DNA of 64,000 nt from Oopsacas minuta. Lineage: Eukaryota > Animalia > Porifera. The notes beneath the pieces were generated by a model. It saw only the letters and a program-made list of their open reading frames with translations. It had not been told where the DNA came from and searched no databases. The translations under genes and the position numbers were made by a program. Shown piece by piece: positions 1-64,000 of this stretch (position 1 is the first letter of the stretch; every line of letters starts with the position of its first letter). The stretch is taken from the NCBI GenBank assembly GCA_024704765.1, contig JAKMXF010000288.1, positions 248,001-312,000 of the forward strand, in the 5' to 3' direction.

Positions 1-665
1 CAGTAGATAACTTAGGGTCTATTATTACAGTAGATTGGAAAGAGAATCACAGGCTACAAGCATTCTCTCTTTTCTGAACAGAAATTGTATTTTAGTAATC
101 TAACTGCTCTGTACTATTTCTCTAATATACCTTATTATGCGACATATAGCCCAGCACGTAGATGCAACAGTAGCGGGCTTCGGGGGAACAAACCGAGCTT
201 TTGGCCTGGATTTCAAATCCTGGCCGCGGTCCGGCCCCAGGTATACCAGGAAGTCCCTGATTTCCCAACCTTTTTCACCTGTGGACCCAATATACCAATT
301 TTAACACTTTCTGTAGACCCCCTCCTATCAACTGCAATACGACTTAGCTGGTTCTAGTAGGTTAGGCGGGGACATGACAAGACAGTCACCAACTAAGATC
401 TTGTAATGCTTCATGGGTATGTTAAAGAAAAATTATTTGGGTCAATTCATATTTTGGGGATACACAGCTGGTCTGTCACGAAATTACTCCTTGAAACTTG
501 GTCGTGGGACCAAAATTATCATCGTAGAACCATTTTCCAGGAATTTCATCCCCCGACAATTTTCATAGAATTTTGAATTTTCCAGTAACAGGTATTTGAC
601 CCTGAACTAGGCTCATGACTCGGACACTTTTATAGCTCAATTTTAGTTATCATATCTAGAAATTG

Positions 666-1514
666 ATGAGTGACATTGAAGATATTAAAAGTATAAGTAA
701 CCCTCGCTTAACAAATAGAGATGGTAAACCTACTTGGTTGATTTGTGTTATAAAACGAGAATATTCTACATACACATCAACCCGCGTTCTTAATGGTAAC
801 CATGGAAACGAGGATTCTCCTTCACAGCATCCTGAAGCAAAGTTCTTTGACCTTTGGTGGAAAAATCCTAGAAAAATATTTCCTGATCTTCCTTTCAATG
901 AGATTGATAAAATACACTTTCATTTGATTTGGTATACATTGACATCACCCTGTAATAATTGTGTACAACTGATCAAAGGAAATCACCACTTATACAACAC
1001 TCTGAATATATTTACAGCCTCTGTTTATAAAAACTTGAAAGACAATTCGATAGAAGCGAGTAATCGCATTTATGAATTGAGACGTAAGGGTGTGGGAGTC
1101 GAGCCGATATCTGAGGGGGAATATCAACATTTTACGACAGGCCGCGTGGGTCATGAACTACCCCAACTTCCGTTCTTCAATCCTGAACAAGACTTCATTG
1201 ATCTTAGAATTTCATTTACCGCAGACACGACTATAACGACTGATAGAAATCCAAATTCCTTTGAGACAAGATTGTCACCAAGATACGATTCTATAAACCA
1301 ACATTTGGTACCGATCACTAATGAGAGAACTGTTTTAATAGAACCGTTTCCATACCAGGGATCTGCCCCTAGTTACCACCCACAGTTACCGAATACCTAC
1401 CCCTCAGAGGAAGATCATGAATCTGTGACTAACTACAAAGTTATTAAACGTGAGAGATCAAAGAGGAAATTGAAAAGGTTGAAAAGGAAAAATATTTTCA
1501 TTGAAGACAATTGA
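666..1514 (+). CDS. AID/APOBEC-like zinc-dependent cytidine deaminase with Pro-rich linker and basic C-terminal tail
   Basis: Single ORF with HPE (828-836) and SPCNNC (Cys at 951 and 960). Motifs run colinear with AID: TWLICVIKRE~TYLCYVVKRR, LIWYTLTSPC~VTWFTSWSPC, LNIFTASVY~LRIFTARLY, LRRKGVGVEPI~LHRAGVQIAIM. First ATG is at 666; an upstream exon cannot be excluded (ctag acceptor-like site at 656-659). Confidence 0.85.
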   Translation: MSDIEDIKSISNPRLTNRDGKPTWLICVIKREYSTYTSTRVLNGNHGNEDSPSQHPEAKFFDLWWKNPRKIFPDLPFNEIDKIHFHLIWYTLTSPCNNCVQLIKGNHHLYNTLNIFTASVYKNLKDNSIEASNRIYELRRKGVGVEPISEGEYQHFTTGRVGHELPQLPFFNPEQDFIDLRISFTADTTITTDRNPNSFETRLSPRYDSINQHLVPITNERTVLIEPFPYQGSAPSYHPQLPNTYPSEEDHESVTNYKVIKRERSKRKLKRLKRKNIFIEDN

Positions 1515-1660
1515 GCTTTTATTTTATGCTTTTTTGATTTTATTATTTGAATATTACACATAATGTGTTGTTTGTTTGTTGTTTGTTTGTTGTTTGTTGT
1601 TGTTGTTGTTGACATTCAATTTGCACAGAGACTTCTATTTCATTATATTAGAGATTATCT

Positions 1661-3734
1661 ATGGCAGAAAGAAATGATAGAAATGATAATATGCCAGGTG
1701 AGTATTTAATAATCACACCTACAGTCAACTCCCATTATATCTAACACGGTTATATCGAAGTGTGGAATTATACAACTAAGGTCACAAACCGTCAAAGTAA
1801 CACATATTCCATCAGTTATATCGAACTAATTATCACGGTCCCTTGAGCTCCGATTTTACGGAGCTAACTGTATTTTGCTGTTTCTTATCATACACGAATG
1901 TTTTGTCAAGAGTTACTTGATTTATGTACATCAAATATTCCTTGACTTCCCCCATTTCCCCTTATTTAAGATTTCAATAGATTCAAATTTAGAGGATCAT
2001 TTGGCCATTTTTGACCGGTTCTGTTCCCGGCCAAATGACTGGATCAACCGGCGAATCTATAAGCAGACTTTACTGTATATTTTTAGTGTCTAGTTAGCAG
2101 CTACCCCTTTGGATGTAACAACCTGTAACTTCTGTGTTTCAATGTTTATCCATAATGTAGGTCTAATAGAAGACACTGAATTAGACGGACTGTTAGATGA
2201 TGCCCTGCTAGATTATGACATACCCTCTAAACCTATACAAAAGGCTGAACAGCTACAATCTGTGCCACAAGCACCACATGGTGCTAACACCTTATTAACA
2301 GATGTCCTAGACCCTGCTGGCATGGAAGAAATGACCTCTATGATGCAGGGGATATTTGGAAAGGATTTGGTTAAGGAATATGAATTATTTTCTAAAGAAC
2401 TTGAACATAGAATCCCTGATATGTTTAATACAGAGGTAATGCTATTTCGAAAAATATTCATCTATTGTTAATACAATTTTGAGTCATATTATCGTCCATG
2501 GTCCCGGTTTGGGACCTCCGAATACTTGACACTTTGAGGATAGGACTGTTGTTCTTTGCAGAGACAGTTGTCCGCTTCTCAAAGTGTCCGTTTTAGGAGA
2601 TTCCATTAGCCTCCCTCAAATAATTATAAATACATTGGAGAGTATTTGCAAGAGTTTCCCTTGTTAATAAGCAAATTTGTTATTAGAGGAAATATTATTG
2701 CTAATGGGGAACATCACTGTAGGTAACTTGTGATATTATCTACGTAATAATCAGCTGATTGAGTTCCCGTTTTAACAAATTCCATTTGTTTCTAGGGAGA
2801 TACAATTGCTCCAGGATCTTCTCAACATATTCCCTCAGACAAACACAGGTCAAATATCTCTACAGAAGATACGATAAAAGATCTGAATAAGAATTTAGAG
2901 GATGCCAAATCAGCTGTTCCCCAAGGGCTAGAAGAGGGAGGGGAACACATGTTAGGGATGGTAAAGGATCTCATGGGTGATCTCCTCTCTCAGGAGGTGT
3001 TATATGAACCTATGAAAGAACTATGTGAACAATTTCCTAAGTATTTAGATGAAGAGGAATTGGGTAGTGAGGATAGGCAGAGGTGAGTTAATTAATGTGT
3101 TTTAAGATGTTCATTAGGGATCGGTTCTTCTGTAGCCATACGGTTTGAAGTGATTCAACCGGTTTTATGAAACTGTTCGGGTGTTCAGCAGTCAAATGGA
3201 TCAGGAGAAATCTTTATTTATCAAACTTCTTAACAATACAATTAACTCCCGAGATATCTAACACGGATATATCGAAGTAATTATCACGGTCACTTGAGCT
3301 GCGATGTAACGGGAGTTGTACTTAATCCAGGCTAAATTTCTGGATTTTTGATTATCCACAAATTTGATATTTCGCGTTCCCATTCATTGCGCTCGTACCT
3401 CAAACCTGAGGAATTGATATCAAATACCTCCCCTTGGGGTAGAGTTCCGTATCAATAAATACCTCCTTCAGTCCGGATTGGTTATATTTTACTAATGTTT
3501 AAACTCTCTAGATATTCACGTCAGTTTGTAGTTATGCAAGAAGTATGCAGAGAATACGAAACAGAATCAAAACAAGATTCACAACACTCAAAGCAAGATA
3601 GACAAAACAGGATATTAGGATTAGTACAAGAGTTACAAGAACTGGGTAATCCTCCTCCAGGACTAGTTAATGCTCCTGCTTTACCAGACTTATCACAGAT
3701 TCCACAGAATGATAATCTCTGTAATCAACAGTAA
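1661..3734 (+). CDS. PEX19: Peroxisomal biogenesis factor 19, 4 exons (1661-1697, 2161-2435, 2796-3082, 3512-3734)
   Basis: GT-AG junctions are phase-consistent. Motifs: N-terminal LDGLLDDALLDYD, LLSQEVLYEPMKELCEQFPKYL, LVQELQELGNPP, and a C-terminal CaaX CNQQ (compare yeast CKQQ). Confidence 0.93.
1720..1872. mobile_element. MITE family A, reference copy (about 150 bp; CAGT...ACTG termini, TA TSD; Tc1/mariner/pogo-like). Other copies at about 3237-3320, 5622-5783, 10721-10833, 14013-14300 (two), 19700-19760, 21862-22007, 34074-34192, 44200-44351, 52250-52400, 58306-58460, 62075-62215
   Basis: Recurring TACAGTCAACTCCCGTTATATCTAACACGGATATATCGAA ... GGTCCCTTGAGCTTCGATATAACGGGAGTTAACTGTA with terminal inverted repeats; no coding capacity. 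Confidence 0.85.
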
Positions 3735-4057
3735 GTAATGGTTTATTGAGCTCTTTATTAGATTTCTAATTTAATATTTTTGGGGTATTTTGTTATTTTA
3801 TTTTGTAATCTGACTTACATTTGACAACCCCCAAGGGCTGATACTTCATTATCTATGGCAAATGAGAATGTAGGTGTATAGCTCTCAGAAGCTTGTTGCA
3901 CGAGTTGGTCCACTTGGAACTGTCAAAACTTGGATTGTAGAAGATTAAACCTATTTTTGTGTTGGAATCTTTTCTTAGATTATCGATATTAACTGGAAAT
4001 AATTATTGTCTTAAGATGACTTGTTTACATAGCAAATTATTTGATATTTTTTACAAA

Positions 4058-5320
4058 ATGACTGAAGTTAAGGAAGAAAAACTTGAAAATATTCCTATAA
4101 AAACCGAAATTAATAACTCAGAACAAACAGACACAAACGAACAAACAAAAATCAAACAGGAAATGCTTGAACAAACAAAAATCAAACAAGAAATTATTAA
4201 AAACGAAATTCAACAAGAATCTGTCATAGAAGGCACACAATCCGCCATAAATTCCACAGAATACCTCTCTCCAGTTCGGACGGTTTCCCCTCAGAGAAAA
4301 ACCCCCAAAGTTCGACCGCAGCGGCCGAAACGAAACGCCATCTCTCTCGAAAAAGTAAACTCAATTGATACACAAGATCTATTCACTTATAACCCTAAAG
4401 CAACCAAAATTTCCCCGAAAATGGTTCGACAATCAGTTAAGGAAATGATTGAGATACAACCAGAGATCGAAACAGAATGTCATAGATATCCTGGAATGGT
4501 GAACACATGTAGGAGCCGGAAACGACAGTACATTGATAATCTGTTTGATAAATACGATAATGGTGTTCGTATTTTTAACGAGGATGGGAGTTTGGAAACA
4601 GAAATTGAGAATCCGAACAACGAAACACCGATTTCTCCTCAAGACCCTGATCTAGAGATGTTGATCTTACCACCGAAAAAAATTCGGACAAGAAAAACTC
4701 TCGAAAGAATCGCAAAAAGTGAAATAAATAAAATCACTCAAAAATATAACTTCATTGAAAATATTGTTGAAGCAGCTGAACCCAGTTACGACGATATAAA
4801 TCTAAATAGAAGTACTTCAAATGAGTTCTCAGTTAGAATCAAGTGCAAACGGCATGTGTACTCCTTCCACATGCTACAGGACGCCGCATTCACTGAAACG
4901 ATCGAAAACTTAGCCAAAAAACTAGAAATTCTCCCCAAACAGATTATGCTAATGCATCGTGACGAGACTGTATTACATACGGACACTCCTGCATTACTTA
5001 ATTTAGATGAAAATACTATTTTAGAGGCGATTATACTTTCTAGCTTTACAAAATCACCGATTAAACCGACGAATATGCAAATTGAACAAAAAATAAAAAT
5101 AAAGATACAGTTCGCGAAAAATTTTGGTGGGCTTGTACCGATTATGGCTCCACTTAGCGCTGATTTGAATGGCATTCTTGTGCAAGTATGTGAATCGAAA
5201 GATCTGACACATACAGATTTCCAGCTGCAATTTGATGGCGAGCAGATGGACCTGAATAATAACCTACAGGATTACGACCTAGAAGATGGTGACGTAATTG
5301 ATGCTATCTTGGTTACTTAA
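4058..5320 (+). CDS. NFATC2IP: Rad60/Esc2/NIP45 family protein with two C-terminal SUMO-like domains, intronless
   Basis: Low-complexity N-terminus, then two ubiquitin-like domains; the last reads FQLQFDGEQMDLNNNLQDYDLEDGDVIDA, typical of SUMO-like domains. ATG at 4058 preferred over the ORF-track start at 3959. Confidence 0.8.
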   Translation: MTEVKEEKLENIPIKTEINNSEQTDTNEQTKIKQEMLEQTKIKQEIIKNEIQQESVIEGTQSAINSTEYLSPVRTVSPQRKTPKVRPQRPKRNAISLEKVNSIDTQDLFTYNPKATKISPKMVRQSVKEMIEIQPEIETECHRYPGMVNTCRSRKRQYIDNLFDKYDNGVRIFNEDGSLETEIENPNNETPISPQDPDLEMLILPPKKIRTRKTLERIAKSEINKITQKYNFIENIVEAAEPSYDDINLNRSTSNEFSVRIKCKRHVYSFHMLQDAAFTETIENLAKKLEILPKQIMLMHRDETVLHTDTPALLNLDENTILEAIILSSFTKSPIKPTNMQIEQKIKIKIQFAKNFGGLVPIMAPLSADLNGILVQVCESKDLTHTDFQLQFDGEQMDLNNNLQDYDLEDGDVIDAILVT

Positions 5321-6038
5321 ATGTGTCAATGGAATTTTAATAGTAATATTCACAGAGACATAACAAAGGTATTTGTTTTGTTTGTTAATCGATTTAATTA
5401 AGCGATTTGAATAATATCATTCTCTATTCGCGATTTTTATTCCATTTGCCTTATTTCCAATTAACCGAATACTGCCGGGGTGTGATTTTGTGAACTCAAA
5501 AAGGTGCTAGTAAGATTTTAGTGTTCTTTTTCATTATGAAAGTAACACTTCGGCCGTAATCGGTTTGATTTGGTAATAATATCGCTATCAATATTTTTCA
5601 GCGTCCTTAGAAAATCTCTCTATAATCAACTCCTGTTATATCTAACACGGATATATCGGAATACCCGCTTATATCGAGGTGTGAAATTTGTACAATATGG
5701 TCCCAAACCTTCAAAGTAACATATATTCCATCGGTTAAACCGAAGTAATTATCACGGTCCCTTGAGCTTCGATATAACGGTAGTCCTCATTTATCGTCAA
5801 TATTTTACTTGTCATGTTGGTTTAATCGGGACATTGTCCACCCCATATACGGTGGAACCTGCACAAACCGACACCTGTATACCGGAAGACCTCTATAATC
5901 CGAAATATGTTCCACAATATTCCCTAAAATCTCTGTTACTTAGGGATTCATATACGTACATTTAAACCTGATCCTATGGCTATGAATAAAATCAGTTTAA
6001 TAATCCGTACTCTTATCTATTCTACTAACACAAATAGC

Positions 6039-7004
6039 TTAATTTTGATCTGCCATTTCCACATTCCTTGGTCTAACAGTTGACACCTTATGCAGTATCA
6101 GAGCAGCTGATACCGATACATTAAGTGAATCTATTCCTTCAGGTAGTTCGCCCCACGGCTGAATACTCAACATACTATGACAATATTGAGCGATATCCTC
6201 GCTTAACCCATCTCCTTCATTTCCAAATAGGATTAGAGTTGGTTTTTCTATTCTAAGTTCGTCTAAATCTCCTATTTGAACTGTTTGATATAAGTTTTCT
6301 TCTTCAACTGGTGAGCATGTCCCTATAATACTCCAGTATCTGGAACAATACCATAGGAATTTAGTTGTACTTGCGATCGCGCGAATGTCTAATGTTTCCA
6401 TCGCTCCTGCGCTCGCTTTGCTTACTACAGGGGAAAGACGTGAACACCGTGGGCTTAAGATAACCCTGTCCACACCGAAGTATTTACTAGATCGTAGAAT
6501 AGCTCCCATGTTCATAGGATCACGTATTTCCTCAAGAAACAACCAGATAGGCGGTGAATTGTTTACGGACAAAGCTGAATCTGTTTCAATTTCTTTAAGA
6601 GTAATATCCTGTACAACTAAAGGGGATACGTCCATTGCAACACCTTGATGAGGTCTGTCTCCAGATATTCTATCCATCTCGGTGGAGGTAACGTTAACAA
6701 TTGGGATATTATTCGATTCAGCATATTTGAATAGTTCATATCTCCTGAACGATTTGATACCCAGTTCTCTATTGCGGTTTTTATCGCCATCTTGTGAATC
6801 TTTGTCTTCGCGGATATATATTTTATGAATTATCCTTCTATTCATTGTTACAGCAGCTAGGCACGGGTATAACCCATACAGATGTTCTCCTATTGCCTTT
6901 TTCTTGTTCCCGAATAATAGTGAATTCGTATGGATGGAGTTATTACAGGTATTTTGTAATGTTATGCTACGTAGTGTTCTTCTTAGTAAACTTTGAAAAT
7001 TCAT
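6039..7004 (-). CDS. MRM1: Mitochondrial rRNA 2'-O-methyltransferase (SpoU/TrmH family)
   Basis: SpoU motifs DPMNMGAILRS, GNEGDGLS and SLNVSVSA; HQGVAMDVSPL; basic presequence-like N-terminus. Confidence 0.9.
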   Translation of the reverse strand: MNFQSLLRRTLRSITLQNTCNNSIHTNSLLFGNKKKAIGEHLYGLYPCLAAVTMNRRIIHKIYIREDKDSQDGDKNRNRELGIKSFRRYELFKYAESNNIPIVNVTSTEMDRISGDRPHQGVAMDVSPLVVQDITLKEIETDSALSVNNSPPIWLFLEEIRDPMNMGAILRSSKYFGVDRVILSPRCSRLSPVVSKASAGAMETLDIRAIASTTKFLWYCSRYWSIIGTCSPVEEENLYQTVQIGDLDELRIEKPTLILFGNEGDGLSEDIAQYCHSMLSIQPWGELPEGIDSLNVSVSAALILHKVSTVRPRNVEMADQN

Positions 7005-7457
7005 TTTTGCTTATGTGACTGTAATCTATGCTCTATAATTGAGGGAAAATTATCCACAAATTCTAGAATTAAATATTGGAAATAAAATATAAAAATATTA
7101 AGTTTGTCTAGAGAATACTTCAGTGTGTGTATTGTATGATTTCTGTCTATAACAGTTCGTATATTTAGTGATTAACAATATGCTACGTTTCTAACAGTTC
7201 TAATTTTTCATGTGGACCCCTTACAATTACCATAGACTCAGAGCCGGTGTGTTGACGAGCATAATTGGTTTAGGACTATTAGCCAGGGCCGTTTTAAGTT
7301 CCAAATCCGCCAAAGAATAGACAACAATACAATTTTTGAGATTTTTGGCTAGTCCTCTCGTTGGTCGTTACTCGTTATAGACAAGTTAAACTGAATAACT
7401 TTCTCCATAATTTTTGTAAGGTGTACATAATGTATTAAGAAACTGTATTATATTGAA

Positions 7458-7799
7458 TTAGTTGTTGCCTTGAGTGACAACTGTATCATCTAACGGATTC
7501 AGATCGAAATTAACCTCCTTTCTAGTCAGATGTGTAAGATCATCAGAATACACATCATCTACCTTTACTATTGGTGTACGGCTAGATACATAAGGTTTAA
7601 ATAAACAGTTAGTCAAATCTGGGACTATGAAGTTATATATTCGCCATGGTTGTATTTGGTAGATTCCCTTAGACAAGTGTACTCCTCTAGATCCCACTCC
7701 TCTCCCCTTGTAGAAGAACCTGTTCCCTTTCTTGCTGGTTATTGTACCTCTCTTTGCTTTACCACGTAAGAATCCTCTCATCAATGCTAGCAGTACCAT
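7458..7799 (-). CDS. MRPL41: Mitochondrial ribosomal protein mL41
   Basis: TSKKGNRFFYKGRG and FIVPDLTNCLFKPYVS match the mL41 family. Confidence 0.9.
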   Translation of the reverse strand: MVLLALMRGFLRGKAKRGTITSKKGNRFFYKGRGVGSRGVHLSKGIYQIQPWRIYNFIVPDLTNCLFKPYVSSRTPIVKVDDVYSDDLTHLTRKEVNFDLNPLDDTVVTQGNN

Positions 7800-7956
7800 A
7801 TTATCACTAGTTAATTACAGGATTATACAGTAAACTCCGGTTAATAGAGCACCGGTTAATCGGGTCAAAATTAAAATCCAAAAGTGTAAAAAAGTCGAAT
7901 TTTTTCGGGGGAATGGGTCTAACGCAGTTAAAATTTCATCACCGACACTAATCAGA

Positions 7957-10140
7957 GTGTCTTTAAGAAATTACAATACGATCGAACCTCTGAGATCAGG
8001 ACAACGTCGTCCTGTGCGTGTCCGAGCCTCTGAATTTGTCTTATTCCCAGAAATCCGGATGATTCGAACATTTGATGTCCGTATTAACGGTGTTACACTG
8101 CATATTAGAGTTTATTTGATTATTAGCTATATGGCTGTGGTTCATCCCATCCGATCCCATCACCATTTACAAACACTCACTCCCCAAGATTCTTTTGATC
8201 AAACGAATACCACAGTTGTTAATCTGATAATAGAAAATCAAGACAGTAGTAATTATCATAATTACAGATTAAAGAATACAGAATACACTGGAGTTAAGCT
8301 ATTACTCATCAACAGATTCGGATTATACTACGACGGTGATTTCAAGTTCAAAACTTTATTGTCATACACTATTGACGAATATGGTACTACATATTTCATC
8401 GCGATGTTCCTGGTTACCGTCGCGTGTCTTTGGAATGCGTATATGATACCGTTAAGATGGGCGTTTATCTATGGCACAATAATACCGAGTGGCAATTTTT
8501 CATCGAAAATTGAACGAATTCCGAATTCTGATATTTTCTATATCCTAGACTTGATCGCAGATACTATTTATATTTTTGATATTTTTCTAATTCAAAGTCA
8601 TAAACAATATATTTCAAAAGGTCAAGGTGTGAAAATGCGTGATATCAAGAATACAGTTTGCTATTATTTACATTCGAATGGGTTCTATTTGGATGTGATC
8701 TCCATATTTGTTCCTTGGTTACCAGAGCTGCAGTATTTCGCGACCAAACGATATCACCCTATTTTCCGGTTAACTCGATATCTGAAGTTCCATCGTTTCC
8801 ACCAGTTTTTAATGCTAATTCAACATAGATTACAATACGCACAAATGTTCCGTCAAATTCGTGTACTTTTCCAAATTCTAATAATAACACACACCTTGGG
8901 CTGTGTATTTTTCCTATATTACGTCACGCAAGGGCAGCGTACCGATGGAATTTTCGCTGGGTTTATAGCTGTTGAAACGCAGGATCTACATCCGTTAATA
9001 TTCTCGTTCTACTGGGGATTTGTTATTATAACAAATATACATAATCAAGCCAGACCTAGCAATGAAGGTCAGTATATTTTCATGATTATTTGCCACTTTA
9101 TTGGGTCATTACATATGGCGTATGTGTTTGCGGTTTTTGTGTCGTCTCTCAGGGTTGGAAATTGGCATCGGACCTCGTTTCGACTGAAAGCGCAGCGGGC
9201 AAGATGTGTTTTTACCCTGTTCAAAGGAAAGATTGAAGCAACGAAAATTCGCAAAACTGTAACAGACTATTACGAGTATGGACAGGAGAATCACGTTGAA
9301 TTACTCGAAAACGAAGTATTGAATTATTTCCCAAAGAAAATACGAACAAATTTGGCTGAAGAATGTTACCTCAAAATTCTCAAACGAGTTTATCTTTTCA
9401 AAAATTTGTCGCAGAGTTTTTTCCTGCGTTTACTGCAGAGTTTTGAAAATCGGATTTATTTACCGAATGAGCTTGTTTACAAGAAAGATGATATAGGAAA
9501 TGAATTGTTTATTATCACAAAAGGAAAAGTATATTTGATAGAAAGCGGAAGAAATATTGGAACATTAATACGAGGCCAATTGTTCGGTTACCACGAATTA
9601 TTCCCGCAAATGCCAAGTGAAAGATTCCGCAGCTGTAACGCGAAAACTGAAGGCTTCACTCATCTCCTCGTATTTCATAAACGGACGATTGATCGGATCC
9701 TTGACCAGTTTCCAAAAGACAGCATTGCCATTCATAAAACAGTACTAAATATGGACAAAGTTTTTAAAGGCGAAAGGATGAGAGCTTTTCCAAAATTTGG
9801 AATGGAATTGACTGTCACTGACAGAATTACCCATAAATTGATTAAAATATTCCGGAAGTTACACGCTATTAATAATATTTACATACAAATCAACACCAGA
9901 GATGAAAGTGTAAGTTCTGATAGCGAAACCGAAATTTATTCGCGAAAAATTCCTAATATTAATAATAAAACAAGACCGAATATAATTACAAAATACGTGG
10001 ATGATTGTGTTGTAAATGACGTCACTGAGAGGCCAGCTGCTAATATATTTAAGCGCCAAACGAGTGCGCAGCGTCAGATGTATTTATCACCTAATAGATG
10101 TTTGGAAACACTCAGAAATAATGTATTATCTCCAAAATAG
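7957..10140 (+). CDS. Cyclic nucleotide-gated channel subunit, CNGB-like, intronless (start codon uncertain; ATG at 8059 or 8131)
   Basis: S1 LWNAYMIPLRWAF resembles CNGB WNCWLIPVRWAF; S4 PIFRLTRYLKF; pore helix FYWGFVIITNI; C-linker and CNBD (YLPNELVYKKDDIGNELFII, FG, RSCN). Confidence 0.85.
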   Translation: MSLRNYNTIEPLRSGQRRPVRVRASEFVLFPEIRMIRTFDVRINGVTLHIRVYLIISYMAVVHPIRSHHHLQTLTPQDSFDQTNTTVVNLIIENQDSSNYHNYRLKNTEYTGVKLLLINRFGLYYDGDFKFKTLLSYTIDEYGTTYFIAMFLVTVACLWNAYMIPLRWAFIYGTIIPSGNFSSKIERIPNSDIFYILDLIADTIYIFDIFLIQSHKQYISKGQGVKMRDIKNTVCYYLHSNGFYLDVISIFVPWLPELQYFATKRYHPIFRLTRYLKFHRFHQFLMLIQHRLQYAQMFRQIRVLFQILIITHTLGCVFFLYYVTQGQRTDGIFAGFIAVETQDLHPLIFSFYWGFVIITNIHNQARPSNEGQYIFMIICHFIGSLHMAYVFAVFVSSLRVGNWHRTSFRLKAQRARCVFTLFKGKIEATKIRKTVTDYYEYGQENHVELLENEVLNYFPKKIRTNLAEECYLKILKRVYLFKNLSQSFFLRLLQSFENRIYLPNELVYKKDDIGNELFIITKGKVYLIESGRNIGTLIRGQLFGYHELFPQMPSERFRSCNAKTEGFTHLLVFHKRTIDRILDQFPKDSIAIHKTVLNMDKVFKGERMRAFPKFGMELTVTDRITHKLIKIFRKLHAINNIYIQINTRDESVSSDSETEIYSRKIPNINNKTRPNIITKYVDDCVVNDVTERPAANIFKRQTSAQRQMYLSPNRCLETLRNNVLSPK

Positions 10141-10632
10141 CACCATATCTTATATTAATATATATTCGCACATATTTACACTGTATTCGTATTTATTATA
10201 TATATATATTCGCATTTTACCGATTCTACAGGAATTTGATTCATGGACAGGGATATGATTAATCATATTTTCACACCTTTGGGGGATATTTCAAAATTGT
10301 CCTAGTGATTAGCTTCCAGGGGTAAACAGGGACGGAGAATTCTATCCTGAAAGTTATTTATTAGAAGTTATTCTCTCAAAAATCGATAATAATAAGTTTT
10401 GTGAAAATTACGTCAGCAGTAATTTGATTTTTTTGATAGTTTCGGGTATGAATATTCGATTTATTTATCAAATCATATATATGTATATATATCAACAACA
10501 ACAAAAGGATAAATTGTATCTATCGCAGTTCACTACCATTGTGGCTGTTAGACATGCATAAGCAAAACACTATTAAAAGTACAAACACTAAAATTCAAAG
10601 GGACAAGAGACTGGTACACAGGGTGACTTGAT

Positions 10633-13600
10633 TCACGTTTTCAGTCTGTATTCTAATTCTTGTATTGCCTCCAGTCTATAGCAATAAGAAATGCATAAAA
10701 TCAGATATTAGAATTTAAATATTGACAACTCCAGTCACATCGAACACGGATAAATAGAAATATCCGCTCATATCAAAGTCTTAAATTCTACAAATATGGT
10801 CCCTTGAGCTTCGATATAACAGGAGTTAACTGTACAGATATTTCTTACCGTTTGGATGAATCTGATTCAATACCGCTAATCTTATTCATAAGATCTCTCA
10901 TTACTTGATTTTGTTCTCTATCTTTTGCTGCAGCTAGCAACCTAGATGTACAATTGGTATTAGTAAAGGTCGCTATAATTCTCCATAAGAAACTTTGCTC
11001 CAGGTTAGGCATTCAAATTGAAAACATTCCCAGTATTTTCAAAGTTTCTCTTGGTAAGACATGAAACTCCTGAATAATCTAGAGACCTGAGAGGTTTGGC
11101 AATATACTTACATTGGTGACAGTCTTTGTGATACAGAATTTAGTGATTTAACGAAAGGTTCTAAGGAAGATACGATAGTAGATAATTGTGTATTTTCATT
11201 TTGTAGTCTGTCTAGCTCTTGAAGATGACCTAATTAAAGTTGGGTAAGGCTACAACGAATTCAAATTTGGTACAAATTAATATGTTTACTCACCATAGAA
11301 TATTTCACGTTCATATGTTACTTTTGTAACAGTTTCTTCCCAATCCTAAAATATAGAATTATATTTGGTGTGAATCAAGGATTGTTCGAAGGGTATTGTA
11401 AGGTCAGGCATCTCCTAAAGTGCTCACAACATTCAAATGAGCTCAGGTCTCCCGATTTAAACTATCCTTGATCAACCCGGCTATATCTATATAGCCTGAC
11501 TGTGCAGGAAATGAATATTATTCATTTTGAAAATAGAAAATTCGAGTTTTACCGTGAATACATAATTAGTGCTACCAAAAGGTGTAACCAAATAATCTGG
11601 GCCTTTATAAGGAACATAATCCTCCCAGTTCTCCAACAGGTAATAGTAAACACACTTAAATACAGTGTACGCTGAATATAAGCACCATCATAAGGAAATC
11701 GGTTCTCATCTATTTCTGTATATTTATACCGGTTATAAGAATATGTATTGTTACTCCTAAGGATGTTCTTATAACTGGTATCCACTGTATGTATTACAAT
11801 ATTTTACAACCTGTATCATCAATTGATTAGCTCTAATCAGCTGATTTTGTGTAATTAGATTAGCATGGCAGAGACTTTAGATGTCACACAACTAACCGGA
11901 GGATCTCAGTTAGAAGAGACAGTATATCAAGATTGTAATGCTGATTTCCAGGGACAGGTCTGGGGGTGTTTATTCCCGTTAAGTGAACCTTTTGACCTCA
12001 TTGAACTGATTGAGGATAATTATTCGTTTGGGAGAGATGATGCGTGTTCTATTATTTTCAGTGAAAAACCTGATAGAATTGCTATACCGAATTACGGTGC
12101 TTTGAGTAAAAAACACTTTGAAATTTACCGATATTATCCTGACGGAAATAACTCTAATAACTACCTCACATACTTGACTGATAAATCAAGTAATGGGACA
12201 TTTGTTGACGGTATTAAAATCGGGAAAAATAAATCTCAAATTCTTAAGAATCATTCAACTATATCACTCAGTATGAAGAAGAACAAGTCTTATTTGTTTT
12301 ACGATAAAACTGAAAGTTTGAAAAGTGATATCCCTAATTTACCGATTGAGTTGACTTCCAAATACGCTCTCACGATTATTCTAGGCCGCGGCGCGTGTGG
12401 AGAAGTACGTCTCGCTTTCAGAATAGTCTCTGGCGAGCGGTTTGCAGTGAAAATAATAGAAATTAAACGTTTCCAGAGGGATAATTCTGCGATGAAGTCT
12501 GCTCTTGCCGAACTGAAAATTTTACAAAAACTTAACCATCCTGGAATTATTCAAATTTACGATTGTTTTCAAACGGAAACACATTTCTTTATAATTTTAG
12601 AATTTTTAGCTGGCGGAGAGCTCTTCGATAAAATCGTGAGATTAGGAAAATTCAGTGAAAACGAAGCAAAATTCACGTTTTACCAAATCCTCCTATCAAT
12701 GAGCTATTTACATTCACAAGGCATTACTCATAGAGATTTGAAACCGGAAAATATTTTATTATTATCAGAAGAGAAAGACTCGATAGTTAAAATCACAGAT
12801 TTCGGTTTGAGTCGTGTTGTTGGGGAGGGTAGTCTCATGAAGACACTCTGCGGTACACCTTCGTACTTAGCCCCTGAGGTTATCCTAAGCGCAGAGGTCA
12901 AAGGCTACGGTCCCAAATGCGATTGCTGGAGCCTCGGTGTGATACTTTTTATCATTCTAGCGGGATACCCCCCGTTCTCAACAGAAATCAAAGAACATAC
13001 CCTAACAGACCAAATTACGAGGGGGCTGTACTCATTTCCAAAGGAACAATGGTCACAAGTCTCCCCAGAAGCTATTGACATGATAAAATCTCTTCTAATA
13101 GTAAATCCGGATAATAGAATTTCAATAAAAGACTCATTAAGACATCCATGGTTAAATGATGAGAAAGTTAAAGAAAAGATTAGAAATATTATCGGTAAAG
13201 AATATATTTTTGATGATTTAGAAGCTTTGCCAAACGATCGGAAGCGAGGGGCAATTACAGAAAATTTTCCTGTGAAAAAGGTAAATATTGGTAGAGATGA
13301 ATCATTGATGGATATTTAGATTTTAGGAATTTGTATTATTGGCTAGTTTGAGTAAATTTATGTATATTTCAGTTCCTATTTACCTTTTCAAATGATGCTT
13401 TATTTGATTGTAGTATTTTTATCTGTTCTTGGATTACTATACCTTCATTCTTGCTATCTTCTTCTATTGATTGGGCCTGTGGAGTATATGAGGTAATTCT
13501 GAGATTATTAGGTATTTATTCAACCAAAGAAATGGTCTGTCTGACGCTCGGGTGGGTGGAATTATGCATACTTGCCAAATATCTCGGGGAGTTTATGACA

Positions 13601-16600
13601 TATACAGGGAAATATTCCCGAAAATTTCTGGGGGGTTTCTCAAATAATAGACTGGAATTGCTATTTGTGTATGTAATACTTAGAAATAAAAATTTGGGGA
13701 TAATCATTAATTTGTTTTAAAGACTGTTTCTGTCCAACAACCCACAACGACAAACAGAGGTAAGGGTGTTTGGAGGCTCAGAAAATCACGCCCAATTTTC
13801 TGATCGATTCTTCGTCGTTTTACGAATCAAACTTTCATCTAAGAATATGCAATAATTATTTTCTTACCAAGGATTCGTTAGGCTGACATTTCCTCTTAGT
13901 TAGATCGCCGTGTAATTCCTGTACTGTATCCTTCAAATGCATTAAGCGAGTGTTGATAGCCTAAAGACAGAATTATCATTGTTCAATACTCACTTAGGTC
14001 GAACTGGCTGAATACAGCCGACCCCCGTTATATCTAAGCTCAAGGGACCGTGATTATTACTTCAGTATAATCGATATGTTACGTTGACAGTTTGTGACAT
14101 ATTTGTACAATTTTAGACTTCGGTATATCCGTGTTAGACATAACGGGAGCTTTCTGTATATCGCAATGCCCGCCTATATCGAATTCTGAAATTCTACAAA
14201 TATGGTCTCAAACTGTCAAAGTAACATATTTTGATCAGTGATATCAAAATAATAATCACGAACCCTTGAGCTTCGATTTACTTAACGGCAGTTAGCTGTA
14301 TGCTATTTACTGTAGCACAACTTCTAATAATTCCGATAAAAATCAATTTCAAATTCTATTCCAAGAACTTCTCAGCTTATAAACTATTCTACCCGCGTCT
14401 TTAGCTCAACGATAATTACGCGATTTATAGGAATACTTTTGAAAGGTTTTATCTCGAGAATTATACGTTGAATTTGATAAAGAATATTTCCAGTAAAATA
14501 TAAATGAGATAGTTCATTCACGTGCAGTTCAGTAAAACTACTAATTTAGTCATTCAATTCAACATTCCATATTGTTATCAAATGTTCACATGATTTTACA
14601 GTCACGATAGCTAATTACAAGGCTCGTGAAAGGTGTCAAAATGGCCTGGTCCCGAAGTGACACTATTTGCGGGGTCACAACTCTTTTCCATTCGATAATT
14701 TATTCACCCTTTAAGTACCTTGTCTCAGGTGTCAAGTTTAATCACATTCCCTCGGATATAAAGAAATTGATTCGTAGAATTAAATACTGAATATCACTTC
14801 CATGAATCATTGACTATACTATTACTTTCTGTGCGTCTAGAATGATTTTGAGCTCGTACTTCGCGTCTTTTGTCATACCTCGTTAATACGGACACGATAA
14901 GTACGGATTTCTGGATAAGACGAACAGACAGTTACACAAAATCAGCTCCCACTATTGTTATTCAATTGGTATTACTCCGGTTAATACAAACTCTTGATAA
15001 TGCGAACACATTTGACCGTCCGTTAGTGTTTATATTAACGAAGTTCCATTGTCTATTTGAATTTTGCGGGACTCGGGTATTTCGCCTCCATTTGGATAGA
15101 AAATTTATTTGATAACTTACACGAATCTTCTCTGCATACGTGATCAACTCCTGCCTCGGCACTATATCTGGCAGACTGGATACATTGTTGCTATTAACAC
15201 TGTTATAGTTAGAGTATGTTACTCTGCTTTCACTAGTGCCTAGATTAGTAGCATATGCATATACTCCGGATGTAGGAGAGGTTGAATGAGGGAATAGAGA
15301 GGTGTTGATTAATGTCTGCTGGGTTGAATGTGGAGGCCAGTTTGATTGTAAGGTTGTGCTGTCTAAACTGTGAAAAATGGTATTTAACCTATCCAACTTG
15401 TTGTTTCAGCTCCACCGCCCGCATCATGTCAATACCATTTTATCAATGAAATTCAACTACACAATATATTTACTAACTAACAGGTGATTAGTAATGATTC
15501 TATCTACACAGATCTCCTTTGATACGGTTAATTAACATCAGCAGGTCCTCTCTAATTGTCCATTTCGGACCTCACTGTCCACTGGTAGACAATTAGAGAG
15601 GACCAACTGATGTTTAGAAGTAGAGTCATTGGAATACTTCCATGAATTGGACACTGTATTATGATAACATCATCAAATAATGAGATATGAGATGCCGCCC
15701 GCCCGTATGCTTAGATGTACATTATGTGAGCTGAAACAAATTTCTCATTAACAGGAGGGGAGTTATCTTACCAAATATTCTTTATTTCTGATTGTGTTTC
15801 TGCATCACACATATGATATTCATAGCCATACTCTCTCAGTACTGCGCTGATACATCTAATTGCATATAGGAATAATTATCGCATAATTATTACGAATTAT
15901 CTTCAAGCCCAGGGCAGTCGCTTGAGGGGGCCGGGGTTCGAAGCAGACCTCCCTGATGGTGTTATAGGACATGACATATGTTAGTAGAAATTCTTTAGCA
16001 TGTGTATTATATTCATAATTACCAACTCCTGATAACCCGTGATTCTAAAATTCTTACCTGGAATTCCTGTATGTATATTACAATTTTAACACCAAAAATG
16101 TTAATATTAGAAGTAAACAAACAAACAAACAAACAAACAACAAATGAATTCATTCCCGGATCTAGCATCAAGATGGTATCACTCAAATACAGTAATGGCA
16201 ATAAGGAAGGTAGCAGTAGGTGACAATCATTGTGCAATATTCTGTAAGGGTACAAATTGCAAATATGAGGACCCCAACTTTTGGCGTCCCGACCAAATGG
16301 CCCTTCAGGGGTCGTTTTCTCATTGGGTAACCGATGACGTCATGGCTATGTCACGACCTACAACACGCTTAATACGAGAATACGATTTTATTGGACAATT
16401 GATTGGACATGGTATTCGGTCTATTTTTTGTGTACAAAAACCGGGTGAACATTCTCATTGCGGACGTAATTTAGAGCCAAGCGGGTTTTCTTACAACCCC
16501 CAGGAGGTCATGGACGCTGGATTGTATTTTTATAACTTCGGCTGGGACGATTTTGGGGTGCCCTCAATGCCAATGGTGCTTGACATGGTACGTGTTGTGG

Positions 16601-19600
16601 ACTTTGCTATTTCTCGTGGGAAAGTTGCTATACATTGTCATGCTGGCTTAGGACGTACGGGGGTGTTAATAGCTTGCTATATTGTGTATTCAAGACGGCT
16701 AGATGGAGAAAGAGCTATCGAAGTTGTGAGGACGAAACGACCCGGAGCTCTGCAGACTGCCAAACAAGTTGAACTGGTTTTGAATTATAAACAATATATG
16801 TCTAAGCTATGGAGAGTATTCGCTTTTTGTGAAGAAGAACGATTCAGTTTATGCGAATATTTAGCGAACCAAGGCGAACTATTGCATGGGATCGATTGGA
16901 AAAAGCACAAATATATACCGAAAATCGTAAAATTTCTTTGTGAATTATTGAATAAAGAATTTGAAAACTTCGCAACCAATTCAGACAAAAGGAATTTCAA
17001 CCCAAAACATTCAAATATTCTCTCAAAATCACTACAAATTAATTCAAAGGAATTATTATTATTTGAGGGAGAATTCAATAAAACGCTAGATTGGGGAATA
17101 ATTGGGGAATTGGATAGCACGACTGTATGGGGGCTTCTACTCGACTGGTTTTACAATCTCAAATACCCAATATTATCGCAGATTGAGGTTCTGTCAATTC
17201 AAAGAATTTTGGCCGGCAAGGAAGGAAAGCCATGGGAAGGTCTGAAAAATGAAAATGCCTTTAATTTGCTTGACTACCTTACACATTTTATTTCTACAAT
17301 TCAAGATAATACTGATCGCGAGCATTTTATCAGTGATATTTCGCGAGTTTTAGTCACAGTCAAAGGTTCTGTCAACGATATTCAACCGCCAATGCCCTTA
17401 GCAACGATTCCGCACCCAAAAATGCAATCTATTCTACCTTTATGCTCAGCTAATAGAGACATAAAGGCGTTAACACCTCGCAGTATGCCAAAAATGGAAC
17501 ATTATTCTGAAGAAATGAAAACACAGATTATCACAGATTCTTTCAATTCTTATTTAACAAATAATAACGTTAACAACACTGACTAACTGTGTGTATTTAT
17601 GTACTGTATGCTTTTAACTCATCACTTATCTAACCTTTTACCTCTGTTGCTATTGCATGTGACATATTGGCCCGTTTTTAACACCAAAATCATACTTAAC
17701 AAACCATTTTTGGGAATGCCAGTGTATCACAATTTGTCGGAGGGGCATATCCTATATCCTACGTCCCGATAACAAGCATAATATCTCGTTAAGTACAACA
17801 TTCTGTCTCGTATTTGTTCACTCGAATTACGCTGGGTTTTCTATGATATATATTTGGAATATCTTACCTCTATGGATCGTAATTAAAAGCCCTCTCCCCC
17901 GATTTAATCGATATTAACTCACTCTCTAAATTCTCCTGTTAGATCTCTTGAAGTCTACAGAATATACTTTCATTAATCGATCTCAAAAATAATAATAATA
18001 ATAACGGACCTGTGTAGGTGGAGGTTTTTGAAATGAGAAAGGAGAATCCAGTAATTGTAGGAGTTGAGTCGTTACATGCTAAACATAATAATAAGAATAT
18101 TCAATAATATTTATGTTTATTGCAGGTTTCTATTGAATGCTTTAGATTATAATTCAAGTAAATACTGTAGAATTCGAATTAAGCGTCATTTCCGAGTTCT
18201 ACTGTATTTCAAATCACAATTTTCTCGACAAGGTTTATCATGAAAAACTAAGTGTGTTCTTTATATATCTATTCGCGCTTTTCGCCGGGCGTCCCGACTT
18301 TCGAATATATTTTCAGTGCCATGTGTCAATGAAATGTGTTAGAAAGCTTTTTGATAAAATCAGAATAAACTACAAATAACTTACATGTCCTAGATTGAGT
18401 AGATCGAATACTGTAGCTTCTTTAGCGAAGGTAGAACTTGCTAGTAATCTTGCCTACATAGAAAACATATGATTAAATTATCAAATAGAGTGGATGCCGG
18501 TTATAAGGACATGTATTGTTACTCCCAAAGGGTGTACTTATAACCGATAAGCACTGTACTCTTACTTCTAACCTCTAAAATAGGAAGTGAAGATTGTAGA
18601 GATACCAACTGGGCAGCTAGAGCCTGTTCCTTCTCTTCTCTCTCTCTGTATACAAATATTTGAGTAAATTAGTTTGTATATTTGTTTATTTTAAACTTAC
18701 TGTTGTATTTGGTTTAGCATCATATCCTTTCGTGCCTCAAGGGATGTCTAAAAATTGGTAAATAGTATACATTTTCAGGGGAAAATTGGTGTAATTGGTA
18801 TGCCAGTATTTACCTTTAGTTTCTCGTACATATCCATCACAACAGATTCTTCTATGTCAGCTTTGTTAATAGTTTCCTGTCTGATAGCTGAAATAGAAAT
18901 TATTGACTCGTTTGTTTGTTGTTGGAGATTTTCTAATGACTATTAGAAAATATGATATGTAATACAGTAGTATACGGATGTACTGCGAAACTTATCCTTA
19001 CCAACCCTCCCAGATCCCTGGAGTTTCACGTATTATTATCTACGGGGAATTTGCTGTTTGTTTGTTGCTATATTTGTGGATATTTCTTGGTGGAATAACG
19101 TGAAAATACCCGCCAAATTTGTAAGAGGGGTTGGTAAGTGAAGTGGTTCATGGAATAATCAAACAAATTTTCCAATGAACCGCTCCCAGGATTCTCCAAT
19201 TTTTATTTCCGTAAATAGTAATTGCAGGTTATATTTTCCGAATTAAAATACAGTAGACTCCATTTAATAGAGCTACCGGTTAATCGGGTCAAAATGGCCT
19301 GGTTCAGATGTGGCCCTATTAAGCAGGGTCTACTATATCTATACATTCAACTCACCACCATAGCTTCCACTAAGCTAGTGCTATTCTGTGTATAAGCTGT
19401 TTTCAAATCTGTACATTCAATTCTCTTCTCACTATATGACAAACAAATTTGTTTACTTATTTGTTTACTAGTTTGTTATGTGTGAACTTACTTATCCAAA
19501 TCTCTGAAACAGTTTATACATAGCATATTCTTGTGAATTGAAGAATACATTATATACTCTTCTCCATGTTTTTCTAAATAATAATAATAACAAATTTTAG

Positions 19601-22354
19601 ATTATTATAAAAGGAAAATTGTCTATACAGCAAACCTAGCAACAAAAATTGGATTTTGGAATGTTGAAATATATGCTGCTTTGATGGTTTGGGACCATAT
19701 TTGTACAATTTCCGGCTTCGATATAAGCGGGTATTCCGATATATCCGTGTTAGATATAATAGCTTTTTTTTATTATACATAACATGATAGCCCGCTCTAG
19801 ACTGATTTCCAAATCTCAAAATTCTAAATTACCACATATTTTCTTTTGCTTCTGTGTCCTCTTCTCGACTGCCACTATCTCATGCTTTGAAAACATCTTA
19901 GCTGAGTGTATAAGTCTACGACATTCGTTACACAGAGCTTGATCACATGTATTACAGAATATTGTAGCGTTTATCTAAAAGAATAATTTTAATAACACCC
20001 TTGGGGTAGTAAGATATGTTCTTATAACCAGTGTTCTTAGAAGTAACATTCACTGAACTCGAAATGCGAATCCAAAAGCTCCCAAAGTCTACATGAATTC
20101 CCAAATCTGACTAATATATATATTACTTACTTCTTCACAATTAGCACATTCCATAATCTCTGGTTTGTTGCTAGAGACAAGATATTGTAATAAGAGGTCT
20201 GGTCTGCTCTCAACAGCTGTAAAATCGTTAGTTGTTTGAGAATCATCTTTCAAATGGGTGTCTGAACTAAAAATATTAATTATTATACAAATACTATTAC
20301 AATGTTTGCAGGACACAAGCGTTGGCAATTATCTGTTCTCAGCTGGTGGGAACTTTTGGTGAATTTTTGGACCTCAGCGTTTTCCGCCTGATCCAATTGA
20401 AAATAGGGGCCCCAAATACCCAAGCCAGAAACCTCTCTACTTTGAGAGAATTATTCGTTCATGTTTGGCTGTTTCATGCGTGTCTTATTCAACAAAATTC
20501 GGGTCTCTTTTACTTTGAGCTAATTACTACGTAATGAACACCTTACACAAACACCTGTCTAATACACATAAACAACAAAAAATCCATTTTGGGTAAATTA
20601 CTGAATAACGTCAACAAGTTATCTCTCCGAACAGTTCACAGGAGTGTTAATCCATCACTTTTGTACTCTGCTATCACACCAGCTAGTATATTATTACGTT
20701 ATTGAAGCGCTGAAGCAGTATACTATTCAATACTTGTTGATTCTGTTTATTTGTAGAAACGGCTGGCTACAAAGATTATTGCAACGATAGATACAATCTA
20801 TTCCACTTAATCGAGACTATTTTCCTTAGGAAGGATTCAGACCTTAGTCATAGAAATATTATCCAAAATTTCGGTCAATCGTGAACTCCGTTTAACCAAC
20901 TTCAAAGGAACAGAAATTCGAAAGGATTTTATTTGGAAATTTTAAGAGGCTCCTTTGGGGATCGATGCATGGAAGTGGGAGGCTGTGGACAGTTTAATAG
21001 GATAAAGGGGTCGAGCTTACATTCCTCAATCCACATCTTGTCTACCACCATTTGAGGAGGATCAGCAAATAGAACTGGCATAATTCCAATTTTGAAGAAT
21101 TTTCCAGATAATTATACAATAGATTTCGAAGCGTTTATTTAAATTTATCTGTAATTATTAGAATTAATCTTTCCATGAATTTCACGAAGAATTACGCGAA
21201 AACTTAGTCTAAACATTGTCCCAATCTCTCAAAAATGTATTTTATCGCTATAATCACTTCACACACACACACACATTGATAACAGGTAATTTACTCAAGA
21301 GACAGTTGTATATAATAATTTGTAGAATTACAATTAAATTAGAAGCACCTCAAAGTGAGAACGGCTTCTACTGTGAAAATCAATTGAGACAAGGCTTAAG
21401 ACATTACTCCACTGATTTGAGTGATAATTATCACAATATGGTATGTTATTAATTGTTAGAATAATATGTCATATGGCCATGTGATTATTTCATGGACTTT
21501 TAAAGTCTCATAAACTCTTGTATTGAGTATTTATTTAGGAGATTGTACCATGGGTCATGGTTGACGGCCAGATTGGAGACATAGGCTGCTGCGTTTAAGC
21601 GGTATTTGGCTTGGTGGGACGATCTCAAAATTTGTATTACAGTCTAAGGGAGGGGGTCTATGGCGAAAAGGGTTGGGAACCAATGAATTTTAGTTAAAGT
21701 CAGTGATAATTCTGATTTTTTAAAGAGAGGAAAACCTGACAATCAATATTTGTAGAAATAGCAGTACGCTTCAGTGATAAATTCGAGTCATGGGTGGACA
21801 TATGTACTCAATAATCAATTCTCCTTAATTTAGAAAACTTTTGTACATGGATATCGTAATTAAATCCCGCTATATCAAACATGGATATATCGAAGTCTGT
21901 AATTGTACAAATAAGGCCCCAAAACCGTCAAAGTACATATATTTAATCGTTTATATCGAAGAATTATCAGGGTCCCTTCAGCTTCGATATAACAGGAGTT
22001 AACTGCGTGTATATATATTGTTAAAATAGTTAATGTAATTATAACTTACTTGCAAGAATAGCAAGCTACATCATTATCCAACACTCTGGTAGCAACGCAA
22101 TTAGAACAAAAGGAATGGAAACAATTCAATAAAATTGGATCTTCCAACTCATTTTTGCATATTCCACAGTCCAAATGTTGATCCAATTTTGACTCACCAC
22201 CTAATGAACTATGCGATCTCTTGCTTGGGCTAAATTCAAGCCCAAGTCCAATACTATTATAGTATATTGGCAACGAAGATGGTACAATGGTATGCCCATT
22301 TTTATAACTGCCACTAAAGTGCAAAAAATGTTGTCTGTCATCCAAATTTTCCAT
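10633..22354 (-). CDS. RNF207: RING / B-box / coiled-coil protein RNF207, about 16 exons
   Basis: Hand-spliced, phase-consistent exons give: RING CGIC...CFHSFCSNC; DLLLQYLVSS...CANCEE; FCNTCDQALCNECRRLIHSAKMFSKHEIV; LCINCFRDL; HLKDTVQELHGDLTK; FEKDWEETVTKVTYEREIFYGHLQELDRLQNEN; LEPFVKSLNSVSQRLSP. All run colinear with human RNF207. Stop TGA at 10633-10635. Confidence 0.88.
11865..13319 (+). CDS. CHEK2: Checkpoint kinase 2 (FHA + Ser/Thr kinase), intronless, nested antisense in RNF207 intron 11346-13383
   Basis: FHA domain (FGRD, SKKHF, DKSSNGTFVD); kinase motifs LGRGACGEV, HRDLKPEN, DFG, TLCGTPSYLAPE. Confidence 0.93.
   Translation: MAETLDVTQLTGGSQLEETVYQDCNADFQGQVWGCLFPLSEPFDLIELIEDNYSFGRDDACSIIFSEKPDRIAIPNYGALSKKHFEIYRYYPDGNNSNNYLTYLTDKSSNGTFVDGIKIGKNKSQILKNHSTISLSMKKNKSYLFYDKTESLKSDIPNLPIELTSKYALTIILGRGACGEVRLAFRIVSGERFAVKIIEIKRFQRDNSAMKSALAELKILQKLNHPGIIQIYDCFQTETHFFIILEFLAGGELFDKIVRLGKFSENEAKFTFYQILLSMSYLHSQGITHRDLKPENILLLSEEKDSIVKITDFGLSRVVGEGSLMKTLCGTPSYLAPEVILSAEVKGYGPKCDCWSLGVILFIILAGYPPFSTEIKEHTLTDQITRGLYSFPKEQWSQVSPEAIDMIKSLLIVNPDNRISIKDSLRHPWLNDEKVKEKIRNIIGKEYIFDDLEALPNDRKRGAITENFPVKKVNIGRDESLMDI
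16144..17586 (+). CDS. PTPDC1: Protein tyrosine phosphatase domain-containing 1, intronless, nested antisense in RNF207 intron 15856-17922
   Basis: SHWVTDDVMAMSRP, QKPGEHSHCG, GFSYNPQ, catalytic HCHAGLGRTG. Confidence 0.9.
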   Translation: MNSFPDLASRWYHSNTVMAIRKVAVGDNHCAIFCKGTNCKYEDPNFWRPDQMALQGSFSHWVTDDVMAMSRPTTRLIREYDFIGQLIGHGIRSIFCVQKPGEHSHCGRNLEPSGFSYNPQEVMDAGLYFYNFGWDDFGVPSMPMVLDMVRVVDFAISRGKVAIHCHAGLGRTGVLIACYIVYSRRLDGERAIEVVRTKRPGALQTAKQVELVLNYKQYMSKLWRVFAFCEEERFSLCEYLANQGELLHGIDWKKHKYIPKIVKFLCELLNKEFENFATNSDKRNFNPKHSNILSKSLQINSKELLLFEGEFNKTLDWGIIGELDSTTVWGLLLDWFYNLKYPILSQIEVLSIQRILAGKEGKPWEGLKNENAFNLLDYLTHFISTIQDNTDREHFISDISRVLVTVKGSVNDIQPPMPLATIPHPKMQSILPLCSANRDIKALTPRSMPKMEHYSEEMKTQIITDSFNSYLTNNNVNNTD

Positions 22355-23016
22355 TCAAATTTTGTATATTATTCAGCTGGACACAAGCATATATATACTG
22401 GCGAATAATTGAAGCCAATTTTCGTGTTGAATCATTTTTGGCTGATTAACAGTCAATGAAAGTACTATTCATTTGCTACCGGGAAGAATTCTATTTGCTT
22501 GGAAACACAAGTCACGAATTTCAATTGTTAAGATTCCATATAAGGACTATGCCTTTCTGTTATCGAATTATATTTTGGGGAATTTATTTTATCGCTTGTT
22601 TTTCAGATTAAACGTTAGATATTTTTAGCTGACACGAATTCTCTAATTTATGCGATTACTTTCAATTTATCGTAAGGCATCGAAAAGTATTCTTAACTTT
22701 ATGTGTGATTAAAGTTGGAGCTTCAAATTTACTGAATAGACTGCCGGGGGAATTCTTGTAATTGGAACTCCAAATGGACAAGCTACAAACCTTCAAACTT
22801 CATTTCAAAATGACGAATTAATATTTCAATATTTATCCAATAAAGTGAACCCCACAAACGGGGCACTTCTGGAAACGGAGTGAAAAATACAAACTGCGAA
22901 TTCCTAGTCCATACGAATGAACCCCTACAAGCGGGGTAACGGGGCAGCATTTTCGCCGTCCCTGACACCTCGTTAATAAAATTTAATAATTATTTTTATT
23001 CTTGTTTACTAGCGAA

Positions 23017-24690
23017 ATGCTCCAAACAAACAAATTAGCTCAATTTTACCAAATAATAATATTCAGAAGACTATTATCCATCGCAAAAATAAACCAAGAG
23101 ATAAAGAAAAGTTCTAAACTAAATTTAATCGAAACACATAAGCTACTACGGCCTCCTATAGTATCAGTTATGGGTCACGTGGATCATGGAAAAACAACTC
23201 TCTTAGATTCCCTAAGAAATACAAATGTAGCTGAGAATGAACCTGGATTAATTACGCAACACGTCTCTTCGTTTGTTGTAAATTTCGAAGGCCGTGACGT
23301 AACCTTTATTGACACACCAGGACACGCGGCTTTCGCAGGGATTCGAGGGAGAGGCGCTAAAATTAATGACATCACCATTCTTGTTGTGGACACAAATGAA
23401 GGTATAAAACCTCAAACTCAAGAAGTAATCGATTTGATCTTGAAATATGAAATTCCAACTATTGTAGCGCTAAATAAAATCGATAGGAAAACATCAAAAT
23501 TGGAAGCTACGGAGGAGGAATTGGTGGATGCAGGAATTGAACTGGAAAACTACGGCGGTAGTGTTATGTCCGTTCCTATATCAGGACTGAAACGCTTGAA
23601 TTTAGATAAGCTTGTTCGTTGCATTCTCAAATTGGCCGACCGATTGGAGCTGCATTCGTTGGAGGATTTTCAGTTGAAAGGCAGGATTTTAGAAGTCAAT
23701 ACACAATTCAGTCGAGGGACTGTCGCGACTGTTCTTGTCGAGAGAGGGTTGTTAAAACTCGGTAGCATACTGCAATCGGATCTAACTTGGTGTAAGGTAA
23801 AGCAATTCCAGGCTACAGAGGGTTTTGATCATTCCTTGTTTGTAAACGGAGGAAAACCTGGGTACCCCTTCAGAGTAATCGGGTGGAAGAGCCCCCCAAC
23901 ACCCGGGGCGATTTTCAAAGAGATATCATCCGAAAAGATGGCTAAACTTTCAATTAAACAACTCCAAACATTGGAAAAAACAGAAAAATCATTGAATGTA
24001 AAAGATTCAAGCGAGAAAGAGAAAATTACGCGAAAATTCGCCGACGATTCTAAAACACTATATTTAGTCGTGAAGGCGGATACCGCGGGGTCGCTCGAAG
24101 CTCTCCTGAACCTCTTAACAAGTGGGAAACTCGAGGAAGTTAAAATAGAAATAGTCCGTTCAGAAGTTGGTGCGATACTCCAATCAGATTTGATATACGC
24201 AGACAGCATACGAGCTCATGTAATTGGGTTTAATGTCAAGCTCGATGAAGACTTGAAGGTGTTACAGAAAAACTTAAAAATTCCCGTATTCGTTCATAAT
24301 ATAGTTTATGGAATTGTTGATTATGTAAAGAATGAGCTTGAGGATTTACTGGAACCTGTTTACGAGGAAAGAATTGTCGGTGAAGCGAATATTTTGAAAC
24401 TATTCAAAATTCCGAATAATCTACAAGCTTCTGGAGGTATTGTCATATCGGGCCGAATCGAGAGATCAGGGAAATTCCGAGTTTTTCGTAGAAATGATTT
24501 GATTTTCGAAGGGAAAGTGAAAGTCTTACAGCACAAAAAAACAGTGATTCAGAAAATTGAGAAAGGAAATGAGTTTGGAGTATCTTTTACAGATTTTAAT
24601 AACTGTTTGGAAGATGACAGAATATTTTGTTACCAAAACTTTCCTGTCAGAAAAAGTTTGGTTTGGGACATAGCTGGAGAATCAAATTGA
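23017..24690 (+). CDS. MTIF2: Mitochondrial translation initiation factor 2, paralogue A (no IF2_N region; near-complete domain IV)
   Basis: GHVDHGKT, DTPGH and NKID G-motifs; VKADTAGSLEAL; domain IV. Presequence-like N-terminus from ATG 23017. Confidence 0.88.
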   Translation: MLQTNKLAQFYQIIIFRRLLSIAKINQEIKKSSKLNLIETHKLLRPPIVSVMGHVDHGKTTLLDSLRNTNVAENEPGLITQHVSSFVVNFEGRDVTFIDTPGHAAFAGIRGRGAKINDITILVVDTNEGIKPQTQEVIDLILKYEIPTIVALNKIDRKTSKLEATEEELVDAGIELENYGGSVMSVPISGLKRLNLDKLVRCILKLADRLELHSLEDFQLKGRILEVNTQFSRGTVATVLVERGLLKLGSILQSDLTWCKVKQFQATEGFDHSLFVNGGKPGYPFRVIGWKSPPTPGAIFKEISSEKMAKLSIKQLQTLEKTEKSLNVKDSSEKEKITRKFADDSKTLYLVVKADTAGSLEALLNLLTSGKLEEVKIEIVRSEVGAILQSDLIYADSIRAHVIGFNVKLDEDLKVLQKNLKIPVFVHNIVYGIVDYVKNELEDLLEPVYEERIVGEANILKLFKIPNNLQASGGIVISGRIERSGKFRVFRRNDLIFEGKVKVLQHKKTVIQKIEKGNEFGVSFTDFNNCLEDDRIFCYQNFPVRKSLVWDIAGESN

Positions 24691-24983
24691 AAATATTCAC
24701 TTGTACTAATTGCGGAATAAAATTTAAGTTTCAATATTATTTTTGCTTTTTTTTATTGATTGCAATCTTTGGGATTTTCTGACTACATCATTGCGAATTG
24801 TTTCGCGCGCTTATAAATATTTTAGCCCGCCTAAAAGTGTTACTATTAATTGGAATATTTGCGCGCCACTAGGTAACACCATGGCCAACATACAGTAATG
24901 GAGATGGAGTCCGTCGTTTTACATATATAAAATTCTGGAGTTATAATTCCGAATTTGAAAATATCGTTTTTGAATCTTTGAAA

Positions 24984-25102
24984 CAGGGGCGGACTGGCAA
25001 CATATTGGCTCTCTGGCGAAAAGAGAATTTGGGCTCTCTAAAGTCAGCAAGGCCGTGGCCTTCTGTCCGCGTCCGATTGCCCGTACGGCCAGCCCGCACC
25101 TG
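24984..25102. mobile_element. Small hAT-like MITE between the two MTIF2 paralogues
   Basis: TIR CAGGGGCGGACTGGC / GCCAGCCCGCACCTG; imperfect 8-bp TSD ctttgaaa/ctttaaat. Confidence 0.55.
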
Positions 25103-25178
25103 CTTTAAATTGTTTGTTATTTATTTTACATATTTCATATACTTCTCTCTATAATTCTAACCCCCCAAAACAGATTTT

Positions 25179-26996
25179 ATGTATAGAAAAGCATTACAAA
25201 TAATTCCACAGAAAATCTCGAATATAGTCCAATACAATTCAATGCACAGTCATGTCATTAACGAACCAACTGACCTATATAGCCAGCCTTACGTCAGAGT
25301 ATTACATTTAGCTGAAAAGCTACAAGTATCGCCTAAGAAGGTGTTAAGTATCCTCATAAATACCGAAATCCGTGAATACAACTTAGCTACAAAAATATTC
25401 CATTCTGAGATCAAATTGGTCACAGATGAGTTAGGAATTGGCCAATCAATTCCTTCCGTTTTGATTACAAGACGGCCTCCTATAGTATCAGTTATGGGTC
25501 ACGTGGATCATGGAAAAACAACTCTCTTAGATTCCCTAAGAAATACAAATGTAGCTGAGAATGAACCTGGATTAATTACACAACACGTCTCTTCGTTTGT
25601 TGTAAAATTCGAAGGTCGTGACGTAACCTTTATTGACACACCAGGACACGCGGCTTTCGCAGGGATTCGAGGGAGAGGCGCTAAAATTAATGACATTACC
25701 ATTCTTGTTGTGGACTGTTGCGAGGGTGTACAGCCGCAGACGAAAGAAGTGATTCGCTTAATTAAAGAATTCAGAATTCCGAGTGTTGTAGCTTTGAATA
25801 AAATCGACAAGGACGAAGCGAATATCGAAAAAACTGAGCAAGAACTTCAAGAAAATGGTTTGGAATTAATGAACATTCCTTCCGTACAAATCTCAGCACT
25901 GAGAGGTGATAATTTGGATATATTAATGAGATTAGTAGTGACAGAATCGGATGGGGTGAATTTAGATACCGATTTGGGTGGAAATCCGTTTGGATTTATT
26001 CTTGAAACTAGTAAGGCTAGGTATTTAGGGGGACTAGCTACTATCTTACCTCTGAGGGGTATCGCGAGGCTCGGCACAATTATTTCTTCTGGGCGGACTT
26101 TATGTCGAATCAAGGCTATACTTCTACCGTCTGGAGAGAAGGTGAAGGAGATAGGACCTGGGTATCCGTGTACGATCGCTGGTTGGAGGCAGGGCCTCCC
26201 TAATCCGGGATTAAAGTTCATTAGCGCGGAGAAACTTGTGGATGCAAAAAGAATGGCAAAAGTACCGGCAAATTTATGGGTGTTAGAAAAGAACAAACGG
26301 AAACGACAGATATTAAAAAAACTGTTTTTAGCCGAAAAATCGCGATCAGCTGTTCAAGAGTCTGTTGAAATTAGAGGCAACAAAAATACGTTATGTGTAC
26401 TTCTAAAATCGGACACGGAAGGCTCGAAAGAAGCACTTGAGACCATTTTAACATCAACTTCACCAGAATATCTCAAAATACAAGTTTTCACTTCCACCAT
26501 TGGGGACATAAATCTAACAGATGTGCGACACGCGAAGGCACTCAAAGCACACATTCTTGGGTTCAATGTTGGTATCCATAGAGACGCGGTATCTTTGTTA
26601 ACATCCAGTGCTGTACCATATTTCACACATAATGTTGTTTATCAAATAATCAATTACGTCAGTGAACAGTTGGACAAAATGCTGCCCCCTGACTATGTTG
26701 AGGAGCGAATCGGAATGGCTGATATAATTTCCTTCCCTTCCGGCCTGGATTTAAGGGTTCCTCTCGAGTGTGAGGTCACTGAAGGCAATTTTGATGAAAA
26801 TTATAGTTTTCGAGTAATTTCCAAAAGTGGAGAAATAAAGTACGATGGAAGATCGCAAGATTTCGAGCTTAAAAACGGAAGAAATTTCAATGTACGGTTC
26901 CCCTTTTTAGCAGATTATGAGGCGACAGATAAAATTGAATGTTATGACCTTGTGTTACGCAAACGCAAACTATTCTGGCAAGTTAATACAGAGTAA
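25179..26996 (+). CDS. MTIF2: Mitochondrial translation initiation factor 2, paralogue B (IF2_N-like region present; shortened domain IV)
   Basis: GHVDHGKT, DTPGH, NKID; LKSDTEGSKEAL; N-terminal VLHLAEKLQVSPKKVLSIL resembles IF2_N. Confidence 0.85.
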   Translation: MYRKALQIIPQKISNIVQYNSMHSHVINEPTDLYSQPYVRVLHLAEKLQVSPKKVLSILINTEIREYNLATKIFHSEIKLVTDELGIGQSIPSVLITRRPPIVSVMGHVDHGKTTLLDSLRNTNVAENEPGLITQHVSSFVVKFEGRDVTFIDTPGHAAFAGIRGRGAKINDITILVVDCCEGVQPQTKEVIRLIKEFRIPSVVALNKIDKDEANIEKTEQELQENGLELMNIPSVQISALRGDNLDILMRLVVTESDGVNLDTDLGGNPFGFILETSKARYLGGLATILPLRGIARLGTIISSGRTLCRIKAILLPSGEKVKEIGPGYPCTIAGWRQGLPNPGLKFISAEKLVDAKRMAKVPANLWVLEKNKRKRQILKKLFLAEKSRSAVQESVEIRGNKNTLCVLLKSDTEGSKEALETILTSTSPEYLKIQVFTSTIGDINLTDVRHAKALKAHILGFNVGIHRDAVSLLTSSAVPYFTHNVVYQIINYVSEQLDKMLPPDYVEERIGMADIISFPSGLDLRVPLECEVTEGNFDENYSFRVISKSGEIKYDGRSQDFELKNGRNFNVRFPFLADYEATDKIECYDLVLRKRKLFWQVNTE

Positions 26997-27749
26997 AATG
27001 TGATAGTAGAAATTTCTTTAGAACACAATTGTGTATCACTTATATTTTAACAGTGCTTTAGAATTTGAATTCTGACTTTATGCAAATTAAGGAACAGTCA
27101 ATGCCGGTTATAAGAACATCGTCGGCAACTGGACATAATGTTCTTATATCCAGTAAAAATTCAATGGAGTAAGATGCAAAAGATTCAGTAAATCGAGCTT
27201 TGGTTTTTATTACCGGTGTTCTTATATCCGGCATCTACTGTATTTGGTATATTAGCAGCTTTTCGTGGACATAGAATGAATTTTGTATGGCAAAAGGTTC
27301 GCATAATAGCAAATTCGCGTATTCACAAGGAAATTCACCCAAAATACGATTAGCTATTAGACGAACTCCACTGTTCCATCTTCTTTCAACCTCCCATAGA
27401 CTGCAAATCTGGAATATAGTTTTTGAGATCCTGTGGACCCCCTGCTGTTGTCCATGGGGACCAGGATAGAAACCGTTGTACTACAGTATAGTCGACAGAA
27501 ACTCGGATAAGACGTACGAATTTCAACGGTTTTACAATCCATAAACTCCTCTAAAATGAATAATATATGAAAAACTTTTAATATCCCAAAAGTAAACACA
27601 TATATACATACACAATGATAAACAATCCCGTTAGTATAGTAAATATAGTTACAAACAAGACTAAATGAATTATTGTAATATTATATTAGGAGAGGAGAAT
27701 ACTCCGTATGTAATGTTTATACACAAAACATGAACACAGGGCCCGTTAT

Positions 27750-30700
27750 TTAGGCGAGTCGTCTTTGACAGGTTGCGCAACATATGCTGCTCACGTAGTA
27801 CGGATACGGTCTACAATCCCCGGCAAGACTGATGAAAATATCGCAATCTTCTTGGGGCAAACGATCGATACAATTATTGCATGGACTCACAATACATTGA
27901 ACATTATTCTCCGGCCTGAAGACTGGATTGCATTCCGCGTCGCTAACGACGTTATCAGTTATTGAGGATACACATTCCACACGTCTGGATCTGAATGAAT
28001 TACCGCAGGTGGCAGAACATCGTGAGAATTGATAGGATTTCCACTCGAACGGACGATTACACCTGACGCCAATAAGACCGCATCTTTCCATGACCGGTGG
28101 TTTTGGTGTTCTGTCGCACTGTTCGTCCTCTTGAGTTAATCCATTGCACTCACATAATACATCTCTAGATCTTCTACCCCTGTGGCATGTGGTGTCCGAG
28201 CAACCACTCCAAGGCCCGACAATCCAATCACAAACGGCGCATGGTGGTCTAGCTAGTCCTAACCTGTCGCATACAGCATTAGCGACTGTAGTACGTACTC
28301 CGCCGTTTACAATCTCGAAGCATTGAATACGTCCCACATCTTCATTACAGATATATTCGTAACTGTATAGCGATACGTCAGTTGATTCGGATTCTGTTTC
28401 TCCACATGTACTTACTACCATGCAAGTATACCTTCCTGTTTCATCTACTGTTATATCAGATACGCGAAGTACGCTCGTGCCTTCACTCTGCCTTGTGATT
28501 TCGTATAGCCCTCCGTCAGTTATAGGTATTCCATTGAACGTCCAACCGAATGAGAACGCTGGAATATTCGTTCTTTCAACTGTGCATGTTATATCGAATG
28601 AATTCCTATTGTATAAGCAAAGCTCCGAACCGATCTGTGCCGACGTCATGGCGTTACCTTCGTCGCAAGTAGAAGTCCCTCCCATAATGAAAGGGGGAGG
28701 AAATGTAACTTGAGAGCTCGGTTGGTTGCTGAATCCGAATAAATTTTCAGTTCGGGCAGTTATAGTTGTACTGCAAACAATCTCAAATTCACCTTCCTCA
28801 AAGATAAAGCAGTGATCGTTGGGTGGTGGTTGTTGCACAGATTGCAACACAACAATATCTTCTGCGAACTGAAAGTCATCTGGGTCAGCTGGTGGATAAC
28901 CCCCGATTATACAAGCTGTGATTCTCAATCTCCTGTTTGAAGGAATTACGAAATTATTCCCAATTTCTCCTTCCCCATCCGTCTCTACCCCACTTGAGAA
29001 CCTAATAATTGGTGGACCTCCTACTACAGTTGTAACAGGTGTACTCTCACCAAATTGGTTAGTAGCAATCACCCTGTATTCACCGTATTGAGATCTATCA
29101 ATACTGTTTATGATTAAAGACCCGACATTTCCATCAACACTTTCCGTAATTCGGTTTGCTGGTAGGGGAAGGAAGGGACCATCTGGATCGTTCCTGTATG
29201 TCCAGACGAACTGTCTTCCTGGCTGTCCGTCAACATCAGTAGCTGTCAAAGTAACAGACCCACTCTCTGCAACGCCGATCTGCGCTCCAACCGGTACAGT
29301 CCTACTCGATCCGGCTGAGATCGTGATTAAATTGAAGCGATCTATTACTCTAGGCGGCTGACCAACTTGAGAAATAGCTGCGTCAGTCCCTGCACTGTTC
29401 ATAGCTTCAGCTCTATATGTACCATACGTATCTGCACCTACTTGGAACGTTAATGTACTGTCAGATAAACCGCTTGGATTTTGTACTGTTGAGATGGTAT
29501 ATGCTGGATTGTTTGTTATGTCCTGACATTGAGTTTCATCTGGTGCTATTCTACACCAACGGAAATCGCTTGCCTCGACACCCGTGATATCATTAGCTCG
29601 AATTGTAACAGTTTCTCCTGACGAGGCTTGAAATGATTCTCCGATCCTTCCGGTACCGCCTGTGTTAACTGTATCACTGGAACCCGCGTCAATAGTCGGT
29701 GCTACTGTGTCCATTGTTTGGCTTACAGTGGAACTTCTTGTCACTTGTCCAAATACATTGCTAGATGAAGCAGTGTATTGACCGTAGTCTGTACCATCTC
29801 TTGCTGAGTTTATCACTAAAATACTAGAACCCAGACCTTGTCCAATCGTATAGCCAGGTGTAGTGGGGGTTATTATTTGACCGTTTGGACCTCTCCATAT
29901 GATCTCTCCGACTGGAAATCCGTCACTAAACTGAGCAGAGATAGACAAACTATCTCCAGCTCTCAGCTGATAATTCTGACCTATCTGTCCTGATCCTGTG
30001 CGAAACACCAGCTGTGCGCCTACTAAATTGGAGCACTCAGAATCTCCAAACTGATTAGCTAACTGAGCGTAATAATATCCATATGCTCCATCAACTAGGT
30101 TGAAGAACTCAATTGTTCCTGGTGCACCAATAGGTGTTGCTGTGATAGCATACGCAGTATCTACAGCTGATCTACTTCCGGTTGGAGTTCTGGAGTAACT
30201 GAATGAACTCGTGCCATGAGGGACACCAGATTGATCAGATGCAATTATTGTGAAACGATTCACATTTGTTGTTGTATCGAAATATGAACCACTTTCATAT
30301 TGTCCCTGATTGATAACTCGTACAATGTCAGATCCACTGCTACAAGTACTGCCTGTACCCACTAAGGATTCTCCTACAACATCCCCGAATACATTAGAAG
30401 CTTCCACAGTGTATGTTCCCAGCTCGTTAACTGTTACTCCCGTTATAGTGAGGGTGGAAACAGGTCTACCTCCTGATACAGAGTTTGTTATACGGTATCT
30501 ACCACCAGTGGTAATTTGCTGTACAGTGCCTGTTGGTGAAGTTCGTTGCCATGTATATGTACTATCTGGGAATCCATTAATATCGAATGCACGAATAGTT
30601 ATTGTACCGGAAGCGCTGTCGAATGTATTTCCTATTTCTCCACTTCCCCCTGCAACTAGCCCTGCCCCCAGAGCTAACGTAGGTTGTCTTCCTATCAGAG

Positions 30701-31877
30701 ATGTCGTGGATGTATGAGTACCGAATTCATTAACTGCCTCTGCTCTGTAATACCCGAATTGATCAGGCTGTACGTTTATGATTCTTAGCAACGAATCCCT
30801 GCCCACGTTATCCGCCCCAACGCTAGAATCTATTCTGTAGCTTCCCCCGGAACTAATAGCTGAGTATGGACCTGATTCTGATCGGGAGTAGGACCAGGTG
30901 ATCGTTGAGCTAGGATCGGACAGCCGATCTTCTGCACGTATCTCTATTTCTTCTCCTCCAGCCACTGCCCTGTCTGCTCCAACACGAAATGAATTAGAAC
31001 TCGCCTGACCTGATTCTTCGATTATAAATGGACCTACTCCTCGAGTTATGAAGGCAGAAGCTCTGTCTGATCCGTGCTCATTCGTTGCTATTGCAATGTA
31101 TTCACCCAGATGAACAGTGGTAATACCAGAAACTGTCAAACTGCTATCTTCCTGACTACCAGTCACTGTAGCTCCTACTAATGAGCCTGGTAGAGATATC
31201 TCATTACTCGTACCTTGTGCTATGAAGCGCCACTCAATGTTACCACGTGGTTCGCCTTGAAAATCAGTTGCATCAATCCTTACAGTGTCAGCACCGTTTG
31301 TTTCTACTTGGAAGGTTGCACCAAGTCTCCCAGAGAACGAATTCGATCCCTCAACGTTCACTGCTGCATCTACTATAAGTTGAGGAGCAAGGCCCCCGAT
31401 AAATTCGATATTGGAAAACGCTTCATCATAATCTGACCCTACTGTTACGAGATATCTGTACATCCCGCTACAAGTGGAGTTACCCTGAGCTACACAGATT
31501 ATGTTGCCAGGAATTTTCTTTACAACTTGATCACATACTCTTGCATCTGTTGTTGGGCGTTCCAAATCGAAAATGTATGGCACATCAAGGAAGTCTCTTG
31601 GACCCGTTTGAAAAATAATTTCCAATGGGGTGGTCGAGCCAGGTGGAATGAAAAAGAATGTTTCTCCTGGTTCACCGAACTGGATTTCAAATTCATACTT
31701 CATGCATACTTCACTCCCTTCAGGTCCCCTCCAATTAGAACCGAAATTGAATTCGTAATATCTCACATCACTTTCATCAAAACTATCATTACCTTTGATA
31801 ATGTAGTCCCGTCTTACACTACCGGCGTTCCCACCCAGGACAAATAAGGCTGTTATAAATAGAACAAAACCTTTCAT
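27750..31877 (-). CDS. Secreted multi-Ig + TSP1 + PLAC extracellular matrix protein (ADAMTS-like/papilin-like C-terminus), intronless
   Basis: Signal peptide MKGFVLFITALFVLGG; about 9 Ig I-set repeats with GxYxxxAxNxxG; TSP1 repeats WIVGPWSGCS and SRCSATCG; terminal PLAC CIDR...C...CCATC. Confidence 0.85.
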   Translation of the reverse strand: MKGFVLFITALFVLGGNAGSVRRDYIIKGNDSFDESDVRYYEFNFGSNWRGPEGSEVCMKYEFEIQFGEPGETFFFIPPGSTTPLEIIFQTGPRDFLDVPYIFDLERPTTDARVCDQVVKKIPGNIICVAQGNSTCSGMYRYLVTVGSDYDEAFSNIEFIGGLAPQLIVDAAVNVEGSNSFSGRLGATFQVETNGADTVRIDATDFQGEPRGNIEWRFIAQGTSNEISLPGSLVGATVTGSQEDSSLTVSGITTVHLGEYIAIATNEHGSDRASAFITRGVGPFIIEESGQASSNSFRVGADRAVAGGEEIEIRAEDRLSDPSSTITWSYSRSESGPYSAISSGGSYRIDSSVGADNVGRDSLLRIINVQPDQFGYYRAEAVNEFGTHTSTTSLIGRQPTLALGAGLVAGGSGEIGNTFDSASGTITIRAFDINGFPDSTYTWQRTSPTGTVQQITTGGRYRITNSVSGGRPVSTLTITGVTVNELGTYTVEASNVFGDVVGESLVGTGSTCSSGSDIVRVINQGQYESGSYFDTTTNVNRFTIIASDQSGVPHGTSSFSYSRTPTGSRSAVDTAYAITATPIGAPGTIEFFNLVDGAYGYYYAQLANQFGDSECSNLVGAQLVFRTGSGQIGQNYQLRAGDSLSISAQFSDGFPVGEIIWRGPNGQIITPTTPGYTIGQGLGSSILVINSARDGTDYGQYTASSSNVFGQVTRSSTVSQTMDTVAPTIDAGSSDTVNTGGTGRIGESFQASSGETVTIRANDITGVEASDFRWCRIAPDETQCQDITNNPAYTISTVQNPSGLSDSTLTFQVGADTYGTYRAEAMNSAGTDAAISQVGQPPRVIDRFNLITISAGSSRTVPVGAQIGVAESGSVTLTATDVDGQPGRQFVWTYRNDPDGPFLPLPANRITESVDGNVGSLIINSIDRSQYGEYRVIATNQFGESTPVTTVVGGPPIIRFSSGVETDGEGEIGNNFVIPSNRRLRITACIIGGYPPADPDDFQFAEDIVVLQSVQQPPPNDHCFIFEEGEFEIVCSTTITARTENLFGFSNQPSSQVTFPPPFIMGGTSTCDEGNAMTSAQIGSELCLYNRNSFDITCTVERTNIPAFSFGWTFNGIPITDGGLYEITRQSEGTSVLRVSDITVDETGRYTCMVVSTCGETESESTDVSLYSYEYICNEDVGRIQCFEIVNGGVRTTVANAVCDRLGLARPPCAVCDWIVGPWSGCSDTTCHRGRRSRDVLCECNGLTQEDEQCDRTPKPPVMERCGLIGVRCNRPFEWKSYQFSRCSATCGNSFRSRRVECVSSITDNVVSDAECNPVFRPENNVQCIVSPCNNCIDRLPQEDCDIFISLAGDCRPYPYYVSSICCATCQRRLA

Positions 31878-32823
31878 TTTTCAAACCGAATTGAACAACA
31901 CACACAATTCGGCAAACTTAAACTAATACAACTTTGCTTGGAAATACAATACAGTATATATTGAGACAATCTTATGGTAATTCCAATGGAATAGTCATTC
32001 GTTAGTTTCAACTCTAGCCAATATATATATTTCTGTTGTTAATATATTTGGAGCTATGGCTGTAGTGGATTGCATTGCACTGTCTGTGGTGGATAATTAT
32101 TACAGCAGTTTACGTACTCGTAATTGCTCTAATATCAATGAACGTCTCTTGGCTATAGAATCTTTGTTTGTTGATTAATATTTTTGATAAAAATTTGGAC
32201 CTCAATAGTGCAAAAATGTAATTTTAATCACTGGAATATGTACTTTGATAAATAAGTATACAAATCGCATTGGGGGAGGGCCTACAGTTATTATTTGAAA
32301 CACTTTGGATTTGCTGAGGTTTTAGCGAGTGACTTATTGACCAAATGTCGTATTTTCCTAGGAATTAATACATAGGTTCAATCGTACAAAAATTCGGTAA
32401 TAATGTTAGTTTAAATTAATGATACGACCGTCAAGGGCACTCACAGGATCTCGGCTAGTTCAACTGAGCCCTCGTAATATGTGACTTTAACCGCAGAGCG
32501 TCCATCTCTCCCCTTACACAACAATTAACGACATATCTACAAATGTTTGTACAAGTAATCATAAAAGAAGGCATCGGTTATAAGAACAGCGGATATAAGC
32601 ACCCCTCTGGACAACGGTTCTTATATATTCCTGTATATTTTATGCATTAAAGGACTTGTATTGGTACTCCTAAGGGTGTTCTTATAACCGGCATCTACTG
32701 TATTTTCAAGCTATAGGGGCTAAAGGAGCGCTTCGTATAACGAGAGTTTCGCGAATAAACTTATTGACCGGAATAACCTGTGGCTCGATTATTCACAATT
32801 ACTGTATTTTTGTATTGATCTAG

Positions 32824-33873
32824 ATGGCTACACAAATTTGTCCATCAGAATCTCTCGGTTTGACAGAGATATTTAACACGACTTTACATCCTATCACAAT
32901 CGACACTACACTTCCCTACATCATCTTAATCTGCATAGCATTTACTTTTGTAACTGCAAACTGCATTCTTGCAGTGTTTAACTTCGTAACTCTCGTGTCC
33001 CGCATGAATGATTATGACCTTGAGCTCAAATACGCGATTTTCTGGAACCTTTCCCTTTTCACCTCGGTTTCTATCGTTTACCTACTAATGTTAATATTCT
33101 TACGCGCGGCTATTATCTGTCAGCTGTTAGCCGAAATGATGCTAGCATTCGCAGTGTACCAATTCCTGAATTTGTTAATGATTATGCATGGTGGGAAGGC
33201 CGCAATGATTCATAACATTACTGGTACAATCGTGACTTTGTTTCCGTTATGCTGGTGTTATTGGTGTAAGCGACGGAGAGTAGAAAGCAGAAATTTAATT
33301 GTCTATAACATTCTTATTGCCCAAATGGTTGTTGTGGTACCAGGTGTTGATTTCCTAGGGATTGTCATCTACACAGAGAATCCGTCATGGTACAATTACG
33401 AAGAACCTTTCAGTCCATACTCTGCCTATTTATACCTGAACCTCTTCCGCGTGATCTCGTTCATGGCTGGCAACTCAAGCCTAACACGCATGGTACAAGC
33501 TAACTGGTATTACCTAAAAGGCACGCGTCTACTCACGAAATATATTTTGTTGATACTTGTCTTAAATTCTGTATTTATTTTCAGACTTTTAATCTCATTT
33601 TTGGGGAAGATTTCTCTCATAAAATGCACAGCAACTTTCCCTCTTATAGATATTATGAACCAAATACACGCGTTTTCTACGATACTTATAATGCTAATCG
33701 CGGGTATAATAGCCAGGTTAGTGTATATTACATTTCCGGGAAGTCGCATGCTGGAAACACATCGTGTTGCTGTTCAGACCAAAGATATAATAGAAAAATC
33801 TGTAAATGTCCAATATCCTAAAGATGTGACGTCAGAAGAGGATCCATTTGTGACACCTTATGGGCCAAACTGA
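32824..33873 (+). CDS. Organic solute transporter alpha-like (SLC51A/TMEM184 family) 7-TM protein, intronless
   Basis: Seven hydrophobic segments. AFAVYQFLNLL, TLFPLCWCYWCK, ILIAQMVVV and IKCTATFP resemble OST-alpha. Confidence 0.7.
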   Translation: MATQICPSESLGLTEIFNTTLHPITIDTTLPYIILICIAFTFVTANCILAVFNFVTLVSRMNDYDLELKYAIFWNLSLFTSVSIVYLLMLIFLRAAIICQLLAEMMLAFAVYQFLNLLMIMHGGKAAMIHNITGTIVTLFPLCWCYWCKRRRVESRNLIVYNILIAQMVVVVPGVDFLGIVIYTENPSWYNYEEPFSPYSAYLYLNLFRVISFMAGNSSLTRMVQANWYYLKGTRLLTKYILLILVLNSVFIFRLLISFLGKISLIKCTATFPLIDIMNQIHAFSTILIMLIAGIIARLVYITFPGSRMLETHRVAVQTKDIIEKSVNVQYPKDVTSEEDPFVTPYGPN

Positions 33874-34220
33874 ATTGTGTTATATTATTTGTAACTATAA
33901 TTTGTGTATGGTGTATTCTACTAAATGAAGAGGGTAATCCTCCGCTTGAAATATTGTATATAATAATCTCTGATATGCATACTTGGTAACTGTCGCGGTT
34001 TTGCCGGGACGTGCCGATTATCCATACATATATAGGCATTTGTTGAGTGTTTAGGTCGTCGAAAATGCCGACAATACAGTCAACTTCCGTTACATCTAAC
34101 GAAGTAACATATATCCCATCGGTTATATGAACTCCGCTTATATCGAAGAAATTATCGCGGTCCCTTAAGCTTCGATGTAACTGGAGTTAACCTTATTAAT
34201 ATTAAATATTTCTAGAGTCC

Positions 34221-36396
<2,176 letters not shown>

Positions 36397-36824
36397 TTGA
36401 TTGGCTGTCAGATGTCTGGTATTCTGTTTGATGTGTGTACCAATTATATTGCTATGCTGATTCATTGTTTATTGCATTGTTGTTATTTAATGGAAAATAA
36501 AAATGAGAATATTATTGATTGATGGCGTTTTTCGTGGGAATGTTAGTAGCAATTTTTTCTGAAAATTCTTTCCAAATACCCTCGAAGGAATTATGATATC
36601 AAAAAGTGGACAATCGGATCGCCTCCCCTCGCCCCAATTTCCTGCTGCCTAGTTTCTACTGAACCAAATTACAATAAAGTCAAATGACTGAAATATAACT
36701 ACAGTATTCGTGTGGGAATCACTTGAAAATGGATTAAACGTAGACGGAATTCTTTCAAAAGTAACAAAAGTGATATTTATTAGTGTAAATCAAGAAAATA
36801 TAAATAAGTTTCTAAAACAAACAT

Positions 36825-37496
36825 TTAATAAATTCTCCTCCATTGCTTAGCAGCATAAGCAAACTGCTTTGATGCTATTTTAACAATTCCCTGAAAAGTG
36901 AACGGTTCATGCATAGCTAACTGTGACATTATCTTCTTATCTAGTTGTATACGAGCCTCGTATATACCTGACATGAAGAAGTTGTAAGGAAGACCGTGTT
37001 GAAGAGAACCTGCACCTAAAAATAAATTCAACTAGAGTAGAACCTCGTTAATACGTACACCAAGGGACCGTCGAGATTTGTACTCCTTATCCGGAAATTC
37101 ATATTAATGTGTTTGTATTAACGAGGTTTCACTGGAATTGAAAAATTCGCTAGAATTGAATTTTGGTTGTAATTATGGTAGTTGTTCCCCAGACTTATCC
37201 GTGATTTACGAATGACAGCAGGGGGTACATAGGATGTGTTAAAATTGGTATAGGGGATCATTTTAGCCCTCAAAATGGGTTCACATACCTATTCTAGTTA
37301 TCCATAACTGTCTCATATCTCTCTTCTTTAGTTTCCTACTGCCATAAGATTTCCTGAGTGCTCTATGCACTCTCCTTATTGATATACGATAGCAGGTTTT
37401 AGCCATTCCACGGAATCCTTTAGCTAGTGCTAAGACACGAGCTCTACGCATTTGACGGACTATACGCATTCCGCTTCTCATTGCTTTACGACTCAT
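36825..37496 (-). CDS. MRPL20: Mitochondrial ribosomal protein bL20m, 2 exons
   Basis: LALAKGFRG, SRKLKKRDMRQLWITRI spliced in phase to GAGSLQHGLPYNFF...IQLDKKIMSQLAMHEPFTF. Confidence 0.92.
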
Positions 37497-37652
37497 TTTG
37501 ACACGATTCTAAAATGAATAGAATACAGTAGTAAACATACAGCCAACCCCCGTCATATATCAAATACCCGCTAATATCGAATTTCCCTGAGATAGCATAT
37601 AACAATTCATAACAGAGTCCTCTATTCAATTCAAATAATATACAATATATAT

Positions 37653-38318
37653 TCACGCAATTTTAAGCGCAGTACACTGCTGATCCAGCTCTTCCATCTC
37701 TTGTAATACTAGAGCTACGTTATACCGCATCTCATGGAATTTCTCCACAGACATCTCAAACATAGAAGTTTTCCCATTTGTTAACTGAAGTTCTCCAAGG
37801 ATGGTGGGTATTAGAACACGTTGAAGTAAGGTGTTAGAAATTGTGATATCCACGCGCCATTTTAGTGCCTGAAATCTGGGGAGGGAGACACCAGCTTCTA
37901 CGACGCTTGCGTTAATAACCGCACGATTCGCACCGAATAACATTTTGACTAAAATACCGATAGCGGCTTCAGGAAATTTCAGATTTCGTAAGTCCTCTTC
38001 AAAATGTTCTTGTCTCATATTCGGGCTTTTTAGTGTATATCTTGCTACGACGATAATCGCAGATATAACTCCTTTGGTTTCTTCCTCTGTGAGGGGAATA
38101 CTCTCGATCAATTCATTGAATTTATCATTATTAAACTCCTGATCTACCAAATAGCCGTTCACAAAAGTAAGAATATTTTTCCAATTATTTTTTTCAAGAT
38201 TCATAGCCTTTTTTATAGTGAATAGTGATTTGATCTCCGGGGGGATTTGGAAACCGTAAAAGGGGGCGCGCTCCCCGAGACCTCCTCCAGCAATAGAAGC
38301 TTGTTTCCTCATGCTCAT
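37653..38318 (-). CDS. COMMD5: COMM domain-containing protein 5
   Basis: FYGFQIPPEI and WRVDITISN...MSVEKFHEMRYNVALVLQEM are colinear with COMMD5. ATG 38318 preferred over the ORF-track start at 38459. Confidence 0.88.
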   Translation of the reverse strand: MSMRKQASIAGGGLGERAPFYGFQIPPEIKSLFTIKKAMNLEKNNWKNILTFVNGYLVDQEFNNDKFNELIESIPLTEEETKGVISAIIVVARYTLKSPNMRQEHFEEDLRNLKFPEAAIGILVKMLFGANRAVINASVVEAGVSLPRFQALKWRVDITISNTLLQRVLIPTILGELQLTNGKTSMFEMSVEKFHEMRYNVALVLQEMEELDQQCTALKIA

Positions 38319-38464
38319 ATAGCCTAATAGATAACATATAAACAGTTGTTTATTATTTGAACGAACTTCAGGACAGTTTTTATAGTTTCTTAATATTAGC
38401 CCCATCAGATATGGATAGACTAAACACAGCCGTTCCCAACCTGTGATCAATAGACCCATTGATG

Positions 38465-38540
38465 ATCCATGGACGACAGCAGGGGGTCCACAGAAGTGTT
38501 AAAATTGGTGTAGGAGTCCACCAGTGAAAAGGTTGGGAAA
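38465..38540. repeat. Dispersed short repeat (probably hAT-MITE remnants). Also at about 27430, 37215, 44900, 59430, 60555-60640
   Basis: Recurring GACAGCAGGGGGTCCACAG...GTGTTAAAATTGGT motif. Confidence 0.6.
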
Positions 38541-38964
38541 TGCTGAAGTTTTGGTGTCCAAATCTCGGAGTTTCGACTGTAGTTCTGGAAATTTCGACTC
38601 ATGGTTTGTGTAACCCCCAAAAATGATTTTCACGATAATTTCCAGATCTTCGGTACTCATTGAAACTTATTTGACATAATAAATGTGTAAACTGTGCTCT
38701 GTAGTAGAGCTACGTGTTAAACAGTGTTCGTAACAAAATACATATAATTAATCCAAAATATGCTAGAGGACAAATTACAGGAAATCAAATTTAAAATATC
38801 CAAATTTAGAAGAGACTTAACCCAACTGAAATATGATCGGTGCTGTTTGACTGATATTGAAAATCATTTCCTAAAAATCTCCTATCTTAATATCAGACAC
38901 AACTAATATTAGGCACAGTTCATTTATATAAAGCAAGCTGCTTGTAAATTTGTTAAAAGATTGA

Positions 38965-41900
38965 ATGGCACAGATTGAAAATTGTGAGATTTCGTGTATT
39001 GTTGAGGGCTTTATTTGTCCGGAATGTCACTTACAATTCTCTAATCCAGATCCCCTACAGGAACATTATATGGCAGAACACGTGCTACCCACATCTCCTA
39101 TCCAATCTCCCATCAAAATCGCGAAATCTGATGAATTCATTGACGACGCACAAGTGACGAATATCGATCTCAATTATAATCCATCTGAAATGGTCGATTT
39201 CGCTGTTTTGGACGAAACGAATGGACACATGATAGAAGCCGCGAATTTACACCGGGCTGGCATGTGTTGTGTGTGTCATAGCATTATATTTTCAGTGTGC
39301 TATATCTGTATGACTTGTAACAAAGCTTGTCACCCTAAGTGCCTAACAAATATCGGTAATTGTGAGCTATTTGTTAGTATGACAGAGGACATGCGGTTAT
39401 ATGAAGGACGTGACTATAGTTTACGCGAAAAACGCGAAAAAATCGGGATAAGTGGCATCATAAAGCGCGTCCTTTCAAAGAAAACAGAACGATACACAGA
39501 AGAAGGATTCGACTTAGATTTAACCTATATTACCGAAAGGATAATTGCAATGTCTTTTCCAGCAACTGGCGTTGAATCTGTGTATAGAAATGGTCTTAGA
39601 GATGTCGCTAAGATGCTGATGAACAAACACGGTGAGAATTATCTCGTGTTTAATTTGAGCGAGAGACGCTATGACATTTCGAAGTTAAACAATCAAGTAT
39701 TGGACTTTGGATGGCCGGATCATTTAGCCCCGTCACTTGACCGTCTTTGTAGTATTTGTAAGTCGATCACATCATGGCTCGACTCGGATCAAAGACACGT
39801 AGCTGTGGTTCATTGCGTCGGAGGAAAAGGCCGTACGGGTGTTGTAGTAGCTGCATACTTACACTACAGTAATATCTGTAACACACCTGAATCAGCTTTG
39901 GATAAATTCGCAATGCAAAGGTTCTTCAACGAAAAACACGGCGTTAACCAACCCTCACAACGTCGGTATGTGTACTATTTCGCGGATTTACTCGCAGGAC
40001 AGCTGATCGCTCATAATCACCCAGCTGTTATAACACGTATTTCCTTACAAGGAATTCCTAATTGCGATAATAAAGGCGGCTGTAAGTTATTTTTCAAATT
40101 CTATCAGAATTTGAAACCTCTTTACACAACACCTGTTTATGAAGCGAACCATAGTCTCGAGCAATTAGTAGTCCCTCTCTCCCCAGGGTTAATCCTCATC
40201 GGAGATATTTTAATTAAGTGTTACAATAAGAGAAATGTGCCAGGAAAACGGGATTGTATTTTTCGGGTACAATTCCCGAGTTACGTCATTGAAACTGAAC
40301 AACTCTTGTTTATCAAGAGTGAGCTAGATGATGCTTGGAAAGACAAGCGGTTTCCCGATGAAGGACATGTGGAATTAACATTTTCGCATCAAGGTGATAA
40401 TTCTATACCGACAAATATCAGTCCAATAACCACGTTAACGGAAGAGAACAGTTTTAAATCAGACACATACTGTAAGTTTAGGCCTAATTATAACGCGGTC
40501 GTACCGGATAAAGGAGATATGAGACGGTATAGCGATCTTACAGATGACGAATTAATCAGCGTTTATTCCGCTGTTGATTATAACAAAAAATCCCTACCAG
40601 TTTTGATTGAAATCCCCGCGCGCACTCGAAATGAAACCGAGACAACTTTCGGGACTCCACCGGAAGTAATACCCTATAGAGGTGACGATTTGCCTGCCCA
40701 GAAGGCAGAAAAAATAGACACACATAATGATGCAAGAAACAGCGTCGCCTTCATTAACAAAACCGTCAAAGAATATAAAAGTAGAATGGGTAAGAAGAAA
40801 GTTGAAAAGAAAGATCGCATTCCAAGTACACTCTCTAGTATCGATGGAGAGGATGCGGTATTACCTGATGGCTCACAGAAAGATGTACCAATTAATTTTG
40901 ATGATATCATCATCTGTAAAATTCCTGACAAAGAACGCTGCGGGACGTTAACGGATACAACTTTGGAAGGAATTGACCTAGAAGGGATACAGAAATATTT
41001 GGAAATAGATCAGAGAGATTGGGACAGACGTTCTAGGAAGGTTAAGAATAAAGACGCGATCGTGTACAAGGATAATGATTATAAGAACGATGAAGAAACG
41101 CTGAAACTTTTGAGAAAATATGAGGAGAAACAGTCCAAACTCGTGTCAGAGACGATAGAGGATTGGTATAAAGCTTCAATCACAAGGGAAGCTGCAGTTC
41201 GGGAGTTAATCCCGCTCCCTGTCGGCTCATTCGTGATCAGAGACAGTCAAACAGTGTCAGGGGGATACGCGCTCTCTATGAAGGTCCCAGATAGTTTCGT
41301 GCTGCAGAAAAGTCAAGACACAGGCGAATCATTACCCACAAACCCGGAAGATTGTGTGCGCCATTTCTTAATCGCGCCACACCATCGAGGGATAAGACTA
41401 CAAGGCTGGGAAGAACCGCCATTCGATAATCTAACCACATTCGTTATACAGCATAGCAATCAACCAATGGCGTTGCCATGCAGATTAAGAATACGGAGTG
41501 CACATCCGGTTGCACCAACCGAGCCGGTACCTAGACCAAGAGGGGAGCTAAAAAACATAGAAATAGCGGCGAAAGCGGTCTACCTCGGCGGACTAAACAT
41601 CGCTGGAAAAGGGACCAAAGTTCAGATGGAGGATGTTGCGGCTAAACTAAGTACAGCTAGAAAATCTCTTTCCATTTTAGTCGAGATTAAAGTATCAGCC
41701 AAAGAAGGAATTACGATAACTGACGTGAACAAGAAAGCATTCGATTCGCGGTCATTTATGCCTAATGAGGTCACCTTCGCAGCTGTCTGCACAAGTGTGA
41801 AATGGACAGGAGGTGTACAGCTCAAAGAATCTGGGATAGAAGAACAGTTTACTAACTCAAACTGCTTCGGGTTAGTCGTTGGAATTAGGAATCAGGTTGG

Positions 41901-41985
41901 GCATACTTGTCTCACATTCGCCGATCCAAGTCCTTCAAATATCTCTCAAACAATCGTGTGTTATATAAATACACATTTAATATAA
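38965..41985 (+). CDS. TNS: Tensin (C2H2 - C1 - PTEN-like PTP - C2 - SH2 - PTB), intronless
   Basis: FDLDLTYITERIIAMSFP, LDFGWPDHLAP, HCVGGKGRTG, QPSQRRY; SH2 WYKASITREAA...GSFVIRDS; C-terminal PTB. Confidence 0.92.
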   Translation: MAQIENCEISCIVEGFICPECHLQFSNPDPLQEHYMAEHVLPTSPIQSPIKIAKSDEFIDDAQVTNIDLNYNPSEMVDFAVLDETNGHMIEAANLHRAGMCCVCHSIIFSVCYICMTCNKACHPKCLTNIGNCELFVSMTEDMRLYEGRDYSLREKREKIGISGIIKRVLSKKTERYTEEGFDLDLTYITERIIAMSFPATGVESVYRNGLRDVAKMLMNKHGENYLVFNLSERRYDISKLNNQVLDFGWPDHLAPSLDRLCSICKSITSWLDSDQRHVAVVHCVGGKGRTGVVVAAYLHYSNICNTPESALDKFAMQRFFNEKHGVNQPSQRRYVYYFADLLAGQLIAHNHPAVITRISLQGIPNCDNKGGCKLFFKFYQNLKPLYTTPVYEANHSLEQLVVPLSPGLILIGDILIKCYNKRNVPGKRDCIFRVQFPSYVIETEQLLFIKSELDDAWKDKRFPDEGHVELTFSHQGDNSIPTNISPITTLTEENSFKSDTYCKFRPNYNAVVPDKGDMRRYSDLTDDELISVYSAVDYNKKSLPVLIEIPARTRNETETTFGTPPEVIPYRGDDLPAQKAEKIDTHNDARNSVAFINKTVKEYKSRMGKKKVEKKDRIPSTLSSIDGEDAVLPDGSQKDVPINFDDIIICKIPDKERCGTLTDTTLEGIDLEGIQKYLEIDQRDWDRRSRKVKNKDAIVYKDNDYKNDEETLKLLRKYEEKQSKLVSETIEDWYKASITREAAVRELIPLPVGSFVIRDSQTVSGGYALSMKVPDSFVLQKSQDTGESLPTNPEDCVRHFLIAPHHRGIRLQGWEEPPFDNLTTFVIQHSNQPMALPCRLRIRSAHPVAPTEPVPRPRGELKNIEIAAKAVYLGGLNIAGKGTKVQMEDVAAKLSTARKSLSILVEIKVSAKEGITITDVNKKAFDSRSFMPNEVTFAAVCTSVKWTGGVQLKESGIEEQFTNSNCFGLVVGIRNQVGHTCLTFADPSPSNISQTIVCYINTHLI

Positions 41986-42252
41986 TTTTCTTTATTTCCT
42001 TATTTACAAGTTTGTTCGTTTGTTTGTTTGCTTGTTTTTATTGTAATTTATTTTCCATATTTTAATAATTATAATAACTGTATTTTGGGTTGAAACTTTG
42101 AATTAATAAAATATATTATTTTGAGTGAAACGATGGAATTTTCGAATAAATACGTGTCAACCATGAAATCTGACAAATTCGGACATGTTGGTTCTTAGCG
42201 TTTTGTCCCGATTTAAGGGAATTCCATATTAACGGAACGGTCACTACGAAGC

Positions 42253-42330
42253 ATACAGTAGACTCCAATTAATAGAGCTACCGGTTAATCGGGTCAAAAT
42301 GGCCTGGTCCCTATGTGACCTTATTAAACC
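42253..42330. mobile_element. MITE family C fragment. Also at about 7825-7870, 14635-14670, 19250-19335
   Basis: Shared TACAGTAGACTCCAATTAATAGAGCTACCGGTTAATCGGGTCAAAATGGCCTGGT. Confidence 0.7.
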
Positions 42331-43079
42331 ATATCTACGCGCAAGGTCTTAATACTTCCTTGAAAATTGTCCAGTTTAACCGAATATGGCAGACCAAAAT
42401 TGAATTTTTCAATCAAAGTATCGATTTCATTTGCAGGATAATTATAAGATGATTACAGCGTGTAATCAATATGATACAACAATGGATGATTACGTATACA
42501 AATATTCATATTTACTTACAAATAAATAATATTTCGTAAGATTAGTTATGACTAAAGTATTAGTGCTTGTACGTCAGTAGAAAGTATAACAGAATTCTGT
42601 CAGACTTGTATATCGTAATGGACAATTTATGGCTGGCTAAGTATGCTGTATGTAAGGGGGAAATATCTGAAGTCAAAGGAGATTGTCCACTGCCAATTTT
42701 GGGTGTATGTCTTCTAAAATATGCAAAATATGCAAAATATAATATTGTATGCATATAGATTGAATTAATATTTTTGTAGAAAATTTTGGGAAATCAGCAA
42801 TTAAGGTTTTCTAAACAGTGGTAGTACTAGGCGGGGGCTTTTGCTCCTTGTTTGAAAGTCCTGACTACGGATATTAAACCCTTTCTCAGTAGTGTTAAGC
42901 ATAGTAACCCGAGCCCTTATGGACCCATTTCCCGCAGACTCCCCTCGTATATTGAAAATTAGAATATATAAATATTTGTATGAATTACACCAATTATAGT
43001 AACAGCTGTTTATGCTTAAAATGGCTAATAAAAAATCTTAAAAAGTGTGCTAAAAATATACAAAAAATATTACAAATAT

Positions 43080-44429
43080 TTACACTTTTTCCTTTTTCAA
43101 CTCTTCATTAATTTCCAAAGTTTTCAAGAACTCCTGTCGCTCCGTATATCTCCGTTTATACTTCTCACTCCGCTTATAAGTCCTCCATATTTTGAAAATC
43201 CAATTCTTCCCATATAGCCAAACCTTACCCAATGCGAGGAACATTGCACAAAGCGACCCTAAAGTATTCCAGACCGTGGTTGATACCAGCTCTTGGCTTT
43301 CTTCCAAAATCGGATCGGCCCATTCGAATTCTGCGATTACTTCATCACTTCTACTATTATTAACTCCTGGGATTAAACGCGCCAAATTCGTCGTCACTTG
43401 AAAAGTCACATAAATTTTGTTATTAAGCGTCTGATCGATTGTTTTATCAAGTTTCACAAAATTGGCAAAATCTCCCGCTAGCATATATACAGGATTATTT
43501 TCCTCTATTTCTTGTAGAAACACTTCTGGTGTCTTTCGACCAGCTTCATTTTTGAAATTTTCAAAAGTATTATAAACACGAAACTCAAGATTTGAGACCG
43601 ATCTGTTTGTCAAATTTAGTTGAAAATGAAAGACGTTCTTCTCACCTAATTGTACTCTAGCTGGTCCCTTAAACGCCAAAACTTTTCGTGTGTTATTATG
43701 AGTATGCGAGAAGTAATTGTACTCCATCATTGAGCAGTTAACATCGGTATAATCGGGTAGAAGTTTATCTCCATTATTCTTTTTAACCTCAAAATCACAT
43801 GAAATGAATGTATCATCAATATCTGGGTATATAATGATACTCGGAGGCTTAAACTCTTGTTTATACGTGTACGTCACAGATCGTACAGGATATGTGTAGG
43901 ATAGAACCAAGGATTCAACTGTGATGAATGTATAACCGAAAGCCACTAGCATTAGGAAAAAGTATAAGACGAAAACTAGGAATGTTTGCAAGAATAGTTT
44001 TATTCGCTTGGAATGATAGTTGCTTATGAATGATTCTGTACGTGATCTTTCTCTGTATGAATGGTCCATTAGATTTTCCTAAAAGCATATATTAAAAATG
44101 AAATAATCGTCGAGAACTATGCTTAATAGAACCACTTGTCAAATTTATCGAACAAGTGTAATATACCGTATTCATTCGAATAATCGCCTATTCGGATATA
44201 CAATTACCTCTCGTTATATCTAACACGGATATATCGAAGTGTGAATTGTACAAATATGGCCCAAAACCGTCGAAGTAACACATATTCCATTGGTTATATG
44301 GAATCGATTATCGCGGCCCCTTGAGCTTCAATATAACAGAAGCTAACTGTAACTATAATTCCTTACCGGATCCATAAGCCCTTTCTCTTCCTCAGTAGTT
44401 CCATATGATTTCATCAGAGATTTACTCAT
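43080..44429 (-). CDS. PACC1: Proton-activated chloride channel, 2 exons (44429 to about 44367; about 44078-43080)
   Basis: Two TMs. YPVRSVTY~HPVMSVSY, KGPARV~QGPREV, EFEWADP~VFEWKDP and WNTLGSLCAMFLALGK~WNTIALLCGAFLALFK. Upstream exon MSKSLMKSYGTTEEEKGLMDP joins in phase 0. Confidence 0.88.
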
Positions 44430-44539
44430 TGCTATTTAGTTCTTAAAGTGGAATAAGGTTATTTATAATTTTCAGAAATATGTTGGTTATTAATATCTTT
44501 GCAAAAAGTGAAGACAAAATGAAAGTGATTATTATTTTA

Positions 44540-46335
44540 TTTATTGACGATATCTAGAACCATCTTCAACATCATCTTTAGTCTCTATAAGATAATATAA
44601 TCATTATACGTATATTGAAACTACTGAAGTGTAATATGGAACTAAGGATAGTTCATATAGTTATTAGTTCTATTATGTCTAAAGCTCTCTTGTGGTGGTT
44701 GGGAATTACAGGCTTAATTAACATGCAAGCATAGTAATACATTGGAAATTGGCTAATGTAGATTGAGTTACTGGAAGGAGATACAAACATGAAATTTGGC
44801 GAGCTTACGGAGTATGCAATACTGGCACTTAGGAATAATTATCATATTTCATCCAGTACAATGGTTCACCCTTTTCACCCTATCCCAATTTTAATGCATT
44901 CTGTGGACCCTCTCCCCTGCAGACCCCTGCTGTCGTCGTCCGTGCACTCTAGGTTGGGAGCCACCCACTGAAATAAGCGATATCTCTGAGACAAACAAAC
45001 CATGAGGTTATAGTATATGCAGACTGATATTCTATTGGTCAATTGTATGTACTAGTTACGTAATGGTTTGTATACACCTACATATCTGAGAGTGTAAATT
45101 GATTGGCTAAGAGAAAATACTGTATTTGTGTAATCAGCTGTTATACTTACTTGCTTGGTAGTCTCCAGAGGTTGGAAAGTACTCAGATTCTGTGAATGAT
45201 ATTTTAAATAACTCAGAGACCAAACTTTGCTTCTTTTCATTAATTCTAGAATAAGAATACAGGGAACCTCGTTAATACGAAAACAGTTAATTCCCATATA
45301 TTTACATGTATAAAATTGGTACATTTTCGGAAAAGATACATTTTTTTAGAGAAATCAACTTTTCACCCTTGGACGCCCGTTTTGCCCCCAAAAATATCCA
45401 AGAATATAAACTTTCAAATCTTCTTCGTTGGATGTTTTAGAGGAAATAATTGTGTATAACAAGTTCCACTGACCTTTATGATCTATTTCCCCAGAAGAAT
45501 CTCTTAATGAATTAAATATTTGTTCTGCTTTTCTGTACCAAAATAGAGGAACTGTAATTGGGGTGAATGCTTGTATTTTATGGTGTGGATCCTTTGAAAC
45601 TTGTCTGTCTGTTAAATTGTACTCACGCGCTAGAAGAAATGTCATAAACAAACAAACGAGTTTCACTATGGGACTGCTAGATTTCGCACGTCCGCACGTA
45701 CGGACGTCACACATCCTCCATCCCATTAGAGTATCCCTCTATTAGGACCTGCACTCACAAACAAACAAACTCACTAGATTTATTACTCTGAGTAAGTTGA
45801 GCTCTTATACCAGCTACTGGAGGGAGTAGAGCTCTACTCTTCTCATAAACTAACTGATATTTGTCCAAATCTGAATGATCCAATTCTTCTATATTCATCT
45901 ACAGGAATATCAAATAAAAATTCAAGTTATACATTAGACTCTTTATTAATTATTTGAAGTTCGTATTAACCGTGTGAGGTCCACTGTAGTACAATTCCTA
46001 TTCAGATAAGACGTATACTAATGCCTCACATTAACAGTAGTCATTACAATCTGTATTCCAATACATCTATACGGAGAGGGATAAGCTATATTAGATTTCA
46101 AATAGAAAGCATCTTTAGGTGATTTCTCAAGTCTTCTAGTGCTGATTACTACTTTACGGTTAGCGGGGAATTTAAGTTTGGTGCTTGGTAAGTCAGCATC
46201 CCTGGTCCAGACACCTCCACAGATCGTGAACAGCTGTAGAAAGGGGGGACCGTCTTTGGAGGGTATTTTTACAAATTGAATTTCAATACCTTCGCGATGG
46301 ATACCTGATTGGTCTTTCTGTTCTTTGTCAGACAT
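44540..46335 (-). CDS. Unrecognised multi-exon protein-coding gene; 3' end uncertain
   Basis: Four phase-compatible GT-AG exons (46335-46030, 45898 to about 45775, about 45630-45475, about 45250-45148) give about 230 aa of stop-free sequence; no family recognised. Confidence 0.5.
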
Positions 46336-46374
46336 TACTTAGCTGGAAATAGAATTAAAGTCACTTTGCATGGT

Positions 46375-46490
46375 AATATCTCGAAAACAATAAGTCCGCT
46401 TTATATGCTCAAAATTGCAAAAATGTAGGCTGGAGTCCCCTCTTCACGAAAAATAATGTCTCAGTACAATTCGTCCGTCCGTAACTATAG
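46375..46490. repeat. Dispersed repeat shared with about 49070-49180
   Basis: ATATCTCGGAAAC...TATATGCT..AATTGCAAAAATGTAGG...CCTCTTC.CGAAAAAT occurs in both places. Confidence 0.6.
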
Positions 46491-46881
46491 TAGATCCGGA
46501 CTTAAATCATGAAATATTGTTACGTAAAATGTTCATATAGCGCTTATTATCCATCCAGAAACATTTGGCGATTAATACTATTTTCCCAGAGTTGTATCCA
46601 GGGAAGTGGTCCATAGGAACCCCAGAATTCGGCGAAATGTCACACGTGTCAAAAATGAGAGATGATCATTTCTAGCCAACCTGACCATAACAACCACAAA
46701 TCACAATAGGAATGTGAATCAATACGTATAGTCTCCCATACGAACGTATTATTATTATAACTCTACATATATTCCTATTACCTAATTATGAATACAAATA
46801 CATACTCTAAGACGAATAATCTCACTTGGCTAGAGAACAAATAATGGGGGTAGTAGAAATATACAGAATAACAGGCGGTCT

Positions 46882-48842
46882 CTATAATGGTAATATATGT
46901 TCATCTTCTTTAGGATTGTCAGTGTCGTCATCTGAGCTTTCAACTCCGAATTTGTCTTTTGTCACGTTTGTTTGCTAGATTGAGAAAATATTCATGTACA
47001 GCGAGGTTCCCAACTGTTTCACCTGTGGGCCCCCTACTGTTGCCTCCCTCGCTGAGGGGTGTAGCCAAATACCAACGTGATAACCATGGAAACTGGGACA
47101 TAACTTATCTTTCAACATTATGTTAGGGGAGTTGGTGAATATATTCATGTATAGAATGCTATGATTCATGGTATGTTGTATGTGATTAATATTATGTCCC
47201 CCGTACAAGGGTGTTAAAATATGAATAATCACCCTAACTACCATTCGCCATAATAGGTATTCCCATAGAATAAATAAAAATATTTACCAAGTAAGATGGC
47301 ATTGTAGGATTTCGTCCTCCACATCGACAAAAGAAATCACACCCATCCTAAAATAGTAAAAATTGTAATCAAATTCAAAATAATTTGAAATTCTCTAAAA
47401 CTAACCGCAAGGAAGTTTCCAAAAAATCTCCAAATTCCAATTAGCGGAATCTGTTCCCATCCTTTAGCTCCCATTCCAAACCTCTTAATTGATATACCAA
47501 CAAGTAATATCATAATAGCTAGAATCAACAGCACCAATAGTCTACAAGAAAATTATATATATACGAATAAATCGTGGATTTTCACACTTTTTCTGTAGTA
47601 AGCGCATATTTGAACACCAACTATATTGGTGGATAGAATTGTTACTATGAACAATATGCTATAACTTATTAAACACAGTCACACACTAACCAGAGGGCTG
47701 TTCAAAAGTGGCGCTATAAACAAGTGAACCAATTTGATATTAGGGGACAAATTTTCGAATTTAGTTTCCAACTCACATAATTACAAATATCCAGAATCCA
47801 TTAACAGAGTATGCTTCAGGTACACAAACCAGACCAGTTTCTGCTATAAACAAATATGAACACAACTCTACGTCTTCTCTGTCTTCCTCTATGAATTGGT
47901 ATTTTACCTAAAACAAATAGTGAGTGTTCATGAAATTCCTGACGGTTGCCATGGTAACACTAATATTATACAAATATGAACATACACTTGTTCCTTGGTT
48001 CTTATCACATACAAATACTATACGAGCAGATCTTTTGAGTTTACCACAATGTGAAGTGTAACTACTTCCATTGAAGAACCATATTTCTGCCCAGTCTACA
48101 TACGCTTCTTGTTGATCACCTAAGAGAGTAGTAAACAATCATATTTAAAATAGGCGTCACTATGAGTTACATGCCCAAATTTGGCGTCTTAATGTCTAAA
48201 GGTGTGAACAGGAGGGTGAATACTATTTCACCCGAATAACCGGAAGCTCTATTCAGCTGTCTATAATACCTGGGGCTATCTGCATTGCATCTGTGGTACC
48301 GAGACACCTCTCATCTTTATATTCATTCTGGTATAGCTTATCCTGTCTAATAGCACAATTTTTAACATTAGCCACTGTGCCTAGTGAACTACAAACTGTC
48401 AGAGTATATCTGTAGGGCTCCTCTGCATCAGGCTTAGGATATAGGATCACCTCACTAAGGGGAGTAGTAATAAGGTGTTTTGTTTGTTTGTTAATTTTAC
48501 AATAAACCTTCAGCAACTCGAACAGATTTTGATTACCCTGAGTTACCAGATGTTAACTGTATTTGTTTGTTTATTACTCTATTTGATTATTTACTTATTG
48601 TTTGTGCTGTTTGTGTTGTTTATTTATTAATTACAAAACACCATAACTTACTCCATATTAGCAAACTGTTTGAGCATATTAGCGATAACATCATTCTTCT
48701 TCTGGAATCTGCTACACACATTAGTTATGTCCGTATTCTCCTGATCAGGTGGGAGAGTAGTATCTCTCACAGGACGGACATGTGCAGAATTAACAGATAA
48801 CAAGCATACTACTGTTAGTAGTAGATTTGTATTGTAATGCAT
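46882..48842 (-). CDS. M6PR: Cation-dependent mannose-6-phosphate receptor, about 7 exons
   Basis: Signal peptide; one MRH domain (HCGKLKRSARIVFVC, IEEDRE, CSYLF); TM; GAKGWEQIP...NFLADGCDFFCR; acidic tail ending EDEHILPL (compare DDHLLPM). Confidence 0.9.
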
Positions 48843-48879
48843 TACAAGCTAATTCTACTGGTTGTTAGGGGGAAAATAC

Positions 48880-49015
48880 AGCGTATACCGGTTATAAGAC
48901 ACCCTTGGGAGTAGCAATACATGCTCTTATAACCGGTATAAATATACAGGAATATATATGAGAACGGTTTTCCAGAGGATGGTGCTTATATCTGGTATGT
49001 TCTTATAACTGTAGA
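48880..49015. mobile_element. MITE family B, reference copy. Other copies at about 11660-11790, 18492-18558, 19990-20040, 27097-27243, 32570-32703, 55035-55165, 63547-63662
   Basis: Recurring ACCGGTTATAAGAACACCCTTGGGAGTAGCAATACATGTTCTTATAACCGGTATAAATATACAGGAAT...GAGAACCGTTTTCCAGAGGATGGTGC with an internal palindrome and TACAGT/ACTGTA ends. Confidence 0.8.
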
Positions 49016-49614
49016 CAGTAGGCTCCGTTAGAATAAGCCATTATTGTTTAAGACTCATCCGCTTAGCGTGGTCATATCTCGGAAACTAGGAGTCAGTTAT
49101 ATATGCTTAATATTGCAAAAATGTAGGTCAGGTTGTCCTCTTCCCGAAAAATCGTGTTTTTGGGACAATTCATACACTGTACAGGGTCACTTCGGGCCAT
49201 ACCATTGTCCCTTCTGTGCAAAATCCGAACTCGTCAATGAGAATTTTTACATTCAAACAAATATCCAATATATTCTATATATCCAATATATTCATATATT
49301 ATGTCTAACGTAACCTGTTGTATGTAGAAATGTGACTTATAAGTATTCATGATTCATTCACGTGTTTAAGAAGATTTATCAACTCTCATAATGTAATCGC
49401 TAATTCTTATCAATCTCTACCCACCAGCACGGACTGAAGGAGAGAACTTGATAAGAAAGCTTCATTTTTTCGATATTCAAACATTCCAAAATTCCGCTGG
49501 CCTGTAATCAGTGAAAAGTATTTTTAACGTCTTAAAAGATTCCTTTAATCAATATTTAAGGAAATTATTATTGGACTCCCTCGGAGGTAAGGTCATAAAA
49601 CGTCAAATTCCTAA

Positions 49615-49702
49615 TACAGTGGAACCTCGTTAATACGAATTTATGGAAAAGGGAACACATTTTGACGGTCGGTTGGTGTTCGTATTCACGAGGTTTCGCT
49701 GT
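49615..49702. mobile_element. MITE family E. Also at about 35090-35130, 37040-37135, 45262-45285, 45960-45990
   Basis: TACAGTGGAACCTCGTTAATACG ... CGTATTAACGAGGTTTCACTG terminal inverted repeats. Confidence 0.7.
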
Positions 49703-49822
49703 ATACACATTGGTAGTTAAGCTGAGACATATGATAATACAGTAATAGCAATAGAATTGAATGATTGTTAATTGAATTTATTGACAACAAACAATAACAA
49801 CAATATGAACTAGCAAACATTT

Positions 49823-50806
49823 CTAAGCAGTTATGGGATTACCCAATCCTGGACTGTGAAGGTCTTTCGTGAGTGGTAAAATTGGCTTTGAGTCAACCAA
49901 TCGATTCAATTTCATTCGATTATACAAAAATACACCTGATATCGCTATACACATTCCGAAGATGGTTGTCATGGTAATGGGGTCTTTGAAGAAGAAAAGT
50001 GAGCCGCTAATGATGACGATACGTTTTGTGACGTTCGCGACTGAATAACTTAAGGGGGAGAGATTAGAAATCACGAAAAACGCGAAAATATTCTGACCAA
50101 CATTCGAAATCGCCGCCAGCCCTAAAAGCGTCCAAATTCGGCTAATATTTTCATAATCAAATTCCGGAGCTCCAAAGAAAAGGACTTGGCCGTCAACAAT
50201 CACCCAAATTGGTATAAACAAAACTAAAGCTATTAATGTTATGTGTTCTAATAACTGTAACTGGTGAACTTCAATATCTTTCATAGCCTTTTTGGAATAA
50301 ATATTCTGTAATGTGAATGCGCCGGTTGATATTAACGCATTCACCACGCCGAGCATGTCGATAACAATATCTGAAATTGTAGCCATGAGGACACCGCAGA
50401 CAATTGGAACTAAAGTCAAATAAACCGCGACACTCTGAGATTCATTTAGAATCAATTTGGAAAGGAACACAGTGAACACAGGACTCGTTGCCTTGACTGT
50501 ATGCGAATATGAAACCGGTATATGAAGAATTGAGATGTGTGACGAAACACTTGAGAATATTTTCCCGATGGACAAACCCATTAATCGTCTATAATAAACC
50601 TTCTTTTGGCTACCTGTACCATGGATACCATTTGATCTGGTTAAGATTAAAATGGGACGGACACAGACTACAATTGCTATAAAATGAACTAAAGTTATTG
50701 AGAAGGGGTAAGGGAATATCATCAGGACTTGCTTGGAGAATAGGTTGGTACCTGTACTGAAGGCATACCATAGTATACAAAGCGTTACTATGTAGAAATT
50801 CTGCAT
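49823..50806 (-). CDS. SLC35E1: Solute carrier family 35 member E1 (TPT family), intronless
   Basis: FPYPFSITL, VPVSYSHTVKATSPVFTV, LQNIYSKK, SPLSYSVANVTKRI. Confidence 0.9.
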   Translation of the reverse strand: MQNFYIVTLCILWYAFSTGTNLFSKQVLMIFPYPFSITLVHFIAIVVCVRPILILTRSNGIHGTGSQKKVYYRRLMGLSIGKIFSSVSSHISILHIPVSYSHTVKATSPVFTVFLSKLILNESQSVAVYLTLVPIVCGVLMATISDIVIDMLGVVNALISTGAFTLQNIYSKKAMKDIEVHQLQLLEHITLIALVLFIPIWVIVDGQVLFFGAPEFDYENISRIWTLLGLAAISNVGQNIFAFFVISNLSPLSYSVANVTKRIVIISGSLFFFKDPITMTTIFGMCIAISGVFLYNRMKLNRLVDSKPILPLTKDLHSPGLGNPITA

Positions 50807-50993
50807 TTACTAATTCAATTACAAATAATTCGATAGTAATTACGTTACAGCATAATGCAGTGTAGCTTCCACAAACGGGTTAGTATATCTCGCCGTGCCT
50901 GGCACTCCATTGGTGGATGTTACACTATACTTAATTCACAAAATATCAACAACAACAACAACAACAACAACTAATTGTTTACTAGCTATTGTC

Positions 50994-53900
50994 CTATTCT
51001 ATTTTCATATGTGAATTATTCTTCAAATTAACAACAAATAATACAAACAAAGAGCTAATACAATATCCAAATGAAGCTAGCATTGGCAAATTATAATCCA
51101 ATTCATACATCACACCTGCTAAACCAGGACTGAGTATTTTAGCCATCGACCCCACGGATGTTATGAGACCAATCGCGACCCCTCTGTCCCCCACAGAGGT
51201 CCGAGAAAATAACAAATTCAAGTGAATCAACCTGAAAAGCATTGACGACGACTCAATTAAGAAAAGAGCTAAAAATAGCACTTTAACATCTAATAATAGT
51301 ATCAGTAAGTAACCTATAGCACATATAAAAGTGAAATGGGTTGCTATTATGATATTATTATTATTGTAGAAATGTTTTAAGATTGTATTCGTGCTTCCTG
51401 CCGCGATTATGGCACAGACAGAATTGAATGCCATTATATAACCACATTCGCTTAAAGTGAAACCATAATTTTCTTCTAAAAATAGCATCAAATTTGAGTA
51501 ATAAAGAACTTCCGATAATTGCTGTACTAGTTTAAGTAATAGAATATCCCAGTAACGGGATAGTAGCGATGGAATGTTGTTAAAATTCGGTGTTTTTGAT
51601 TGGGTGCGCGGGATATTTTCTCGAGGTGTTGGTAGGAAAAATACAAAAATAGTTAGAAATAAGAAAGTTAACGTGATAACAATCGCAGATGTAAGAAATG
51701 TGTCATCATATGTAGCTAAGTGTCCACCAATGATAACACCAATAGCTGCACCAAATGTTACACTAGACGAGAATACCCCCATAACCTCTGTGAATGAGTT
51801 AGCAGGAGTTATGTCGGATAGATATGCCTTTGAGAGAAGTATACCTTGCTTGAAACTACCTAGAGGAGTAATTGGAATGTTAATTCGAGAATTCCATATT
51901 GTAAATAAACCCAAAGCATCGGATCCCACATGTGAACTCCCCTGACAACGCCCGTGGGCTATTAAGGGGACCACGGAAGCTTGGGAACACTGCCCTCGGA
52001 AATCAGAACGATATCAATTTTGTTACCCCAACTTACCAGAAACAATTCGAGCCATAATAAACCCAAAGTAACTTGCAGTAATAGTAAGAGCAGCATAGCC
52101 TAGTGTTGATATGAAATAGCAGATCAGCATGATACGCTTACGACCATATTTATCACTTAATCGTCCCTACAAAATACAAATAGTGATAATAATTTTGAAA
52201 TACAGAAGGACTCCGGTAATCTGTACTACGTCTTCGGAGCAAAAAATTTACAGTCATATCCCGTTACATCGAAGCTCAAGGGACCGTGATAATTACTTCG
52301 ATCTAACTGATGGAATATGTGTTACTTTGAAGGTTTGGGACCATGTTTGTACAATTTCACACCTCGATATAAGCGAGTATTCCGATATATCCGTGTTAGA
52401 TATCTCGGGAGTTAACTGGTAACTTGAAAATATGAAATATATAAATGTAATCAAAATAACTCAATGAAGAAACAAGGCTTGTACAACTAGGATACAAGGT
52501 AGGCAATAAAGTATGGTTTCTGTCTCGTAAACACAAACATTTACTTGTTGTTCACACCATACTTTCCGTATACACCCTGACAACAATACTTCCAGATTGG
52601 AATGTGATAATACTGTCCATACACGGATATTTGCCATATTAAGGTTCAGATTGGGAAATTTAGATTTTATTTTGAATAAGTGAGAACTGAATTCTTTCTC
52701 AAATATTTCGAATGGTATTTCTCCAATTTGTTGTTGTTGACATATTCGTATTGTTAAGCCAACACCTTCACTTTTCGTGCTAAAACCAGTAACAAATGCG
52801 TTAAAATTGAAATCCACAAGTTGAAAAGAGTGTTTTTCTGAATCGGTGAAAGCTGGATTTGTCAAACTTGTCATTTGCCATTCGCAATCTGCATTTTTCG
52901 GCAATTTTGGTACTAGAATGTAATTCATGTGTTTCCCAGTTTCTGCCCCATAAAATGTGTTAAATACGACCTGACAATGTTCTAGGATATTCCTGTTAGT
53001 TCCATAACAAGATCCAATTACAAAACACGTGACTTCAGAATTATTAGCTTGCAATACAGTTTGACAATGTTGAAGACTTAATTGTGGTTGCATAGAGACA
53101 TCAGCTAATTCCATTAGAGAAGAAATAAGACCGATTTGGCCGGCGACGAACACCCAACCGCCGGCGGTGTAGCATTGGGCGTATGGTCCTATATTAGCTG
53201 GGGCCCAAAAGGAACGAGATTGTACATGCATGCATGCTGTATCCTCCCCGCGCGTACCGATTAACTCGAGCCTGCAAATCGTCCCAGCATTTGATAGCAT
53301 TTGTATCTGTAAACAAACTCTTGATGGGGGCTTTATACTGAAATAACTCGAGTATATTTTGTTAATAATTGCGTAATTATTCATTTCTGATAAGAATAGA
53401 TTTGTGTGTATAATGTGTGAGAAATTGAGTTGGTTCTGGTTTAATATGGAACCAATTTGTTGCATCATATTTTTCACACCTTTTGCTAAATCAGCTGACT
53501 CGAAATATGCAACTAAACTCAAACAAAAATATTTCTCTCCAAAGCTAGTATTATTCCCAAATTCTAAAATTTCTGTATTTATAGCTGTGACGAGTTTGAC
53601 CGTTTGTGAAGTAATCAACTCAGATTTTCTAGAATATTCTAAAAGCTCTTTGTGTAGAATTGGGGGAGTCCGAGGCTTTGGAAAATTTTCACAGTCTTTA
53701 TCCTCTAAATGCAATTTTAATATTTTGATATAACCAACAGGGCTATAAGGGTCTTTGGAAGCGATTACAGATTGAAATTCGTCGAGTACAACTTTTCTTT
53801 TAAAGAACGGCGCGTTGAGTGTCAGCGTCTCGTACTCACCTCCTTCTCCACAGACATTCAATCCGCACTCTCCTCCAAGTCGGACGAATTCCCCCTCTAC

Positions 53901-55211
53901 CTCTGACAAGCGTTTGCCTAAATGTCTATCCGGTTTCAATCCCAGAGAACCGATTTTTACGGTGATAGCATCCACCCCTGAATTAATCATATCATGAAGT
54001 AACACCTCTTGATTAAGGCGCCATAAATAGGCTAGCGAAACTAAACCGAGGCGATTACAAACATTCTCTACTCTCAATCGTTGATAGTTCGACAGAATAG
54101 CCCCTGATGAAACACCTTTAACCTCTGGGTGTTTGGTTAAAACTTGAACCAGTAATTCATACAAATCTTCAATCTCATCATCGAGTGTTTTGTCATAAAA
54201 CAATTCAGTGCTTTTTGCGATTCCTTTCGTCCGTATTTGGTATAAAGGAAGGTCGATTGCTATAGCGATTACCTCAATCGTTTCATGTCCGATCGATTGG
54301 AACATTAAACTATCAATCTCACCGTCAATATATGGCTGTATGTTAGCTAGCGCTACGATCTTGTGTCCATGGTTCATACAATGAAGTACGTTATAAGAAC
54401 TGTCCTTACCTCCGCTAATTAATGCTACTACTTCCATTGCTAAATAGTAACATGTAAATTATGTTCAAATTCTCCCCAGTCAGATTTGACCTCTGTACAC
54501 GCCCCAGGGGCCCGGGGGGTTATTATGTGTCGAATCCCTATCCTACATAATTAACTTACAATAACCGGAGAGGATATGACTTGAAATAATCCATATACAG
54601 ATCCTAAAAACAAATAAACATGTGTAGGCCTTGAAATCTGAGAGATATGTGAATTCGTTAAGATATTAATACAGAAAAATCTCCACAAATGAGGTATATA
54701 TGCTACCCAGTTTGTGGAGAATTACACTTTTGTATAACTTTACATCTGCATGCCAAACCTCAAGGTTCTAACTCATACCGATTACTCCATCAGCTCAAAA
54801 ATGTTCCCAATTTGGTGTTCCACGGACGACAACAGGACTCCATATATTGTAGTAAATTGGGAACGGGGTCTATGAGTGAAAAACGTAGGGAACAGCTGTC
54901 TTACTATACAGCAATATGCTATTACCAGCTAATCCTGTCCACTTAGGAGAACAACCAAAATTCTTCCCATATTGATTCATATAAGGAACGAATACAGACA
55001 CACTTCCCATATCCTAAACAAAAAATTGAATTATAGTAGACTCCGGTTACAGTTTAGGCCGGTTATAAGACAGAACCCCTTCGGGAGTAGCAATACACGT
55101 TCTTATAACCGGTATAAATATACAGGAATATGCGAGAACCGTTTGCCAGAGGATGGTGCTTGTACTTACCAGAAATCCTATCAAATAGAAGTAATAGCTC
55201 TGTAATAACAT
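50994..55211 (-). CDS. MFSD9: Major facilitator superfamily transporter MFSD9-like, 5 exons (55211-55170, 55013-54926, 54603-54560, 52166-52037, 51859-50994)
   Basis: Spliced product YLIGFLDMGSVSVFVP...GSVYGLFQVISSPVIGRLSDKYGRK...ARIVSGSFKQGILLSKAYLSD is colinear with MFSD9; all phases are consistent. Confidence 0.85.
52461..54437 (-). CDS. DPH6: Diphthine-ammonia ligase with C-terminal RidA/YjgF-like domains, intronless, nested on the same strand in MFSD9 intron 52167-54559
   Basis: VALISGGKDS, DSLMFQSIG, SGAILSNYQRLRVE, CGEGGEYETL; then PPSRVC and HVQSRSFWAPANIGPYAQ. Confidence 0.93.
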   Translation of the reverse strand: MEVVALISGGKDSSYNVLHCMNHGHKIVALANIQPYIDGEIDSLMFQSIGHETIEVIAIAIDLPLYQIRTKGIAKSTELFYDKTLDDEIEDLYELLVQVLTKHPEVKGVSSGAILSNYQRLRVENVCNRLGLVSLAYLWRLNQEVLLHDMINSGVDAITVKIGSLGLKPDRHLGKRLSEVEGEFVRLGGECGLNVCGEGGEYETLTLNAPFFKRKVVLDEFQSVIASKDPYSPVGYIKILKLHLEDKDCENFPKPRTPPILHKELLEYSRKSELITSQTVKLVTAINTEILEFGNNTSFGEKYFCLSLVAYFESADLAKGVKNMMQQIGSILNQNQLNFSHIIHTNLFLSEMNNYAIINKIYSSYFSIKPPSRVCLQIQMLSNAGTICRLELIGTRGEDTACMHVQSRSFWAPANIGPYAQCYTAGGWVFVAGQIGLISSLMELADVSMQPQLSLQHCQTVLQANNSEVTCFVIGSCYGTNRNILEHCQVVFNTFYGAETGKHMNYILVPKLPKNADCEWQMTSLTNPAFTDSEKHSFQLVDFNFNAFVTGFSTKSEGVGLTIRICQQQQIGEIPFEIFEKEFSSHLFKIKSKFPNLNLNMANIRVWTVLSHSNLEVLLSGCIRKVWCEQQVNVCVYETETILYCLPCILVVQALFLH

Positions 55212-55216
55212 AACTA

Positions 55217-55855
55217 ATGAGTATTCTAACAAGAGTAGAGAGACTGGGGGTAATACACTACAGACAATCATTACAGTACCAGTACAAACTGAGTAGAGAT
55301 ATACAGAACGGAGATATTAACAGGATTCTTATCTGTCAACATCCGCCGGTATATACGCTTGGCAGACGACAGAAAGGGCTCCAGACGCCCCAGACCCAGG
55401 GGGCCGAAACGATCCTCACAAACAGAGGGGGGCTATCAACATTCCACGGTCCTGGACAGCTTGTTTGTTACCCCATATTAAACCTTACAGCCTTAAGAAA
55501 CGGGAAACATATTGGCGGAATTCGCTGGTACATAAAATGCTTAGAAAATGCAGTAATTAACACCTGTAGAGAGTTTGACGTCGTCGCAAATACAAATGAG
55601 CACGTCGGTGTATGGACTGGAGGTGAAAAAATATGTTCTATAGGTGTACATATACAGAGAGGTGTTACTATACACGGGTTAGCACTAAATTGTAGTACAG
55701 ACTTAAGCTGGTTTGATTCAATAGAGCCTTGTGGCATTGTTGACTGTAAGGTGACAAGCTTATCTAAAGTTTGTGAGAGGATTGTTAGAGTAGAAGATGT
55801 GGTGGATATCTTATTGGAGAATTTAAGGGCATTATTGGGAGTAAAGTTATGCTAA
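55217..55855 (+). CDS. LIPT2: Octanoyltransferase (LipB family)
   Basis: CQHPPVYTLGRR, RGGLSTFHGPGQLVCYPI, KICSIG, HGLALNC, IEPCGI. Confidence 0.92.
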   Translation: MSILTRVERLGVIHYRQSLQYQYKLSRDIQNGDINRILICQHPPVYTLGRRQKGLQTPQTQGAETILTNRGGLSTFHGPGQLVCYPILNLTALRNGKHIGGIRWYIKCLENAVINTCREFDVVANTNEHVGVWTGGEKICSIGVHIQRGVTIHGLALNCSTDLSWFDSIEPCGIVDCKVTSLSKVCERIVRVEDVVDILLENLRALLGVKLC

Positions 55856-56030
55856 TTGTTTATTTCTTTATTTGTTTACTTGTTTATTCATTCGTTTGCT
55901 TGCTTGTTTGTTTGTTTGTTTGTCTGCATGTTTGTATGTTTGTATGTTTGTTTATTCATTCGTTGGCTTGCTTGTTTGTCTGTCTGTTTGTTTGGAGTTT
56001 ACTGCCTGATTATTTGTTTGTGTTTATTGA
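55856..56030. repeat. Degenerate (TTTG/TTTA)n microsatellite right after the LIPT2 stop. Shorter (TTTG)n/(TTG)n tracts at 1563-1610, 16118-16143, 50945-50972
   Basis: Directly visible tandem tetramer runs; they explain the spurious CLFV-repeat ORFs. Confidence 0.9.
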
Positions 56031-56225
56031 TGTATTCTAAATATGAACTATCTGAATACTCAAAAGTACCCTCAGTATTGTGTAACAGTATTGGCAGGTG
56101 TTTTCATTAATGTTTGTGTTCTTTTTTACAAGTAATAATATTCAACATTAATTAAGTAAATAACAGCGATAATATACGCATGACTATATACAAACGGAAG
56201 TTCAAATTATTGCATTCCAACCAAG

Positions 56226-59135
56226 TTAATTGGTTGCTAGTTTCATTGGCATTTCAAAATGAGCGACGAGTGGGATATGATCGGAGGGAACATGGACATT
56301 CGGACAGCCGATAGATTTAGATTCTTTGATCCAATCTTCACATAAGGGGGCTAAATATAAAGTGGGAAGGAAATAGCTTGAGCTGTATAGAATGTAATCG
56401 ATCTTGCCTTTAAAAGTGAATGTATAATTCGTGAAAGGAAAACTCAAATCGTCAACTGAATTAAAAGAGAAAGGATGTGATATCTCGTGTTTATACTCAC
56501 TGGATCCGTTTCGTATTTGAGCGCAGTATCTTGTAATGAATCCTTCATATCCAAAATTCTTAAGCTCTTCATGATCAGCTCGTATTCTTCCGTTAAGTAA
56601 GAATTCCATTACGCTAGAATCTGGTAACGAATTGAAGTCCCCACAGAATATCATAGGAATACGCTTCAATGGATCTGTTCCAATAGAGTAGCCTAAACAT
56701 AGCATACAGTCAACTCCTGATGTATCGAAGCTCAAGAGACCGCGATAATTACTTTGATACAACGGGAATTAACTGTCCAGCTGTATATGTATATGTTTCA
56801 CACCCTTACTAACCTAAATTTTGTTCCTCAACCAATCTCTTTACAATGTCTGTCAGTTCGTTCATAAACAGTACAGCTTGTATTAGCTTAACGTCAGAAT
56901 ACTCAGGATCCCAGTGCATATGAGCATTTGACACTAACAAATGTGTTTCGCGCTTTTTGACACTATCACTCCTATCATCTAGTTTCAGTTTCAATAAGGC
57001 TACTAGTCCTATATTGTCCTTCAGCATTACTCTGTTTAGCATATCATCTGAGCCCTCTGAGTTAGCTATAGCTAGCTGGTTGAATTCTACACTAAACTTC
57101 TCAACCAAACTGAACCTATGGAATGTAGAGTTAATAAGGAGCTCTGATAATACTACAGGATGTCTCTGCTCTGAAGGGTACACGAAGAGTACCGTGGCCC
57201 ATGAGAGGGGGGTCAATTGCCCCCCCCCAAAGGTTGTGAACACCAATCTAACAATTCCAGAAAATTTTGTAAATATTTCACTCACTTAGACGTGTTAAAA
57301 AATATAGCGCAGCCATCCACGAACTTCCTGTCAAATTCCTGCATAGTCTTAGCTCTTGATTTAGGTGTGAATACTCCGTCATAACCGGATTCTCTTAATT
57401 TTGGGAGAAAAAAAGTGTTGAATTGATCTGTCTCTACTTCCTAGTGGTAAACAAGTAAATACACAAGTAAACAAACAAACAAACAAACCTGTAAACAGAA
57501 CACATCTGCTCTAGATTCTTTCATCTCTCCGAATATATTATTCCTTCTATATTCCCACTTTAACGCCCAAGTAGGACAATATCCATATACTTGTCTGGTG
57601 GCGTATTTATCACATAACACGTTATAGCACATTACACTGAAGTTAACTACACACATGATAGATACGATAAATATCTCCCAGAGGTGATTATTCACATTTT
57701 AACACCCTTGAACGGGGGACATAATATATACATGTACATTAAGTGCTTCTGTGACGTGTTATGTCCCAGTTTCCATGGTTACCTCGTTGGTATTTGGCTA
57801 CATAAATATGATTAATTTTTAAACTTACACTCGTCTGAATGATCTTTGTAATTTTGTGTTCTAACCCATTCCCTCTCAGGTGGTTTATGTGTACCTAGAG
57901 GTGTGAAAATTGTGTCACATATATAAACAAAAACAACAAACAACATACATGGGAGGTTGTCAAGTAGAAATGAAATCAACTGCGGAATCCCGTTAGTATC
58001 ATTAACCGTCTGTAGTACTTCTTGTGGGAGAGGATTACCGGAAAGGGTAAATACTTGTAACAAAAAAAGCTTCCCGAATTCGTATGGAATAACTCTAAGG
58101 TTATTATTGGAAAGTAATAGTTCTCTGAGTTGGATCATGTCACCAATTTCTGGCGGGAGTTGTATCAGTTTGTTGTCGGATAGGTCGAGGTGTTGGAGAC
58201 ATTTTAGGCGGGAAATGTCAGGTGGTAGGTGTGTGAGATAGTTTCCACCAAGAAACAGAGATGTGAGGTGAGTTAACTAGATTAGAAAGGTGTCAAAATA
58301 TGAATACAGTCAACTCCCATTATATAGAACGCGGATATATCGAAGGGTGAAATTATACAAATATGGTCCCAAAACCGTCAAAGTAACATATATTCTATCG
58401 GTGATATCGAAGAAATTATCACAGTCCCTTCAGCTTCGATATAACTGAGCTGACAGTGTAAAGTACATTTCCCTTCAGGGTCGCATAAGATGAACTCCCA
58501 TGGTACCAAAAATCTTGTAATAATAAGGATACCATAAACTGGGGCTACTTTGGCCCACTGGGTTTGCTTTAGCCCAAATATCAAAGCTCCAAAGAAACTA
58601 GATTAGATTCAGTATTATACTTGAAAATGACTAACCATATGTTTAACAAATTTTCCAATATTGGTAGACAATCTCGAATACAAATACAATATCTATTCGA
58701 TACATAAGCAAATTTCAATATTTGGGCTAAGGCAAACCCAGTGGGCCAAAGTAGCCCCAGTTTACGGTACTTCAAATTAAGTGAACTTAATTAAAACCCT
58801 ATTGGCATGATTGTATTGGGGGACTGGCTTGGTTCATAATAAGCTACTAACGGCAATGAGAAGTTATGACGAGTACTTGGTGTATATTAATACATACGCC
58901 AATTGTTCATTCAACATACCTTGAATAAATCAGCTGATAGATGTCTAATAGGTCCTTTGATCTCTAACTCTGTCCATTTTATTATTTGCTTGTTCTCAAC
59001 TTCTGTGTGGTTTTCTCGCTTCTTTTTCTGGCTACCCTGATGGAACCTGTATGTCTCTGTCAGTGATAGTCCATGCGTATACGAGGGAGCCATTTGATAT
59101 TGGGGGAATACGTTCGTTTGCTGAGTAACTTGCAT
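56226..59135 (-). CDS. CNOT6: CCR4-NOT deadenylase subunit 6 (LRR + EEP), multi-exon
   Basis: WTELEIKG; LRRs (LQHLDLSDNKL, LRELLLSNNNL); MCYNVLCDKYATRQVYGYCP; NAHMHWDPEYSDVKL; CGDFNSLP; IDYI; PSDH. Confidence 0.93.
58530..58769. mobile_element. 240-bp MITE with about 55-bp near-perfect TIRs and TA TSD, in a CNOT6 intron
   Basis: Left arm ACCATAAACTGGGGCTACTTTGGCCCACTGGGTTTGCTTTAGCCCAAATAT; the right arm is its reverse complement with about 2 mismatches. Confidence 0.85.
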
Positions 59136-59573
59136 TTTTGGGTGATTATTTTAAGTGCAGTTTTCGAATTTGTTGCAAAGTATTATCAATTATTATGAAA
59201 CCTTATTAAACACGCGTGTCTTGTGCTATCAATATTATTATACCACTCATTTTAGAAAACTAGCAAAAAATAATACACAAATTATACACATTCATAAATA
59301 TTACTACACAACAAGCATTTCCATTATTTTCCCTTTCATTTGTCTAATCCTTTGATTTTCACACTTCCCCACTGGCCGAATATTCCCCTTTTACAGGGTC
59401 ACATGGACCTCTTGGCGTTCTACATACGACCGCAGGGGGTCCACAGGGGAAAAGATTTGGGATCCGCTGCTCTATTATATACAAAAAGACCAGAAATTTC
59501 CCTGGAAACGGAGAGCTGTAAATTATGGTTTTTATCCCGAATATAGTATCCATAGTTATATAATACAACACAA

Positions 59574-62530
<2,957 letters not shown>

Positions 62531-62856
62531 GTAAATATATTGTGTCCTCCTCTCCCAGTGAAACCTCCACAAACGGGCCGAAAAATGCTACCTCTCGTTT
62601 GTGGAGGTTACACTGTACTAGTGGATTTGACCTCTGAACATGTCCCGGGGGTGAGGCCAGAGACCAAGGGAGAAGGGGCAATAATCAATAAACAAGAATA
62701 AAAACATATTTAATTGAACTACAATATATATATAGTAAATGCATTAGTTACACAATAGCCACACATACCAATATATCTTACATACCATATGGAGTGTTTG
62801 GTTACTAGGGTAGAAGCCATAGATAATATAGCCACAAAATGGATTGTAATGTGAGA

Positions 62857-63522
62857 CTACTTCGATAGTCTCAATTTCACCTTCAATACTTTCTCAACAT
62901 GTCTAATTGTTACTGAAACTCTTTTCTCTCTGACAATTTCGCGAGGTGTTTGTATATTCATATTCTTAATATTTTCACATTTATCTAGAAATCTATTTTC
63001 AATCCCGTGTAGGGTATTTTCATACATTTCATTTTGTAAACACAGCAAGCTTTTTGGTTCTAATAAAAACGAGAATTTGAATCGCTTTTCGAGAGCAGCG
63101 TTCCCAGTAGATATAGCTTCATAGAAGTCCATAATAATCGGCGCACATAGACTTATATTAACGACAACAGGATGGTAAAGGGGGCCGTCTTGATGGGGGA
63201 GTATACCTTGACCCGGCTCGTATTCGTTAATTAGGATATGATTCGGGGGTTTGGCACCGAATAGTGACGTCACGGTATTAATATGCTCATTCAACCATTT
63301 AGGGATTGTTTCTTGGACCATGCCCCGTGGGTGAGGGTACCCTCCCCAGTTCTGGAGGCGGCGACCCGATAAATACGTCCATTTTGGTTTCGGAACTGAG
63401 TATATATTTTGTAAGAGTTCGTCTTGTTGCTTGTCAGTAATGAAATCAGGTATATAGTAAGCTGTATGTGGTATGTCTGGGATAATGTATTGGGAGTATT
63501 GGAATGATTTTGCTGCACACAT
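62857..63522 (-). CDS. ALKBH6: AlkB homologue 6 (2OG-Fe dioxygenase), intronless
   Basis: YYIPDFIT, LSGRRLQNWGGYPHPRGM, NHILINEYEPGQGILPHQDGPLY, HGI, RVSVTIR. Confidence 0.93.
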   Translation of the reverse strand: MCAAKSFQYSQYIIPDIPHTAYYIPDFITDKQQDELLQNIYSVPKPKWTYLSGRRLQNWGGYPHPRGMVQETIPKWLNEHINTVTSLFGAKPPNHILINEYEPGQGILPHQDGPLYHPVVVNISLCAPIIMDFYEAISTGNAALEKRFKFSFLLEPKSLLCLQNEMYENTLHGIENRFLDKCENIKNMNIQTPREIVREKRVSVTIRHVEKVLKVKLRLSK

Positions 63523-63834
63523 TTGTATATTTCTATTGGAAATAATTACAGCGTATACCGGTTATAAGAACACCCTTGGGAGTAGCTATACATGTTCCTA
63601 CAACCGGTATAAATACACAAGAATCTATGAGAACCGTTTTCCAGAGGATGGTGCTTATATATTGTCACACCAAGCAAAACCGGATTGACACTTTCGGGAG
63701 AGGCAACTGAAAATATTTGTATATAATTCTAGCTTTGATATTTATCAATTAATCACTCAAATAAAGATTGCACAAACTATAAGCTAATAACAAACAATAA
63801 TAAACACCTAAACAACAACAACAAACATTTATCA

Positions 63835-63999
<165 letters not shown>

Positions 64000-64000
64000 T

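What the first reader, a model, noticed from the sequence alone, without database searches (positions are those of the whole stretch)
666..1514. Canonical-looking AID/APOBEC-type cytidine deaminase in an apparently non-vertebrate compact genome
Seen: HPE and SPCxxC zinc ligands with the catalytic Glu intact, plus colinear AID-like segments (N-terminal N-x-R, TWLICVIKR, LNIFTASVY loop-7 region, LRRKGVGVEP). Differences from AID: the SWSPC Trp is replaced (TLTSPC), there is an insertion between HxE and PCxxC, and there is an extra tail of about 125 aa. Established: AID/APOBEC-like deaminases occur sporadically in invertebrates and are linked to antiviral or anti-retroelement defence. Inference: an active polynucleotide C-to-U editor of a possibly undescribed clade, in a MITE-rich genome.
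Basis: partly seen in the sequence, partly recalled or inferred. Interest (0 to 1): 0.82.

Follow-up and report, generated by a model that had tools for sequence, protein, structure and literature searches.

The report
Glass-sponge APOBEC-like cytosine deaminase gene
This is a real, intact, single-exon gene for an AID/APOBEC-type cytosine deaminase in what is almost certainly a glass sponge; it belongs to a small sponge-only branch with no named relatives, which places a non-secreted enzyme of this mutator family near the base of the animal tree.

Summary
Window 666-1514 (+) is a 282-aa ORF with H55-P-E57 and S-P-C96-N-N-C99. It passes Pfam's thresholds for APOBEC_N, NAD1, APOBEC2 and SNAD4 and hits no free-nucleotide or tRNA deaminase family. 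Its predicted fold matches only APOBEC3/AID structures.

The host is not a vertebrate. Synteny and a transcript from Aphrocallistes beatrix point to a hexactinellid (glass) sponge with a dense, intron-poor genome.

A profile search of 1.84 billion representative proteins found very few relatives:
- four syntenic single-copy orthologues (60-67% identical, dN/dS about 0.1 or less);
- a 25-kb tandem array of about 12 paralogues in an Aphrocallistes-like sponge, where recent pairs give dN/dS 0.4-0.8 and one copy is transcribed;
- more distantly, a primate APOBEC3.

The protein has no signal peptide, unlike the described sponge clade SNAD4. It carries a conserved 97-aa tail ending in an NLS-like basic cluster.

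Best reading: an intracellular, probably nuclear, zinc-dependent cytosine deaminase acting on single-stranded DNA or RNA. It is slow-evolving here and expanded in a sister lineage. Activity is inferred, not shown. Two substrate-contacting residues of vertebrate enzymes are replaced (the Trp of SWSPC, and the Arg ending strand 4).

Verdict: new member of a known kind, moderate interest.

The parts
666..1514 (+). Complete single-exon CDS (282 codons plus stop) of the AID/APOBEC-like deaminase
   Evidence: ORF list and sequence. An in-frame stop lies at 657-659. The N-terminus MSDxED is conserved in all five orthologues. Pfam APOBEC_N scores 45.9 bits.
666..1220 (+). Deaminase domain, aa 1-185. 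Predicted order: b1 24-31, b2 37-43, a2 56-66, b3 85-93, a3 97-105, b4 112-119, a4 128-140, b5 144-147, a5 150-157
   Evidence: AlphaFold2 model from a 16-sequence alignment: pLDDT 66, pTM 0.67, with the core aa 20-160 mostly at 75-90. Foldseek top 50 hits are all APOBEC3/AID. The domain is 70-78% identical among orthologues.
828..836 (+). H55-P56-E57: zinc-ligand His and catalytic Glu at the start of helix 2
   Evidence: Read directly from the sequence. Invariant in the five orthologues. The paralogues have HAE, HVE or HCE.
861..917 (+). Family-specific extension of about 10-12 residues between helix 2 and strand 3 (KNPRKIFPDLPFNEIDKIH)
   Evidence: Alignment with APOBEC3C-like domains. The segment is nearly invariant among the orthologues.
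945..962 (+). S94-P95-C96-N-N-C99: the two zinc-ligand cysteines (PCxxC). The Trp of vertebrate SWSPC is Thr93 here
   Evidence: Sequence. P95, C96 and C99 are invariant across the family and the APOBEC3 domains.
1011..1028 (+). End of strand 4 and start of loop 7 (F116-T-A-S119-V-Y121). The aromatic Y121 is kept; S119 replaces the Arg of vertebrate enzymes
   Evidence: HMMER alignments to APOBEC3G place TIFVARLY opposite NIFTASVY. The position is Y or F in all orthologues.
1221..1511 (+). C-terminal tail, aa 186-282, with no Pfam match. It is conserved only among the orthologues (45-48% identity) and contains the invariant motif YHPQLPNT(Y/F)P (nt 1374-1403)
   Evidence: dN/dS in the tail is about 0.05-0.45.
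1446..1490 (+). Basic cluster K261-K275 (KRERSKRKLKRLKRK), NLS-like
   Evidence: KLKRLKR is invariant in the five orthologues. The Aphrocallistes paralogues carry basic clusters near their C-termini too: KKKKEK in P0126 and RLRKRK in P0127. Nuclear import itself is inferred, not tested.

Best explanation
The gene encodes an intracellular, probably nuclear, zinc-dependent cytosine deaminase of the AID/APOBEC (AAD) superfamily from a glass sponge.

Proposed mechanism:
- His55, Cys96 and Cys99 hold the zinc, and Glu57 shuttles the proton.
- A cytosine flipped out of a single-stranded DNA or RNA enters a pocket narrowed by the loop-7 aromatic residue Tyr121 and is converted to uracil.
- The C-terminal basic cluster directs the enzyme to the nucleus.

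In the window's lineage the gene is single-copy, fixed in one syntenic position and slow-evolving. That argues for a conserved, 'institutionalised' target rather than a fast arms race. In an Aphrocallistes-like glass sponge the same family has expanded into a tandem array of about 12 copies with relaxed or diversifying evolution, the pattern expected of defence against retroelements or viruses.

Shown here: family membership, fold, intact catalytic motifs, purifying selection, synteny, transcription of one paralogue, and absence of a signal peptide.

Inferred: catalytic activity, substrate (DNA or RNA), nuclear localisation and biological role.

The confidence of 0.6 is for the whole statement, activity included. 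Membership of the AAD superfamily alone I put at about 0.95.
For: - Pfam: APOBEC_N 45.9, NAD1 41.0, APOBEC2 37.9 and SNAD4 37.7 bits, all above their cut-offs, with no non-AAD deaminase family. The same pattern holds in eight of the nine relatives scanned; the 127-aa fragment P0129 gives only a sub-threshold SNAD4 hit.
- A PDB profile search hits only APOBEC3G/C/F/B/H, APOBEC2, AID and APOBEC1.
- The AlphaFold2 core has the APOBEC strand/helix order. Foldseek's top 50 are all APOBEC3/AID at probability 1.00.
- H55, E57, P95, C96 and C99 are invariant or nearly so across the family. Position 121 is Y or F in all orthologues.
- Five orthologues sit in the same gene order, RSN1/CSC1-like, deaminase, Pex19, Rad60-SLD, SpoU, MRPL27, cNMP.
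- Among the orthologues dS is saturated and domain dN is 0.06-0.19. The only unsaturated pair gives dN/dS 0.075-0.096.
- The domain is as conserved as the neighbouring SpoU methyltransferase.
- In the Aphrocallistes array, every copy that includes the N-terminal half keeps HxE and PCxxC. Recent pairs give dN/dS 0.36-0.83.
- One copy is 98% identical to, and colinear with, a contig from the A. beatrix metatranscriptome SRR29297749.
- There is no hydrophobic N-terminal segment, and an in-frame stop lies upstream of the ATG in both the window and the transcript.
- Sea-urchin and brachiopod AADs are mutators in E. coli (PMC5956068), so invertebrate AADs can be active.
Against: - No activity data exist for any member of this clade.
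- The Trp of SWSPC is Thr/Ser here and Arg in the paralogues. The basic residue ending strand 4 (R128 of APOBEC3A, described as strongly conserved in PMC5889660) is Ser119. Both line the substrate site in vertebrate enzymes.
- The H-P-E variant is also the form aligned in the N-terminal domain of APOBEC3G. From general knowledge, that domain is non-catalytic.
- APOBEC2 and APOBEC4 keep the catalytic motifs yet show no mutator activity (PMC5956068 discussion).
- There is no transcript evidence for the window's own gene.
- The structural model is of medium confidence only, and its alignment included three APOBEC3 domains, which may bias it towards that fold.
- Nine copies of a local MITE show no clear C-to-T hypermutation.
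Confidence: 0.6

Rival explanations
1. A conserved AAD-fold protein that binds nucleic acid but does little or no deamination, like APOBEC2, APOBEC4 or the N-terminal domains of APOBEC3s. It would serve a regulatory or structural role in the nucleus.
For: It is single-copy, syntenic and slow-evolving. This is the pattern Krishnan et al. assign to clades with conserved functions such as APOBEC2/4 (PMC5889660). Substitutions occur at the SWSPC Trp and at the Arg ending strand 4. The HPE variant is shared with the APOBEC3G N-terminal domain.
Against: All four zinc/catalytic residues and the loop-7 aromatic residue are strictly kept over saturated synonymous divergence, and also across the fast-evolving paralogue array. 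That is most simply explained by selection for catalysis. AID itself is also single-copy and conserved, yet active.
Confidence: 0.25
2. A member of the secreted sponge clade SNAD4, acting outside the cell or in the secretory pathway.
For: The host is a sponge. The Pfam SNAD4 model scores 37.7 bits (cut-off 27) and covers positions 4-123 of 130. The family shows a lineage-specific expansion in one sponge, as described for SNAD4 (PMC5889660).
Against: None of nine members has a signal peptide: the highest 8-residue Kyte-Doolittle mean in the first 22 residues is 1.6 or less. In-frame stops lie just upstream of the start codon in the window and in the transcript. A C-terminal NLS-like basic cluster is present. 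SNAD4 is never the best-scoring model among the full-length members.
Confidence: 0.07
3. A free-nucleotide or tRNA deaminase (CDA, dCMP deaminase, ADAT/TadA type) that only resembles APOBEC.
For: It shares the superfamily fold and the H(x)E / PCxxC motifs.
Against: No Pfam hit to any such family even at E up to 10. In the PDB profile search the only non-AAD deaminase is CDADC1, at E = 0.49. The loop-7 aromatic residue typical of AADs is present.
Confidence: 0.02
4. A chance ORF or decaying pseudogene.
For: None beyond the lack of expression data for this exact copy.
Against: The 282-codon ORF is intact in five species with saturated dS and low dN, with a conserved start and end.
Confidence: 0.01

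Closest known systems
Vertebrate AID / APOBEC3 (core vertebrate AADs; PDB e.g. 6wma, 3vm8, 5sww, 5w0r)
   Same: Same fold and element order. Same H-x-E and P-C-x2-C zinc site. Aromatic residue in loop 7. Colinear N-terminal R, TWL(C) strand 1 and LxIF(T/V)A strand 4. Like AID, it is single-copy and conserved, with a basic nuclear-import-like signal.
   Different: About 20% identity. The Trp of SWSPC and the Arg ending strand 4 are replaced. The helix 2-strand 3 loop is about 10-12 residues longer. A 97-aa tail has no counterpart. The host is a sponge. The best vertebrate hit in the whole-library profile search reaches only E = 4.5e-5.
SNAD4, the secreted AAD clade reported only from sponges (Krishnan et al. 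2018, PMC5889660; Pfam PF18750)
   Same: Sponge host. The Pfam model is matched above threshold. Tandem lineage-specific expansion occurs in one species.
   Different: No signal peptide, an NLS-like tail, SNAD4 not the top model among the full-length members, and single-copy slow evolution in the window's lineage.
Sea-urchin SpAIDL and brachiopod LaAIDL deaminases (Liu et al. 2018, PMC5956068) and the classical invertebrate AAD clades of Krishnan et al.
   Same: Intracellular invertebrate AADs with intact motifs. Some of them are proven mutators in E. coli and are linked to immunity. Multigene families are common.
   Different: Those come from bilaterians and cnidarians. None surfaced as a relative at E <= 1e-3 in the profile search. 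No activity or induction data exist for the sponge clade.
APOBEC2
   Same: Single conserved copy, catalytic motifs kept, Pfam APOBEC2 model above threshold (37.9 bits), and PDB 2nyt/2rpz hit at about 1e-6.
   Different: APOBEC2 is vertebrate-specific. No specific sequence affinity beyond that to the other AAD models.

Membership tests
AID/APOBEC-like deaminases (AAD superfamily) | Match to AAD profile models above curated thresholds, with no better match to other deaminase families | tested here: met
   APOBEC_N 45.9 bits (cut-off 25), NAD1 41.0 (27), APOBEC2 37.9 (26.8), SNAD4 37.7 (27). No non-AAD deaminase family at E <= 10. The full-length relatives show the same pattern.
AID/APOBEC-like deaminases (AAD superfamily) | Zinc/catalytic motifs H-x-E and P-C-x(2)-C | tested here: met
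   H55-P-E57 and P95-C96-N-N-C99. Invariant across orthologues, and kept by every paralogue that includes that region.
AID/APOBEC-like deaminases (AAD superfamily) | Deaminase fold with APOBEC-type element order; closest structures are AADs | tested here: met
   Model pLDDT 66, pTM 0.67, order b1-b2-a2-b3-a3-b4-a4-b5-a5. Foldseek top 50 are all APOBEC3/AID, probability 1.0, TM 0.45-0.55. Caveat: the alignment used for folding included three APOBEC3 domains.
AID/APOBEC-like deaminases (AAD superfamily) | Aromatic residue in loop 7 that restricts the pocket to a pyrimidine (Y130 of APOBEC3A; PMC5889660) | tested here: met
   Y121 aligns with the Tyr of ARLY in APOBEC3G. It is Y or F in all five orthologues.
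AID/APOBEC-like deaminases (AAD superfamily) | Basic residue at the end of strand 4 (R128 of APOBEC3A), strongly conserved in core vertebrate AADs | tested here: not met
   Ser119 is invariant in the orthologues and Ser/Ala in the paralogues. This is a feature of the core vertebrate clade, not of all AADs.
AID/APOBEC-like deaminases (AAD superfamily) | Cytosine-to-uracil deamination in single-stranded polynucleotides | not testable with these tools
   Needs a mutator or oligonucleotide assay.
Core vertebrate AAD clade (AID, APOBEC1/2/3, NAD1, NAD2) | Clear best match to one clade-specific model, the SWSPC motif, and a vertebrate host | tested here: not met
   Scores for NAD1, APOBEC2 and SNAD4 lie within about 4 bits of each other. 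Trp is replaced by Thr93. The host is a sponge.
SNAD4 (secreted sponge AADs) | N-terminal signal peptide | tested here: not met
   No hydrophobic segment in the first 22 residues of nine members. In-frame stops lie just upstream of the ATG in the window and in the A. beatrix transcript. No dedicated signal-peptide predictor was available.
SNAD4 (secreted sponge AADs) | Pfam PF18750 above its gathering score | tested here: met
   37.7 bits against 27, covering model positions 4-123 of 130. It is never the best-scoring model among the full-length members.
SNAD4 (secreted sponge AADs) | Phylogenetic grouping with published SNAD4 sequences | not testable with these tools
   No SNAD4 sequences could be retrieved.
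Free-nucleotide / tRNA deaminases (CDA, dCMP deaminase, TadA/ADAT) | Match to dCMP_cyt_deam or related models; small residue in place of the loop-7 aromatic | tested here: not met
   No such Pfam hit. CDADC1 reaches only E = 0.49 in the PDB profile search. Y121 is present.

The most novel reading that the evidence does not exclude
This could be the poriferan representative of the classical (intracellular) AADs. That would be a slow-evolving, nuclear, single-copy deaminase kept at one locus across deeply diverged glass sponges. It would mean that a programmed, 'institutionalised' DNA- or RNA-editing function, analogous to AID, already existed at the base of animals alongside the defence-type expansions seen in Aphrocallistes.
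Probability: 0.2. Interest if true: 0.75.

Novelty: new member of a known kind. Interest (0 to 1): 0.5.

Why it matters
AID/APOBEC-like deaminases are the mutators behind antibody diversification and retrovirus restriction. Their deep history rests on sparse invertebrate data. For sponges, only a secreted clade (SNAD4) has been described, and Krishnan et al. inferred a split between secreted and classical intracellular forms at the base of Metazoa.

A non-secreted clade with an NLS-like tail in glass sponges would fill that gap, or else show a secondary loss of secretion. The clade has two contrasting regimes: a single slow-evolving syntenic copy in one lineage, and a transcribed 12-copy tandem array in another.

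It also offers small, divergent deaminase domains (about 185 aa) with altered substrate-loop residues. These can be tested directly for activity and sequence preference.

Tried and rejected
- **Rotifer or placozoan host.** I suspected this first because of the dense, intron-poor genes. It was rejected: DPH6 and Grb2 give no close named hit from those groups, and the trail to Aphrocallistes settled a hexactinellid affinity.
- **First structure prediction.** With five orthologues and the full length it was useless (pLDDT 35.6). It was repeated on the domain with 16 sequences.
- **Paralogues nearby.** tblastn found none in the window or in the four 17-kb orthologous loci.
- **RNA genes.** An Rfam scan and a tRNA scan of the window found nothing.
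- **NCBIfam.** It gave only a chance hit.
- **Viral or other metagenomic relatives.** None in IMG/VR or in JGI metagenome contigs.
- **Deaminase footprint in the local MITE family.** C/G-to-T/A changes run at 0.071 per site against 0.042 for the reverse transitions, and the excess is concentrated at CpG. A CC-context excess (14 of 114) is too small to interpret, so the test is inconclusive.
- **Clade assignment by Pfam scores.** This was inconclusive.
- **Order of events in the family tree.** The tree does not resolve whether the Aphrocallistes expansion post-dates the split from the window's lineage.

Full report
**1. The observation**

Window 663..1514 (+) is an uninterrupted ORF. The first ATG is at 666, an in-frame TAG lies at 657-659, and the product is 282 aa.
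- N12-P-R14
- TWLICVIKR
- H55-P-E57 (nt 828-836)
- TLTSPC96NNC99 (nt 945-962)
- LNIFTASVY
- LRRKGVGVEP

The three stated differences from AID are also real. Thr stands in place of the Trp of SWSPC. The segment between HxE and PCxxC is about 10-12 residues longer than in APOBEC3 domains (alignment A4). There is a long C-terminal extension.

Nothing in the window looks human.

**2. Family**

Against Pfam the protein hits only AID/APOBEC-clan models. APOBEC_N scores 45.9 bits (cut-off 25), NAD1 41.0, APOBEC2 37.9, SNAD4 37.7 and NAD2 27.8. No cytidine/dCMP/tRNA deaminase family appears even at E <= 10.

A profile of the family against all PDB sequences finds APOBEC3G (5.9e-11), APOBEC3C, APOBEC2, APOBEC3F, AID, APOBEC3B/H and APOBEC1. 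The only other deaminase is CDADC1, at E = 0.49.

A first AlphaFold2 run on five orthologues failed (pLDDT 35.6). A second run on residues 1-190 with 16 sequences gave pLDDT 66 and pTM 0.67, with most of the core (aa 20-160) at 75-90. The element order is b1-b2-a2-b3-a3-b4-a4-b5-a5. Foldseek's best 50 PDB matches are all APOBEC3 or AID chains at probability 1.00. The caveat is that the alignment included three APOBEC3 domains.

**3. Relatives**

The word-index search found only four relatives, 60-67% identical over the full length including the tail. Each comes from a different ENA assembly, on contigs of 0.27-1.25 Mb. All lie in the same gene order: RSN1/CSC1-like, deaminase, Pex19, Rad60-SLD, SpoU methylase, MRPL27, cNMP-binding protein. 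The window continues in that order.

The clade was still open, and the claim of an undescribed clade rests on the absence of relatives. I therefore ran the exhaustive profile search with the domain alignment A2. Among 1.84 billion representatives only 12 reached E <= 1e-3:
- the query cluster;
- five proteins that all sit on one contig (ERZ20067936 ptg000172l);
- a primate APOBEC3C-like protein at E = 4.5e-5;
- five repeat proteins with 6-9 short matched stretches each, which I treat as spurious.

No member carries a name in any source. IMG/VR and JGI metagenome contigs hold no relative.

**4. Whose genome**

The window is metazoan. It encodes Grb2, a tensin-like protein, a Chk2-like protein, an Ig/TSP1 matrix protein, TMEM206 and a COMMD protein. 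It is extremely gene-dense with mostly single-exon genes, and GC is about 35-38% apart from one 44% block.

- Grb2's best named match is the sponge Ephydatia muelleri at 69%.
- DPH6 is 51-64% identical to unnamed ENA proteins and at most about 40% identical, over most of its length, to any named animal.
- A cluster mate of paralogue P0126 lies on a 912-nt Logan contig from run SRR29297749. [quoted passage not shown]
- That transcript is 98% identical to, and colinear with, the genomic copy in ERZ20067936. ERZ20067936 is therefore an Aphrocallistes-like hexactinellid, and the copy is transcribed. This assumes no DNA carry-over in the RNA library.
- Another contig of ERZ20067936 carries Grb2 (two copies), LipB, DPH6, MFS and TPT in the same order as window 49.8-62 kb.
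- Published glass-sponge genomes are small and dense, have many single-exon genes and extensive microsynteny, and sponge scaffolds have GC below 40% (PMC10282587; PMC10280926).

I conclude, with about 85% confidence, that the window comes from a hexactinellid sponge distant from Aphrocallistes. Neither genome paper mentions APOBEC or deaminases.

**5. Two evolutionary regimes**

Among the five orthologues synonymous sites are saturated, while dN in the domain is 0.06-0.19. The one unsaturated pair gives dN/dS 0.075 for the domain and 0.096 overall. The domain is 70-78% identical between species. That is at least as conserved as the neighbouring SpoU methyltransferase (66-76%) and more conserved than Rad60-SLD (50-60%). 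No paralogue lies in the window or in the orthologous loci.

In the Aphrocallistes-like genome the family forms a same-strand tandem array of about 12 copies over 25 kb (contig positions 91,162-116,129):
- four copies are full-length;
- three are interrupted by 0.6-1.1 kb (intron or insertion, not resolved);
- two are frameshifted;
- the rest are truncated.

Every copy that includes the relevant region keeps HxE and PCxxC. Recent duplicate pairs give dN/dS 0.36-0.83, and older pairs have dN 0.4-0.67. The array is flanked by a TRIM-like NHL/B-box gene, a class-C GPCR and an AIG1/septin-type GTPase.

In a maximum-likelihood tree the five orthologues form a clade (support 97/98) with short branches. 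The paralogues are long-branched and unresolved.

**6. Architecture and residues**

There is no signal peptide. The most hydrophobic 8-residue window in the first 22 residues averages 1.6 or less on the Kyte-Doolittle scale in nine members. In-frame stops precede the start codon in the window and in the transcript.

The tail (aa 186-282) has no Pfam match. It is conserved only among the orthologues, with an invariant YHPQLPNT(Y/F)P motif and an invariant KLKRLKR basic cluster. The paralogues also end in basic clusters. I read these as nuclear localisation signals, which is an inference.

In the catalytic core, H55, E57, C96 and C99 are kept. The loop-7 aromatic residue (Y121, Y or F across the orthologues) aligns with the Tyr of APOBEC3G's ARLY. 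According to PMC5889660 this residue limits the pocket to pyrimidines.

An Asn that is nearly invariant in the family (N43) lies at the start of loop 3, within two alignment columns of the APOBEC3 Asn.

Two residues differ from vertebrate enzymes. The Trp of SWSPC is Thr/Ser here and Arg in the paralogues. The basic residue ending strand 4 is Ser119. The H-P-E variant also appears in the N-terminal domain of APOBEC3G, which from general knowledge is non-catalytic.

**7. Interpretation**

The best-supported reading is an intracellular, probably nuclear, zinc-dependent cytosine deaminase acting on single-stranded DNA or RNA. Strict retention of the catalytic residues, over saturated divergence and across a fast-evolving array, argues for catalysis. 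Sea-urchin and brachiopod AADs show that invertebrate members can be mutators (PMC5956068).

In the window's lineage the slow evolution and fixed position fit Krishnan et al.'s category of conserved single-copy AADs. The Aphrocallistes array fits their arms-race category.

The main rival, at about 25%, is an APOBEC2-like protein that binds nucleic acid without mutating it. The other rivals are poorly supported or contradicted: a secreted SNAD4 member, a free-nucleotide or tRNA deaminase, and a pseudogene.

**8. Comparison with the known**

AADs in sponges are known only as SNAD4, described as secreted and expanded within species. This clade passes the SNAD4 Pfam threshold, but it scores no better there than on vertebrate models, lacks the signal peptide and carries an NLS-like tail.

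Two possibilities remain open: a SNAD4 offshoot that lost secretion, or the missing poriferan classical AAD. The question could not be settled because no SNAD4 or invertebrate AAD sequences were retrievable here.

I file it as a new member (a new sponge clade) of a known kind, with moderate interest.

**9. Side test**

The window holds 16 hits to a MITE-like element of about 150 nt with terminal inverted repeats of roughly 20 nt. One copy (1722-1871) lies just 3' of the deaminase gene. Nine full-length copies show only a modest C/G-to-T/A excess, concentrated at CpG, so there is no clear deaminase footprint.

Noticed in passing
window 1722-1871, 5625-5785, 14014-14299 (two copies head to head), 21859-22006, 44201-44350, 52250-52418, 58307-58457, 62075-62214, plus fragments at 3239-3318, 10726-10834, 19663-19760, 34100-34191, 56705-56764: A dispersed MITE-like element of about 150 nt with terminal inverted repeats of roughly 20 nt (core CCGTTATATC). 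It gives 16 nhmmer hits in 64 kb, mostly intergenic, and one copy lies 200 nt downstream of the deaminase stop codon. The substitution spectrum of nine copies shows a CpG-biased transition excess but no clear hypermutation.
   Followed up: partly
window 23002-24690 and 25179-26996 (+): Two tandem genes for IF-2-type translation initiation GTPases (562 and 605 aa). They share a 282-nt stretch at 93% identity (23148-23429 and 25472-25753), so this is a recent tandem duplication or gene conversion.
   Followed up: no
window 27750-31877 (-): A 1375-aa single-exon ORF encoding an Ig I-set/TSP1 (ADAMTS-like/papilin-like) matrix protein. It coincides with the only GC-rich block of the window (44% against about 36%).
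   Followed up: no
L005/L006/L008 (ERZ20067936 ptg000172l, contig positions 91,162-116,129): A tandem array of about 12 deaminase paralogues in an Aphrocallistes-like glass sponge. It includes a roughly 9.3-kb segmental duplication (the copies at 100,805 and 110,154 are nearly identical) and three copies interrupted at about residue 143-146 by 0.6-1.1 kb. It is flanked by a TRIM-like NHL/B-box gene and an AIG1/septin-type GTPase gene.
   Followed up: partly
L001 1996-7171: In one orthologous locus the upstream RSN1/CSC1-like channel gene appears split into two ORFs (553 and 243 aa), with a 543-aa MULE transposase ORF between them. In L002-L004 the same gene is one ORF of about 767 aa.
   Followed up: no
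L009 1-1620 (ERZ20067936 ptg000228l), compared with window 61330-61965: Grb2 is tandemly duplicated in the Aphrocallistes-like genome but single in the window. The block TPT-MFS-DPH6-LipB-Grb2 is syntenic between the two sponges despite only 51% DPH6 identity.
   Followed up: partly
window 1560-1610, 41971-42054, 55839-56002: Intergenic TTTG/TTGT-rich microsatellite-like tracts recur just downstream of genes. One follows the deaminase 3' end directly.
   Followed up: no
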